Program-made: the position numbers and the translations under genes | Shown here: in pieces, positions 1-64,000 of the stretch | Numbering within the stretch: the stretch's first letter is position 1 | Layout: the number at the start of each line of letters is the position of its first letter | Assembly: GCA_964187785.1 (NCBI GenBank) | Contig: OZ076409.1 | Span: 69,194,001-69,258,000, forward strand | Origin: Amphiscolops sp. MND2022 | Taxonomy: Eukaryota | Direction: 5' to 3' | DNA length: 64,000 bases | Notes under the pieces: generated by a model | Told to the model about the DNA's origin: nothing | What the model saw: only the letters and a program-made list of their open reading frames with translations | Databases searched by the model: none

Positions 1-351
1 GTGCTCAACATGGGAAGTTAATGTTTAATACGTTATCACAAAGGAAATCAAAAAAGAACGTTCTCACATCTATACATATTAGCACCTCAAAAAATGATCT
101 GTCCATTGATGTTCTTGATCTTGACGGTCTTGTTGAACATGTTGATTGACAATTTGGTCACTCTCTTTGCAAAAAGGAACTATATTGAAAATGCGTTTGT
201 AGACAACCGAGGTAACTGTTGTTTTTGCAATTGTCAGCCGAAAAGAGAAAAGATTATTTACGCAAGACGATGGCTTTCATAGCTATCTTTCTTCCTCAAA
301 ATGTTTTGCATTGGAAAGACTAAAGCTTCCCAGTAATTCTAAAGATAACAA

Positions 352-843
352 AAACAAGCCGAGTCCGGCCCAAGTCGGCGCCATATCCAAGGCTCAAAAA
401 TAGCAAAAAGACTTCCAAGTGTCAAGTATTCTATTAGAGTACTCGAAAATCGAAATTTTTTTGAAAAAATTTTTTTCGAAAAAATTACGTTACAAATTAC
501 TCAAAAAAATGGACCGAGTGGGACCCTTTGGGACTTTTCAACATCCATTCTGTCGAAAAACATAAAAAAATGCAGGGAGGACCCTTTGAGGAATTTTTTT
601 TCGAAAAAAAAGTCTCGCAGCGCCGAAAAAAATGAAAGGGGGAAGCCTTTGGTCGCCCGGTATGGTAGGTTACGCGAAAAAACAGAAAAAAATTTTTGGT
701 TCAGTTCGCTAGACCAAATAGTGCAATTTGGTGCAATAATATTTTGTAGAACTTTTGTAGAACTATTTTGGTCAGTTCGTGTGGATAGAAAAAAAGTGTC
801 ACTATAATAGTCGCGTTTCACTTCATGAAGTGCCAACTAAAAA
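352..843 (-). mobile_element. Non-autonomous Helentron/HINE-like dispersed repeat, copy 1
   Basis: Ends match the other copies in reverse orientation: AACAAGCCGAGTCCGGCCCAAGTCGGCGCCATATC at the left and CACTATAATAGTCGCG...GTGCCAACTAAAAA at the right. Confidence 0.5.
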
Positions 844-3216
844 CCTAAAAATGAAAGTGTAAGAAAAAAGTTTGATAAGGGGTTTTTGTCTCCCCTTCTG
901 AAAACTTCTACCTGAAAACTTAGAATCCCAGGATTGCAAGACAAAAATGACGTCTTGCAAAACTTCGTTTCGACATTTTGCAGGGCGAACGTGTTTCAGC
1001 AAGAACCGTGCAATAACTGCATCGAATTTCAAGTAGCTTGCAAGGAAAACATTTTTCGAACAAAAATTTCAAGACACCTAATCAAAGGTGGCTGTTGTGA
1101 ATAAAAAATATCTAATGGTCGAACTATGACTTCCTCAAAAAATCATAGCTAAAACGAAATTATTTCTCAAAAACTTTTTTCAATATCAGTGTTTTCTGCC
1201 GTACAAGATGATTGTCGAACCTGTGCTTACGTCCTAGTTGAAACTGCGGGAGCTTTTTACATGCTGCAGGCCTGCATGCAGGGTAATTGTTTATAAAACC
1301 TAGAACATTTAGTGGTTATTCCAAAGGTAAATTTTGTAGAATTACACAGCATTTTCCACTATTGCAATTAAATTTGAACTTCAAACTTTTTTAAAGATAA
1401 GAAGAAGAAAAGCCGGCAATTTTACGGAAAGTGAGACATTAAATGGGACTTGTTTGTGGTAATTGATTTATATTTACTCTCTGGCTTATTAAGTTTAATT
1501 TCGGCTGAGTTGAATGTAAGTGGAAACTGAGACGCTCAAATTTACATCCATCTGATTGGTTAATATGCATTTTGTGGAAACCATGACACGCATTTGTCGG
1601 CATCTTGGCGGCATTTTCTCGGTCCCGGACTCCGCAAAATGAAACCGGCTAACGTATTAACCCATGTCCTCGTTCCGAAAAACGCCGATTTTTGTGGCGT
1701 GGTTTCCGCAAAATTACTGCTAAACTGCCTATTTTACACGCTTCAAGACATGTCTGCCGAATCGGAGGCCTACAGGCACGGAAATGTGTCTGTAACAATT
1801 TAGCTTGCCTATGCACTGTAATGAAAATAAATACCACTTCATCACCGACAAGACCACTTTGTATTTACACTTTGTTTTCTCAACTACTGGTCTGATGTGA
1901 TCACCGCTTCTCAAATAGGACGCTAAACATGACGCAGATTGGCTATTTATTACGTGACTGAAATTATTTTGCATTAAAATGGCCGTTAAATTGAGAGCGA
2001 TATATATGCTTATAAAATTAAAACTGCTTTTTAATGAAACATGCAAAACTTCAATGCCTAAAATTGTTACCAAAACTTTGATGAATCTTTCAAGGAGCTT
2101 GATAAAAGTCGACTACAACAGTTTCCGTAAGATTTTTAGGAAATCATATTAAGAGTTACTGGCAACATTAACGTACATGCAAAAAGTTCAAGCAGTTTCA
2201 ACAAGGGCGTCCTTTTAACCTGTAGTATCAACAACAGATACATACTGAGTTTTTGAATACGCAAACTATGAGGGTGCTACAAAAACGTTGAAGTAGTTTT
2301 TACGCTATAATTGCTACAGTCATACCCACATTAAGGGAAATTCGTACTTCTTTTGAGATCGATGGATTAAAGAATAAGAAGAAACCAAAAACTGGTGTTT
2401 GTTAAAAGGTTCTTACGTTTTCGATAGAAATTGGTAGATTCCTTGCCATAATGTCAAGATGTCTTCACAAAAAGTGAAACCGGGTCTTCACAAAAAGTGA
2501 AACCGGGAACTTATGTGTGGAATGATAAAAATATCAAAAAATTGCACAATGTCCAAAAACGAAAGGGGGGACACTTTGGACACAAAGAAAACAAAAATAT
2601 TTTAAAAAATAATCTGTTTGCGAAAAACTCCACATCCAAATTTGTTACTTAATTGAAATGTCAAAATGAGGACCCTTCGAATTTCTTTGACCATCCGTAA
2701 AGCTTAGACGTAATGCAGATCTTTGTAAACCGTATCTATCGTATTGTATTCATCTTTCAAAGTCATCATACCGAAATGAAAAAAATCTTTAAAAAACGAG
2801 GAAAACCAGGAAAATCTGGTAGTTCTATATTAATCTCAAGTGAACTACCATGAAAACTACGTTAGTTGCATACAAATTACCTCAAAATACCTAACCAGAA
2901 CGCAACGAAAAATACCTATGGTTTCGGGTTTTACCCGATTCGACTAACATTATGCTAATTTACTTTGTAAAACAAGTTCTACCTCGGATATCAAATTTAT
3001 TTTTACATTCAAGGCAGAGGTCGAGACTGCAGGAAATTTTATCATGTGACTAGACTGCATACAGGGTAATTTCTCATGAAACACAGAGAATTCAGTACGC
3101 ATGTATCTGAATGGAGAGTTGAGAAACACAACCAACGTTAAATTACAAAGCAGTACAAAACTAGAAACACAACTTTAAGACAGAAGGACTTGTAGTTTCA
3201 ATGAAAAATCTTTTTA

Positions 3217-3334
3217 CACTAGGACCAAAATTTGGAGACACTTGATTTCTCCAGCAAAAATTTCAAATTTAGTAATACTAATTTTTGAAACTTTTGCTTG
3301 AGAAATCAAGCGTCACCAAATTTTGGTCCTGGTG
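3217..3334. mobile_element. Fold-back MITE (near-perfect ~118-bp hairpin)
   Basis: CACTAGGACCAAAATTTGGAGACACTTGATTTCTCCAGCAAAAATTTCAAA pairs with TTTGAAACTTTTGCTTGAGAAATCAAGCGTCACCAAATTTTGGTCCTGGTG; preceded by TA. Confidence 0.6.
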
Positions 3335-4014
3335 GAAATAGATTTTTTTCGATCTTTTGCTTCTGTGACATAATATTTTCAATTTGGGTTAATTGGGTTT
3401 TCAATTAACAATTTTTCTGTGTCGCAGAAGCAGTAATGTCTTAGACTTTGATCGGATTGACAACGCCAGTTTTTGCTTCAAGCTGGAATACAATTTTCAA
3501 GGTGTATCACATCTTGTTGTATTTTCACATCTTATTGAACTTTTCCGGGCAAAATATCGCAAAGGATTGGTCGTATTGAAAAATGTCAACATTAAACTCT
3601 ATTGGCTTGGCATGGCACTGTTCTGTAATTTTTTGTCAGAGACATTTCTTTGAAACAACTGGTGTGAAAATGAACAACGGAAAGTTCTTGAAACCTCGTC
3701 CATACGAAACTTTCAAATTGTAACTTTTGATGAGCTCTCAGATTATGAATTTTTGGCGCTGTTTATTCTTACCGCCGTCGCTTCCTGAACAAGACACCCG
3801 CTAAGCGCCGGAATATTTTCCGCCACACAAAAAAGTGTGAAGAAGGCGAGCTTCGAAACCCAACCATACTTCTAGAAAAAGCAAAAAAAGTATGACAAAG
3901 ATATTGACGGCATTATACCGTCAAAAGTATAATACCGTGAAAGGCAAAATGAAAACAAATTGCAATAGAAACACGGCGCCCGATCAGCACCGGGATACTT
4001 TCCGCTAAAAATGT

Positions 4015-4075
4015 AACGCATCAGCCCGGGTTCGAACCCTCGCCCTCCTGTCTGCCAGGTGAGATTTGGCAAGTG
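4015..4075 (-). repeat. tRNA-derived (SINE-head-like) fragment
   Basis: Minus strand CCTGGCAGACAGGAGGGCGAGGGTTCGAACCCGGGCTGA contains a B-box; a related copy lies at 6180-6225. Confidence 0.4.
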
Positions 4076-4285
4076 GAGAAGGAGTAAGGAAGTCGAGTTT
4101 GAGTAACTGAAATAGTCAAGTGACTATATCAACTAGTCAAGTAGTAAGTAGTGGATGGAGATTGTGGAGATTTGGCTGAATTTAAAAAAAAAACGCAACA
4201 AAGAGTATGATTTTTCTCCCCCATTATATGTGGGCGGAAATAGTGAAACGAGGTAACAAAGTTAAATCATATGCTATAACTAAAC

Positions 4286-6010
4286 CAGGGTGACCACTTG
4301 GTTCATAATTAGAACCGGTTCATATTGTTCATATTTGGTTCATATTTTCGGTCAAGGTTCATATTTAACTGATTTTCTCTGTCTGTATTTCAATGATTTT
4401 TTTTTTTGTTTTTCAGTGTTAAATATATCGGGAATTGTACAGTTTCAAGCAGCCTGCTCGATGGATTCCCTTGGGTGGTTCAAATTCCTGGGAACGGCAC
4501 GGAAGTTAAATTCCGTCTGGACAAGAAAATCATATCAGTTGGTAGGGGTAAATTCAGTTTGACTCAGCACCAAAATGCAGTTATGGCCCAATCTACAACT
4601 GGGAAAATTTTGCAATCTTTCGACTCGACGAGGAGCACGGAAGACATTCGCAAGAAGGCTCTTATCATTCATGTTCTGCATATCGTGCTCAATGGACAAT
4701 CGTTTCGTTCGAGTGATTTTGTATCAAGGACGAGAGGGAGATACAAAACTATGTTTCCCGACTCAGTGTATGCGAATTTGAACTGTGGTCGCACAAAAGC
4801 GACATATATCGTCACTCACGGCATTGGCCCGTTCGCCCAGCGCAGCTGAAATTAGATTTTCATGGGAAATTTATCGGGATTCATGTTGCTGAAACTTCGT
4901 ACAACCGCAAGCGCAGGTCGGAATTTTGGATTGTTTATTTTTTTGATGGCGAAAGAAAGAATCGGTACCTCAAAACAATCGAGTTGGAGGTAGATTTTGA
5001 TGTTGAAGCGTTCTTGAAGTTCTCAAATACAAGTTTGGATGATTTGAAATTGGTCGATGCCAAGAATATATATGAGGCCACAATCCATGTCTTGACGGAG
5101 TTTTCGAGTGCCTTCGATAAGGTGATTTACGTCATGACTGATAACTGCAAGACAATGACCGCCGGTCAAGTTAGTGGGTATATTGCTCGTATGCGAGATG
5201 TTTGTCCATCTCTTATTGCCAGGCCCGGTTGTAGTTCCCACCAAGCGCACCTGGCCGGTAAATGGGTGCCTGTTACTTTCGAGCAGAACAACAAGCAACT
5301 ATTTCGCTCGAGTCCTGAGCTCGTTCATAAGAAATTACTTGCTTTGGACAAACCGACCGAGGCTGGAATTTGCGATACTTGGAATACTCAGACGTCCTGC
5401 CAACTTCAATGTTTGCTAAGATTTTAACCCTTCCTCATGAGCATTTTAGCAAAACGATGCTTTGTGTTGTTCATTCCCTTGGGAAGTGTTGACTGTGTAA
5501 AACTTACTCAGCTTTCTAATGTTTTTTCAATTTCGCCTATTGATATCATAGACCAGAATTTGCTGAAGAGCTATATGCGTCTATTGAGAATGCATCGAGC
5601 AACTACAAGAACATTACCAAGGACACAGTAGTCGAAAACACGAGAAAACGATCGATTGCAGAGCAGTTGAGAGAAGATTTGTTCGTTTTCAAGCGACACA
5701 CGCCGAGAGAACTGAAAGCAAAGATCGACGATATCGACAGCACTATTGCAGATGCAGAGAATCAATTGGAAGTGTTAAAGAAAAAAAGAAGAAACTGGAT
5801 GACAAGAACGCCGAAGTTGCTAGGGCTGATATCATTTGTGCCAATGTCACCAGCTAAATGTTTTGAGGTTTTGAGTACATGAATTTTGTACAACTTCATA
5901 ATTAACATTTGTGAAAAACATCATTTTTGCCACGTTTAAGTTCATAAATGTTCATATTTTGCTCAAATTATGAGGTTTATATTTCTATGGTCATCCATGT
6001 GGTGACCCTG
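4286..6010 (+). mobile_element. Defective hAT-superfamily DNA transposon (1725 bp)
   Basis: Perfect 8-bp TSD AACTAAAC (4278-4285 and 6011-6018); TIRs CAGGGTGACCAC / GTGGTGACCCTG; subterminal GTTCATA repeats at both ends; internal transposase fragments. Confidence 0.88.
4406..5427 (+). pseudogene. hAT transposase remnant, frameshifted and internally deleted
   Basis: Motifs SFRSSD, MFPDS..ANLNCGRTKATYIV..GIGP, HV(A)ETS at the first catalytic Asp position, MTDNCKTMT and CSSHQAHL, spread over ORFs 4406-4849 and 4984-5427. Confidence 0.75.
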
Positions 6011-6179
6011 AACTAAACATTTTATCACCATACCTGCGGTGAGTCCAGAAAAGCTGAGGTTAAATGTTGGATGGCAGGAACTCTCTTCCACGTGCAGTTC
6101 AGCTGCAAAGATATACCAACCTACTTTCTGTGAAAGCTGGGATAGACTTACTTTCTGGGAAAGCTGAAAACATTTCAGG

Positions 6180-6225
6180 CTCCAGCCAGGGTTCGAACCT
6201 GTCTGCCAGGCGGACGCACTACCTA
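6180..6225 (-). repeat. tRNA-derived (SINE-head-like) fragment, second copy
   Basis: Minus strand GGTAGTGCGTCCGCCTGGCAGACAGGTTCGAACCCTGGCTGGA: A-box-like and B-box motifs with an internal deletion relative to the copy at ~4030. Confidence 0.4.
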
Positions 6226-6471
6226 CTGTGAATGGCCACGGTGATCATTTTATCACCATAATTAAGTCTTAAAAGGAGACTATAGCAGCTAAATGAAAGA
6301 ATAAAGTGAAAATTTGACAGAATTTGGAAAAAACGCTACACACATGGTGATTTCTTTCCCTCGACACATAGTAATTACTCATAATAAATTTCTGAGGGGA
6401 GATAACAAAACGTGTTGAAATAACAAGTTAGAGAACAGATTGAAGGCTAATTAAAAGTTGTGTTCATGGTG

Positions 6472-7198
6472 TTTTTAGTCGGCGCATTTTAAGAAAATGA
6501 GCGCGACTGTTACAGAGGCAAGTTTTTTTCCTTTCAGATAACAGAATGTATGCGCAGTTGACACTTTTTACAGAAACTATTAAACTCCTGAACCGGCCAG
6601 TGGAACCGCATCTAAGTCAGCGCAAAGGGTCCTTCGTTTCATTTATTCCACTTTCATCGTAACATACAAAACCGGACGAGACTAAAAGGTCCCCCTTTTG
6701 ATTTTTTTTGGCACGGTGAGATTTTTTCGAAAATTTTCCAAAGTCTTCAAAGGTTCCCCTTTCAATTATTTTGATAATTTGCAACAAATTGGATGTTAAA
6801 AAACCCAAAGGGTCCCCCTTTCACACAATGAGACTGTTTCCAAATTCTCATCTTTCTGTGAAATTAGGTTTTCTCAATATATTATCCACCAGTTATCCAT
6901 CAGTAATTGTTTTTTCAATACTATTCGAATTTTTGACTTTTTATTCGAGATTTCCATAAAAACGTCTGGAGCATATTTTCAAAACTTAAGTACAGTAGGG
7001 GGTGTTTATAACGGAGTGCTTTATAACGACGAGCGTTTATAACGACCATTTTCCAAGTTCCTGTCATACAGCAAATGCTTGTAACGACTATCTTTATAAC
7101 GACTGTTTTTATACCGACATTAAAATCAACTGCCCCTCACGGTCGTTATAAAAGCCCCCTACTGTATAGCGCCGACTTTAGACGTTCCCGCCTTGTTT
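6472..7198 (+). mobile_element. Non-autonomous Helentron/HINE-like repeat, copy 2
   Basis: Starts TTTTTAGTCGGCGC...GCGCGACT (5' subTIR plus inverted repeat); ends ATAGCGCCGACTTTAGACGTTCCCGCCTTGTTT (3' subTIR, short hairpin, T-run). Confidence 0.55.
6993..7164. mobile_element. Tc1/mariner-type MITE (172 bp) nested in HINE-like copy 2
   Basis: TIRs CAGTAGGGGGTGTTTATAACG / CGTTATAAAAGCCCCCTACTG with TA on both sides; internal TTATAACGAC repeats. Confidence 0.8.
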
Positions 7199-10100
7199 CC
7201 TTAGCCGTTAGTTTGTAGATAATGAATGATGAAAAAAATACAAAAAATTATATTTTATAATATTTTATATAACAAAAAAATATAATTTTATATAACAAAC
7301 ACTAATATAAATAAGTTCCAGTTCATTTCCGAACGAAAAATACTTTTGTTATTCTGATCAACATCCAAGATGACCTTATAATGTAAACTTTTTTGTCAAA
7401 TGCATATGCAAAGAACTCAATGCGCTTCTAACTCTGCTGGCAACTATATTAGATGTCTTTAGCTTTTTGGACAATTTCGTAGCAAATTAAGAAAAGCATA
7501 AAATGAAAAGGGCAAATAATGACTTTACGAGCACATTACTCAAATTGTTTCTTTTAAATTTCAAACTTTCAGACATAACTCCAGCGCTTCAAAATGTAGA
7601 CTCGGCAAATCCAGAGGACGTGAGAGAATACCTTGAGGTAAAATACAAGTGAGGGCCTCAAAAATGCATTTATAAGCACACTTCGAAAATAGTATCGAAA
7701 GGATTGGAACCAAGACATCTAGCGATTAAAAAATTGTGGGAAAAACCAACTTGTGTTGATGAATATGATCAATTTTACGTTTTTTATATTGCATACGTAT
7801 AATGGATCATTTTCAACAACACGAGTTATACCATGCTATAATTTCACAAATTGTAAGTTACCTAAGACATCGAGTAATATTTTGAAAGCTACCACAAATA
7901 TGAAAATGCTTTATGCTACCATATATCAGGTAGCCCTGATCACATTGCGTTTCTTAAAAGTGCAAATTTTGGAGTGTTTTAATTGAAATTTGACTGTTTT
8001 TGAAAAATGAATAGAGTAGAATTGACATTTTTAGACTTGTTTTCATCCGAAGGGAGACTCACTATAGTTTCTCGAACCTACTGATTTGTTTTGACCAAGA
8101 CTTTGTTTCAAATCAGAACAAATGCACTATATTTGTGTTAAGTAACATAGGCTAAAAAAATTTATCATCTTTCATTCATTTATTCACAAATATTCAAACC
8201 TGACCAATAGATCCGCTTGATTTGAAGAAGTGTACAGTAGGTTTCGATGGATATTGAAATGTTTAAATAAAATATTTTTACCAATTATAATGTCGAACAA
8301 CTCAGTGTCGATAGTGCATTCATGAACCACTATCATTGCCATCGCATTTTTTGTGAACCGTCTTTTTGCTTTTCTTTTTCTTCTGATGGCTCAAAAAAAC
8401 GTTCTGGCTCAAGTATTTCGTTTTCATTGAATACATGCTTAATATAAATTGTAATAGTTCGAATTCATTTCAACTCCGATTCTTGAAATGATGAATGTTG
8501 AACATAATACCAGTCAGTTTGCCCAGTACAAACTCAAACTTCGAGTAAGCCTTAGCTCTGACATCGAGAAGCGTCAATTACTTGATTTAATCCTCTTTTA
8601 ATCTGCTCTGAAAGCGTCATTCAAAACTTCTCACCTGTAATCAGTTGGAAGCCAATAAACGAATGTTTGAACGGTCGAACAATCAGGTCAGCACATCAAA
8701 ACACGTCTACGGTGACACGGAAGTAAACAACAGGAGCACTCCAAAGTAAACAAAGGGGTAAATTAGGAGGTGAATAGAACAATGATGGCTGCGATTGACA
8801 TTTCAACTAGCAACAAATTTAAATTCAGGCACTGACATCGACAAGTTTGACTAATTTATTTGGTTATGCTGTTGATGAAGCCAGGAAAGAGGTTAAAGCT
8901 AGGTCAAACATTTGACTGGGGTCAATTTAATTTTGAGGTGACGTCTTTATTCAAAGTTTTTTCTTTCAGTTTTATCCGAAAAATGAGAACGAAATACAGA
9001 CTGTTCAGACTTCGAAAATTATGATTCTATTACTGTTCACGTTAGATTACTATTTTTTGGGTTTGTTACCCAATTTTTACCACAATTGCATTAATGTACG
9101 AAAAATTATTCAAAATCATTTAAATTTAAAGTAGTGAGCGAAAAGAAATGAAATCATTCAGATTTCAGTTTGAACGGTTCTGGTTTCGCAGTTCTACGAT
9201 GCTTTTGAGTCCAAAGATTTGATGATAATTTTTGTCATGGCAAGCAGAACCAGCCAACCTTTTAGAAATATTTTCAGCAGGATAGTAACACCGCTATCGA
9301 GTGGCTCAGTGAAATGGCTGCTTTGATTAATGGTTCATATGGACAGCCAACACAAAGTGTCCCAAAGGGCAAAAACCTGAAAAAGTTTGTTTCAATCTAT
9401 CTTCATATAGTTAGAACTCAAAGGTTGTATTCGGAACCAATTTTTTACAGAGCGCACTTGGCCTTTTACAAGTTTGTAAGAGTCCGCCGTTTCTTACAAT
9501 AAGTGTATGATGGCACGTGGGTTCTCACAATTGAATGTCGCAAGATTGTCATTGACGAAATTCATGTGTGACTAATAGTCTAACAAAAAGAAAATCTATT
9601 TTCACCAAAAAAGTTTGTCACAAAACAAAACAGCTTGAAACTTCATTTAAACAAACTGCTTCTCCGGGAATTTCAAATTGGATTTGAAATAGATTGACTT
9701 GCAAAGTTTGCAACTAAAAATTGATGCAGCTGTGTATTTAGCAAAAACTTTGGTTTCTTTTTTTCGAATGGGGTGTTTCGTTTTCAAAGATTGAAAATGA
9801 CTTAGATGGTACAATTAAGAGCACCAATTTAGGCAAAAAACAGCATCTAGCCTCTATGCAGAAATATTGGACACATTGCTTGGGTTGAAAACACCCAGAA
9901 GTCAAGAAACAGGTAGGAAGACCACTTCCAAGCTCTGAAAAAAATAAAGAACGGTTATAAGATGCTCTCGGAGGACAGGACTTCGAGCACAAGTGCTCTC
10001 AGAACGGGCTTCTACTACCTCGGACATGGAATTCTCGGACTAGAATCCTCGGTCTAGATAGAATGCTTTGACCCAGTTTCCAAATGATACATAGTCGCAC

Positions 10101-10542
10101 AATTCAATGGTTTCAAGAAGTTCGTTCCAGCAAGTCAACCTTTTTGAAATTAACGAGTTAGAGTTTAGCGATGAGAAAACGTTCCTTGTCAGCACATTTC
10201 CTGCTTTCATTGTCTGTGTTTGGTACTGAATAAAGCAAGGTTTCTTAACTGGCGCCGTGCTTTTTTCATGTATGAAACTTAGTTAAATTTCTTCTATTTT
10301 TTTTCTTTCACTGACGAAAGTAGTACATTTGTCTGTTCAGTGCAGATTGAAATAGTGCAAAGCTAACAGACATTTTTTTAGATTGTTCAAAAACCAGTTG
10401 AGACAGCAAAACTCAAGAAGAATGCCTACACAAACAAGGTTCATTTGAAGAGGTTTTTCGAAACACGTTAACTGTACGTACACTTCCTCAAAATATATCT
10501 TGCTTTCTCTTCCAAGATGAGCAAACTTTAAAAATTATCTCG

Positions 10543-10964
10543 TGAGCTGTTAAAAAGTGTGGTGGTAGTTTCTTTAAGATGTTTTATTATAGACATAAGA
10601 AGTCTAAGATTTTAACAGCGAGGTCGTCTTATTTCAAGTCTGTTTAGCTAGCTATTTCTAGGTCTAATCTTTCTGAGATCTCAGTTGAAGTCTAAGTCGA
10701 AAACACGACTATTTGGTGGATTAGAATCTCAATTTCTCCAAGTAGATATATCTTATCAACTAGGATAGATTTAATTAATTTACATCAATAAGAAAGTGAC
10801 AGTAACAAGATACATCTGAGAAGCTTGTTACAGGATATATTAAGTGAAGTTTCTTCTGAGATAATTAGCTTTCAAATGAAATTACATTTACTAATTACTT
10901 TGGTTAGGAGTTCAGAATGTTTCAGATTTATAGAATCTTTGAGGACATGCATCATGGCATCACA
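10543..10964 (-). repeat. 3' LTR of the 17.7-kb element
   Basis: Direct repeat of 27825-28246; 8 substitutions and no indels by manual comparison (~98%). Confidence 0.97.
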
Positions 10965-12211
10965 ATCAACCGGGAATTTAAAAATAAAATTACATATATG
11001 CACTTTGGGTTTGAGGAGTTCTAAAAGTTTTTGTCTCAAACTGTTAAAATTTCTATTTCAGATGTTATGTGCATGGGTTTGTTTCTTATTTGTTATGCAT
11101 GAGTTTTGTTCTGAAATGTACCATACTTAAGGAGTGAAAACAACCTTAGACGAGTTGACGTCTTACGTCATAGACGATTCAATTGGTGCAAAAAGGTTTA
11201 AGTTCTCTCAGTTTCTTTGACTGACAGTTTTCGGTCAAGTTATTTTTGACAACTATTTACTATTCCATGTTTCTTTTTCGTATCAGCCATCGGCTTGTTT
11301 GAAAAAAGTTCATCAACATGAGTTAGTCAGCATTGAAAACTTTTCAAGTTGAAGAATTAAAGCGTGATGTTGTCAATGAGTTGTGAACCAACATTGGCGG
11401 GTATGTGAACCAAAAGTGAAGAAGTTTCGAAAAAGTCAAGGTTCTAGTGAGAGTTCATTTTCAACAAAAGTGAAGAGTAGAGCAGAAGCAAGAAGTTCTG
11501 GAATCAAAAAAAACTTTGACAATTGCAAGTTTCAAACATTGAAAAACGAGAAGTTAAAGTTGTGAAATGTTCAAAAGAAAAATTTTTGAAAATGTTGGGA
11601 ATGCTTTTGGAGAAGTAAAATAAAGTTGTACAAAGCATGTTTTGTAAAGAAAAATTTTTGTCAAAAATCTTAGAAACTTTCTGTACTATACGTAGGACTT
11701 GTGTTCGGTAAAAGATGTGGATTATAGATGTATTGAATAGATGTATTATACACATAACAATGGGGATAAAATTTGGGATAATATTTTGCGGTTACAAGGA
11801 TAATTATAGATGAAATTTTGTGGGGGTTTTGCAACAGAAGGGGTAATTATAGTATGATTTTACAAGATTGAGATTAAATAAGATTATACATTATTAAGAT
11901 TATATTATGAATTAATAATAAATAAGATTATACGTTAAAGTTACAATAAAGTTAGTAAGATATAGTTTGACATTTACGGCAAGTAAATAGTTTGAAATTG
12001 GCAAGTGAATTGTGGCGAGTTCAGTTCATTGCAAGTGAATTGAGTCCAGTTTAGTGGAGCAAAGTGAGAAGACCAGTCAAGTTGAAAGAAGTCAGCATTG
12101 CAGTGACGATTGTGAAGACGAGAGGCAGAAGCAGGTTGTCAAGGTGGAAGAACCCAGTGGCGATGGATGATGTTGACCATCTAGAGGGTGTGCGTGAAGC
12201 AGTGAGAAGTG

Positions 12212-12788
12212 TCAGCGAAGTTCTTTGGGGGAGTGATCAGCAACCATATTTCGGGACATCATCGAAGAAGGATGAAGGAATGAAGACGAGATGTAGTTGA
12301 AGACTAAAGGAAGGTGAGTGAAAGTGTTTGTTAATTGTTGAAACAGAGGATGTTGCGGCGGAGGATGTGCCTGATGCACATGCGGGTCGTAGTACTCAAG
12401 AGTTTGGGTGCACCCAAAATCGTTGAGAATGTTGTTGAAGGCAAGGATTGCTTCTTGTATGGCAGTGTGGAAATATTGATCTTTTGATGTAAATGCGGAA
12501 TTCAAAACGAAAACAGCATTGGATGCAGTTTCGCAGATTGCGACTTTTGGGCCAGCTAAAAGAATTCGAGAGTACTGTTCAAAGGTGATTTTTTTTCTTC
12601 TTGATCTGGGCAACGTTGTATAGAACTTTGAGAAAAGCAATAATAGTTTTGGGTGTGATTTTGTTCTTGTTGATTTCAAGAGAAACTTTATAAGCCATCG
12701 TATGAAAGATGGCGGCTTTGAGGTTGTGTACTTTTGAGAAATCTGAGGTCATAGTAATAATGTCTTCTGTTTCAGCATCGGGAGCCAT
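12212..12788 (-). pseudogene. Accessory ORF B of the large LTR element (orphan, ~190 aa after frameshift repair)
   Basis: ORF 12579-12788 (MAPDAETED...IKKKK) joins ORF 12212-12679 (ITFEQYSRILLAGPK...) across the A-run at ~12589-12596; same strand as pol; no recognisable domain. Confidence 0.55.
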
Positions 12789-13201
12789 GGTGACGGAGTT
12801 CTGAAGATCGTGGAGAGAGAGAAGTGGAAATGTTCTGAAAGAATGCAGATGAAGGAGGAAGAAGAATAGATGTTTCTAAAACAAAAGAAGTTTGAGAAGA
12901 GCAACAATGACAAATTAAAGGTGTACAACAAAGTTTGGTGCTAGAATGTATCATATTATGGTGCTATTATATCTTTTTAATGTGTCTTATAGCGTAATAT
13001 TTACATGTAGTATAGGCAAAGAATCGAAAATGTTTTCATGTACTGAAGGACAAGGAAAATGAGTACTGTAAAAGTTAAAAATCCTGAGAATTCATTCAGA
13101 AAATGTTACCTTGAGGTAGTACCTTTATTGTAGGTCAAAAATGTGTCATATAGTGTACCAGAGGAGAAAAATTAGGAATTTGTATTACCTGTAGGAGAAT
13201 T

Positions 13202-14508
13202 TTAATGAAGATCAGTTGAATTAAAAAGAGTAGTTATGGTTTCCAAAGCAGATTGAATTGCTTGGGATGACTGAGTAATGCGTTGAGAGTCTAGATCGAG
13301 TGTCTGTAAGAGTTTGTGTGTTCTGTCATAGCAGTGTAGTATGTGTGTGAGTGTGATGATGGGCGTTTCAGAAGGTGTTCGTTTATATGGGTCTACGAGA
13401 TTTGTTATATCTCGAAGTGTTCGATTGTTCAAGACAGAAGAAAGTTTTTCAGGCGTGTTTTCTATTGGTGATGAAGGTATTTTATGTTCTGATTTCTGTT
13501 CAGCTTGTACCATAAACGAAGTGGTTTTGGCGGCGATAAATAGAAGTTCGTTTTATGAGTATGTCTGTTTGTAGAGAGCTGTATAATATGTTTTGTCTTT
13601 GTCATCGAGTGGAGAAGAGACAAAATATTTACTAACAGTGAGAGGTTTTACTATCTGTGTAGGAACGTTGCAAGGCAACAAAAATTATTCTTGAGGTACA
13701 ATAAGTGTGCGTGAAGTGTTATTGTATGGCAGTAAACAGTAGTACTGTTTTATAGGATCATAGTTTCTAGATATCCTGTTATACACGAGTGATCAAGAGT
13801 GTAGATGTTTGTCATTGTGAAGGGTGATGTATATTTGTAATTGACGAAAATGTAATTCTTTGGTTTTGTATGCTGTAGAAATTTAGTGTATGTTTGATAA
13901 TGAGTGGCTTTTTGTGATACAGAGAGAAAAAACGGATCAGATTTGTCTGTTTTCAAATCGTATATAGATGGGCGAAGAAAGTTAAATAGTAGAGAAAAGA
14001 TTTTGACTCCATTATCGAGCCAGTATTGGTATGGACCCATGATTTTGGAAGCAATATATGTGAAGAAGTCTTGATTTTTGTCATATAAGCGGAATGTATA
14101 GTCTGTAGGATGCATGTAGAGAGAAGTTAGTTGTGCTTTGAAGGTGAAATCATCATGAAAAAGAAGTGAAATCAAATGATCATCACAATTTGTAGAAAGA
14201 GAAGTGTTTGTAGATATGAAAGGAGGATAGATTGATGACGAAAGAAAGACAGGATCTTTCATTATTTCATATCGTTTTTTTGGAGAAGGTGGCGTTGCGT
14301 GTGTATGATCAATATCATTGAGAGGAGTTGAAACCGTCGATGTATCATGTTCAATTTCTTCTTGTTCCAATTGTTCAAGAGACGTGGTAGGTATTGGTTC
14401 AGAAGTGTCAATATATAGAACAAGAGAATCATTTAGAAGAGGTCTCGTTGTGAGATCTGAGGTGGCTTGTTCAAGTTGATTTTGTAGATCGACTAATGCT
14501 TGTGTCAT
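13202..14508 (-). pseudogene. Accessory ORF A of the large LTR element (orphan, ~435 aa)
   Basis: Likely start MTQALVDLQ (ATG at 14508). One frameshift near 13760 and two in-frame TAA codons link ORF 13750-14598 to ORF 13202-13513 through coding-like sequence (NYDPIKQYYCLLPYNNTSRTLIVPQE*FLLPCNVP...TYS*NELLFIAAKTTSFMVQAEQ). Confidence 0.6.
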
Positions 14509-14818
14509 TGTGTTAAAAACATCAACAATCACAGTGTTATCTTTTCCAAGAGGCCTTAGCACTTTAAAGTATTGGACAATACAAGTACTGTAATACACTA
14601 ACGAGTTGATTTGTCAACTTTTGAAGGAGAGCTTTTGAGAACTGCAAGGATGATGGGAGTGCTGTTTATTTGCGGAACGTGGATTTCTACAAGAGTTTCT
14701 AGAGTTGTAGGAGTAGCAATTTTGAGAAGTTAGTAGGATTGAAAATTTGAAGAGTTGAAAGTGATGAAGAGGAGCGAAGTGTTCTGAAGGAGAGTTGACA
14801 AGCAAACTGAGAGGGAGT

Positions 14819-17061
14819 TCAAGAAGATGGCGGAGAAAAGGGATAATTTACTCGTGAAAAAATTTTAATAGGTGTATCCGTATTAGATGTGACAGAAGTA
14901 ATAATTATGGTGTCATGTTGAGTGGCTAAATTGTCATTCGGATGTGAGTTTGGAGTGGAATAATTAGGAAGTGAAAGATGTTGTTCAGAAGAATAAAGCG
15001 TAGATGGTTGAAAAGTAATTTTCGATTGAGAAAAGTGATGTCTTTTCGGAAATAAATTAAATTTTGGTATCTGGAGTTTATTAGGACGTTTAGCATAGAA
15101 AGATTGGAGGGGAAGTAATACCGGTAGAATGGTTAATTAAATTGGTTGAAGTGTCAGAGAGATGGTCCAGAGATTTGGATTTAAAAAAGAGATTTTTTGG
15201 TTTTTTATTTTGGGTATCATGAAGGTCATTGACCATTTGTGCTGTAAGGATGGTAAAGAAACCATGTGCTATTGAACTAAATAAAGTAATATTATTTTTT
15301 AAATTACATTTAATAGATATTGTTTTGTAAAGTTTGACAATGAGTGTAAGGGTAGCTTGTACAAAAAGAAATGTAGAAAAGTATATACCACATTGTGTGA
15401 GAATATAACAAGGGTATCCAAAAAGTGCAATAAAAGCATCTGAAAACCATGTAGGTGTAAAAAGAGGAGTTAAATTTAAAAGTTTATCATGGAGTCCTAT
15501 ACGTAATGTATTGTAAGGATTACCAGAATCTTGAGGGGAATTTGCATCATAGTTAGGAGTATTATATGAAATGAACGAATAACTAAGAGCTTTACCTAGT
15601 AATTGAAGTGTAGAATCAGAAAGTTTGGAAAATAAAATACGATTCCAAAAATGATAAAGTTCTGCATTGGATTATATACCAGCATCTTGAGCTGTAAAAG
15701 TGTTAGGGCGCATTGTAGTTTTAATTTGTGAAGGTGTAAACCTTAATGGAGTTTTGCGTTTAACAGGTTCAGGTCCAAGAATGTAAAAATCTTGATCGTC
15801 TGAATCAGGATCTAGTTCAATAATATTACGTTGATTATTATCACATGTAATTGGTGTAGCATAGTCATAGATTTGTCTTGTGATAGGATCAACGTACATT
15901 AAAGTGTCTTTAAAGTGTATAGGTATACGGTCAAAGCATCGATCAGCTTTGTATAAAGGGGGGAATATAAATTTGTTATTTGAAGTGTCCAATACTATTT
16001 TGCCAGAAATAAATTCATCAATCATAGAATGAGGATTGGGTTGTCCTGTATGCATATTGAAACCATCAGCGTATGTAACAAAAAGGTCTGAAAATTGTGT
16101 AGAATGAAGTGCGTCTGGTTTACCACAGAAAGTTTGTGCTGTAGGAAAAACTTCAAAACGTGAAAGACTTGGGTTATTAGGATGTTGTGTATGAGGAGCA
16201 TAAACATATGGATGTTCTGAACCTTTAATACCAGAAGTTGTTTTGGGTTTTATTGAGTGTGGAGAATGTACAAAAGAGTCTGTTTCAATCCAATATCTCT
16301 CTTCGATTTTAGTCATACGTCCAATAAAGTCTTGTAGTGTAAATATTAAGCAGTAATCATCATTAAACCAAACAAGAGTAAAAGGAGTTTTCGTTGTGGG
16401 TTTACAAAAACCATCTGCAAAATAGCAGGGTAATGTATGTCCATCGATTATCATGTCATTAGATGTGTCATCATAAGTAGGTTCTACTTCAGAAATTTCT
16501 AATCGCCAACTACCTAAGTTGACTTCGAATTGGTGATGAGCGGGACAGTTATGGTAAAGGTTTTGCGTAGGGTCATTTATCCAGTTTTTATCTGCAGGCA
16601 TAAAGGTAAAGGTACCTGTATACACTTTGTTTAATTGGTATGCAGTGAAAGGAGTTTGATATTGTTCTAATCGTTCTTGAAAGTAATGATCTTCTAAGAG
16701 TGTGAAAGTTTTATTGTAGTGGAGATTGTTCAATATTTTATCATTTGTACCATTAAGGTGATTTATAATGTTTTTACATTCTAATGGATCAAGAGTAACA
16801 GGAAGCGGTAATGTAGTATGATTCCATACAGTTTTATCAACACGACGGTATATTACGGAACCTAGAAAAAATTTTTCTTTCCTCTTTGGCGTAAGCAACA
16901 CATTTAAAAGCTTTAATGCGTTTAGCTTTTGCTCGGACATATACACGGACTTTAACACTTGCGTGTTTAACGTCAGAAGGAGCTTCAGTGCATTGTTTCA
17001 CATTAACTAAGTTAAACTGTCTCAAATTATGTTGTTCTGCACATTCATAATGGGAAACCAT
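14819..17061 (-). pseudogene. env: env-like class III (chuvirus-type) fusion glycoprotein, disrupted
   Basis: N-terminus HYECAEQHNLRQFNLVNVKQC...FKC; LDPLECKNIINHLNG; C-terminal ectodomain RCFDRIPIHFKDTLMYVDPITRQIYDYATPITC. Past a premature TAA (15672-15674) it reads DAGI*SNAELYHFWNRILF, then a hydrophobic TM segment AFIALFGYPCYILTQCGIYFSTFLFVQATLTLIVKLY (~15330-15437) and a long S/T/P tail. Multiple N-x-S/T sequons. Confidence 0.8.
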
Positions 17062-18415
17062 GAGATTTGTGATATTCGGATCATCCGATGGAAGATAGTT
17101 TTCTGTATCAGAAGGTGTTATGGGTATTAATAAAGGTGAAGTTAAATAACTGTAAATAGAGTATCAGAGTTGTTATATAAGAGGTTGTAAAGAGTTCAAA
17201 AAGAGGTAGTATATTTAAGACCGGAGTATGGGTTACAGATTGTGATTTTGCCATATGTAGTAGTGGGTATATTGAGGTCTCGTTCAACTTCAATGTGTAC
17301 TACTTCAAAAGGAGCAGGAGAGGTATTATGTTCTATTTTGGAGACGTGAAATATTGGATGGGGATTTAAACCTTGAAATTTAACTTCAACTTCGAATTTG
17401 AGTTTTAGATTAGGTGTTTGGAGGCGTTTTAGTTCTGTTTCTTTTCTTTTTTGAGATAAGAGATCGTTATTTGTGATAAAGCGTTCTGCAAGAATAGGAA
17501 ATCGAGGATCGTTTTGTGCGTCGTAGATGGTTATACCATCGACTCGAAGTGGATAGTCAACAGAATTTGGGGTTGGAGGTCTAGATTGATCTGCAGTATA
17601 ATATTCGGGTATTCTAATATGTGCAGGAACAGGAGTAGGTATTATAACTTTTGAGAAAAGATTTCCAGAAAGGATTGCAGTCTGAGCGTCTGAAGAAAGT
17701 AGAGAGGCGGTTTCAAAACCAGATGTGAGATACGGAGAAGGTATAAAGTCTGAGGGATTTGTTTCTGAGGACAACAGTTGTGCGTGTTGTCGTACAAGTC
17801 GTAAAATAGAATTGCTAGCTAGAGCGGATAGATTAAGGGTGGAAGTATCTGTACTAAATCTGCGTGAAGGAAGGTCTGGAAGATTATATCTATGTTGTGG
17901 TACAAAAAGAGAGCTTGTAGTGTCCTGTGAAGAAGTATATTCTGATGTATTGTCTAAGAGGTTTGATAGTGATGTAGAAGGTTTTCGAAGAGGTTTTAGT
18001 GGAGGATAGAGTTTAGAAGAAGTATTGCTGAGTTCTGATGGAGATTTCAGTGGAGGTAGTTTTGTATATTCAATGTCAGGAATGTGTACAAGATTAAGTT
18101 GAGGTTGAAGCCTAGCAGTTTTGATAGCTGTAGGATGTTTGTAATTTACGTATTGTTCAACAGTTTCAGGGTTTGGTATGTGTACTAGGGAGTGTTAATA
18201 GGAGTTTGTTGAGTACGAGTGGTAATAGGGATTTCAGTTACAGGTGGTCTATGAAGGAGGGATGAAGATGATGTTTCAGAAACGTATGATCTTGGTCTTT
18301 TTGAAGGACTAGTAGGAGTTACACTACGAGAATTTATATTGTTTGATTTTGAAGATTCAGGAGTGGAGGGAATACTTGGAGCTGATGGAGATATATCAGA
18401 GGAAGAATCCAGGAT
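17062..18415 (-). pseudogene. Ser/Pro/Thr-rich plus globular ORF directly upstream of env (possible long env leader or separate gene)
   Basis: ORF 17196-17774 plus upstream in-strand S/P/T-rich coding-like sequence (DSSSDISPSAPSIPSTPESSK...). One stop and one frameshift near 17196 and 17150 would fuse it to the env frame (...LTSPLLIPITPSDTENYLPSDDPNITNLMVSHYEC). Confidence 0.5.
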
Positions 18416-18524
18416 TATTGAAATGGGTTTTCAACAGGTTATCGTTGAGATAACTTGTTAGTGATTATCTTTCATTCAGCTGCAGTGACTAGTTTTGAAA
18501 GAGCCAGCGGATAGAATGAAGAGG

Positions 18525-21126
18525 TTACAGTTTTGAGGGTGTAATAAAAAGTATATAATCTAATTTGGGTTGTTCTCGTAGTTTATAGGTAGTTTTCGTA
18601 GTTCTGTCAATTAGAGAAGGAAGTGAATCTGTTTGATTATTAGAAGGGTGTCTTGATCTGTCACTAGGGATATTAGTGTGAGGGGTGTTAATTATATCCT
18701 TGTATAAAGAGTTGTCATTGGTTGAGGGAGTTAAAGACTTGTGATTGGATGTTCTAGATAGTGTATTTTGATTGGAAGTACTGAATGATGATGGTGTCAC
18801 AAATGTTTGAGAAGAATCTTCTGTAGTGGATGGTGTCATGAATGTTTGAGAGTCTTCGTCTGATAAGGATTCGTCTGAACTAAAAGGAGAAGAATCACTG
18901 TTTGCATATTTGATAGGTTGTGGAATTTGGAGGTGAGTTGTGTCTGAAAAGCGCGTGAAACTACGCAATTGTGGATATAAAAGTGGTTCTTTTGGATAAT
19001 ATGGAATCAAATGATTTCGGTGAACATGTATTGTAGAGCCATCTTGTGCAAGTAGTTCATATGTTACATCTGATAGTCTATCAATAATTTTGTATGGTCC
19101 AATCCGAAGTGGTTTTAGTTTGTCAGAAAATTGTACGTGTGTGAAATTTCGTTTTAAAACAAAAGTGCCAATAGGAAGTGGTTTACTTTCGTGGTAGGGT
19201 TTTGTAATGTATGCGTGTGAATTGGTTTTTCGTAAAGTGTTTTCATATACTGTAGAATAAATTTGTAACATAGCAGTTTCCACGGCGAGAAACCATTGTG
19301 GAATGGGTTTTGAAAGTGTTCTATAAAAAAATGGGTTGAGATCTGATTTATCATAGTGTGAGAGTTCTGGAAGTTGGGAGCAATAGCGTGAAATACATGT
19401 TTTTAGAGGTGTCTCTATTAAGATTTAAATCGAAAGTAAGGGGTATTCTGGGTCTTGTGTGAAAAACAATTTCATGAGGAGAAATATTGAGTTCTGAAAG
19501 TGGTTGTGAATTATGTGCATAAGCGTACATATGGACTTGGAATGCCCAATCTTTAGGTGTATCGTGTAAGAACATTCGTAAATGTGTACCAAGATTTCTG
19601 TTTTTTACTTCGACAAGGACATTTGTCCAAGGACAGTAGGCTGTTCTGGGAGAATGACGAATTCCCATGAGTGTACAAAGTTGTGCCATTTCTTTGTTTA
19701 CATATTCTGATCCACGATCAGTAACAAGATATATGGGTGGTCCAAATTTAAAAATCCAATGGTGTAGGAGAGTTTTGATTGCAGTTTTTGCGTTGTTTGA
19801 TTTGATGGGCACCGTAACGACAAAGTGACTAAAAGCGTCAATTATGACATGTATATAGGATTTGTTGTGTGAAGGAGGATTGATAGGTCCTTTAGTGTCC
19901 ATTGAAATGCGGTAATTGAAAGATGGAGCATGTTCTGAGAATGATTGTGTAGGAGCAGTTTGGATTTTCATGTTGAAGTGTTTATTGCGTTGACATTCAA
20001 CACAGTCATGTATGAAAATGGAAAGCCATTTTTCGACAAATGGAATGTAGTAATATTGTGCGAATGTCTTATAGGTAATTTTGATACCTGTATGAGAGTG
20101 TCCATGAAGGTTGTTAAAAACAGTTTTGAACAGTCGGAATGGAAGACATATTCGAATAGTAGCGCGTACAAAATCTGGAGTAGAAGATTGGCTTAGAGTT
20201 GTAGGGTGTTTATTATAAAGTCTAATAAGATTTGTGGAAGCATCTATAAAAAATTGTGAAAATCTTTTGTAATAAGCATGTAGAAAAAGAGTGCCAGTGA
20301 TAAGTGGTGTTAGAGTTTCAGGTTTTTCATTTTTAACGATCCACGAATAAACTGTTCTAAGAACCGGGTCTTGGGATTGTTGTTGTTGAAGTGTTGTTAT
20401 GTCTAATGAGTAGTCATCTGGGAGGAAGAAACCTTGAAAATAGTTTTTGTACTTAAAAAATGATGTATCATAGAAAAGTATAATCTGTGGACAATGTGTA
20501 AGAGATGGTAAGTTTGTTTGTACATTTATTGCAGAAAAAGATTTTTGTGAGGTGCTAGGTGTCGATTTGTTGAGAGTAGAGTAGTTTTCTGTTTGTAATG
20601 TTGTGTCATGTAAGAAGGAAGAGTCAGATTTTGGAATTTTTGTATATATATGATCTTCGTCATCACTTGTAATATCAGTATCATTGAATAAAAGAGATTG
20701 TTGATGAAGGGTTTTATTGTTCTTTTTTATAGGTGTTTTGAACTTGGTTTGAAAATGAGTTATAGATTTGAATGAGAAGGATTGTAAAGGTTTGACAACA
20801 ATGTCATTTCCTTTGTCACTGATACGAATAGAGAATTGATCTGTACCATAATCAGCAAGAATTGGGTGAGAGTCATGTTTTTGGTGAGGTAAGATTTCTT
20901 TATGTTTAATTAAGTAATGTACAGGTTTAAGAGTGCCATTTTGTAAAAGTGCAAAATCAAATTGTGGTGGAAGTTGTAATTCAGCTTTTGTAAAAGAGCG
21001 ACTTAACATATCGGCAACAGAGAGGTTTTTTCCAGGAGTATGAATTATTTTGAGTTTTGTAAATTTCGTTAACTGCATTTGAGCTCTGTAAAAACGAGGA
21101 CTAAGGTTGCCTTTTTTGTAAAACAA
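18525..21126 (-). pseudogene. pol: pol 3' part: RNase H end, long spacer, integrase (HHCC, DDE) and GPY/F-type C-terminal domain; frameshifted
   Basis: ADMLSR; HGHSHTG...CVEC zinc finger; SMDTKGP, VTDRGSEY and LVEVKNRNL catalytic motifs; KLKPLRIGPYKII...VHRNHL. Confidence 0.92.
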
Positions 21127-23597
21127 AGTAAAAAAGCTTTGTGATCAGTAAAAATGTGTATTGGATGGGGAGAACCAATGATAAGAAATTCATAGATTTG
21201 GAGAGCATGTACTATACCAAGAAGTTCTCTGTCTAATGTTGAAAGTTTTTGTTCTTGTGGGTTGAGTATACGAGAGTTGTACGATATAACTTTCATTTTC
21301 TTCTGTTCATTCAATTGGAATAAGACAGCGCCTAATCCAATAAGTGAAGCGTCAACTGTAATGAAAAATGGATGTTTTGTATTTGGTATTGTAAGTTCTG
21401 TTTCAGAAGTAAGAGACATTTTAAGTTTTTGAAAAAGACTTTCGTGTTCATCTGTCCATTTCCAAGGAGTGTTCTCATGTAAAAGATCGTAAAAGGGTTT
21501 AAGGTTCTTATGTAGTTTTTCAATAAATTTGGTGTAAAAGTTAAGTGCGCCAATGGAACTCATTAGAGCAACTTTGCCAGTTGGAGAAGGGATTTAATGG
21601 ATAGCTGCAATTTTCGAATGGATTGGTTTAATTGTATTGTAACCAATTTCATGTCCAAGAAATTTGACTTTAAGAAGCATGAAAAAATATTTTTCAGGGG
21701 CTAGTTCAAGATTGTTTTTTGAACTGATAATATGTAGTTTTTCTATGAGTTGGAACATGTGTTCTTTAGAGTCAGATAAAAGTAATATATCGTCAATGTA
21801 GACAAGGGCAAAACCTTGTTCTATAAGAGTTTTCAAGAAGGTAGACATTTGTTTTGTAATGAAGTTTGGAAGTCCTTTAAGACCAAAGAAGCCTCGGATG
21901 AAAGCGAAGAGTTTATCTCCTGAGGAGAAACTGGTAAGTTTAATAGTGTCTTCATCAAGAGGTGTATGTGCATAGGCATACATAAGGTAAATTGCAGATT
22001 TGTACTTTTTGTTTGCGCGTGCTAATTGTAGAGCAAGAGGTTCAATAGGCCAAGATTCATCGGATTGTTCTGTATTTGAGTTAAGATGTCGAGCATCTAA
22101 TACACATTTTATAGTGTCTCCCTTGGGGAATATAATGAGAGGGTTTAAATAAGTTGTGCCATAAACTGGTTTGTCTTGTGGGGAGGAACCAATTTGTTTG
22201 ATGATGTTATATTTTTCTAGTCCTTTGAGAAGTACCTTAAGTTTGTCTCGGTAATGAATAGGGACTTTAGAAGGACGTTGTGTCATAAGTTGAGCATTAG
22301 GTTTAAGTCTAATACGGAAGGGCGTTGAAATTTTTCCAACATCGTTTTTATGAGTTGCATAACATGTTTTGTATTTGAGTAACATATTGCAAAGGGTAAT
22401 GTATTCAGTGTCTGTAAGGTCAGGAAATTGGAAAATAAATTTATTGATAAACTCCAGATTTTGAGAAGTGTATGGTAGAGAAGGAAAAATGCGTTTTTCA
22501 GAATTGTGAGAAGTAGGTTGAACATTGTATAAAGGAGAAGTTTGATGTAGTGTGTTGGATTTTGTCATATAAATTTGATGTAAGGAAAACTGAGGAGGAG
22601 GAGTTGTAGGATCAACGTAATGTACGATATAGTTAGTTTGTGGAACTGGTTCAGTGATTTCAGGATGGTAGGTATGAGTAACATTATGTATTAAGGTGTT
22701 AACATCGTTTACTTGAAAGAATTTGGCTATTTCATTTGTTATTGGAACTTCGATATATCCAATATGTCCTGTAGGTGGTGTTGCAACATGTTTTGAGGTG
22801 TTCTGGATGATAGTTGCACAAATATCTGGTTTGTCATCTGTTAATACTTCAATAAAATTGAAATTTGTACGAAATTTAGTAGCAAAATAGGTATGTGGTA
22901 CTGAAGGGAAGAAGTGATTTTGTGGTGTAGTTGTAAAGTGAAGGTTATGATAATTTTCTATTGGAAAGTGTGCAATTTTAGAAGACTTGGGTTTTAGACG
23001 GATTTGAGTTTTTGAATTAATTCTATAAATGTAAGAGAAATATGGGCAGTCTTTAGATAGAAGTGTTGTGAACTTTGCATAATTTGGGTGTGTTTTTGAT
23101 TGGTATTTGAATTCGAGTGTAAAGTCTTGTATGTTTTTGTTTTGTATATTGTCTTCAAAGAATGGTGTACCAAGGATGTTGTATTTAATATCCGCTACTG
23201 CAAAAGGTACTGAAAAGTAACGGGAATTTTCATCAATAGTGGTGTTCAAAATTATATTGGCAAAATGTAATATAGGAACTTCGGTTTGATTTGCAACGGT
23301 TAATGTTTTTGAATTTCGAGTTGGTCCTACGTCAGAAGTGTGATTTGGTCTGATATCCAAGAGTTTTGTGAGAGTTATGTATGTTGGGTAATTTAATACA
23401 GAAATGGAAGCACCGCTATCTAGAAGGAATGCAATTTCCAATCTAGATGGGTTGTCTCTTTGTGTTATACTTGATGGTGTATGAACATATAGTGTATAAA
23501 ACCAACTTGTAGGTGTTACAGCGTTTGCCATTGCTGTTGGGTGATACATGTGTACTTCAAATTTTATAGGGTCAGATTGGTCTTGTTGTTGTATCAT
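21069..23597 (-). pseudogene. pol: pol 5' part: aspartic protease, reverse transcriptase and RNase H; frameshifted near 21590
   Basis: LLDSGASIS protease motif; ILGTPF; RT motifs VLDARHLN, GFFGLKGLP, YIDDILL, VKFLGH; RNase H TVDASLIGLGAVL, DRELLGIV, FTDHKA. Confidence 0.95.
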
Positions 23598-26500
23598 ATT
23601 AATATTGTTTTTGGAATTGGAGTGTGAACGAGGTCTAGAAAATCTAGAGTCTCTTGGTCTTGAAAGTGGTCTGTACGAATTTGTATGTTTTGTGAATTTG
23701 TTATCTCTGGAATAGGAGCGTGATCTATATCTAGGGCGAGAGTTGTGTCGATACGGAGATCTGTATGAGGATCTGTATGGAGAGCGGTAAGACCGGGAGT
23801 CACGTTTGTACGTATCATATCGTGATCTAGAGTAGTGTGGAGGAGTAGTACTTTTGTCATAACTAAACCTGTCTCTAGATGTAGGTATCGATTTTGTGAT
23901 TAGTCTTTGTTGTAAAAATTGTCTCGTGAGGTACTTCGACTTCGGTATCGATTATCATAGTGTTTTGTTTTATCATTGGAAGGAGAACGAAAGTACTGTA
24001 CAAATGATTTTTGAGGAGATTTTGATCGAGCATATGCATCTCGTTTGTCTTCATCATCTCGTTGTTTTTTGAAACAAGCAGAGATGAAATGATTTGTTCT
24101 ATGACAATATGAAAAATATTTTTATATGCAGGTTTATTTTTGTTATTTGGGTCTTTGGGTTGTGTAAACATAAGTTGTTCTTGAGATGAAGGGTCAAGAG
24201 TTTGAGTGTTCAACTGTTTTGTAATATTGTTATTTTCAAGTGCAAGATCATGTGTTCTGATTTTGTCGTTTGCAATATCTTCAGCGTCAACAAGTTTTAC
24301 TAATGTATGAAAAGGAATTGAAGGTTCTAAAACAGTAGAAGTGTGTTTTACTTGTCTTTTGTTTGCAAAGTCTTTAAGGTGTTTTGGAAGTCCTTTTGTA
24401 AAAATTTCGTTACATTTGAGGTTAATAGTGGATGCATTCTCATTACACCAGCTTTTTTCAACCAGCTGTTGAACTTTGAGTGCAAAATGACGTACTGTTT
24501 CATTAATTTTCTTTGTTAAATTAAGGGCTTCAACTTGAGCATAGTAAGCGTTCTTTTGTGAAGAGAATTGTTTTTTGAAAGCTTGTACAAAGGCGTGCCA
24601 ATCGTGTTTATAGGTGTCATTTAAACGAATGTACCAACTTAGTGCTGTACCTGTTAAAGAGCATTGTATGAAAGCCATGCGACGAGCGTGCCAAAATTTA
24701 CATTCATGTTCTGATGTAGGTTGTAAACCGAAGGAAAATGTAACACGGGCATCAATATGTTGTAGGTATTCTTCAGGTGCATAATTATGATCTAGTCCAT
24801 CAAAAGGTTTAATGGGTTCTGATATAGAAGTAGAAGAGTTAATATATGTTGGGTGTGACATAGTATTGTGAGATATGGTAGATGGTGGTGCTGTATTGTA
24901 TGTAGGATTATTTCAAATATAAGTAAAAGAAGTGGTAGAAGTGTTGTGAAAGTGAGGATTGGTTCTAATTGTTGTTGAAGGAGGATTTTGCATTTGAAAT
25001 TGGGAGGTTTGTAATGTAGGTGTGATTGTGTTAGACATGTGTTGAGGAGGGAAAGTATTGAATGAATTGGGTCTGTTAGTATTTGTCTGAGATTGTTGTG
25101 TATGACTTGGATTTGTACTTGTAAGATTGTACGATAATGGATTAGTTAATATAGTTTGTAATGGAGCTCGAGAAAGATGCCTGGAAGTGGTGTAATTAAA
25201 GGGTGGATTCGAATGAATGGTGTTAATATTTAAAGTAGGTTGTGTAGTTTGTACTGGGTTAGTTTGAGCTGGAGTATAGGTTGAAGTTTGTATTTCAGTA
25301 GGTGATGATGGGGTTGGTGTTTGAAAATGTACTGTATTAGTGTTTTGTGTAATATGTTGTGTATTTGAAGAGCTTTGTTGAGGAAAATTATGGGTGTGAA
25401 TCTGAGTTGAGAATTGGGATGGAATAGAAGGAGGGTCATAATTTCGACGAGGTGATACTTGTGTCTGAGAGGGTTGTGTAATATTAGTATGTGATGAAGA
25501 TAAAACAGAGGTATTGTCTTGATTTGTAGTTAAAGTGTTTGGTTGTTAAATTCGTTTTGTGTGATATTGTGGGTAGGAATTTGTATAAGATTTGAGTCAT
25601 CAGTTATTGTAAAACTTCGTGTATTTTGTACAGTTTCTTCAGAGAATTCTGATGTATTTTGGATTGTAGCTGTCTCAGAAGGATTAGCTTCTTGTATATC
25701 GGAAGCTTGTGGTAATGGTGGATATAGTGGGTGTTCTTGATGAGGTTCTGGATTTTCGAAAAGAGTAGTAAAGTCTTCTTGTTCAGATTGTTCTGAATGT
25801 TGTCTAGTGTATAAAAGTTCAACATTGAATGTTTGTTGTTCAGGAGTTGTTTCAGGAGAAGTATCAGATGTAATAAAAGGTCGATTATCTGGTGTTTCAG
25901 AATGTTCAACTAAAAAGTTTTGGTCTAAGTTTATTTGTTCAAAATGTGTAACATTAAATGAGGTAAGATCTCTGTTTTGTAAATGTTTATTTTCATTTTT
26001 TATGATGTATGGTAAGAGTACTGTGTGTGTTAGTATTTGAGGGAAGTTGATGTAGGCTTGTTGATCTTTTTGTTCCCAGAGTAATTGATAGTTAAATCGG
26101 AAAAACTTTAATAGAAAGTGAGTAAAAATTTTGACTTGAGGGATAGTGTCATCTGTAAGAATAAAATTGTTGAAGAATCTGTATCGAAATTTTTTTTTGT
26201 AAATTATCTTGTTGTAGCCAGTAATGAGGGTTATCATTTCTTTGAATTCTTGTGTCAAGATCAGGGACCTCGAAATATTCAGATCTGTGTTTTAGTTCTT
26301 CTAGGTGAGAAGAACGATAAAGTGGTGTATCTTGGTTTTCATTGAATTCAATATGTTTTTGCATGTATGTGCGGAAAACATCTTGTATAGAGAGTGTAAT
26401 ATTTTGTGGATGGATGGTTCTATAAAACGTTCCAGGACTTATTCCTTTAACTGGAATAAAAATAACTTGAAAAGGGGTTTGTGATGATGTTGTTTCAAGT

Positions 26501-26700
26501 GTTTCATATCGAATGTAATAAAGATAAGAGTCACAATGTTCTCGTGCCATTGGGATAGTATGTACTGTATGGGGTTCTGTTTCAAAGGGAAGTGGATTTG
26601 TGTACTGAAAGAGGATGTTATTTAGGAAAGGTGTTACATCTTGTATAAGAGATCGATTTTGTCTTTTTTCTGTAGTTAATGTAAACGGGGTAGGAAGCAT
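23598..26700 (-). pseudogene. gag: Extended gag (~1000 codons): N-terminal globular domain, T/S/P/Q/N-rich linker, capsid, degenerate zinc knuckle, RS/RY-rich region in frame with protease
   Basis: ORFs 26149-26700, 25530-26258 and 23875-24861 join through frameshifts. Capsid-like PIKPFDG...LTGTALSWY...WHAFVQAFKKQF...ETVRHFA...FTKGLP; knuckle FSYCHRTNHFISAC (~24073-24115); RS-rich 23610-23880 reads into MIQQQD of pol. Confidence 0.85.
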
Positions 26701-27499
26701 TATATGGTGTAAAATTTAGTTAGTATAATAAGATTGCCATAAAGGATAGATGTATTGGAAAAGGAGATATTTTGTATTGAATTATGAATTATATGGTAAG
26801 ATTTGGTCTATGAATACAACTTGTAAGAATTTTGTAAGTGCTGTACTTAGGAAAAGAAGAAATGGGTTTTGTATATATTGTATAAGTGTATAAAAGGTGT
26901 AGTAAATACTAAGCAGTCCAAAAAGAGGTAGTACTATACTTGTTAACATAGAAAAAAAAGGTTGTACCTTAAAATTTTGGTATGAATGAAATTAAAAATT
27001 TGTCAAAAAAAGTGCAAGACCGGCAACTATAGCAACAAAGAACCAAAAGCAGACAATGAGCTTAACTACAATGTCTACTGATGACGACATGTACAATAAA
27101 GTTCTCTTAAGAGTATGTCAAGAAGTTTGTATAAAAATTTTTTATATATATGTGTGAAAAATGAGAGTTATATAAAGAATTAATTGATATATGTTATATA
27201 TTTTTAATTGTTATGTATTTGGATCCGTAAACTAGTTTTGAAAGAGATTTGTATGGTGTGTGTATGATAGAAGAGAGAGAAAGAAGTATTAGAATAGGGT
27301 TATGTGTAAAATATATGTTATATAGGTGTGCCAACTTAAAAGTTGATCCAAACGGCTAGAACCAAATCATTTTTACTAGCAGGAATCGCTGGATAGCACT
27401 GTAAATGGGCCAACACGTATCGCACGTCTGCGGTTGGAACGGAAGAAGGTAAGAAAGCCAACACGAATTCACTCAGAGGTGGTTGGAACGAAAAATTTT

Positions 27500-27631
27500 A
27501 CTGACAGAAAATACGCTAAGAAACGTAGTCCGAACCAAGAAATATGACTGACAGGAATTACGTTGAGGAACGCAGTCAGAACCAAGAATTGTAACTGACA
27601 GGAATTACGTGGAAGGACGTAGTCAGAACCA
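27500..27631. repeat. Three 47-bp tandem repeats in the 5' leader of the large LTR element
   Basis: Units start at 27500, 27547 and 27594; consensus ACTGACAGGAATTACGTnGAnGAACGTAGTCAGAACCAAGAA. Confidence 0.85.
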
Positions 27632-27804
27632 TAGCAACACAAATCAATTTCTAGTAGAAATCGGTTGCACGTTGAAGTTAATAACGGTATGCGATATTGA
27701 GAGGTGGAGAAACTGTGTGTCGAACAAAGAGATATTTGATGAGAAAGTCGAGAAAAGGTGTACAAAAATTGTAGAGTTGTGAAATGAGTGGGAGAGAAAG
27801 AAGA

Positions 27805-27822
27805 AGTTTCTTGGTCGCACCA
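27805..27822 (-). promoter_or_regulatory. Primer binding site of the large LTR element
   Basis: Minus strand reads LTR end CA, then AT, then TGGTGCGACCAAGAAAC; TGG complements the tRNA CCA end. The cognate tRNA was not identified. Confidence 0.75.
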
Positions 27823-27824
27823 AT

Positions 27825-28246
27825 TGAGCTGTTAAAAAGTGTGGTTGTAGTTTCTTTAAGATGTTTTATTATAGACATAAGAAGTCTAAGATTTTAACAG
27901 CGAGGTCGTCTTATTTCAAGTCTGTTTAGCTAGCTATTTCTACGTCTAATCTTTCTGAGATCTCAGTTGAAGTCTATGCCGAAAACACGACTATTTGGTG
28001 GATTAGAATCTCAATTTCTCCAAGTAGATATATCTTATCAACTAGGGTAGATTTAATTCATTTACATCAATAAGAAAGTGACAGTAACAGGATACATCTG
28101 AGAAGCTTGTTACAGGATATATTAAGTGAAGTTTCTTCTGAGATAATTAGCTTTCAAATGAAATTACATTTACTAATTACTTTGGTTAGGAGTTCAGAGT
28201 GTTTCAGATTTATAGAATCTTTGAGGACATGCATCATGGCATCACA
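27825..28246 (-). repeat. 5' LTR of the 17.7-kb element
   Basis: Direct repeat of 10543-10964; adjacent to the PBS and followed by TSD CTCG. Confidence 0.97.
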
Positions 28247-29499
28247 CTCGAAAAACTATTCAATATCCTACTTTCTGAAAAGCTAGAAAAGCGTTTCATT
28301 TTGGAAATAGGGTTTCTGATTTTCCTATATAGTAGCAAACTACTTCCCTCAACTAATGCTATTAGTAACTCGAATTAAGGATCCCTTCTGCTCTGCTTAA
28401 GTTTTCCGAATTAAGATTAGACCCCTAATTGATTTTTTACCTCCGCGACAGATCTTAATCTGATTCGCAGCATAGCCTCAGCGTTACTTAACGCTTGGCT
28501 TCTGAATTATTGCGACTTCGTTCAGCTTGAGTGGTAATGGGTAAGAATTTGGGCTCCAAAAACAACTTAAAATCAATTAGCTAATGAGAATCCTACTCAA
28601 TCCTAGATTGAAAACTGTTGAAGATGCAAGAGCTGTTAAGGTTTCTCTTTGACGGGTATATTCTCGGACAGTCCATTAGCAGCGACCTTCACCGGTATTT
28701 TGATTTTATTTTGCGCTAAAACCTTTTCGAAACAAAAGCCATTGCATATAACAACTACTTGATTCTCTTGAAAGAATTTTAATTTGTTGCAGAATTTTCA
28801 AATAGAACACGAAGGCCGCTCAACACTGAACGTTGATAGTGATACAGATTCATAACAAACTAACCAGTTTTCAATTGTTGGTCAACTTTCATCCGTAATG
28901 TTGCACTTTTTGCGATGGGGAATTTATTAAAATTTTGCAACAGATGCTAAAAATAATTATTTTCACTAACTGTGAAATTTCCCCAAAATTTTTTGGTGAG
29001 ATCTATTTTACAGCTAGCTCAAATGAAAAACAGAAACAATTCGGCAGAAAAACTATTCAGGTGAGGAAACTTCTGCACAGCAAAACTTCCATGAAACAAG
29101 TCGGGAACGTCATAAGTCCCGCTTAAAGCTCAAAAAGAGCCAAAACAACTCAAATCGTCAACGAATCTCTTCTGAAAAAATTTCAATTTCAAAGTATCAA
29201 AAAAACCAAACACGGGACACTCATGGTGTGTAAAAGCAATATTAGGAAAAACGTAAACGCATCAAAATAGTGATTAATTGTCAACTCAAGGCAAAAAGCA
29301 GAGTTATTATACCAAACGTACGTAGGACCATTGTTAGGAACCAAATTAAGACCGGTGATTTTTTTCGTGTATGCTTTGGGTTACTTTGTTCATCATCTTT
29401 TTGATGAACTCAACATCTACCTTCTTGACACAATGTTTAATTCTTTGGACTAAATCATCTCTTGAAGTTGCTTAAAGGTCGTTTTCGTATACCAATTGT

Positions 29500-29775
29500 T
29501 TAAAAATAGACCGACCAAATATGTTCAATAGATCTCAGCTGGGACGAGATTGGAAGGTTGTTTTCACGTTTCACAAAATCGATGTTCTCCGAAGTAAACC
29601 AAGTTTTAACGTCAGTTGGGTCGTGAGATGATGACAAATCTGGCCAGAAAAAAAACAGTTATCACGACCGCCACACTGTGTATCAACAAATGGTAGCAGA
29701 TGAGACTTGAGAACAGACTGATAGCGTTCTTTGTTCATCATTTCACATTTTCCTGTGCCATCAACACGACACACT
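29500..29775 (-). pseudogene. Tc1-like transposase DDE-domain remnant
   Basis: RVDGT...MNKERYQSVLKSHLLPF followed by PSQLRSIEHIW, resembling the Tc1 motifs G.MN...Y..IL...LLP and SPDLNPIENLW. Confidence 0.6.
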
Positions 29776-30385
29776 CTGTTATTGGAAACTGAGCACCATT
29801 AATTTTAACTCATCAATTTTCTTAGTAGGTCACACTTTAGTTTTACGAGGTGTTTGTTCGACGTTGGAAAAATAAAATTCCGCTTCGAAGTTATTTTGCA
29901 ACCAGAAAAAGTGAAATAACTTCCGTCGTACATTGACAGTGTTTTTTGAGTGCGTTCAGAATTTTTGTTTTTGGCCAAGTTTTTGGTGCGTTGGAGTTGA
30001 GGACCTGGGGCATCAGGATACGGCGCTTTTTTGCAGTACCTTATTTTTCACTGATAACTTCCTATTGTGAACTCCGCTGCCCACTTGACGTAAGAAGGAA
30101 GTATCGTCATTGATTTGCCAGAGTTCCGTGAGTAAAATGTAAATTGAAGACTTCGAAAACCTAAATTTTTTGAGTTTTCTACCTTGTCTTTTTCTTCAAT
30201 GAAAATGTTTTATGAGTCTTTTAGACGCCTCTATAGAGAATTGAGTGGTTGTTCGAGTTTTCATATTAGGAAAATTTCTTTGGTCTAGTATGAAAAATGA
30301 ATGGTCGCAAATAGAGTCAATGCAGAGTTGACAAATTTACGGACGTTAGTTTGTCCACAAATGGAAGTCAGAAAAATTCTAATTT

Positions 30386-30821
30386 GGCTGTTACACACCA
30401 TAATAACAGTTACATTTCGTCATATGCACTTTCAATTGATGCAGTTTCAACTGTTGGCAATTTCAACATTCCGCAATACCGACCCGAAATAATTTTGGTA
30501 AATTAGTCTTAATTCCGTTGCGTTATCATTTCAGTGCAGTAGTTAGTAATGAATCAATTAGCCTCAATTAGTGATATTCATTCATGAAGAAGTCAAAGGG
30601 TATCAAGATTGGTGTAACAATTAGCACAATTGAAATAAGCTATGTATGAAAATGAAAACCTAAAATAATTATAACTAGTTAGGATATAATAGCCAAAACT
30701 AGTTTATGTTGAAATTGCGGAAGGTTGTTGAAAATGCAATAGGTTGAAATTGCGAGGTTAAAATCGCAACGGTTGAAATTGCATAGGTTATAATTGCATA
30801 GGATAAAATGTCCTGACAGCC
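30386..30821. mobile_element. Putative MITE with arrays of GTTGAAATTGC subterminal motifs
   Basis: Imperfect TIR GGCTGTTAC / CTGACAGCC; GCAATTTCAAC-type motifs at the left are inverted relative to about 6 GTTGAAATTGC-like motifs at 30708-30800. Confidence 0.45.
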
Positions 30822-33800
30822 CTAAAAACACCTTTTTATCCAAAATTTAAATTCCGAAAAAACTTTCACACCTAATTAATTCGAATAAATATGTGAAAAT
30901 AGGGATGGGGAGACAAATTAAAAGGTTTGTACAATTTGAGATGTTTTGGCATCCGGCAGGAATCGATCACTTCGACCGGATTAAAAATTAAGTCAGAGTT
31001 TTAAGCAATATTCGTTTCGGTATATTTCCGAACATGTCAAGTGTTTTGTAGATGAAAATGATTGCATTATTATTGATTTAATCTGAGCTCGGTCCTTTTA
31101 CAAATTTCCTCTACTATTATAGTTTCATGCATGCCTTTGCTGTCAGCCTGGAACGTTTTTTTCTCTTTTTTTCTTCATTGCAATTTAGTCATTTTAGCCG
31201 CTAAAAATGCAAATGATTTGAATTTTGCAAATTCATCAAAGAACCATCCATATCCTACGGCTTTTCAAGTCAAGCTTGCAAACTTCTGAAAGGAGCCTAA
31301 TTTTTCCTGGATACTTTCATGTTTGGAAAAAAAGGACTTTTCAGCAGCGATGAGAAAGTCAACAGATGTTCATTTGGTTCCATTGATAAACGACAAAGTG
31401 TAGAGACTTTCTTCTTCGATTGCCGGCTCATGGGATAAAATTTCATCAAAGGATATTTCATGTTTACATTTACGAATTTCAAACAAAGCTCGCTGTTCAA
31501 AAACACTTTCATCAATTCTTCAAAAACAACCAAAATTGAGAACTGTGAACAAAGATTGTTTTCACAAGATGTCAGAAAATTGGTGAGTCATGTTTTATCG
31601 GTCAGCGTCAAGAGGTAAGGAAATATAGAGTTCATCTAAAAGTGCTTTTTGTGAAGAAAGAAATTTGAGGACAAGACCACAGCAGTGTCTTGGTTAATGG
31701 GAAAATCGATTTGAATTATTTGAAAGGATTTTGTTATGATAAATAACTTCGTTATGACACAATTCGTTAATTTTAATAGTTAAAACAATGCCTGTGGCTA
31801 CAGCGAGGTATAGATGTGAGAAAGAGATCAAAATTCCAGATTACTAAAATCTGTGGATAACTGTCAAATTATCTCCAAAAGAGTTGTTCACCTTTTGATC
31901 ACGTGTAAGATAATAACGGGAAAACGATTTGATAAATAAAATAAGCACTTTCTAAATCTCTAATCTGTATCACATTTGTGCTCATCGTGTTTTTTCTCAG
32001 ACAACCCACAGTGGGCTTTTAGTCAAGTTTGTTTTGATGAGGTTTAAAAGTTACCTTTTGGAATTTCTTCACGCCTGTTTTCACGCCATGTTTCGGTAAT
32101 TTAGCACCTCCGTGGTTGCAAAAATCGGAGTGGCAAACAGCATTTGCATGTCTTAGAAATCTGCATGACATGCGGAGATTTCTGTCAGTGACAATTGTGT
32201 TTATAGCTAAATTTGTATTGTGTGATAAAAACACCCGCGGCTCTTTCGAACAGCGTCAATGCCAATCTTCTGGTCTGAAGTTGTCAATCATTTTCAATTA
32301 ACTTTATTGCACTGCAGTAACAAACACTGATTCCATTACTGTGCACACTGTCACAGCAGCTACTTAAGGCTTTAATCCCAAGATTAAAATCTTCCCAATT
32401 CTGACAATAGGCCGCCGCGCCCCCTTTATTTGTATCAGTCGCGAGCCCCCCAAACTGTTCTCACTTTCACTTAGAGACCACTGATCGAATTACGGTTACA
32501 TGTCGTGCTGTTACTGGTTTGACTAACAAAACTATCACTTAATTTCGTTTATCATTTTCTAAGAGGTTAGTTTTATTTTTTAAACCAAGTTCCATAGTTC
32601 ATAATACCCTTCAATTTATGACATATCTAAAGCGATTGAAGCTTCTTTTGTATTTTGTTTTAATCTACTATTCGAATAAATCAGTAATAAAGTTGCAAAT
32701 ATTAATCAGCATTGGTAATGAGGAAACTTTTCAGGAACCCCGTAAGAACAACTTTGCCTCAAGTGCCTTCACTCCGACCGTTTCTTTTCCTTTTCTACAT
32801 TCTTGATTTGGACGAAAGTACCAAGAAAACGAAAACTGCATTGTTTGCCAATGAAATAACGATACGCAATTCACGAAGCAAAAATCCAAGGAGACTCGGA
32901 TAAAACAGTAGAGTGGTTGATTTCCCCTAAATTGACTCATGGTATAAACAAATGCAGTGCCAACGATTCAGTTTGGGGATTCCTTTAAGTCTCATGAAGG
33001 GAAGAAAAGTCCAGTATAGACAAACCTACAAAAGTTAGACGTTCACATTGATGCCCATATTAGTTTAGAAGAACACACCCACAAAAAGTTGGAAAAACTT
33101 GATTCATCAAGTTCGCTTTCTGTATCCTCGGATGTGTCTACTAATTTTTCTGTTTTCTGCTAAAGCGGCATAATCTTTTAAAGCGGCATGCAGTTCGTTA
33201 GTTTATGAAGTAGTAGCTGAGTGTAGCAGCAGAGTTTTGAGGACAATCCTTTACGAACAAAAATTCATTCTAACAGAACAGAATGCTCATTACTTTCGAA
33301 TTGTACCTTGTAGAATTTGTGAAGGAACTGATTGGACGTCTGAGAACCCAATGCACACTTGACCATAAAAAATAGCCTAACATCAACAGTTTTTCGGCAA
33401 CAGGTTGGAGTTCCAATAACGCCAACTTACAACAGAACGACCGAGCAGTAGTCAAGAAGAACCCTTCGGAAAGCAGTTTACGCAAAGTGATTACAAGAAA
33501 TCAATTCGATACTTCCAATGTAGACAAAATAACGCAGTCGCAAAGGGAACAATAAGCCTTTCACCTAATCTAAATACCATACTCCAATAAATGAATTGGA
33601 CCTCTGATTGTAAAAATGATTTGGACTCGATTACAGGAGACCAAAATCTTCTGAACGAAAAAAGTATTTTGGAAAATTGTAAAACTAAAAGTTTAATTAA
33701 TTTTAACGTTGATTACAAACATTTTTGTTTGAAAATTCTGAGATCAATATACAAAAACTTAGAAACTATGCATTCTACTACTGATTTCGTTTCTAACTTA

Positions 33801-34385
33801 TTTTAGTTCAAATTTCGAAAACCTTGAGTGTTGAAAAAATTCATTTTTAATCTTTCAGACGCTTTTTCAACAAATGTATCCACTGAAATATTTTTTATTG
33901 CAGAACTTTGAAAAGAGACCTTCTTGAATAGGACATTTTAGAGAAAAAACTTGAATCCAATGTATTGAGATCGGGCATAAAAGTACTTTTGAAAGAACCC
34001 TGATATAATTATAGTTGTCTTCTGTAAACAAAACATATTATCGTCATTAGTGGATGGATTAGTCTCTGTCTATCTTACAAAATAGTCTAATTTTGCAAAA
34101 ATTTGCTCCCAGGTCAAAATTGAGAAGTAATACAAGTTGTTGAAAGTGATATAACAAAGCTACAAAATTGTTTGCAAAACTTATTCTGAAGTTTTCTCAC
34201 AAATTTAATGATATTTGATCAAGCAGTTTTTATTACCTTCAAAATAACTCTGGGTTCGAACTAATTTAATTTCAGTCCAAATCATTTTTTACAAGCAGCG
34301 GTTCAATTCACTTATTACAGTATGGTATATGTCATTGACAATGAGGTGTTATTCTCACTGAATTCTAACATAAACAAGTCTAATC

Positions 34386-34871
34386 TGTGGGTGTTCAAAA
34401 GTTAATCGCAATTAATTGAACGCATTTTTTTGTGAAACGGTTAAGTAACCGATTTTTGATGACATAGCCGATCGATTAATCGGTTAATTGCCGGGCATTA
34501 GCTTGAAAACAATCAAAAGGGAACAAACTCACTTTTGCTCAAGTATTACTGAATAAATCAATATTATTCAACACTGATAGCATCTTGAACAGTCTTTTTG
34601 TCCCACATTTTCTGTCCACCTTGAGAAAAAGCTGCAGTTCCGTATTTGCTGGTAAAAACGTTCACCAAAATCATTGAGAGCATATCCGGCAGCACTGAAA
34701 AGTCGCTCAACCAAGTCTGAAGGGAGACATAGTGAAATAGATCCCTATAATGTATTAGTTTTAACTAGCCAATAATCGTCAATTTATCGATTTGCTTCGA
34801 TCAATTTCCTGTTTTTAATACATGCATGCGATCGCAAATTCGATTTGCCGATTAACCTTTGAACATCCGTG
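34386..34871 (-). mobile_element. Non-autonomous hAT derivative retaining a dimerisation-domain fragment
   Basis: TIRs GGGTGTTCAAAAGTTAATCG / CGATTAACCTTTGAACATCC; near-TSD GTCTAATC / GTCCAATC; minus strand PSDLVERLFSAAGY...LPANTELQLFLKV (~34615-34725). Confidence 0.7.
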
Positions 34872-35016
34872 GTCCAATCAATTCAAAAGCCTACAAGTGG
34901 AAGAAGTTTCCAATAAGTGAGAGAATAAATGAGACATGTTGGATTTTAGGGAGAAGGATTGAAAATCTTCTTGGCTCATTCCCTATTTTTGAATGTGCTT
35001 TGTAGTTTTATGTTGA

Positions 35017-35740
35017 TTTTTAGTCGGCGCTTTTCTTAAGAAAAGAGCCCGACTATTACAGTCACTCGTTTTTTTTTCTTTTTTTTAAGACAGACTCGAA
35101 GCGACGAACGTTAAAATTAACGTTCAACTACTAAATACAGTACTAAACTACTGGACCGGTAAAGGCAAACGGGGAGCGCATTCATTTACTTTTTAAACGT
35201 TATCTACAAGCCCGGACGGGACTAAAGGGTCCCCCCTTTCGATTTTTTTTGGCACTGTGCGACTTTTTTTCGAAATTTTTTTAATGTCCCCAAAAGGTTC
35301 CCTCCTTTGAGTTTTTTGTTATTATATTTAAGAAAGTCTCGAATGCGACGAAATTTGTGTTCAGTTTGATCAACTAAACGATTACCTGGGAACCGCATCT
35401 AAGTTATTGCAAAGATGATCCCTCCTTTCATTTTTTTTAAACGTAACAAAACCGGACGAGACTGAAGGGTCCCCCCTTTGATTTTTTTTCTGCACTGTGC
35501 GAATTTTTTTTTAAAAATTTTTGTCCTCCTTCGATTTCATTGAAGTCCCCCTCGTAATATCCGGAGTAAAGCGCTATATCCGAACTTTTGACGTTATATC
35601 CGAACTATTTTGTGTTTTAGTAAGGAGGAGGCGGAGGTTCGAAAACAGGAGTTTTTCATGAAAACGTCCTACGCATTTTTTGAAAACTGCGCTTTTTGAG
35701 TCTTAGATATAGCGCCGACTTTAGACGTTCACGTCTTGTT
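35017..35740 (+). mobile_element. Non-autonomous Helentron/HINE-like repeat, copy 3
   Basis: TTTTTAGTCGGCGCTTTTCTTAAGAAAAGAGCCCGACT ... GATATAGCGCCGACTTTAGACGTTCACGTCTTGTT; internal CCGGACG(A/G)GACT(A/G)AAGGGTCCCCC module duplicated and shared with copy 2. Confidence 0.6.
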
Positions 35741-37104
35741 GAAACTGCTTCGATCAAGTCAAGATTGCTTATAATATACTGTCTTCTTTTCTTCTTTTTT
35801 TTTTCACTCGTGTACTGACAACCGTGTATCGTGTTTTTCGTATACTTTCCCATAAAGCATCGGTATCGTGTACGAAAAAGCATCGTGTACGGTCCCGTGT
35901 ATCGACTGTAAAAAATCAAGTTTATGAAAATTCATTTAGAAAACGCATTTTAACAACCTTTTCCAAATTCGTTGGTAAAAGTCTGTTTCGTCTCAAATAA
36001 CATCTCAAATTACGAAAAGAAAACATACTTTCCACTGAGAAAGAACTGACCTGAATGGCCAGGACTAAATGTTTGATCCCTTGTTTCAATTCCTTTTCGC
36101 CAGAATGTCAGTATCATTTCATCCCTTTCCGAGTTATTTCTTGTAGGTCAGCGAGCGAACGCGGAATAATTTTCATACTCATTTGGGAAGCCGATGAAAA
36201 TGCTTCATTTTTTGGTGTAAATCGTGTATTTTGAGTAAATCATGTAAATCGGTAGTTCGGGTAACGGTACCAGAAAATTCGTGTATTCCGGTACGTTACA
36301 TGTACCGACGTCAATTCACTGGTTGTGACCCGGAGCTAAAAGTTCATATCAGTTCCCATTTGGTAATTTTTGTCGATCGTGATAAGCTGAAGTCTTCAGC
36401 AAAAATAGAGGTGGACCTAAATGTTGTAAGAAATTTCCTGATGAGATTCAAGAAAAAAGTCTGTCTGATGATGTTTTTTCACCAAATAAACCGCATTTTG
36501 TTTTACCTTTCTCCCCCACCTAGGTTATACATGAAAAGTATGGGCCCAGTGTACACGATACGTGAAAAAATACCGATACACTAGTTTTCAACAAATATTC
36601 GGGTACTCGATACATACTTGAAAGTTGTTTACATGATTATACACGAAATTTTTTTCCGTGTTTTGACCAATAAGAATGTGATTAAATTAATGAAATATAT
36701 ATTCTATGTCTATTGAACCAATAAATGAAAATTTTTTGAATTTTTGTTTTCGTCTTAATACATGATACATACACGACTTTTTCAACGAGTACACGATACA
36801 TACACATTTTTTTCATGAAACTACGCGAATACACGATACACGAAAAATATAGTTAACGTCAATACACTACATGGGCCTGGTCTCCAAATTTTCACAGTAC
36901 GGCCTCAGACTTTATTTTACAAAACCCGTGTAAAAAGCAATTAACACAATAAAAAGTAGTAAGTCTGGGGGGGGGGATTTCCTAGAAAGTTTCTGCGATG
37001 TTTGCTTTGCAAGAAAAAGAGTGCGAGCAAAACCAGTTCTAATTTCTTTTTATAAGTCTAGCAATCTCGAAAAATTATTAAGAGAAAGGGGACCTTTCGA
37101 TATG

Positions 37105-37639
37105 TTTTTGGTCGGGGTTTTTGAAAAAAATGCACGGCTCTTACAGTGGCTAGTTTTTTTCGTCAGTTCAACGCGAACGACTTTTTTGTTCATTTGTTCA
37201 ACATCATCAACTTGAACTACGGACCTCCAAAAGATACTCGAAACGCCAGAACCTCGTCCAAATCAAAAACAACGACGTACAGAACCTCGAAAACATAGGA
37301 TGCCCCTCCCCTTTTGGTGTTTTTCACTCGAATTTTTTTGGCACAATGCGACTTTTTTTTGAAGTTTTTTAGATTCCACCAAAGGGTCTCCCCTTCGTTT
37401 GTTTCGATATTTTGCGACACAATGGATCTCAAAAAATCCCAAAGGGTCCCCTTTTACATTTTTCTGCATTGTGACACTGTTCAAAAATCTCTTTAAAATT
37501 TTTCAAGATCTCCCAAAGGCCCCCCCTTCAATTTTTCCATATTTTGCAACCAACTGGAGTTTCACAAAGTCCAAAGGGACCCTCCTTTTACAATTTTGAT
37601 CCTTGATATAGCGCCGACTTTGGCCGTTCCCGGCTTGTT
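37105..37639 (+). mobile_element. Non-autonomous Helentron/HINE-like repeat, copy 4
   Basis: Degenerate 5' end TTTTTGGTCGGGGTTTTTG; 3' end GATATAGCGCCGACTTTGGCCGTTCCCGGCTTGTT. Confidence 0.5.
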
Positions 37640-39796
37640 CCATTTAGTCAGATAATGTGTCGGAGAAAGCCAATTGAACTTAAGAACACATACATAGATG
37701 AATGTATACCCACTTCTTGATTTCTTTTAATGTAGAATCATTATTAAACATCTGTTTATGCATTATATGTATATTTGACAAAGATGCAATCAGTTAGAAT
37801 TTTAGAAAAACTAATCATCAATTATTTTATTCACATTTATGATCTCTAATTGTGTTTCTCTTGGTTGAGACTGGTTGTCTATCCACAACAGTTTCTTTGA
37901 ACGTCAATTCTTTCTCCAACTAATTGCTTTTCATCCTTATTTCAGATTCAATCTTTTAATCAATTTTTATTGTTGATAATTTCATAAACAAACAAAAATT
38001 GTATTTTTGCAAAGCTTAAGCGTTTGCAACACGCGAAGAAATGGTGGAAAATTTGTTGCAATTATCTTTAGTCGCAGCTTGTAAATACTAGGTTGAGATG
38101 ATGTTAAAAATTATCAAGACACATAAAGTTGAACAGTTTTTTGACAAATTTTTGAAACACACATTTCTGAAGATAATTTCAAGCATTTCAAAATGGCACT
38201 TAGATACAATTGTCATTTTTTGAACTTTTATTGTTGAAAAATAGGTTGAAAGGATCATTCCGTTTTGAACTGAATACAACGTCGTTATCTTGTGATCCAC
38301 ACAGCATGTATAGAATCTTATTCATGTCGTCGATTTTGAATTTAAAATTCAAGCTCATAAATCATGAACCAAGATGAGGAAATGTCGGTGAATTCATTGC
38401 CTATTACTTTTTGTTCAAAAAGATTGCAAATAAGAAATTGATAGGAAACGATATTGTTCAAAGAAAGTGAATGATGAGGAAAATATCCGGTTATTTACAG
38501 TAATATTCATGAAATGCTCTGTAACAACTCGTTCAACCATCTAATGTATCTAATGCACCCAGTTCAGCCAGCTTAATTGCCTCAAATATCTTCAAAGTCA
38601 AGCCCATGTTTTTCTTCTTTGAAGCCATAATATTTATACTCCCACTAAAAGCAAATCTAGATGCAGTAAGTGTGATTGAATTCTTCCTAGTTCAAAGCTT
38701 CAAAGAACGACTCTTGCTCAGTTCAGTGACACCAAAATGCAAACTCTCGCAATGACTTTTAATGGGAAAGTTGGCTCCGTATCTCTCTATGCTTAATCGC
38801 CTGTGGCATCTGCTGGGAATAGAAGGCGCTTCCTAATTGATTTTCTGCTTCGTTATTGGAAGCATCACAGCGCTTCTTTTTCCGTCTAACAGCTTTCCCA
38901 TTTCACCCCAACACCTCAAAATCACTCCTCCACCCCGCATCTTTACTCTACTACCCCTTACCTCGCCTTATTATCAGGTCTCAAAATAACAGGTCGTCAG
39001 CACAAAAGGATACCATTGAACCGTGAAAGCAGCCAAGCTCGTTGACTGGGTGGGGGATTACAATGCTACTATCTATTTTCAATTTATGACCAAATTATTT
39101 ATTTTTAGAATGCGGCCGTGTCCCAAATTATAAGCAATTTGCATGCATGCGTGAACAGTGCGTGAATGGCACAGTTGTTCATTCCTGATCGATCTAATCC
39201 CATAATCACCTTTTATGGGAGCGGAAAAGGTACATCTAAAGGGATTAGTACTCACATTACCCCGCCTCTTGAGTTTGAATGAATTATGACGGCTGTTCAC
39301 GTCAATTGGAGCGTGAATACTAGGCTGAATCACATTTGTGCCATACCCAAATAGAGCATAATAAAGATTCCTCAAAAAACAGACACACACTTGAAACAGG
39401 GCAAAAAGGAGCACTTTTTGGTATTCACGGGATGATCATCGTTTTTTGTCTGTTCTTTGGATGAACAGTCACTTTTATTTGCCAATTTTCTGCTAGTTTA
39501 GGTATCCATGGCCTTTGTCGCTTCAAAATTTCTCTTTGCTAGCTGCCAGTTTTGTTGAATTCCAGCTCCGGTACGTCAAACGTCGCCTTAGTCAAATAAT
39601 TTAAAATCAAGTGTGACAAGCAAAATGTTTTGGGTCGAATCAATCAGGATCGTATCATATAAGATCGAAAACAGCTAAATTTGAATAAAGTTCGAATGAA
39701 TTTTGAACAATTGAAATTGGTTTTACGACTCGGCTTGATTTCCTCGCTCCCCGATCTTCGTTAGGCCTCACTTCGTTCCTTCATTCAGGACACTAA

Positions 39797-40196
39797 CCTC
39801 GACAGTGCTTTTGTCCCCAAATGAGGACAGCGATTTTTTTCACAATCAATAAAATATTACGAAACGCAAAAAGCTCATAGGAAAACGAAGTTTTGTTTTT
39901 CTAATCAACAATCTATTGGACTACCTGGGGCGAGTTGTTATTTGTGTCAATATAGTTTGTTTTCCGAACCACCGGCAAAAAGGTAACTAGAAAAAAGTGA
40001 AAATTTGCAAAAAGATACTTTTCAGAAAATTATATTTTTCTCAATAACACAGCAACTGTTTGCTAAGTTACTGTCACTCTCTAGTAACACAGTTTGCCAC
40101 CATTGAAACCGCATATAGAAGTTTTTTTAATGAAGCTTCAGGGAAAAGTTCGAGTGTCATTTGAAAGGCCCGGCGAAGCTCGGTGTACTGTCGAGG
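39797..40196. mobile_element. piggyBac-like MITE (400 bp)
   Basis: TIRs CCTCGACAGTGC / GTACTGTCGAGG flanked by CTAA and TTAA. Confidence 0.5.
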
Positions 40197-41899
40197 TTAA
40201 TGGTTATCGTCTTGGAATATTCGATCAAAATTTAGAAATTATCGACATTAACATTTTCCAGTAGGTCACGTAGTAGAGTTTAAATAGGAATATTTTCCAC
40301 AAAATTTCTGAGGACGAAATTTCCGACTCCCAAATTTTAATTCGATCCGAGATAATTTCGCAAACTTTTAAATTCTAATTGTTTTGACAATACCCAACAA
40401 AGCTCATTTTTTGAGATAGATTGGTATTCAGTGAACATTCACTCTAAAGAGAACAGTGTTGCTATTATGATCATGTTTTTTTTTATGATTCACGGAAAAG
40501 CTCTTTTCGCCCACCAAGAAGTCTTCAGTTGAGTGCTTAGTGCTATTGTTTTTTTTGTTTCAACAGAAGGACAATTTAAAAGAATGCCGTCCGCTTTTTC
40601 AACAAATATCTATCAGATACTTTGAATCACTTGATGTAAGAAAGCGAATGTCAATATTGTTATCGCCGAAGATATATACCATATTGTTAATGAAACGCAG
40701 AAATGATAACATTTGAAGTGCACTTTTATCTTTTTCATTGTTGAATTCAAATTAAAAGTAGGAGCAAATTTTTGAAATATTACTCATTTTATTTATTGGC
40801 TGAGCTTAACCGACAGTCATAAATGACAATGTCAAAAGTGTGCACAATCAATGATAATTGACAGAATCAAGGAAACAGTCACGTTCAAGAAAAATACTTA
40901 AAACTGTCTGGAAAACCAATAAAATGAATTCGACAGAATTCGACTCTTTCAAGCTTCAACAGTAGAAGTTTTTTCCAGAAACTTGAAATAAAGAAGCGAT
41001 TCCAAATTTGATGAATCTGAATTCTTGGATATAAAAATAGCTCGACTCTTGCTGCGTCTGTGTCTCCAGAAAACAAGTTTTAGTTGAGAACTAATGGAAA
41101 AACGTTCTTGAAGCTAAATTACTTTTCCTTCAATTCTGAGAAAAAATCTTACTTGGGCAGTATGGCATTTTGCAACGATTTGGATCCAGCGTATTAAAGG
41201 GGGCACTTTTTCGAGCATTTCGATTTTCTGAAAAAAAAATGGAAAACTTCGTTGAAAATCAAGAAATTTCCGAAGATACTTTTCCTCATTTTCGTGCAGC
41301 GGTCACTAGAAAGTATCTGGATATAAGATTTTCTTGTCTTCAAGTTCTGCTGTCCGATGTATGGTTTGTTCTTTTACACCTTATCAAAGACAAAACGAAA
41401 TGCTGAGGGATTTCATTGACGTTGATTACTTTTTTCGAACTTTCGGGTGTTAGTAATGTGCCATAAATAACATGAAATTTTTTCGTACTCAGTTAATAGC
41501 TTACCAGTGCCGTTTTCATTTCGTAATTTCTGCGGTTAGCTTGTTAGTTCGTCATTTTCTGATGAATTTCAGTCTAAATCTCAGTTAAAATCACCCTAGT
41601 CAAGATTGCATGAACTTTTTACATGCTGCATGAAAACATGCAGGCTAATCTTTTCGTACAAAACATGGAAAATTCAGGGTGCCTACAGGGAAACATTTTC
41701 CAGGAATATAATGCAGCTTCCACTTTTTCCACCGCCGCGATCACTTTGCTTTCACGCATAAGTTTCCCAAGTAAGTAGCTTATGTAATCACCGTTAGTCG
41801 AATAGAACGCTGAATATGAAGCTACGTTAAAACTTATAATGTGATTGAAGCCTATTTGCTTTGAAATCGCGGTACTATTGATGAAGTCTCAGCTGCTTT

Positions 41900-42436
41900 C
41901 GAAATTAGAACTGCTTCCTAATGAAACCTGCATAACTTCGCAGCTCGGAACTGCCGCCAAATTTAGCATGCATCTTATCGAATCTGTGAAATTTTAATGT
42001 GTGGACGTTTCCTCGAGAGTTTGATAAAATCATGAAAACTTAGCTTGGTAACCAACAAAAACATGTAGAAAGTCCAAGCAGTATCAACCAGGGCATTGAG
42101 ATGCTCAGATACAGTCGTTCCCGGCGCAATATGGAATTGATGCGATGAAATTCAAATTTTTGCATTTCATATATCAAACCGTCATTCATATACAAATTTG
42201 TTGCACTCTGAATATAAAAGTTGCACTCGAAATATCAAGTTGCCATTCAAATAGAACACAGTTGAGTTGGATGCCGTACGTTGCATTTCAAATATGAATA
42301 TTATCAATATAATATAAAAGTGTTGCAACCAAATAAAAAAACTCTTCAGAAACATCCGTTTCCGTGTTTCCGTTTTAAAATTTCCGTTTCAACATTTTGC
42401 TTTGCTTTACAGTTTAACTATTCAACTAGCGTGAAC
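41900..42436 (+). repeat. 537-bp direct duplication, left copy (abuts the Gypsy LTR)
   Basis: Matches 48258-48794 with about 4 substitutions; constant offset of 6358 bp. Confidence 0.93.
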
Positions 42437-42859
42437 TGTTCTATTCTAAGGTTGATGTAAGATATATGAGAAAACGAATAAAAGTAATGTTTGTCTTCCC
42501 AATCTTTTATCAAATGTTCTATCCCAAATTTGTATCCAAAATGAGTATAGAGTAAAGTAATCTATTTAGAATTTGTTTGTATACAACTCTTAGGTATGCT
42601 AGACAATTGGGTGGTAGTTTGTAGTTGAGACTCAATAGGGGTCATTCGGATCGACCGTATAACATTTCCCCCTCTCTCCTCTTTTTGGTTCTTTTCTAAT
42701 CGTCGGAAAGGTTCTTTGATGCCGACGTTGATGGTCGGGTTGGTGTCGTCTCCAGATCCTGTGGTAGGAAGTCTGCCGGCTTTTGGATCACTTCCGGTTG
42801 TGGCGTCTCTTTTCTTCTGTTCCAGGGATTTCCTGTAAAACATAAAATTAGTTTTCTGT

Positions 42860-45719
42860 TTATCCCCAAAAGTTTCCTGTATATGATAAACCACCGTATC
42901 TATTCGGTTTATTTGTTTTTCGGTTTGAACGCCGTATGTTATGTTCTAAATTCTCACCAGAAACTTCATCCTCGGTGTGAATTTGTATTGCGTCGTCTTC
43001 CGGATTCGTTTGTATCGGAACATAACTTCCGTTTCGCTCGGATGTATCGTATGTGATGTTTCCGGTCTCCTCCGGCATTTCTTCGTCCTCATCATCATCA
43101 TCGTCTTCTGTCTCGCTGTCGGTCTTTCTGTTTTGTACTATTTTTAGTTTTCCATTTTGTATGTCCCATAGGATTTCGTCCCAGCGGCCATACTTCCCGT
43201 CTGGTCCACGGAGGCAGTGTCTATTCTTCGATAGAATTTCACCGCTTGTCATTGGTGCCGGTTCTCGTCTTGTCTTTCTTTCATTCTGAAATAATGGGCC
43301 CGAAATAAATTTTCGGCTGATGGTTTTTCCGGTATCCGTTTTCACGGTGTTTTCGGTTCCGCTTATTGCGGTTTGTATTTCCTTTTGAAATTTTCCTTCT
43401 AGGGACTTTTTGTTATGGTTCTTTTCCCGGAAATTTCGGTCCCTCTGCTAGTTTCTTCTCTTCCGTTTTGTTTCGTGCCATAATGATATGGTTTATTATC
43501 TCGCCTTCTCCGTCTCGACCCACGTAGATGGGGATCTTCGGTCTTATTGGTGCTGAAATAGATAATTCTGACCAATCAGATAGGAAGGTTTTACCGTCTT
43601 TAACAATGTTTGTTAATTCGGTTCTCGGCTTTCTTCCGTGATGTAATTCAAATGGTGTTTTCTTAAGTCCCGTGTGTACGGTAAATCGCATTACTCGGAG
43701 TGCTCGGTTTACGCTTTCGGTAAGAATTTTACCGTCTTCCATGTTTGTTAACACTAGATTTTTCAGTGTCTGTATTGCTCGTTCCACCACTCCATTTCCC
43801 GTGTGTATCCGGGGTGTACAATATTCAATTTCTATGTTCCGGTTTTTGCAAAATTGCCGGTATTCTTTTGAGATAAAGGCGCCTCCTTTATCCGATTTAA
43901 TTTTCTCCGGTATTCCGTATAAATTAAAATTACTTGTTAAAAACTGTATCACTTTTGTTTCGGCAGTTTTACAAATTTTTACGGTTGGCCATTTACTGAA
44001 TCTATCTACCGCAATTAGTATTTGTACGTCTCCGTGTATTTTTTGATTGTGTAGTTTTCCGGTGAAATCGATTTGTATTTCTTGTCCCGGTTCGGTTAAT
44101 TTTCCTAGTTTTCCGTAGTGTTTACTCGGTATTTGATATTTGAGATTTTTACCTGAGGCAAGGCATGCAGTGCAGTCTTTAGCTTTCATTTCGATGTCGG
44201 ACTTCTTTGTTGGCCACCAGAATATTTTGGCCTCGGTTTCCATCTCTGTCATTCCGGCGTGGCCGAAGTGGAGAATATCCAAAAGTCTTCTTCGGAGATC
44301 AATTGGTATCACTATTTGATCGTCCACAAATACCAGCCCCCATCTGATTGATAGTTTGTCGAAAACCGGTTTATAACCATCCGGAGTGATTTCACGGTCT
44401 TCGCGTCTCATGCTGTTCCGTACATGAGTGAGTTCAGGGTCTGTCGCGGTCTTCGAGATGAGGGTTTTCAAGTCCATCATGAACTCGAATTCGGCTTTTT
44501 TAATGTTCTCCTCCATGATCTTCTTGTTAGCTGTCAGCTTCCCCACAATGTGGTTGATCTGGATGTATTTTGCCTCCTTCCCGTCAGTGTTGTACTTGCT
44601 TAGATCTACTATTGGCAAGTTATCTCCGCGTGGCAGTACGCTGTCTTCCTCGGTGTCTTCTGGTTCCTGGTTAATTTCGCCCTCTTCCGTATTATCTTCC
44701 GGTTCTTCCTGTATTGGTTGGTATCCTCCTCCCAATCTATTTGCGCGTCTCATAATTTCCGCGTCAATTTCTGCAATTTCTTCGCGGCTTCTTTTGTTGG
44801 GACGGGAGGGTGCGAATACTGTCCGCTGTGTTTGGTGGTCATACCGGCGTCTCAAGGTTCCTGGCCGGGATAGTGCATTTCGTTGATCTATCAATCTTTT
44901 GGTTTCCGGACTGTTGTTGCGGCGTCTGATAATGTTCATGATTTCACGGGTGGCTCCCCAGTTTTCTCTATCCATTTTCTCAGTGTTCTGCTGTAACGAA
45001 TGGTAACTTGATTTTGGAGTGCTAATTTCGGACTGCCCGGATGTAGTTGGTTTGTTGAGTTCGGTTTTGTTCACGCTGTTTATGTTTTCGAATATTCTAT
45101 TCGTTTGTGATTGGTTTTCGTTGCGCTCATCTTTTATTTCGGTTGCGTCACTGCGTAGTTCGGTTTTGCGTTTATCGTGTTTTGATTGGTCGGCGAATAA
45201 TCTTCCGTGTTCCAAGTTTAATTTGGCGTGCTCGGTTAATATGTTAATTACGTATTCTTCTTCGTAATTTTGTTCCGGTGCTGCTCCCCCTACCGGATTT
45301 CTGCGGAGATAATCGGTGAATTTCAAATTGCTGCCGGCGATATGTTGTATTGAAATGTCGAAGTGTGTTAATCGGTCTAACCACCGTGTTAATCTTGCGC
45401 TATATTGTTTGTTACACCGGTTTCGTTTAATCAGTGGTTGCAATGCTTGATGATCCGTATATAGGTATACTTTCTTTCCGTATAAATAAAATCGGAATTT
45501 CTCTAATCCCCATACTACCGCTAATAATTCCAATTCGCTGATTGAATATTTCTTTTCGGTTTCATTCAAATATCTATTACCGTATGCTATCGGTTTCGTG
45601 TTTCCGTCGTCTTGTTTTTGCCAAAGTGTTATTCCGAGACCGGTAGTGCTTGCATCTGTTGTCACTATATTGTCTTTATCTTTCGCGTAATGGGCCAGGC
45701 ATGGTCCTTCGGTTAACAT
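42860..45719 (-). pseudogene. pol: pol 3' part: RNase H, long charged insert, integrase and C-terminal tail; frameshifted
   Basis: TTDASTTGLG, ELELLAVVW, YTDHQAL; HFGHAG...CTAC; IDFTG, SDKGGAF, NGVVERAI. Confidence 0.92.
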
Positions 45720-45724
45720 TTGTT

Positions 45725-47974
45725 TTATTTTTTCAAAGTCTTTTTGTTTTTCTTCTTCCCAATTCCATGGTTCATTTTTTTCAGAAGTTTCCTCAGTCGG
45801 TCTGTTCGTTCCGAAAGTTTCTGTAGGAATTTCGCCATATATTGTATTGCTCCGATAAATGATTTTAATTCTTTTGTGTTTTTCGGTGGATTTAATTTTT
45901 GTATCGCTTCGATTTTTTCTTCGTTCGGTTTGATTCCGTTCTCATCTATTTCGTGTCCCAGCCATTTTATTCGGTTCAAAAAGAATTCGGACTTTCTTTT
46001 ACTCGCTCTATATCCGGCTTTCTCTAATTTATTCAAAATGTCGAATAGTTTTCCTTCGTGGTCCTGTTTGTTTCCGCGAGTTACCACGATTATGTCGTCT
46101 AGCCAAGCCGGTGTACAGTATTCGAGTGTCCGGTCAATCTTTTCTTGAAATATCGTGGGGATATCGGCCAATCCGTAAAATACCTTTTTAAATCGATAGT
46201 ATCCGCTGAAATTTCCTCCGGTTAATGCGAATACGCATTGTCGGCTGGTTTCATCTGATAATTTCATTTGTCCGTATGCGTAGTCCAAATCAATTTTTGA
46301 CATGAATAACTGTGTTGTACGGTCACGGGTAATTTCAATCGAAATCTGGTTTAGTAATTCCTCCATGTTCGGCATGTGTGGTCTCATCTTGATACAACTA
46401 TCATTTAGTTTCCGTGAGTCCAGTGCTATTTTTACCGACTTATCACTTTTTACGGTTATCACCACATGAGAGACAAAACAATCTTCGTCTACATTGTTTA
46501 CTTTTTCCAAGTGTCCGGATTTTATTAATCTCTCTAATTCTCGTTCTACATCTTTCTGTAGATGTAGTGGTACCGGTCTGGCTTTCTGTTTTATCGGTTG
46601 GTGTCCCGGTTTCAATTGAATTTTTATTTCGGTGTCTTGTATTGTTTCATTGTTTTCAAATAGGTCCGGGAACTTTGTGAATACTTTCTCGCGTTCTGAT
46701 TGGTTGTTCTCGGCCAATTGTATTTTTCCGATTGTTGGTTTGAATTTCTTCATCCAGTCCATTCCGAGTAGTGGTGTTATATCTGTTCTCTCGGTAATTA
46801 AAATTTCCATTTTCTGTTTGTTGTTTTCGTATTCTATGTTCACCGGAATTTTTCCCCGGAATTTCACTTCGTTTTTTTTCACATCTTGGTATCTATTTGT
46901 TATTTTCTGAATTTCGGTAGCTTTCATGATTCTTTCGTCGGAGGGCATTATTGAAACGGGTGATCCGGTATCGATTATGAATTCCTTCTTTACTCCGTTG
47001 ATTTGTACTGTTGCCGTAAAGTGTTTGTTCATTTCGTTTATCTTCTTGATTTCTTTTATGTGGTGAATGCTTACGTCTGAGTCACTTGTTGATTCGTTCG
47101 GTTCGTTTGTTCCTTCTTCGGTTAGTCTTTTCACCGTTCGGTTGTTGTTGAATTTCTGTCTGCATACTTTTGCGTAATGTCCTTTCTTTCCGCATTTGTT
47201 GCAGTTGGCTTCTAGTGCGGGGCATTTATGCATTGGTGTCCAGTTTTGAGCATTACAAAATCTGCATGTTCGGTTTCCGAAGTTTTTATTTTTCGGTCTT
47301 GTTCCGAATCTTTCCATTCTTTGGATCGGTTCTTCTTTAATTATGTGTTTTTCTTTTGTTGATATCAAGGCTTCCGGTATTGTATTCTTTTTATTCTTTT
47401 TCTCGTACGTGTTTTGTTTTATCAGTTCGATTATTTTTTTTAGTTCCAACGTTTTTTCTTTCATTATTTTGTCCCGTAATTTTTTATCGGTGATCGCTGT
47501 CATATATTTTGATATCAACAGTTCTTCGGCTGATATTGCATTGAAGTTACATTCCTTTTCGATTTCGATCAGCCGTCTCCAGAATTCTTCCGGTGTCTCA
47601 TCTTCGGTCTGCTTCGCCCAGAAGAAATCTCCGCGATTGTGGTAAGTGTTTCTTTTCGGCATATAGAATTCGGTGAATAACCGGATTAGGTCTTTCACTT
47701 TTATGCTGTCGGGTTCCGTTTTATATTCGGCCCTAGTTATTTGGTCTAATGCTTCCGGTCCCACTCCCCATATAAAATCTTCTTGTACGACTTGTTCTTT
47801 TCCGTTCCAATCGGCATCCGTAATATTTCCTCCTTTCAGTATTGGGTTAATGTCAATTTTGTGTTCCCGTTTACAAAACTGCCGGAACCTTTCAAGCCAT
47901 TGTCTCGGTGTAAATACCGGGTTTCCGTCTGTGGCTTTTGTTTCTAGGTTTGGGACGATATTTCTTTCGGCCAT
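45725..47974 (-). CDS. gag-pol: gag-protease-RT part of the Gypsy polyprotein; frameshift in an A-run near 45775
   Basis: Zinc knuckle CNKCGKKGHYAKVC; protease IIDTGSPVS; RT KIDLDYAYGQ, FYGL, WLDDII, KWLGH. Confidence 0.93.
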   Translation of the reverse strand: MAERNIVPNLETKATDGNPVFTPRQWLERFRQFCKREHKIDINPILKGGNITDADWNGKEQVVQEDFIWGVGPEALDQITRAEYKTEPDSIKVKDLIRLFTEFYMPKRNTYHNRGDFFWAKQTEDETPEEFWRRLIEIEKECNFNAISAEELLISKYMTAITDKKLRDKIMKEKTLELKKIIELIKQNTYEKKNKKNTIPEALISTKEKHIIKEEPIQRMERFGTRPKNKNFGNRTCRFCNAQNWTPMHKCPALEANCNKCGKKGHYAKVCRQKFNNNRTVKRLTEEGTNEPNESTSDSDVSIHHIKEIKKINEMNKHFTATVQINGVKKEFIIDTGSPVSIMPSDERIMKATEIQKITNRYQDVKKNEVKFRGKIPVNIEYENNKQKMEILITERTDITPLLGMDWMKKFKPTIGKIQLAENNQSEREKVFTKFPDLFENNETIQDTEIKIQLKPGHQPIKQKARPVPLHLQKDVERELERLIKSGHLEKVNNVDEDCFVSHVVITVKSDKSVKIALDSRKLNDSCIKMRPHMPNMEELLNQISIEITRDRTTQLFMSKIDLDYAYGQMKLSDETSRQCVFALTGGNFSGYYRFKKVFYGLADIPTIFQEKIDRTLEYCTPAWLDDIIVVTRGNKQDHEGKLFDILNKLEKAGYRASKRKSEFFLNRIKWLGHEIDENGIKPNEEKIEAIQKLNPPKNTKELKSFIGAIQYMAKFLQKLSERTDRLRKLLKKMNHGIGKKKNKKTLKK

Positions 47975-48257
47975 TGGTTTCCGTTTTAAAAGGATTTGTT
48001 CAATTTAAAAATCGGCCGACTGCGCCATGTTCTATTCTAAGGTTGATGTAAGATATATGAGAAAATGAATAAAAGTAATGTTTGTATTCCCAATCTTTTA
48101 TCGTATGTTCTATCCCAAATTTGTATCCAAAATGAGTATAGAGTAAAGTAATCTATTTAGAGTTTGTTTGTATACAACTCTTAGGTATGCTAGACAATTG
48201 GGTGGTAGTTTGTAGTTGAGACTCAATAGTGGTCATTCGGATCGACCGTATAACAAC

Positions 48258-48794
48258 CGAAATTAGAACTGCTTCCTAATGAAACCTGCATAACTTCGCA
48301 GCTCGGAACTGCCGCCAAATTTAGCATGCATCTTATCGAATCTGTGAAATTTTAATGTGTGGACGTTTCCTCGAGAGTTTGATAAAATCATGAAAACTTA
48401 GCTTGGTAACCTACAAAAACATGTTGAAAGTCCAAGCAGTATCAACCAGGGCATTGAGATGCTCAGATACAGTCGTTCCCGGCGCAATATGGAATTGATG
48501 CGATGAAATTCAAATTTTTGAATTTCATATATCAAACCGTCATTCATATACAAATTTGTTGCACTCTGAATATAAAAGTTGCACTCGAAATATCAAGTTG
48601 CCATTCAAATAGAACACAGTTGAGTTGGATGCCGTACGTTGCATTTCAAATATGAATATTATCAATATAATATAAAAGTGTTGCAACCAAATAAAAAAAC
48701 TCTTCAGAAACATCCGTTTCCGTGTTTCCGTTTTAAAATTTCCGTTTCAACATTTTGCTTTGCTTTACAGTTTAACTATTCAACTAGCCTGAAC
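48258..48794 (+). repeat. 537-bp direct duplication, right copy
   Basis: Begins 2 nt (AC) after the right LTR; matches 41900-42436. Confidence 0.93.
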
Positions 48795-49139
48795 AATTTG
48801 TAACAAAATGGATATGATCTTCCAAATGCGCGTCTCTTGACAGAGATGGAACGACCAAGTCAAGATCAATCCATATATCACTTTCATTTTTGGTTTGAAA
48901 TATTTTTGTATTGAAATGCAACAACTATAACTGGTGAGCCCTAATTTTTGTTTAGTGCGCAATTTTGCCAACCAAACGGTACATGGCAAACAAACGGTAA
49001 ATTGAATGGCAAATTGATATTTGACTTGCAACTTTTTTAATCGGAGTGCAACAAGTTTGTATTTGAATAATGGTTTATATATGAAATGCAAAAGTTTGTA
49101 TTTCATTGCATCAATTTTATACTGCGCTGGGAACGACTG
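48470..49139. mobile_element. Tc1/mariner-type MITE (670 bp) with long imperfect TIRs; its left half is also present at 42112-42436
   Basis: TA-CAGTCGTTCCCGGCGCAATATGGAATTGATGCGATGAAAT ... ATTTCATTGCATCAATTTTATACTGCGCTGGGAACGACTG-TA; inverted similarity extends over more than 100 bp. Confidence 0.82.
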
Positions 49140-52100
49140 TATGTAGGCAGTGATAACAGAGAGCTGAAGATTAAATCTCGTCCCCGAGGTTGAAAATTAA
49201 AATTTACGTACTGAAAGTTATAAACGTTCGTATGAAAAAAAAAGAAATTAGCACGTTCGTTTTTGAAAGGCCTTTCAAAAACTATTCGTCTCCTTACCTC
49301 TGGTAAAGACAATTGTCTTTTAGTTTTCGTTGTTTCTTTCCTTTTAAAAATTTAAAAGCGATCAATTGGGTCAGCTCTGTTTCATACCTACAACAAGATT
49401 TCTCGAAACTGGTATTTTACCGGAAGTGTTTGCTATTCATCTCGTACTACAAGGGTTTCTTTCTCTGATCTGAATTTTTTTCAAGAACAAATTGACTAGT
49501 ACATGAAAAGCAAGAAAAAAATACATGGCAAACATTGGTTTTTCCTCTCAACCTAATTGCTGAAAACATCAAGGCTCAGAATTAGCGCCCAGGATTTTTA
49601 TCCAGTATTTCATCGCAATGCAGAATAATCAGTGCTAATACATAAAAGTCTAAAACGTTTCAAGCCAAGTATTTAGAGTTTATCTCCATACGAGATTTGT
49701 TGCATTTCTACGCACGACTGAAGTGTCATCTTAATGGCCGACTAGACAAAAATCAGCTTTTCGAGACACTACTTTCATTTAAAATATGCACAGAGTATTT
49801 TTAGACGCCAATAAGAGAAAGTAACAGAGATTATTGACGGTCTTCCATGGAAAACATTCAGCCATTTTTTCATTTTTTGCCTATTTTGAAACTCTTGTCT
49901 GATTGTAAAAACCATGGTGGAGTTTTTAGTCTAGACATCAGGAGATTTTGTTGATGATGTAAATTCAAAGAGTGTTCCAAGGTTTCTGTACCCCACCCGC
50001 AAAAAAATTGTGAGATTTTTAAATTAGCATAAATTAGGAGCTGATTATCAGCATGCATTTATGTGAAATCATCCAAATAGAGTAAATAGTTAGTTAGGAA
50101 TTGTTTAGGCGTAATTAAAGAAGACTTCACAAAGCAATGAATTTTTCAACGTGTAGGGAGATGGGGTATGAAAAAAAGCGAAGGTTTCATTCCATAGCAA
50201 ATGTTTTTTTTCAGAAGGAAGAACAATTCTTTGTTTTAGCAATCTGCTATCGACCAAATGTAAAAGATGCTCATTTAGTTTCTGTAGGAAACATTTTCAC
50301 CAATACAAATTGTTTTTGCGTTCGGATTACCACGTAGAAACTCATTACATGAAAATATACTAGCTTTGGAAACGGAAAGAGGAAATTACACCAAAATATT
50401 TAATTAGCATGAGGGAGCTGTTTTTGGAATGAGGAAGCGCGTGAATTAGATTTAGGTGACGTTCGATGGATTTAAAGCTACATTCAAGTAGCATGCAAAA
50501 TTTGACAGGAAGTTAGGCGAAATCCTCCGTATGGAGGAAATGCCAAGTTACATCGTGTGAGTCATCGACTTACGTCCTTTTCATTCAGACAAGTACTGCT
50601 ATTATTTGTACACGTTTATCTTTAATTTGTTTTTTAAATGATGGTACTGTACCACAGAAAATACAAGCTTTTAATTCATCCTTTTCCTGATTTTTCCGTT
50701 TTCCGCACAATATCCGAAGACAATCGACGCGCTATTGGCACACTACTGTAGAAGAGCAAGGTTAGGAAGTTAGCAATGCGAAAAGCAGCGATGAAATACT
50801 TTATTTCCTCTGCTTACAAAGGGTGAATGTAGTTGCTTGTAATTACGCACAAAGGGGGACGTACTCTTGTTTTTCCCGCTGTACTCAATGGGGGTAAATT
50901 GCGCCAATGTGAGAATAATGCAGCACGAACAATAAATTGAGTTAAATTGTTAAATGTGCGCGCGGGGCGGAGGTCAAGACTGAAAGCATTGAGACAGGAT
51001 ACGGAATTGGGGCAGAGAGGAAGCAAGAAGGGGTTGAGGTACCCGTAGAACTAGAAGCGGAGAAGGCGGCCGCTGAAGCGCGATTAAATGACAGCAAAGA
51101 CGCTATAGGCTACAAGTCTATTTGTGCAAGCTTTTGTGTTAGTTAACCAGAAGCAAAACATTTTTCATAAATCTCCCGTTGGTTGATCACGCGCAAATTG
51201 ATACATTTGCTCAAAAAGACTTTTTGCTCAGACATTTACTACTACTACTTTGCTACTTGTACTAGTACGCTAGTAATACGATTATTTCCGTTGCCCGACG
51301 ATTTGGCGGTAAAATACCGAGGTAATTCACGCTAACATGCTCGACTCGAGGAGGTTTTTCCAGTAGCGGTGGTGGCGGCGACTATTTCAATTTTAATCCT
51401 TTTCCCGCGCCGCCTTACTGCTTTTCCCACCGTTTACCAATCCTTCCTCTCGAGTAGCTGCTTCTTTGTTCACGCTTTTATCGGCCATTTTCTGCTCCTA
51501 TTTTCTCGTCTTCTTTTTCTCTTTCTGCACGCTCTATCTTTCAGCGCCGGTCATACATCTTATATATTATATTCTACATATTTTTCACTTACTTAGTCAA
51601 AACGCTCCTTCACATTTGGCTTTCACGTCCATTTTTCTGTTTATTTTTCATTCCGGAGCCGTCGAATATTCATTTAGTGAGAGCGCAGCTGCAAAATGAG
51701 GGCGGGATTATCCATAAATCTGTAGGAAAAATATCTGTAATGGCGCTTTTGTTACCACCGCTTTTCCTCAAAGGCGTTTCCCAAAATCTTAAACTTTGAC
51801 GCCGCCAATGCAGTAAAAAAAGCAGCACAGTTAATTCTGTTTCCTGCTTCTTTTCTTCCAGCTAACAAGCCAAACAAAACAGTTTGGCTTGAATTCCAGC
51901 ACCACGCGTGCCTCTGACGTGAACATGTTTCTTTTCACCTGAATAATCACTGCTCAAATTTTGAACAAGTCCCGCTGTTTAGATGAAAGCAAACTGTATT
52001 TAATTCACACCAGCACCGCCAACCGTGTTACACCTTTTATCTCACTTACCTTCAGACAAAAAATCACAAAATTGGCTTCTCTAAAAAGGTGCAGCGAAGT

Positions 52101-52799
52101 ACGTACATCTTTTTTATTGCCTTTTTTTATTCCATTTCATTTTTCAGCAGATCGTTTGTTCACCGCGGAACTAGCACTATAAATATACATAGCTTCTCAT
52201 TTTCTCCAGTTAATTCTTTTTCTTTCCATTCTAACGAAATTAACCAATCATTGACAAGACAATGATGAAAAATTCAAATTTTTTCCACGACAAGTTTTGC
52301 GCAAACGGACAGGCATTTTTCATTCAAATGTTGTATACGCTGTAGTATCTAGCTTAGCTCATCAATGGCATGTCTTAATTGCTAGTACCCCCAGCGTAAT
52401 TCCGTGCAGCTTAGACCATTTGTCTCTACATTGCAAACACTTTTTGTCACTTCCTGTATGCATTGGTACTTTTTTTATTTACTTTACCTTTTTGACATTT
52501 TTCAACAACGGTGAGTGAAATTTTAAATATTAAAATATCTTCCAAACAAATGTATACATATTCAAGAACACCCGATTCCGACGAGAGCGGGATAAAACGG
52601 ACGGTTTTGAAACGAGACAGAATAGTCGGTTTTCAAAACTTGTCAAAATAGCCGACTTTCAACAAATAGGATGTTTTATCAAGTGTTAAAAATTAGCTAT
52701 TTTGTCCATTTTTAAAATCAGCTAGATTGTCTTATCCTGTAATTCAGTAGTTTTATCCCCTTTGAAGTTGGCTGTAAAATCCCTCATCCAATTCTCACA

Positions 52800-53101
52800 C
52801 TTAAAGCGGGGGGCCCTTTGGAGCAATAAAAAAATTCGGAAAAAAAAGAAATCTGAACAGTCTCACAGTGCCGAAAAAAGGGGGAAAGTCTCATAGTGTC
52901 GAAAAAAGTGGAAAAGGGGACGCTTCTGCTTTGGAATGGCTTTTTATCTCATGTTAGAGGCTTTGGATGCGTTGAAAATGAAGTACTAAGTACATATGTT
53001 GAAAGTGCATAATGCACAAATAGTGGACCGATCGCGTTGAACTGACGAAAAAACTAGCCACTATAAGAGTCGGGTTTTTCTTCGAAAACGCCGACTAAAA
53101 A
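52800..53101 (-). mobile_element. Partial Helentron/HINE-like repeat, copy 5
   Basis: Ends CACTATAAGAGTCGGGTTTTTCTTCGAAAACGCCGACTAAAA; internal CGCGTTGAACTGACGAAAAAACTAGCCACT is the reverse complement of sequence in copy 4. Confidence 0.5.
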
Positions 53102-54794
53102 GGCTTTGTTAGATTTAATGTTGACACAATCTTACTAATCTTACAAATTCGTTCTATCGCTATAATCTTGGTTCGGAATTTTTTTCAAGATCAACAAGAA
53201 ATTTACCAAGAGGTCCAAGAGCTTTTACATAGAATATCATTAAGGACTTTGCGTTTCATTCAAACAATAATGTTACATGATGTTTGGAGTTTCTCGATGC
53301 AATTTTTGGCGCCAGCTCTGAACGTAGGAGTTTTGACCCTGATTGCTAAAGCTGCAAGTGTAACAACTAACAAACGTCTTTGTATTCAGGTATGCCGCCT
53401 TTTATTGCAAAATATAATTAGAATTTTGTTAACTGTGAAACAAGTTCAAGAAAATACAGCCTTAAGGAGTATAAATATTACGATACAGCAAATACCAAAA
53501 GTTTGAGTCAAGTTAGGTTCTAAGCGACAAATTTATTAGGCATGTCAGCCGCGGAATTTCGCAAGTAACGTTTACGTTTGAAGAGACCTTCTTAGACATA
53601 AAACAGTGGTGGCGGCAGCAGCAGTTTCGGAATTGAATGCTAGTTTCAGACTTGAGGTTTCAGAGTTTCTCAGTCAGGACACAGCTCTTGTTTATTATCA
53701 TACCCGCGCGGAACCGTTCTTGGACTAGGAGCTTCTCGCAAACAGGGTTGATTGTTGTAAGGTGATAAAGTTAGTGTTCTTTAATCTTGAAGCAACCGCG
53801 CCGATTCCTTTCAAGTCGAGCGGTCTTCAGGAACACACATGCAAAACTTATCTTGTGTTTATCTGAGAAACGCTCAAATAATTGTCGGACCATTGCTAGC
53901 CAATCGCAGAGATAGCGGCTTTGTATTTCATCCTTCCCACTAGCCAGTCGATTCAAATGAATTATTTATCACTATCGCTGTAGCTCAACAGAAAGAAACA
54001 GGGAAAAGTTAACTATGAACAAACAGTTTGTTCAAATGCTAATCACTTTCGTTATTATCGCATTTCATTGTTTTCCGTAATATTTCATTCACGCCTTTTA
54101 TTTCTCCCTGAAGAACTTGTTTGAGGCAAACTGGAATTTTCCTCGAATGCCAATTTTCTTCTCCAAAATACCACAACAAGGTTGAATGGTGCTGAAATTT
54201 AGCATTACTTGTACTTAAATTTGTACAACGGTTTCATGACAGAAGTTAATACATAAATTGGGTCAAATTTAAGTCAAAATTTGTTTCCCAGGTGATTTTG
54301 TCGGATCTGAGAATGTTGCAGTCTCACAGAGTGAACAGAATCTCACATACCCTAGAATTTATCATGGTAAACTGCTGCAGCAAAAAGAATGGTAAAGTCT
54401 AAATTGGATCATTGGTTGAATGTTGCCAACATTGGAGCTCGCAAATTGTTTTTATGACTGAATTTGATTACTGGCGAAGAAAGAAAACCGCAGTTCTACA
54501 ATTGAAAACCGTGGCGGCCCTTTTCAAGCACCATCGTGACTTTATTCAATAGCCTGCAAATTATAGTGCCAAAATTTTATTGCCCGCGAGTTTCAACCGT
54601 TTCGTTTTATGGTCATTTTATGCGCATTAACTCAAGTGACCGTTCTATTGTTGTTTGATAGCAAGCATTCAATTGAACATTCGATTATAACCCCTGCAAT
54701 AAAACCGACACAAGTGAATAACCCTCAGTAGCAGCCCCAAATAGTACCACTGAAGAGTATACCGAATACTGAAGTAGTTCTGTCTGAAGACAAG

Positions 54795-54923
54795 ATGACC
54801 AACTTTGTACCCCATTTACATCCCTTCCCCACCAACTTCGGTGTCGTGCTCAAGAAAAGTCCCCCCTCTGCTCCCCCCGGTCTCTTTTCAACACTGCGCA
54901 GACGCGCAACTGGGCCAGACAAG
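54795..54923 (+). CDS. KIF26: KIF26/vab-8-like kinesin-11, first recognisable exon (may extend 5' to an acceptor at ~54728-54734)
   Basis: MTNFVPHLHPFPTNFGVVLKKSPPSAPPGLF...DK matches the KIF26 pre-motor motif (PTNFSGILQTSPPPAPP); donor GTAAGT at 54924, phase 0. Confidence 0.78.
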
Positions 54924-55434
54924 GTAAGTGGCTTCATCAAACTGATGTAATAAGTTATGACCCAGAAAATGCTTACTTCTGTATTTATAAAGAAAAGGTA
55001 TTCGGTGTATATTTTGATGAGCTTAAGCTCAATAGTAGCTTAAGCTTCTAATTAGTAGGTGTAATTGTTTCACAACGTAAAATTACTGAAACTGATTTTA
55101 CGTAAATTCAGTAATTTTCAGTAATTCCAAAAATTCCCCGGAATTCAAAAAAAACAATACTGCATATATGCAGTTTTGGTTTTCTTTTTGAATTCCGGGG
55201 ATATTTTGGAATTTTTTGACATCGATCAGTAAAAAATGAAAATTTCTGCTAGTATTGACAATCACGAGGCTTGATAGATCGAAAATCATATTTGTTGATC
55301 GTAATCTTCAATGGCTGAGATATATTTCAAATTTGATTCTGTTTAATTTTCGACATTCATAGATGAGAAGGTTCGACTGTTATAACTATACTATAGTAAA
55401 AAACACTAGCAATATTTTCTTTTTTTTTACATAG

Positions 55435-55620
55435 GTTCGAGTAGCAATCAGACTGTTGCCCAAAGACTCTGACCAGCAACCAGAAAATGGGTCTCGAGTT
55501 AGCGACGAGAAAGTTTCTATCTGTATTAATGACAGGAGGAAACAGCTCACTCTCCAAACTGCTCAAATCGCCCCCAAAATATTCAACTTCGATTACATAT
55601 TCAACGACGAGGCTGCTCAA
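55435..55620 (+). CDS. KIF26: KIF26-like kinesin exon (motor start)
   Basis: Polypyrimidine tract and TAG acceptor; VRVAIRLLP...RRKQLTL...APKIFNFDYIFNDEAAQ; donor GTAAGT; 62 codons. Confidence 0.88.
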
Positions 55621-55751
55621 GTAAGTTTACCCTGCATTTTCTATTTTCTTCTAAAACTGTAAGGTTGTTAATTAAAAACCTAAAATCTCGCAAATTTGCG
55701 ATTAATCCATCCTCAAAAATCATAAATCAAGCTCTACGAAAAAATGAAAAG

Positions 55752-56030
55752 ACCAAGACGAGAACGTCTCAAGTCGGCACCCCGCTTAAAGCTCAAAAAG
55801 CGCAGTTTTAAATTTACTTCGGATATAACTCAAAAGTTCAGATGTAGCGTGCTGGGACAAATGGGAGCGTTTTTCGAACGTCCTTCTGAGTAAAATGCGG
55901 CCACAGCGGCCGAAGGAGTGTGGCGGGCGAAAATGGTAAAAGTGGACCATTCGGTGTGAGATTGTCATCTGACAAAAAAACTCGCCACTATAATAGTTGG
56001 GCACATTTTCTAAAATGCGCCGACTAAAAA
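55752..56030 (-). mobile_element. Short Helentron/HINE-like repeat, copy 6 (intronic)
   Basis: ACCAAGACGAGAACGTCTCAAGTCGGCAC ... CACTATAATAGTTGGGCACATTTTCTAAAATGCGCCGACTAAAAA. Confidence 0.55.
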
Positions 56031-56449
56031 TACTTATTATTACTAGGTTGACAAAAACCTTATAAAATGGAAAAATTTAATTAAAAATTTTTCAACAATT
56101 ATATCATGCTAGTAGACGTCTTTTATAGTAGTTACCAACTAGGTTAAAATTTCAAAGCACCAGGATTATAGATGTTTTCAAGAAATTGCCAATTAGGTCG
56201 CCAATAGGTGGAGCGAAAAAAGAACAAAGGTAAAGTTTCTTTACGGTTGCGCAATTTACCATAAACCATGGAAGGCTGTTCCGCTATTGCTTTACACTTA
56301 ACCGACAATTAGGTCGCAATTCGAGTTCCAACGGTGAAAATATTGTGAAATAGTTTTTGATCATAAAACTTCAGAGACGAAAAATTTCACAAAATATTGC
56401 GGAATGGATTTATAATCATGATTTACTGCAGTAAATCAACTTTTTGAAT

Positions 56450-56578
56450 GATACCTGCGAACTTTGTTGATGTAATACAGTTAAAGCTGAATAAGTTTTC
56501 GTTCCGTTTCGATTTTACAAGGACAAGTTAGAAAGTTTCCGCTTTAACTGTATTACATCAACAAAGTTCGCAGGTATC
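56450..56578. repeat. Perfect 38-bp inverted repeat with a 53-nt spacer (intronic hairpin or mini-MITE)
   Basis: GATACCTGCGAACTTTGTTGATGTAATACAGTTAAAGC (56450-56487) and its exact reverse complement (56541-56578). Confidence 0.9.
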
Positions 56579-58468
56579 CTTGCTATAGCCTGACAGGAAA
56601 AAATGAAATTCAGAGTTTGAGAAAAAGTTCCATTCATTACTGATACATATTATATAATACTCATATGAATATAGGCTAGCCCTCAAAGCTTTCAATTAAT
56701 TGGGCTTGTATTAATTGCTATGAAATGAAAACCACGAGGCTTAAGCAATTGAAAACAGCAATTGAAACAGCATTTCATGTTAAAATGACTATGATAGAAA
56801 ATCAAATTACTAAAACTTTCCAAGATTTAATGCCACGTGAACAAATTTTTGATGTGAACGAACGTAAGAAGTTGAGGATAGTGAATTCGCAACATCAATA
56901 CCGAAGCGGTGCTCTAATGTTGTATGCCGACACATCAAAGAATGTCACAGCTTCTTGATGTTTATTGAAAATTCAGCAAAGTATTAAAAACCATCTCTTG
57001 AAATGTTTGAGATGGAAAATAAATTAGATTTGAGAAGGCAAGAATAAATGATCAAAAATGTCAGCTGTTTTATCTCGAGTTGCAGCGAGTGTTACAATGC
57101 TCTAGCCTTTGGAGCAAAATAAAAGGTTCAAAGATGAAAATGAATGAACGAATGTAATTTGCTCGACCTTAGAATCTCAAAGCCTTGGTGTTTTTTGAAC
57201 ACCGCATTTATTTTGAAATCCCTCAAAAAAGCCAAGATTATTCAATAAATATAATCTTCAACGGTATGAAAATCTGTTTATTTCCAAGTTTGGATTGAAA
57301 TTTCTTTCAACATTGAGAGAACAAAACGGATACAACAAAAGCAAGTGAACTAAGTATGTCCGAATTTCGGTCATCTAAAAACAAAATTTTCTTCTCTATA
57401 TATATTTTGCTGAACAGGAAATTTGAAAGGAAAGCTTTTGTAGCTGTCGATTTAAACTTGTAGCTGAAAAAATCAATTAAGGAATTATTAACGAAATGTT
57501 CAGAATTGTTGGACTGACGGGACATCATTTTATGAAGTCGCACAGTCTCTTCTTTTTCTGTCAAGAAAAAAACAATGAATGGGCAATGCAAATTGAACAA
57601 TTTACTCCTACCGCAGAGCTTAGCTAATTAGTACTCCATTATTAACAAAGGCATTGTTGCGCAAAACGCCTGTAGAAACTTTTTCTTTCGTTTTGTAGGG
57701 CAATTTTTTTAAAAAAATGGACGCTTTGTTTCGCAAAGGATCCCGTGGATACTTTTCTCTGCTTCACAGCGGGGTTTGAACCGTCCGTTCTCTGTTTTTT
57801 TCTGCTGGTAAGGACGGAGAAAAAAATTGATATAACAGAACGATTGAAGCGCGACTTTTTATTGCATTTTTGAACAAAATAATCAAATAACAAGATCTTA
57901 TCGATGAAAGACGACGACAGTAGCTGTAAGCTCAAGGTCTTTTATGAGATCACCTTAATCTTATCTTGAAGTTTCGTCAGTAGTGATCAAATCTTGTTAA
58001 TTTCGGTTATTTCAAGGTAGAGAATTCAATTTACAAACAAATTTGATAGGATCTCGGTCTACAAGTCAAGATCTTTACTAATTGATAAGCTTTGATGAGC
58101 ATTCTTAAGATCATGCGTACTGAAACGAGCTCAACTTCCACTTCACTTACTTTAATTACAGAATGACCCCAAGATAGGAGTCGCTAGGGATTCTGTGCAT
58201 GTTTGTATATATTACGCCTAAAGGCATTCAAAACATTTCGGTCAGCTAAACAGCTAATTTCCGGTTTCCACATCTTGTTTTGCGTCTAAGGGATGAAAAA
58301 ATGCTCTCATTAGTAAAGCATGGATGTGTCACTAGAGATAAATGTCAGTGAAAACTGCAGTACGTGGGACCTTGAATACATTAATGCACATTAATGGTGA
58401 ATTCATTAAAAAATGTGACTAGTCTGGTTCATGAATGTGTCATTCTTCATGCTGGCTGCTTCTTTCAG

Positions 58469-58562
58469 GCGGAGGTGTGCGCCAGCGTGTTGCCCAGTGT
58501 GTTGCAGACAGTTGTGGCAGGAAGCGATGGATGCATTTTGTGCTATGGTCAACCCAAGACAG
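58469..58562 (+). CDS. KIF26: KIF26-like kinesin exon (first half of P-loop)
   Basis: TTTCAG acceptor; AEVCASVLPSVLQTVVAGSDGCILCYGQPKT-G; GT donor at 58563, phase 1. Confidence 0.9.
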
Positions 58563-61091
58563 GTTCGTACCAGCCAGCACAACCATCAACCCCACCTCCT
58601 CACTTGCTATCTTCAATGAACCCTACACCCTCTCCCCTTGAACAGTCCCATACCAATTATCTTTTTTTTCTTGGTCAAAGATGGTATCTTGGTCGCATTT
58701 TCTTTTAATGGAGCGAACCCTTCCTTCATTTCAACGTAGCCTATTGCTCTGCAAATCTTCTTGTTCAGCATAAACCCCCTCCCTCTTAAAAACTCATTTT
58801 GAGACCCCTTTTGGCCTATATTTGGTAGACACTGTCGGTGTCCCCGGCTAGCAACAGTGGCAGTGGTCTTGGCGTTGCCTTAATATGTCTTGTAAAATGC
58901 AATTTAAATTTTTCTTTGCACTCAATTTTGAACCACACTTTACTTCCTGTGGCCCGAGACTATGATAAAGATATGTGTAACTAACTCAATCTCAGACTAT
59001 ACATATCTTTTCCACCCTAGGGGGTTTATTTGGCTTATTCCATTATCTCAATTTCCCTTCCCTTCAAGTCTCATGTCTTGCTGGGACTACGCAACCTCAA
59101 CAACTTGAGACCACAGCGCCTGCTTTCAAATCTACCCATGGAGTCCCATGTGAAATCTCAGCCACAACTTTGATAATTCCATCAAATAGATTCCCGCTTA
59201 AGACGTTCAAATTCACTCTGTTGATTTTTATCACATCAGTCTTAGCCAATTATGAAGCATTTTCCACCATCGATTGCACTATTTAAACCAATTTTCAACA
59301 AAAAAGCCTTTATTTTGTACTTGCATGGCCTAATCCATAAGCTGATCAAATTTGCGAATTTTCCAAATTATTTTTTGCAAACAAAATGGCGTTTCAAATA
59401 CCTTTTGTCTTCATTAAAATCAGGCACAAAGTGGACATGTTTTGAACTGAAAATTTTGTCGCTACTTAAGTTCGCTACGATATCCTATGGCTTCAGTTTG
59501 TAGAACTTTCTCCATGTCAGAAATTTTTTCTGAAAAATGAAATTCATCACTTTTTGAATAAATTTTTGAAACATTAACATGATGTTAAGCATGGAAGTTC
59601 TCAATACCTGAATTGTATTTTTGCAGCTTAGCAGACGTGCAAAAGATGCTAGCAATTAATTGAGCATTCGTGAAAAGTTAGTCAACAAATGGCAGTTTGT
59701 TCAACGACTGCAGTCAATTTTTCACGCTGATTTGCTCCAGTCAGTAATTAGTTCAGCAGGGAGGAAATGGGATTATAGAACTTCTCAAATTGCTTTCAAA
59801 TAAACAAGTAATATAAAAGGAAGGAAATTGGTAACACACACTGAATAGAAAAACGCTTTTTGCGAAAGTCGCTCATTGCCAATTTCCGACAAAATGGAGA
59901 AGGATGCTGATTTCATTGACTATCAACTAATGCCATGCACCGGGAACCAATTGACATTCAGTCAATTATGCAAATGAGGGAAAAGGTTTTCACGCTGTCA
60001 AAAAGTGGACATCCATCGTCTAGAAACTGGAACGAACGAAAGGTCAAGAATGGGAAACTGCGGTATAGAAACTTTCTGAGAGGAAGAATCTTTGAAATTT
60101 TCTACGCATGTTACAACCGACTTGGCTTTAATCAATTTTTTGATTGACTTTTTAATTTTGAAAAAAAAAACTCCTTGTCAGTTTTAGTTCTTATTAAATT
60201 ACATACCTCATCGTAATCCAAGGTGTCAGGGAAAGTACCAGGAGATAAAACATTCCAGACATTTTTATTCAGAATGTTTTAAATCAGTCACCTCAGTTTT
60301 GTCTAGTTAATATTGACTTGAAGGAGACAGCCAGATAGACAGAGCTATCTTCGGAGAAGAAAGAGTCTCACTTCTTTAATTGTGAAGGACCCAAAAATGC
60401 AAACTCTAGAAGAAATAAAACTCTAGAAGTGTGATTTTAGTATTGCGCCCTAAAAGCCTATTTTTTGTAATAAAAAACTGACATTTGAAACTCAGTTTTG
60501 ATGTAGTACATTGGAAAAGAAATGACCCTCTTGTATCATGTGCACGATGGAGACTTTGAAATTAGGCCAAACGAACGAACCGAAATTGATCATAGGCGTA
60601 CATTTTTTGGAAAAAAGCGCAAACACAAGGACAAAAATAATCTTTTTCGGCAATTGGTGAAGCTGTTGACTACGTTATCATAACTCATTTGTTGTCTTGC
60701 AGGATTTGCATTGTCTTGCAAGATTCTTTCAAAACTGGCATCAGCTTGCAAGAAGCTTGCAAGAATGCCATGTTTTGTAAGAAACTTGCAAGATAAGTGC
60801 AAGATTTCATTTTTTTTCAAAACTAGGGTTACCTAATAATGAATAAAATACTTCACAGTTAGCTTTGTTTGATTGTCCAATTTTGTTAGTTTCAGTCATC
60901 AATAATCAAGTCTGGTATTTTGTCCATACGGTACTTTGTCCTTATGGCATTTTAACTTGTAGTATTTTGTTCTCTGGTATTTCGTCCTCTGACAATTTGT
61001 CGAGAAACCATAATCCAAATACCCATGGTTTTGCACAATCAGCGTAACATTGTGCAAATTTTAATGCCAATAGATTTTTTCAATGCTTCAG

Positions 61092-61526
61092 GGAAAACCT
61101 ACACCATGATAGGCCAAGATGAGTCATTGCAAACTATTGGCGTTGTGCCAGCGGCTCTTTCATGGTTGTACCGACTAATCGCAGACAATAAGAGCAAGTA
61201 TGGTACCCGCTACTCAATCAGAGCCTCGGCCTACGCTATCACAGCTCTGGGTCCTTCTTCCCAGGGGGCAACCAATGACTCTCGTCTGGCTCCCAACATG
61301 TCACCCAACGAACCCCTCTTCGACACCCAGACAGTTTTTGACCTCCTGGAGGAATTAGAAGGAAAGTCTGCAAGTGGGGCTGTGGACTCCTCTAAAAACC
61401 TGGGAAGCAACAGGAACAGCCCAAACTTGGGATTTCAGCACGTGGCTGAGTTGAAAGCTCCTTGCGTGACACGTGCAGCTTTTCTATTGGACGCGGCCAT
61501 ATCGAGGCTCACCGAGCTTTATTCTG
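61092..61526 (+). CDS. KIF26: KIF26-like kinesin exon
   Basis: TTCAG acceptor completes GKTYTMIG; GVVPAALSWLYRLI; YSIRASA; AELKAPCVTRAAFLLDAAI; GT donor at 61527, phase 1. Confidence 0.88.
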
Positions 61527-61980
61527 GTTAGAATTACGTCTGATCTTCTAGTCAGTGTTTCACAAGAATCAATACTAGGTTCCATATTCTAGTAACGATC
61601 AAAAAATGACATCATATTCATTTGCACGTTGTCAGAAATTCTTAGATTCCCCAAGCTTACCGAAGAAGGTTCAACTGAAGTTAGTTTTTCCTAATCAAAA
61701 GATACAATAGCTCACGAGTTTGTGGAAAACATGAAAATTTCGTTTTACGAAATTTGTAATTCATCAGAGTAGAAGCTTTGGAATTTGGTTTTCTTTCGTT
61801 TGTGGTAATATCAAACCGGAAATGAATGTTTTCACGCTTTTGAGAACATCACAGGCTTTAAGTGACAGTTTTTCATGCTTTTAAACCATTTTGTTGAAAG
61901 AAAATCAGCAAGGTCACTGTCAGCATTCAAATTTTTGATATGAAATTTCTGAAGGTTTCATTAGCGGAATTTTGTTTCAG

Positions 61981-62067
61981 AACACAAGATATCAGAGTCG
62001 ACCCTTCACTTCGTGTTTTCTCTCAGCATCTACCAACGAAGAGCAAGCCACGAATCGAATCGAGGAG
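61981..62067 (+). CDS. KIF26: KIF26-like kinesin exon (degenerate switch I); absent from the ORF track
   Basis: TTTGTTTCAG acceptor; EHKISESTLHFVFSLSIYQRRASHESNRG matches KIF26 NSHVFFTLHIYQYR; 87 nt, phase 1-1; GT at 62068. Confidence 0.8.
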
Positions 62068-62301
62068 GTACTTAAATCTACTGTTTTCCTTCAGCTTATA
62101 AGCTGAATATCCTATAGGGATGAAATGAATCCTTATACATAGTAACTTTTATCAGAAAACTGCTATAATATTCTCGGAAAAACCTCAGTCCTAGTGAGAA
62201 GTTTTCCACAAAAAGATGCATCGTCAATATTTGATATTTCATTTCCTCTTTTTGTTTTTCTAAAACAATGGCAGTCGTTTAATCATTCGTTTTTTGTTCA
62301 G

Positions 62302-62680
62302 AATCGTCCGTGCGAAGCCGCCTCTTGTTCATTGACCTCGCAGGCGCCGTGGCGTCTAGGAGCTCCTCTGACGAAAGTAACTCCCATTCACCTTTATACG
62401 CTACTCTTGACCCAGACGTGACGTCATCAGATCTGACGTCATCGGACGTGACTTCACCAAACCTAAACTCACAGTCAAACATGATGACACAGCAGAATTT
62501 GATGACGTCAAAAATTCATCAGATAGCCACAGAGGTTTCATTGTCTCAACAGAAGTTGCATTCTACGCTAAGATCACCAATGCCTGAAGACGAATCGAAC
62601 CAAGATTTCAACCAGTACCATTCAGCAATGCAGAATGCGCTTCTGAACCTTCTCAATGGAGGAAGAACGAACTTTCCTTG
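62302..62680 (+). CDS. KIF26: KIF26-like kinesin exon (switch II to helix 4); gene apparently continues beyond the window
   Basis: TTTTTGTTCAG acceptor; VRSRLLFIDLAGAV ... SAMQNALLNLLNGGRTNFP; donor GTAAAT at 62681. Confidence 0.82.
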
Positions 62681-62709
62681 GTAAATGTCCAATTTTGGAT
62701 TCCAGAGCA

Positions 62710-62845
62710 GCCCATCCATGGGCCATCGATGAATCATTGCGACCCATCGATGGACCATGACATGGGTGCCATGCGTTATCGATGGGCCATCGAGGGGACC
62801 GTGCTGATCTCCCATCAATGTGCCATCGCGATATCGGTCATGGTA
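62710..62845. repeat. Cluster of CCATCGATGG-like palindromic motifs in the intron
   Basis: Repeated CCATCGATG / CCATGG / ATCGATGGGCCATCGA units. Confidence 0.6.
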
Positions 62846-64000
62846 TCATTTTTTCACTAATTTTACAAAAAAGTTTTGATAGAAAGGGGATGTAATGAGA
62901 GAAGAATCAATTTTCTAAAGGAATCTTATCACAATATTGCAGAAAATAGTTATACATGACTGTATGAGCTTCAGAGAAAGCTCACACTGTTTGAAATGTA
63001 TCAGAAATTGGTCAATGGATTCCCAAATTAATCCATAGTACCAAGTGGCATCTCAAAATGCCAATAAAAAATAAAAAATCTATTATTGAAAAGAAAGAGG
63101 CCTTCACTGCAGATGGAACAGTTCCTCGAGAAACAATACATCCGAGAACCAGACTTGAAAACTGGCAGTTTTTACAAATAGCAGCAGAAAATGGAAAAAA
63201 AATTTAAAATCTTCGGTTATAATCCCACAGGTGTGTCAAAACAATTTTTGAAGTTTTGCAATGTTTTGCTTGAGGTACAGCGGTAAAATATTAATTGAAA
63301 ATTATAATTGAGTCTTTCATCAATTGGATGAAAAGTAATCACTATTTTTGCTGTTATTTTTGGGAAAGTTGGTTAAAGTTGGTTTTGTCCAATTGATTTA
63401 AGACTCAATTATAATTTTTTATTGATACTTTATCCCAGTACCCCAAGCAAAACGGCAAAACTTCAAATATTGCTTTTTTGAAACAAGTGTGGTTTGATAT
63501 CAGGTCATTCTGCCGCCAGCATCTGATACTGAATTGATTTCTCCTATTTATGAAAAGAATTCGCCTGAGATTATAACATGAAAGGTTGCATTAAAAATCG
63601 GCGCATTGAATCCAATTTTGTTATAATTACAAGCTTCCCGAAAAATGAAAATGTTTGAACTTTAAGTAATTACTACTCCATCTTGTAAACAAGTTTTCAA
63701 TGCGCCGAAAGAACTCTGAGCAAGTTTTCAACGATTTTTTAAAGAGCTGAACACATTGATGCTAATCGAAAAAGCTGTTTGAAATCATCTAACATTCATA
63801 AACAAGTTTAGAAAAAAAAAACAAAAACTGCCTGCCTGTAGCCAAGAGTTTGTATCTAAATTGTCCATCGAGTTTGAACAAACATGATCAGCACTCGAAC
63901 AAAAACTTCTCATTCAATTTAATCACGCATAACTTTGACCTACACGTCATGGGATCAAAAATTGAATCAAACAAATTCAATTCACTCATTCTGTTTTTAT

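Follow-up and report, generated by a model that had tools for sequence, protein, structure and literature searches.

Ty3/Gypsy elements make a full-length RNA that yields one Gag-Pol polyprotein; the RNA is reverse-transcribed and the DNA is integrated. Env-bearing Gypsy elements are usually pictured as three-gene elements. The HSV/gB-type errantiviruses (Chary and Hayashi, 2026; PMC13524379) resemble the element described here in having a Ty3/Gypsy pol, a class III env placed 3' of pol, LTRs and a tRNA primer site, and in being multicopy in invertebrates. Their traits include a cysteine-bridge configuration and a 'mini' domain in the pol bridge; the accessible text of that paper gives them gag, pol and env only, with no mention of 'accessory', and the element here adds three ORFs. 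A sequence-only reading of this locus had set it against errantiviruses carrying only a baculovirus-F-type env, a contrast that is out of date, since class III env has been published across animals including insects (PMC13524379). Burro (GYPSM1) of planarians is also a giant Gypsy-like element with thousands of copies, a mononegavirus-related env and accessory ORFs, as described in the available sections of PMC6431247.

The window, the whole 64,000-nucleotide stretch that was analysed, holds a 17.7 kb Ty3/Gypsy element on the minus strand, on which all stranded features given below lie. The element is bounded by 422 bp LTRs with TG...CA ends (5' LTR, 27825–28246; 3' LTR, 10543–10964) that differ at eight of 422 positions, by four transitions and four transversions, and is flanked by the target duplication CTCG (28247–28250, unstranded, with a second copy at 10539–10542). 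The primer-binding site (27812–27822), 2 nt inside from the LTR, is complementary over 11 nt to the 3' end of the host tRNA-Val(TAC); the match reaches 13 nt in sister subfamilies. Three 47 bp tandem repeats (27493–27633) within the 1.1 kb leader contain a weak donor-like C/GTAATT, a motif present in all four leaders examined. A polypurine tract is a typical feature of LTR elements and does not separate families. No purine-rich tract was found before the 3' LTR, the purine fraction of the last 15 nt being 0.40–0.47 in three of three sequences, yet the 3' junction sequence at the expected position (10965–10981) is conserved across copies. A 4 bp duplication accompanies four of five older LTR pairs, two of three young copies and three of four solo-like LTRs; the remaining older pair and the remaining young copy have no matching target duplication. 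The LTR ends with a 4–6 bp target duplication and the tRNA primer-binding site are both as expected of Ty3/Gypsy.

The 8.2 kb gag-pol (18525–26700) is broken in the window copy. Two of three sister copies carry it as a single frame of about 2,900 codons; the third has breaks in the N-terminal part of gag. From N- to C-terminus the frame comprises an extension of about 600 residues, capsid, a CCHC knuckle, protease, RT (YIDD), RNase H, a 300-residue bridge and integrase (D,D35E; GPY; SH3-like), with Pfam matches to Retrotrans_gag, RVT_1, RT_RNaseH, Integrase_H2C2, rve and SH3_Tf2-1. The protease is called from its DSG motif only (Pfam E value 0.17). The gag extension and the spacer between protease and RT have no Pfam match above the cut-off, and the bridge has neither a Pfam match nor a credible PDB sequence match. 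The order protease, RT, RNase H, integrase is the Ty3/Gypsy order. GPY occurs in the translation of 18528–19424 and, with the CX2CX4HX4C knuckle, agrees with the Ty3/Gypsy features listed in the accessible part of PMC12440569. The nearest solved relative of the RT–RNase H region is Ty3, again as expected of a Ty3/Gypsy element, with bit scores of 135 for Ty3, 101 for the next entry (8r0s), 71 for foamy virus and 25 for HIV. Searches of Pfam and of PDB sequences did not find the degenerate tether plus second RNase H of retroviruses, lokiretroviruses and Odin; the RNase H directly after RT retains its acidic motifs, and pol may contain a remote second RNase H fold. Membership of the Belpaoviridae (Anakin, Tas) was rejected: the Pfam matches are of Ty3/Gypsy type, none belongs to the families that we take to be Pao-specific, and the best solved relative is Ty3. 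Troyka, with a 3 bp duplication, CG...CG ends, no env and no GPY, was rejected too, as the element does not show this combination. At the level of sequence, the element is confirmed as Ty3/Gypsy (Metaviridae-like).

The env gene (14819–17254) is likewise broken in the window copy, where its ATG sits within the end of ORF X. In a sister copy it encodes 898 residues with an N-terminal hydrophobic stretch, a transmembrane stretch at about 710–740 and a tail of about 150 residues; the signal-like and transmembrane stretches, assigned from hydropathy only, are retained in all lineages. Env scores 76 and 96 bits against PF24664 (cut-off 27), all 37 matches listed by Foldseek against the PDB are gB, rhabdovirus G, gp64 or thogotovirus Gp, and the best match in a viral library is a xinmovirus glycoprotein (E value 4e-9). 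The predicted model has low overall quality (mean pLDDT 43, TM-scores 0.11–0.16; pLDDT 31 when built without an alignment), and the fold support is confined to model residues 68–240 or so, with a best Z of 6.9 and an rmsd of 3.0 over 72 residues, the tool's caution line being 8. A PDB sequence search gave no credible match and an Atlas search no usable one. The env database matches listed are all unnamed ENA proteins; one distant match (P0262) is at most 32–39% identical to anything in the host genome, and relatives of the element therefore probably exist in other genomes. From the Pfam and fold searches we assign env to class III, and the element combines the Ty3/Gypsy pol and the class III env with signal and transmembrane stretches that make up the working definition of a gB-type errantivirus. 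The architecture proposed in the sequence-only reading has thus held up: the LTR pair with eight differences in 422 bp, CTCG on both flanks and the primer-binding site; a gag-pol of about 8.2 kb followed by some 6 kb of additional same-strand coding sequence (6.1 kb at 18412–12338); and a class III env, recovered by PF24664 and the fold searches.

ORF X (17196–18412), Met-free and AUG-depleted, is the oddest feature of the element and had been overlooked in that reading. It encodes about 410 residues from a putative CUG start at 18412–18410, with an N-terminal part rich in Ser, Thr and Pro and a conserved C-terminal domain of about 130 residues. Methionine is absent from five of five uninterrupted frames, and the best 120 of 425 database matches, all unnamed ENA proteins, contain 27 Met in 38,914 residues, compared with 15–17 per 1,000 in env and ORF A. 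Counted in all frames, AUG occurs 2, 2, 3, 1 and 0 times in 1,170–1,338 nt. Codon shuffles predict 6.2–7.8 out-of-frame AUGs (P = 0.025, 0.027, 0.028, 0.002 and 0.0003). These five sequences do not count as independent, since they share ancestry and include two pairs (A/A2 and C/D); one of 16 control regions, an integrase tail, is likewise AUG-poor (P = 0.02). The CTG has A at -3 and G at +4, a strong context, in all five sequences, and is kept across lineages of just 33–35% identity; CTG makes up only 1–3% of Leu codons. Among genomic matches the start codon is CTG in 928 cases and a synonymous codon in 10 (TTG not counted). Protein similarity begins at this codon, and the 31 codons that can be aligned 5' of it between C and D give a dN/dS of 0.33, a small sample subject to local-alignment bias. 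No hairpin was detected 3' of the CUG (z from -1.0 to +1.7), and in some lineages short upstream ORFs occupy the stretch that leads from the first acceptor-like site to the CUG. We infer that ORF X starts at CUG rather than AUG. In A and B the env AUG precedes the ORF X stop by about 55 nt, whereas it follows that stop by 1 nt in C and by about 50 nt in D. ORF X itself has no credible PDB sequence match and no Pfam match above the cut-off.

Two further frames follow env and are broken in the window copy: ORF A (13202–14508), of about 440–495 residues, and ORF B (12338–12788), of 150–159 residues in sister copies. ORF A is stop-free in 75 of 95 and 88 of 90 scored places and has no hydrophobic membrane stretch; it returned no credible PDB sequence match, no usable Atlas match and nothing above the Pfam cut-off, and the best 120 of its 274 database matches are all unnamed ENA proteins. 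ORF B has no Pfam match above the cut-off, and in distant lineages its slot holds an unrelated protein of about 300 residues. A candidate fourth ORF near 11500–11800 was dropped, its frames and starts varying between copies. Putative splice sites recur in eight compared sequences and in subfamilies A and B. An acceptor-like AG/TCAC (18485–18496) just 3' of the pol stop and an acceptor-like CGTTAG/TGT (14595–14606) 5' of ORF A are each present in eight of the eight, a donor-like CAG/GTAA (13182–13194) just 3' of the ORF A stop in five, and an acceptor-like TTTTAG/AAAC (12872–12886) 5' of ORF B in six. In the leader, a search for a shared splice donor gave no convincing candidate.

The host is an animal that uses the invertebrate mitochondrial code. 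Genome-wide there are 1,823 exact 5' LTR junctions and 2,049 exact 3' junctions, with none in the controls, and on one contig (C1) 29 of 53 5' junctions pair at 16.5–17.6 kb. The family occupies at least 1.7% or so of the genome, by a rough estimate, and its young copies number in the hundreds. The segment 11000–15000 is matched over at least 3,970 of 4,001 nt, at 86–92%, in at least 19 other places, a count from 39 scored out of 3,993 candidates. The layout is LTR, gag-pol, ORF X, env, ORF A, ORF B, LTR; its gene order is identical in three sister copies (LTR differences 1/423, 1/419 and 0/417) and in the 3' parts of two distant copies, and is kept in all 13 other fetched copies bar one with a foreign insertion. 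Exact peptide-pattern scans of viral and metagenome contigs, which have low sensitivity, found no relatives.

All five genes are under purifying selection. Between A and A2, dN/dS is 0.04 for ORF X, 0.10 for env, 0.06 for ORF A and 0.09 for ORF B; between C and D the values are 0.09, 0.08, 0.07 and 0.20; between A and B they are 0.16, 0.11 and 0.16, with dS saturated for ORF B. The range for gag-pol is 0.09–0.10, and the env ectodomain (0.06) equals integrase in constraint. By these comparisons, ORF X, ORF A and ORF B are new protein families conserved under pol-like constraint. Relative to uninterrupted sister frames the window copy carries about 12 frame changes and six in-frame stops, spread over all five genes, part of which may be sequencing errors, and its env is without some 0.28 kb near 15960 that seven of eight fetched copies carry. 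The earlier proposal of a recently active lineage therefore stands for the family, in which sister LTRs show no or one difference, and fails for the window copy, which is decayed in every gene. The window contains one defunct member of a recently active lineage of Ty3/Gypsy (Metaviridae-like) elements of about 18 kb that reach high copy number; together with the mechanism proposed below, we consider this account quite probable.

We propose that the full-length RNA would be primed by tRNA-Val and the DNA integrated with a 4 bp duplication, as known for the family. ORF X and env would probably share one subgenomic mRNA, on which some ribosomes would initiate at the ORF X CUG, while the remainder would scan across 1.2–1.3 kb of AUG-depleted RNA before starting at the env AUG. 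Such leaky scanning through ORF X to env is likely and would set a fixed X:Env ratio, as in rice tungro bacilliform virus. We lean towards ORF A and ORF B each being expressed from its own mRNA, spliced at the conserved acceptor-like sites. X, which would be co-expressed with Env, might act as an adaptor in particle assembly or budding, a guess in which we place little confidence; a regulatory or anti-silencing role for ORF A and ORF B is equally speculative.

Several other explanations have to be weighed against this scheme. The broken ORFs of the window copy, and the lack of Pfam or PDB matches for X, A and B, could suggest that non-functional DNA was captured once, or inserted as a nested element, to give the 11–18.4 kb region. 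The region is nevertheless present in other copies, in an order shared by 13 of them (one interrupted), and dN/dS is 0.04–0.20, far below 1, in all three extra ORFs. Copies lacking the region and neutral dN/dS were the two sequence results that the sequence-only reading had named as refuting it, and neither was obtained. Constraint of pol-like strength argues against a one-off capture, which the sequence comparisons already refute and to which we give practically no weight. For translation, Env might be made by termination–reinitiation, with ORF X read to its stop and ribosomes restarting at the env AUG, which is near that stop in every lineage; the mechanism is known in caliciviruses, according to the available part of PMC3542737. 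It neither requires nor explains why AUG has been lost from all three frames of ORF X, however, and a weak CUG start would limit Env output; we consider it unlikely. We judge it very unlikely that splicing or trans-splicing supplies ORF X, as a second exon, with an AUG from upstream, and that env has a separate mRNA made by an internal promoter or a different splice, as in Oikopleura Tor3b/4b. In favour of this, several acceptor-like motifs are conserved and Tor elements have internal env promoters (PMC4402516, in the sections available), but in none of A, B, C and D does the open frame contain an AG ahead of its conserved part, and the fixed rare CTG, the lack of Met and the lack of out-of-frame AUG would be left unexplained.

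Leaky scanning from a CUG, which we prefer, is compatible with a further alternative that rivals only the infectivity step: an ordinary intracellular retrotransposon in which env and the extra ORFs aid transposition, through trafficking or evasion of silencing, and no particles are exported. A copy number in the thousands suits efficient germline copying, and the low-sensitivity exact-pattern scans found no relative in viral or metagenome contigs; set against this, constraint on the env ectodomain matches that on integrase (dN/dS 0.06), and no lineage has lost the signal-like or the transmembrane stretch of env. We regard the intracellular reading as possible, with distinctly less than even confidence, and judge the chances evenly balanced that Env passes particles between host cells, for example from soma to germline. 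Taken as a whole, the idea that a lineage of 'complex' Metaviridae, starting from Gypsy elements, arrived by convergence at the layout of complex retroviruses is put forward tentatively, at somewhat below even confidence: an enveloped, still-spreading endogenous virus with three accessory proteins, separate subgenomic mRNAs, a CUG-started ORF X past which ribosomes leak to reach a class III env, and a plus strand primed with no polypurine tract.

How far, then, does the element differ from what has been described? The non-insect prefilter of PMC13524379, as given in its accessible text, allows a pol–env gap of at most 1,000 nt and a region of at most 10,000 nt; here the gap is 1.27 kb and contains ORF X, gag to env spans 11.9 kb and two ORFs follow. 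The size filters of this one broad survey would tend to skip layouts of this kind, and large elements may therefore be uncounted. The primer sequence of our element has no match among the 1,512 elements tabulated in the part of PMC13524379 available to us. The role of the gB-type Env is left open in that text, and the present host is a natural place to ask about it. Burro exceeds 30 kb and has its env and extra domains in frame within a 4,900-residue polyprotein between gag and pol (PMC6431247, sections available), unlike the separate env and three extra ORFs 3' of pol seen here. In the accessible account of the Oikopleura Tor elements (PMC4402516) there are three ORFs only, with no CUG-started ORF before env. 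Anakin has a similar chuvirus-like class III env but belongs to BEL/Pao, according to the available portions of PMC12440569 and PMC13524379, and bdelloid LTR elements also capture extra ORFs, with one ORF3 each of a recognisable enzyme or env type in the part of PMC5408684 available.

Foamy-like fish endogenous retroviruses and complex retroviruses similarly reach up to 17 kb through accessory ORFs (PMC6431247, in the same sections), and env of SIV and HIV is carried on a bicistronic mRNA (PMC5902531, in the text available); retroviruses, however, have a retroviral pol with a tether domain, and the RT–RNase H of our element scores far higher against Ty3. Rice tungro bacilliform virus, of the Caulimoviridae, shares the non-AUG first ORF and leaky scanning through about 900 AUG-free nt, as far as the accessible text of PMC5902531 and PMC3542737 describes it, but this plant pararetrovirus has no LTRs, no integrase and no envelope, and the likeness is one of analogy, not membership. 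From the CUG and the depletion of AUG follows a sharp and cheap prediction on env translation, which, if true, would place a pararetrovirus-like translation strategy in an animal LTR element. Gypsy elements with a gB-type env are already known; what is new here is the size, the three conserved ORFs of no assigned function, and ORF X.

The 18-kb env-bearing Gypsy elements form a real and recently active lineage, and the window copy is a dead member of it. The LTR pair and flanking CTCG bear out the position that the sequence-only reading had assigned to the element, on the minus strand: the LTRs (10543–10964 and 27825–28246, minus) are 422 bp each, run TG...CA and differ by eight mismatches, and direct sequence comparison shows the CTCG target-site duplication on both flanks. 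On the same strand, Pfam places gag, RT, RNase H, integrase and an SH3-like tail at 26700–18525 and a weak Monjiviricetes fusion match at 15675–16997. The primer site corresponds to the 3' end of a host tRNA-Val(TAC) gene, with 11 nt matched in the window copy and 13 nt in the sister copies; five tRNA-Val genes cluster within 2.1 kb elsewhere in the genome (L046). No polypurine tract was found before the 3' LTR in the window or sister copies. Despite this, the 3' junction (window 10965–10981) is conserved at 2,049 genomic places, and in the window and sister copies it mirrors a 2-nt offset at the primer site. All five genes of the window copy are damaged, by about 12 frame changes and six stops in total, and its env has a gap of ~0.28 kb relative to seven of eight fetched copies. 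This load is roughly what would be expected from the 1.9% LTR divergence, and part of it may be sequencing error.

The window also contains an ordinary 5.8-kb Gypsy element (42437–48255, minus), whose 228-bp LTRs differ by six mismatches and which has gag-pol and no env; the 537-bp sequence on its left (41900–42436) recurs at 99% on its right (48258–48794). An exon-like frame at 60956–61531 (plus strand) with a weak kinesin motor match is probably a host gene. Short inverted repeats and dispersed repeat families at 3204–3347, 56447–56581 and 63263–63453 are probably small non-autonomous transposons.

With the LTR as query, the genome returned 3,168 candidate matches, 40 of which were scored; exact-pattern counts gave 1,823 LTR–primer junctions and the 2,049 3' junctions, with none for reversed controls. 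Of the 53 5' junctions on contig C1, 29 are paired with a 3' junction 16.5–17.6 kb away, two with a nearer and ten with a more distant one, and 12 are unpaired; scaled up from this contig, the family makes up ~1.7% of the genome. Window 11000–15000 has 19 further matches in the genome, each spanning at least 3,970 nt at 86–92% identity. The 3' parts of eight of these were fetched and all are broken, one being interrupted by a Polinton-like insertion. Such an insertion, matching endonuclease VII and protein-primed polymerase B, occupies the ~3 kb just ahead of the env match in stretch L035. In the window subfamily, five LTR pairs differ at 8–16 sites, and four have matching 4-bp duplications. 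The LTR pairs L044/L043 and L005/L019, one of them with identical LTRs, lack a matching target duplication, possibly because copies recombined or were joined in the assembly. The start motif of ORF X, the frame between pol and env, occurs three times at 2.8-kb spacing on C1 (G000:C1:103959198–103964848), which suggests that an internal piece is tandemly arrayed there.

ORF A, the first frame after env, returned 8,531 candidate places and was stop-free in 75 of 95 scored; with ORF A of a second subfamily as query the figure was 88 of 90. From these match lists we sampled two sister copies of subfamily A (A and A2), which is 85% identical to the window copy, and one of subfamily B. The LTR pairs of these copies show 1/423, 1/419 and 0/417 differences, and the copies are ~18.1 and 17.8 kb long. 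Gag-pol is a single frame, broken near its start in the B copy; ORF X has 417–420 codons, env ~900 aa, ORF A 447–473 aa and ORF B 150–159 aa. The distant lineages C and D, represented by 3' parts in which LTRs were not located, have the same gene order, with identities to A of 33–35% (ORF X), 53% (env) and 36–42% (ORF A). Their ORF B slot holds an unrelated protein of ~300 aa (L047:7593–8507, L048:7761–8651); the slot seems exchangeable. This protein has a Ser/Thr-rich start, a helical middle and a Cys/His cluster.

Selection was measured as pairwise Nei–Gojobori dN/dS between copies. Between the two A copies the values are 0.04 for ORF X, 0.10 for env, 0.06 for ORF A and 0.09 for ORF B; between A and B they are 0.16, 0.11 and 0.16, with dS saturated in ORF B; and between C and D they are 0.09, 0.08 and 0.07, with 0.20 for the ORF B-slot protein. 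Gag-pol gives 0.09–0.10. In the env ectodomain (0.06) and at the end of ORF X (0.03), constraint is on a par with that on RT-RH-IN. Neutral ORFs, or copies lacking the extra region, had been envisaged as evidence against the proposed layout; the ORF values (0.04–0.20) are far from neutral, and A, B, C and D all keep the order ORF X–env–ORF A. Low dN/dS and the gene order kept in the sister copies and in C and D uphold the proposal of accessory genes: ORF X, ORF A and ORF B are functional genes of the element. Gag has ~600 aa ahead of its capsid domain (L040:2348–4150; window about 26700–24900), the first 270 of which are constrained (dN/dS 0.08) and had no match in a Pfam search. A constrained spacer of 230 aa lies between protease and RT.

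The RT-RH region scored best against Ty3 (135 bits), with much lower scores for foamy virus (71) and HIV (25), and the element agrees with Ty3/Gypsy in domain order, catalytic motifs, CCHC knuckle and GPY motif. Pfam and PDB sequence searches of the 300-aa bridge found no second RNase H. Env matched PF24664 at 76 and 96 bits (cut-off 27). Its AlphaFold model, built from 76 sequences and confident only over about residues 68–240, has 37 listed PDB matches, all of them class III fusogens. Xinmo-, chu- and rhabdovirus glycoproteins were matched in a viral library, and a wide structure search placed rabies G, Chandipura G and HSV gB at the top, at Z scores of 6.1–6.9 that lie under the tool's caution line. 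The PF24664 score and fold matches support the class III env that had been proposed. The host mitochondrial COX1 is read by the invertebrate code (AGR Ser, AAA Lys, ATA Met, TGA Trp).

ORF X, the 'leader/ORF' of the sequence-only reading, is without Met in all five uninterrupted frames, and the best 120 of its 425 database matches contain 27 internal Met in 38,914 residues; env and ORF A have 15–17 Met per 1,000 residues. In five sequences of 1,170–1,338 nt, AUG occurs 2, 2, 3, 1 and 0 times in all frames; codon shuffling predicts 6.2–7.8 out-of-frame AUGs (P = 0.025, 0.027, 0.028, 0.002 and 0.0003). Other ORFs of A and B have 14–26 AUGs per kb, and 15 of 16 control regions, 12 of the 16 being equally Ser/Thr/Pro-rich, are not depleted (the remaining one, P = 0.02). 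Protein similarity begins at a Leu-Asp pair. In A, A2, B, C and D, and in six of eight window-subfamily sequences (two being off pattern), this Leu is encoded by CTG, flanked by A at -3 and G at +4. Among Leu codons CTG accounts for 1–3%, and of 74 further Leu sites conserved in all four lineages not one is CTG throughout. Within the same flanks, the genome has CTG at 928 places and a synonymous codon at 10 (TTG left out; copies not independent).

A Met-free, AUG-poor ORF X with a fixed CTG context points to translation that would begin at CUG, with ribosomes leaky-scanning through ORF X to env; this putative route is the simplest reading of these features. CUG is described as the most efficient non-AUG codon (PMC3542737). 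Rice tungro bacilliform virus offers a precedent for both steps: initiation at AUU runs at ~10%, and scanning covers 900 nt devoid of AUG (PMC5902531). Against this reading, no hairpin was found downstream of the CUG, and in some lineages the CUG is preceded by short upstream ORFs. Env could instead be made by reinitiation after ORF X, its AUG lying near enough to the ORF X stop; we consider this unlikely. At the RNA level, conserved acceptor-like motifs follow the pol stop (8/8 window-subfamily sequences) and precede ORF A (8/8) and ORF B (6/8), a donor-like site follows the ORF A stop (5/8), and all four are present in A and B; in C and D, TTTCAG lies two bases ahead of the ORF B-slot ATG. 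These motifs may serve subgenomic spliced RNAs. No good splice donor was found in the leader, and an internal promoter, as reported for Tor3b/4b (PMC4402516), or trans-splicing may therefore supply the subgenomic RNAs.

The env type is already known, since Chary and Hayashi describe Ty3/Gypsy elements with a gB-type env from across the animal kingdom (PMC13524379). Unlike the present element, theirs are described without accessory ORFs in the available portion of the article; the rest of the supplementary tables could include long elements, and the prefilters outlined there would tend to leave out the present layout. A literature search of titles and abstract openings, largely outside subscription journals, found no publication with this layout, nor any LTR retrotransposon with a CUG-started ORF ahead of env; a Repbase or Dfam entry for the family is possible. 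Burro (PMC6431247) is larger and differently built. Beside these elements, ours form an env-bearing 18-kb Gypsy lineage with three selected accessory genes and, probably, a non-AUG route to env by leaky scanning.

Follow-up and report, generated by a model that had tools for sequence, protein, structure and literature searches.

In Drosophila, errantiviruses form enveloped particles that pass between soma and germline, and the env of the gypsy element is expressed from a spliced RNA of its own, as the env and accessory genes of retroviruses and errantiviruses usually are. Outside the Gypsy elements, BEL/Pao elements named Anakin, reportedly described from mosquitoes by Dezordi et al. in 2020, are said to carry a Chuviridae-like glycoprotein. 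These Anakin elements also appear in the available text of PMC10084718, in which arthropods yielded no clear case of a capture by Gypsy elements, and in that of PMC13524379. Class III env genes in Gypsy elements have been published (Chary and Hayashi, eLife 2026), and PMC13524379, in its accessible parts, reports 1512 env-carrying Gypsy elements, gB-type env across many animal phyla and 114 gB-type elements found with chuvirus-like BEL/Pao baits. Its prefilters were set at no more than 1000 nt between POL and ENV and at 10 kb overall (manual extension could still catch larger elements), its genome list does not take in every phylum, and its discussion states as unknown how gB-type errantiviruses express their env and how they leave and enter cells. 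Accessory genes, splicing, late domains and CUG are not mentioned in its main text.

Here, we analysed a stretch of 64,000 nucleotides (hereafter the window) of contig OZ076409.1 of Amphiscolops sp. MND2022, in which an earlier note, made from the sequence alone, had pointed to an env gene resembling chuvirus glycoproteins. We consider it probable that this locus is the broken env of an 18-kb five-ORF Ty3/Gypsy element, and that the env of its relatives, predicted to be a class III glycoprotein, is likely expressed from a subgenomic RNA on which a CUG serves some ribosomes as the start of ORF2 while others continue scanning as far as the env AUG. The gene lies within a 17.7-kb LTR element on the minus strand, which stands out by its strand bias between about 11 and 28 kb of the window and is bounded by LTRs of 424 bp. 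The 5′ LTR (27825..28248, minus strand, with TG...CA ends) differs from the 3′ LTR (10543..10966, minus strand) at 9 of 424 positions, and the target-site duplication CTCG stands at both flanks. The primer-binding site TGGTGCGACCA (27812..27822, minus strand) is complementary to the 3′-terminal parts of host genes for tRNA-Val(TAC) and tRNA-Met(CAT): a pattern search of the genome found complementary tRNA ends at 16 places, and the six of these loci scanned for tRNAs included one tRNA-Val(TAC) and one tRNA-Met(CAT).

Between the LTRs, all on the minus strand, follow gag-pol (18528..26709, with many broken frames in the window copy), ORF2 (17199..18412), env (14819..17254), ORF4 (13205..14508, broken in the window copy) and ORF5 (12338..12842, about 150–180 codons), and this plan from gag-pol to ORF5 is common to four families of elements. 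ORF4, of about 440 codons in natural copies, is conserved in all four families (34–69% identity between families, dN/dS 0.13) and matches no Pfam family. ORF5 is present in families A and A2, and the ORF found at its position in family B shows no BLAST similarity to the ORF5 of family A. As for the ends of the element, a CCCGGTYG motif, not a purine tract, precedes the 3′ LTR in families A and B (window ~10967–10985; L033, L036, L070, L073), and plus-strand priming may be unusual in these two families. The LTRs of family B (L068–L079) apparently end in TG...TA and not in TG...CA, as judged by the 4-bp duplications, and one family-A copy (L037, G000:C5:13389373-13394936) carries a tandem duplication of the ORF4–ORF5 region that brings it to about 21 kb.

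Elsewhere in the window, a second and smaller Gypsy-type element occupies 41900–48557 on the minus strand, with repeats at 41900–42199/48258–48557 (99%) and 42437–42664/48028–48255 (97%), a protease–RT frame (45725–48004) and an RNase H–integrase frame (43413–45941), both on the minus strand; no env was seen in it. A frame at 60956–61531 on the plus strand partially matches a kinesin motor (E 2.7e-5) and is probably a host gene exon. Short direct and inverted repeats at 35206–35522, 63263–63453 and 3204–3347 are probably small non-autonomous elements.

In one natural family-A copy, gag-pol is a single frame of 2734 codons, in which a long N-terminal extension, capsid, protease, RT, RNase H, integrase and a GPY/SH3 module succeed one another. 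The corresponding sites of the window copy are LDSGAS of the protease at 23423, YIDD of the RT at 21800, RNase H at 21072–21593, integrase at 19354–21144 and GPY at 19100, all on the minus strand; YIDD and GPY had already been claimed by the earlier note. The Pfam matches of the element are Retrotrans_gag, RT_RNaseH_2, Integrase_H2C2 and SH3_Tf2-1, and the best PDB match of pol is the Ty3 Gag-Pol (Ty3-G, E 4.3e-45), ahead of the next non-Ty3 entry (1.1e-23) and of foamy Pol (5e-11). Because of this Gypsy order of Pfam domains and of Ty3 as the best solved relative of pol, the element is a Ty3/Gypsy element (Metaviridae) and not a BEL/Pao element, which bears out the Gypsy setting that the earlier note had given to the env. 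BEL-type gag and pol genes are recognized by the domains Peptidase_A17, DUF1759 and DUF5641, none of which is among the Pfam matches (E ≤ 1) of 16 frames of the element. An alternative assignment of pol as Lokiretrovirus/Odin-like was dropped, as Ty3 matches best and Pfam gives one RNase H.

Two further features of gag-pol are worth recording. Ahead of the capsid domain, the extension of Gag exceeds 600 residues (window 25545–26709; L034:5159–7100); its first 270–370 residues are 36–41% identical between families A and B and match nothing in Pfam. Moreover, the RT reads RGFYGLxGLPNFF (window 21600–21950; L035:1–60) at a position where Gypsy RTs usually have MPFGLxNAP. The same reading occurs in the pol of a metagenomic relative introduced below (L046), and this motif may mark a distinct lineage.

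The env motifs quoted in the earlier note all lie on the minus strand in the order given there, from 17049 to 15638: YEC (17049), FKC (16908), ECKNIINHLNG (16781), CFDRIPI (15938), YVDPITRQI (15896), TPITC (15857), AGI (15683), SNAEL (15671) and ILF (15638). Likewise, the TAA at 15672–15674 and the frame change near 16870–16955 that it had described are real. The gene begins upstream of the span considered there, with an ATG at 17254 and a signal peptide, beyond an additional frame change near 17140, and continues through ectodomain and membrane segment into a long tail interrupted by another frame change near 15100. Aligned with a natural copy of 901 aa (P0002, our reference for the pieces, the profile and the structural model), the window env falls into five pieces (17236–17132, 17145–16870, 16955–15954, 15959–15099 with one stop, and 15100–14843), i.e., three frame changes, one stop and 92 missing residues. 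The missing part corresponds to residues 434–525 of P0002 (gap at about 15960) and includes the central helix of the model. The window copy of env is thus decayed and unable to make the protein, and the element copy that carries it is older than the natural copies with near-identical LTRs. Its frames nevertheless match the Pfam family PF24664 (Monjiviricetes fusion), the middle piece with E 1.5e-5 and the 5′ piece with E 0.047, and the frame with an X at the stop scores 29.8 bits for a cut-off of 27.

Natural copies give a clearer picture of the protein. P0002 scores 84 bits on PF24664 (E 8e-24), and the env proteins of three sister families score 72–96 bits. The protein has the topology of a type I membrane protein: a hydrophobic leader and a membrane segment near residue 715 (hydrophobic 19-mers at 27 and 715–717) are followed by a tail of 166 residues, and the sequence contains 12 sequons and 17 cysteines. 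The signal peptide, cysteines and membrane segment are kept in the four families. A monomer model of residues 41–728 of P0002, computed from a 70-row alignment (pLDDT 76.5, pTM 0.54), features a long helix at 404–449, as in the gB/G-type fold, which is further characterized by fusion and PH domains rich in beta structure and by a beta domain IV. Among viral proteins, the top Foldseek matches of the model were G proteins of negative-strand RNA viruses, namely those of a chu-like virus (E 3.0e-27), of a xinmovirus (6.8e-27) and of the chuvirus Tacheng tick virus 4 (1.3e-26), with chu-like glycoproteins at ranks 1, 4 and 5 and an identity of only 12–15% for the top matches to viral G. Against the PDB, the Foldseek matches listed were herpesvirus gB (best E 3e-12), while VIA aligned the model to gB over 433 residues with Z 11.1 (rmsd 14.9), to gB domain IV over 156 residues with Z 9.2 (rmsd 3.4) and to lyssavirus G with 7.5; the global TM-scores against G and gB have low values (0.25–0.45). 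In the ESM Atlas, GP64, Monjiviricetes and rhabdovirus G clusters are neighbours of env at 0.90–0.91. A sequence search of the PDB with P0002 returned 3 weak unrelated matches and a search with the 70-row env profile returned 0, so the likeness to gB is visible by fold alone.

Taken together, profile and modelled fold firmly identify env as a class III glycoprotein of Monjiviricetes type, with a gB-like fold that remains a prediction. With the G of Monjiviricetes (Chuviridae, Xinmoviridae, Nyamiviridae; PF24664) and with herpesvirus gB, it has in common a profile score above the cut-off and the predicted class III fold; it differs from them by an identity of 10–15%, a longer ectodomain, a tail of 140–230 residues and its encoding in a retroelement. 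The structural comparison proposed by the earlier note, when carried out on the model of P0002, returned class III G and gB proteins, and the class III part of its proposal stands on both PF24664 and the predicted fold, whereas the part specific to chuviruses does not, since the xinmovirus ties with the chu-like matches (E about 1e-27) at 12–15% identity. The comparison with the Anakin elements is similar: both are LTR retrotransposons with a chuvirus-like class III glycoprotein, but the pol here is of Ty3/Gypsy and not of BEL/Pao type, and the similarity to viral G is remote.

Regarding the origin of env, the earlier note had suggested an independent capture of a class III fusogen. The idea that this Gypsy lineage recently and independently acquired its env from a chuvirus, as a captured G gene, would be in line with the ranks of the chu-like glycoproteins in Foldseek, with PF24664 as the sole strong family match of env and with the long stem (1.79) below the families of this genome, which form a single clade (100/100) in a 26-row env tree; this tree holds no named viral G and cannot place a donor. 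Nonetheless, the identity to viral G is 12–15%, the xinmovirus match ties with the chu-like ones, and unnamed proteins at 25–33% identity are closer to env than any named virus; PF24664 was found in 14 of the 14 unnamed relatives scanned. Ten metagenome loci with such relatives were recovered (L046–L055), nine of them too short to classify, and the single locus of greater length, L046 (13.2 kb), has the arrangement gag-pol-env followed by two ORFs, with a pol 33–44% identical to that of our element. The accessible text of PMC13524379 also argues that gB-type env and Gypsy pol have been associated since ancient times, and by reporting this pairing across many animal phyla it removes the novelty of the pairing. 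Among IMG/VR viral contigs, 54 pattern matches were obtained and none was confirmed. We regard a recent capture as very unlikely, and infer that an env long inherited within the Gypsy lineage fits better. ORF2 is absent from L046, and profiles of ORF2 and ORF4 had no match in the 272 frames of L046–L055 (best E 0.13), so that these two genes are established for the families of this genome only. The ORFs found 3′ of env in the distant relatives form an unnamed family of their own (L046:9651–10754 and 11157–12092, a duplication within L046; L047:3075–3719; L050:2318–4060; L048:2541–3137), with BLAST E-values down to 6e-27 and no relation to ORF4 by profile.

The search of the host genome (1.07 Gb) yielded 9,476 candidates, of which 101, including the window copy, were scored; at least 100 relatives besides the window are 85–91% identical, many of them in frames of 908–927 codons. 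In 16 of the 29 best loci (top matches, not a random sample), a single frame runs from the Met to the tail motif. A protein collection clustered at 90% holds four groups of 1758, 603, 1585 and 424 members (members of the collection, not copy numbers) at 98, 90, 66 and 57% ectodomain identity, and the matching families A, A2, C and B are all found in the host genome. All eight natural copies examined in this respect (families A and B) are 18.0–18.8 kb long, with 4-bp duplications and LTR pairs 99.5–100% identical, hence their insertion is recent. Purifying selection acts on env, ORF2 and ORF4. For the env ectodomain, dN/dS is 0.052 between A and A2 (where dS is near saturation), 0.036 within A and 0.091 for the window piece; the ectodomain is more constrained than pol (0.05 vs. 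0.08), and the env tail is far less so (0.36).

Between pol and env lies ORF2, a frame of about 410–450 codons that ends just 3′ of the env AUG, is devoid of Met in every copy listed and is 33–66% identical between families (dN/dS 0.05–0.13). Its frame opens only past the pol stop (14/14 copies), which rules out a product of pol frameshift or readthrough. Of 14 copies representing the four families, 13 have an in-frame CTG at its start, preceded by A at −3 and followed by G at +4 (ANN-CTG-GAT), though these counts are not independent events, the families being of common ancestry. The context is ATC-CTG-GATC in families A and B, and the window copy, which has one frame change near 18188, reads ATC-CTG-GAT with its CTG at 18412. 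The in-frame AAT-CTG-GAT of A2 and ATA-CTG-GAT of C were predicted before these two families were examined. The sole exception is a family-C copy with CTT (L090), whose ORF2 is also interrupted. CTG is otherwise rare: it accounts for 9 of the 403 Leu codons of env and, in ORF2, for 2 of the 234 other Leu codons.

Moreover, the stretch leading from the ORF2 start to the env AUG is depleted in AUGs, with 0–2 observed against 6.8–9.4 expected from dinucleotide shuffles (p ≤ 0.004 in 8/8 copies), while control stretches are at or above the expected count in 24 cases out of 24. The depletion persists under a codon shuffle that keeps the lack of Met (5/5 representatives, p 0.001–0.037). Under synonymous recoding, the strictest control, it is significant for three of the five representatives of the families, the remaining two giving p 0.13 and 0.34, and amino-acid content thus explains part of it. 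One or two AUGs are left in families A, A2, B1 and C, and the frames that they open span 1–13 codons where measured.

From these observations, the simplest mechanism for ORF2 and env is likely to be a subgenomic RNA combined with a CUG start and leaky scanning. A single subgenomic RNA, for which neither a donor site nor an internal promoter was found, would carry both genes; weak initiation at the CUG would yield the Met-free ORF2 protein, and ribosomes bypassing it would scan through the AUG-poor stretch to the env AUG. A plausible parallel is rice tungro bacilliform virus (RTBV), for which the available text of PMC5902531 describes leaky scanning that involves AUU as start codon and 900 bases free of AUG, i.e., a non-AUG start of the first ORF and a long stretch poor in AUGs before the downstream gene. 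RTBV is unlike our element in being an unrelated plant pararetrovirus that uses AUU instead of CUG and genomic instead of subgenomic RNA, and we claim no membership in its group.

Splicing is an alternative explanation: ORF2 would be a second exon receiving its AUG from an upstream exon, CTG-GAT would be a protein or RNA motif, and env would have a spliced RNA of its own. Besides being the customary route for such genes, this would agree with the pyrimidine-rich stretches ending in CTAG after the pol stop of families A and B and with family C, where 44 open codons with 6 AG precede the CTG. Yet, the open codons ahead of the CTG are free of AG in 11 of 14 copies, and no splice acceptor into ORF2 is common to the families, the AG sites in the first 90 nt past the CTG differing from one family to another. 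Splicing also leaves unexplained both the AUG depletion in all three frames and the use of a rare Leu codon, so that we consider it unlikely. Contigs of a single sequencing run of undetermined kind showed no joints on the 10-kb stretch from the leader to ORF2, which weighs neither way.

What the ORF2 protein would do under the CUG-start model can be approached through its motifs and domains. PSAP, YPxL and PPxY recruit TSG101, ALIX and NEDD4 ligases, respectively. The first 270 residues of ORF2 are rich in Ser, Pro and Thr, with 47 of 270 positions invariant, among which YPxL and YNLR are present in 5/5 sequences and PSAP near the start in 3/5 (chance per sequence 0.01–0.12); in the window, the candidate late motifs are PSAP at 18388 and LYPPL at 18011, on the minus strand. 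Each of the four families of this genome has PPxY in its env tails, and in a wider set of 30 tails, 14 contain PPxY or P[ST]AP, against 1.6 expected (13 of 28 without two probable duplicates), these late-domain motifs having been selected after inspection of the sequences. The Gag extension carries LYPPL as well (25727), hence the budding factor is not necessarily ORF2. The C-terminal domain of ORF2 (about 125 residues) was confidently modelled as a hairpin, two helices and five strands (pLDDT 76.7). This model has no viral Foldseek match at E ≤ 0.001 and a best VIA Z of 3.3 among 48,161 chains, i.e., neither method related it to a known matrix fold. DUF5696, suggested by the ESM Atlas (0.92), was not counted, its recognition value of 1671 being below the 2300 level. 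The domain has 628 homologues, and the best 120 of these 628 are all unnamed and 39–98% identical. Our best guess is that ORF2 is a matrix-like budding protein.

In our reading, ORF2 (through PSAP and YPxL) and the env tail (through PPxY) would recruit the ESCRT budding machinery, and enveloped particles released by one cell would fuse with a second one, as for the errantiviruses of Drosophila. The element could instead spread inside cells only, env and the extra ORFs serving particle trafficking, RNA export or interference with silencing. In favour of this, the model of the ORF2 C-terminal domain matches no matrix protein. In addition, YNLR is the core of the nucleosome- and chromatin-binding peptide GGYNLRPR of foamy-virus Gag, as given in the accessible text of PMC12125541, and would suggest a nuclear destination; in 4 of 5 representatives, pol likewise terminates in a YxLR. 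However, a purely intracellular role does not sit well with an env ectodomain under stronger constraint than pol, nor with the preservation of signal peptide, cysteines and membrane segment in four families, and we deem it highly improbable. Extending the preferred model of budding and fusion to the whole group, it is possible, but at present doubtful, that these are complex infectious enveloped Ty3/Gypsy retroviruses of 18 kb with a class III fusogen, in which a subgenomic RNA would give a CUG-started matrix-like budding protein with a fold not yet recognized and an env reached by leaky scanning over 1.2–1.3 kb poor in AUGs, with two more accessory genes and four families recently expanded in one genome.

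Compared with the gB-type errantiviruses as presented in the available text of PMC13524379, our element has the same Gypsy pol, gag-pol-env order, LTRs, tRNA primer-binding site and many near-identical copies, along with an ectodomain of gB type flanked by a signal peptide and a membrane segment (a furin site not being required). By the operational definition given there, it belongs with them, having a Gypsy pol, an intact gB-type env in its relatives, LTRs and multiple copies. It differs by its length of about 18 kb, its three further conserved ORFs, the Met-free, CTG-headed ORF between pol and env, and a pol–env gap of about 1.2–1.3 kb, beyond the 1000-nt prefilter of that survey. Short motifs of our env gave 0 matches in its ENV sequence supplement, in the portion available, where gapped rows could hide a match. 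A literature search, with subscription papers mostly outside its coverage, found no CUG-started or accessory gene in errantiviruses. What appears to be new is thus the arrangement in five ORFs, in which env is coupled to a Met-free gene headed by CTG, together with the expression strategy that it implies. Four diverged families of one genome have the same five-ORF plan, with a gene headed by a non-AUG codon tied to env and with budding-type motifs, which suggests that surveys requiring an ATG or a short pol–env gap miss a class of complex elements.
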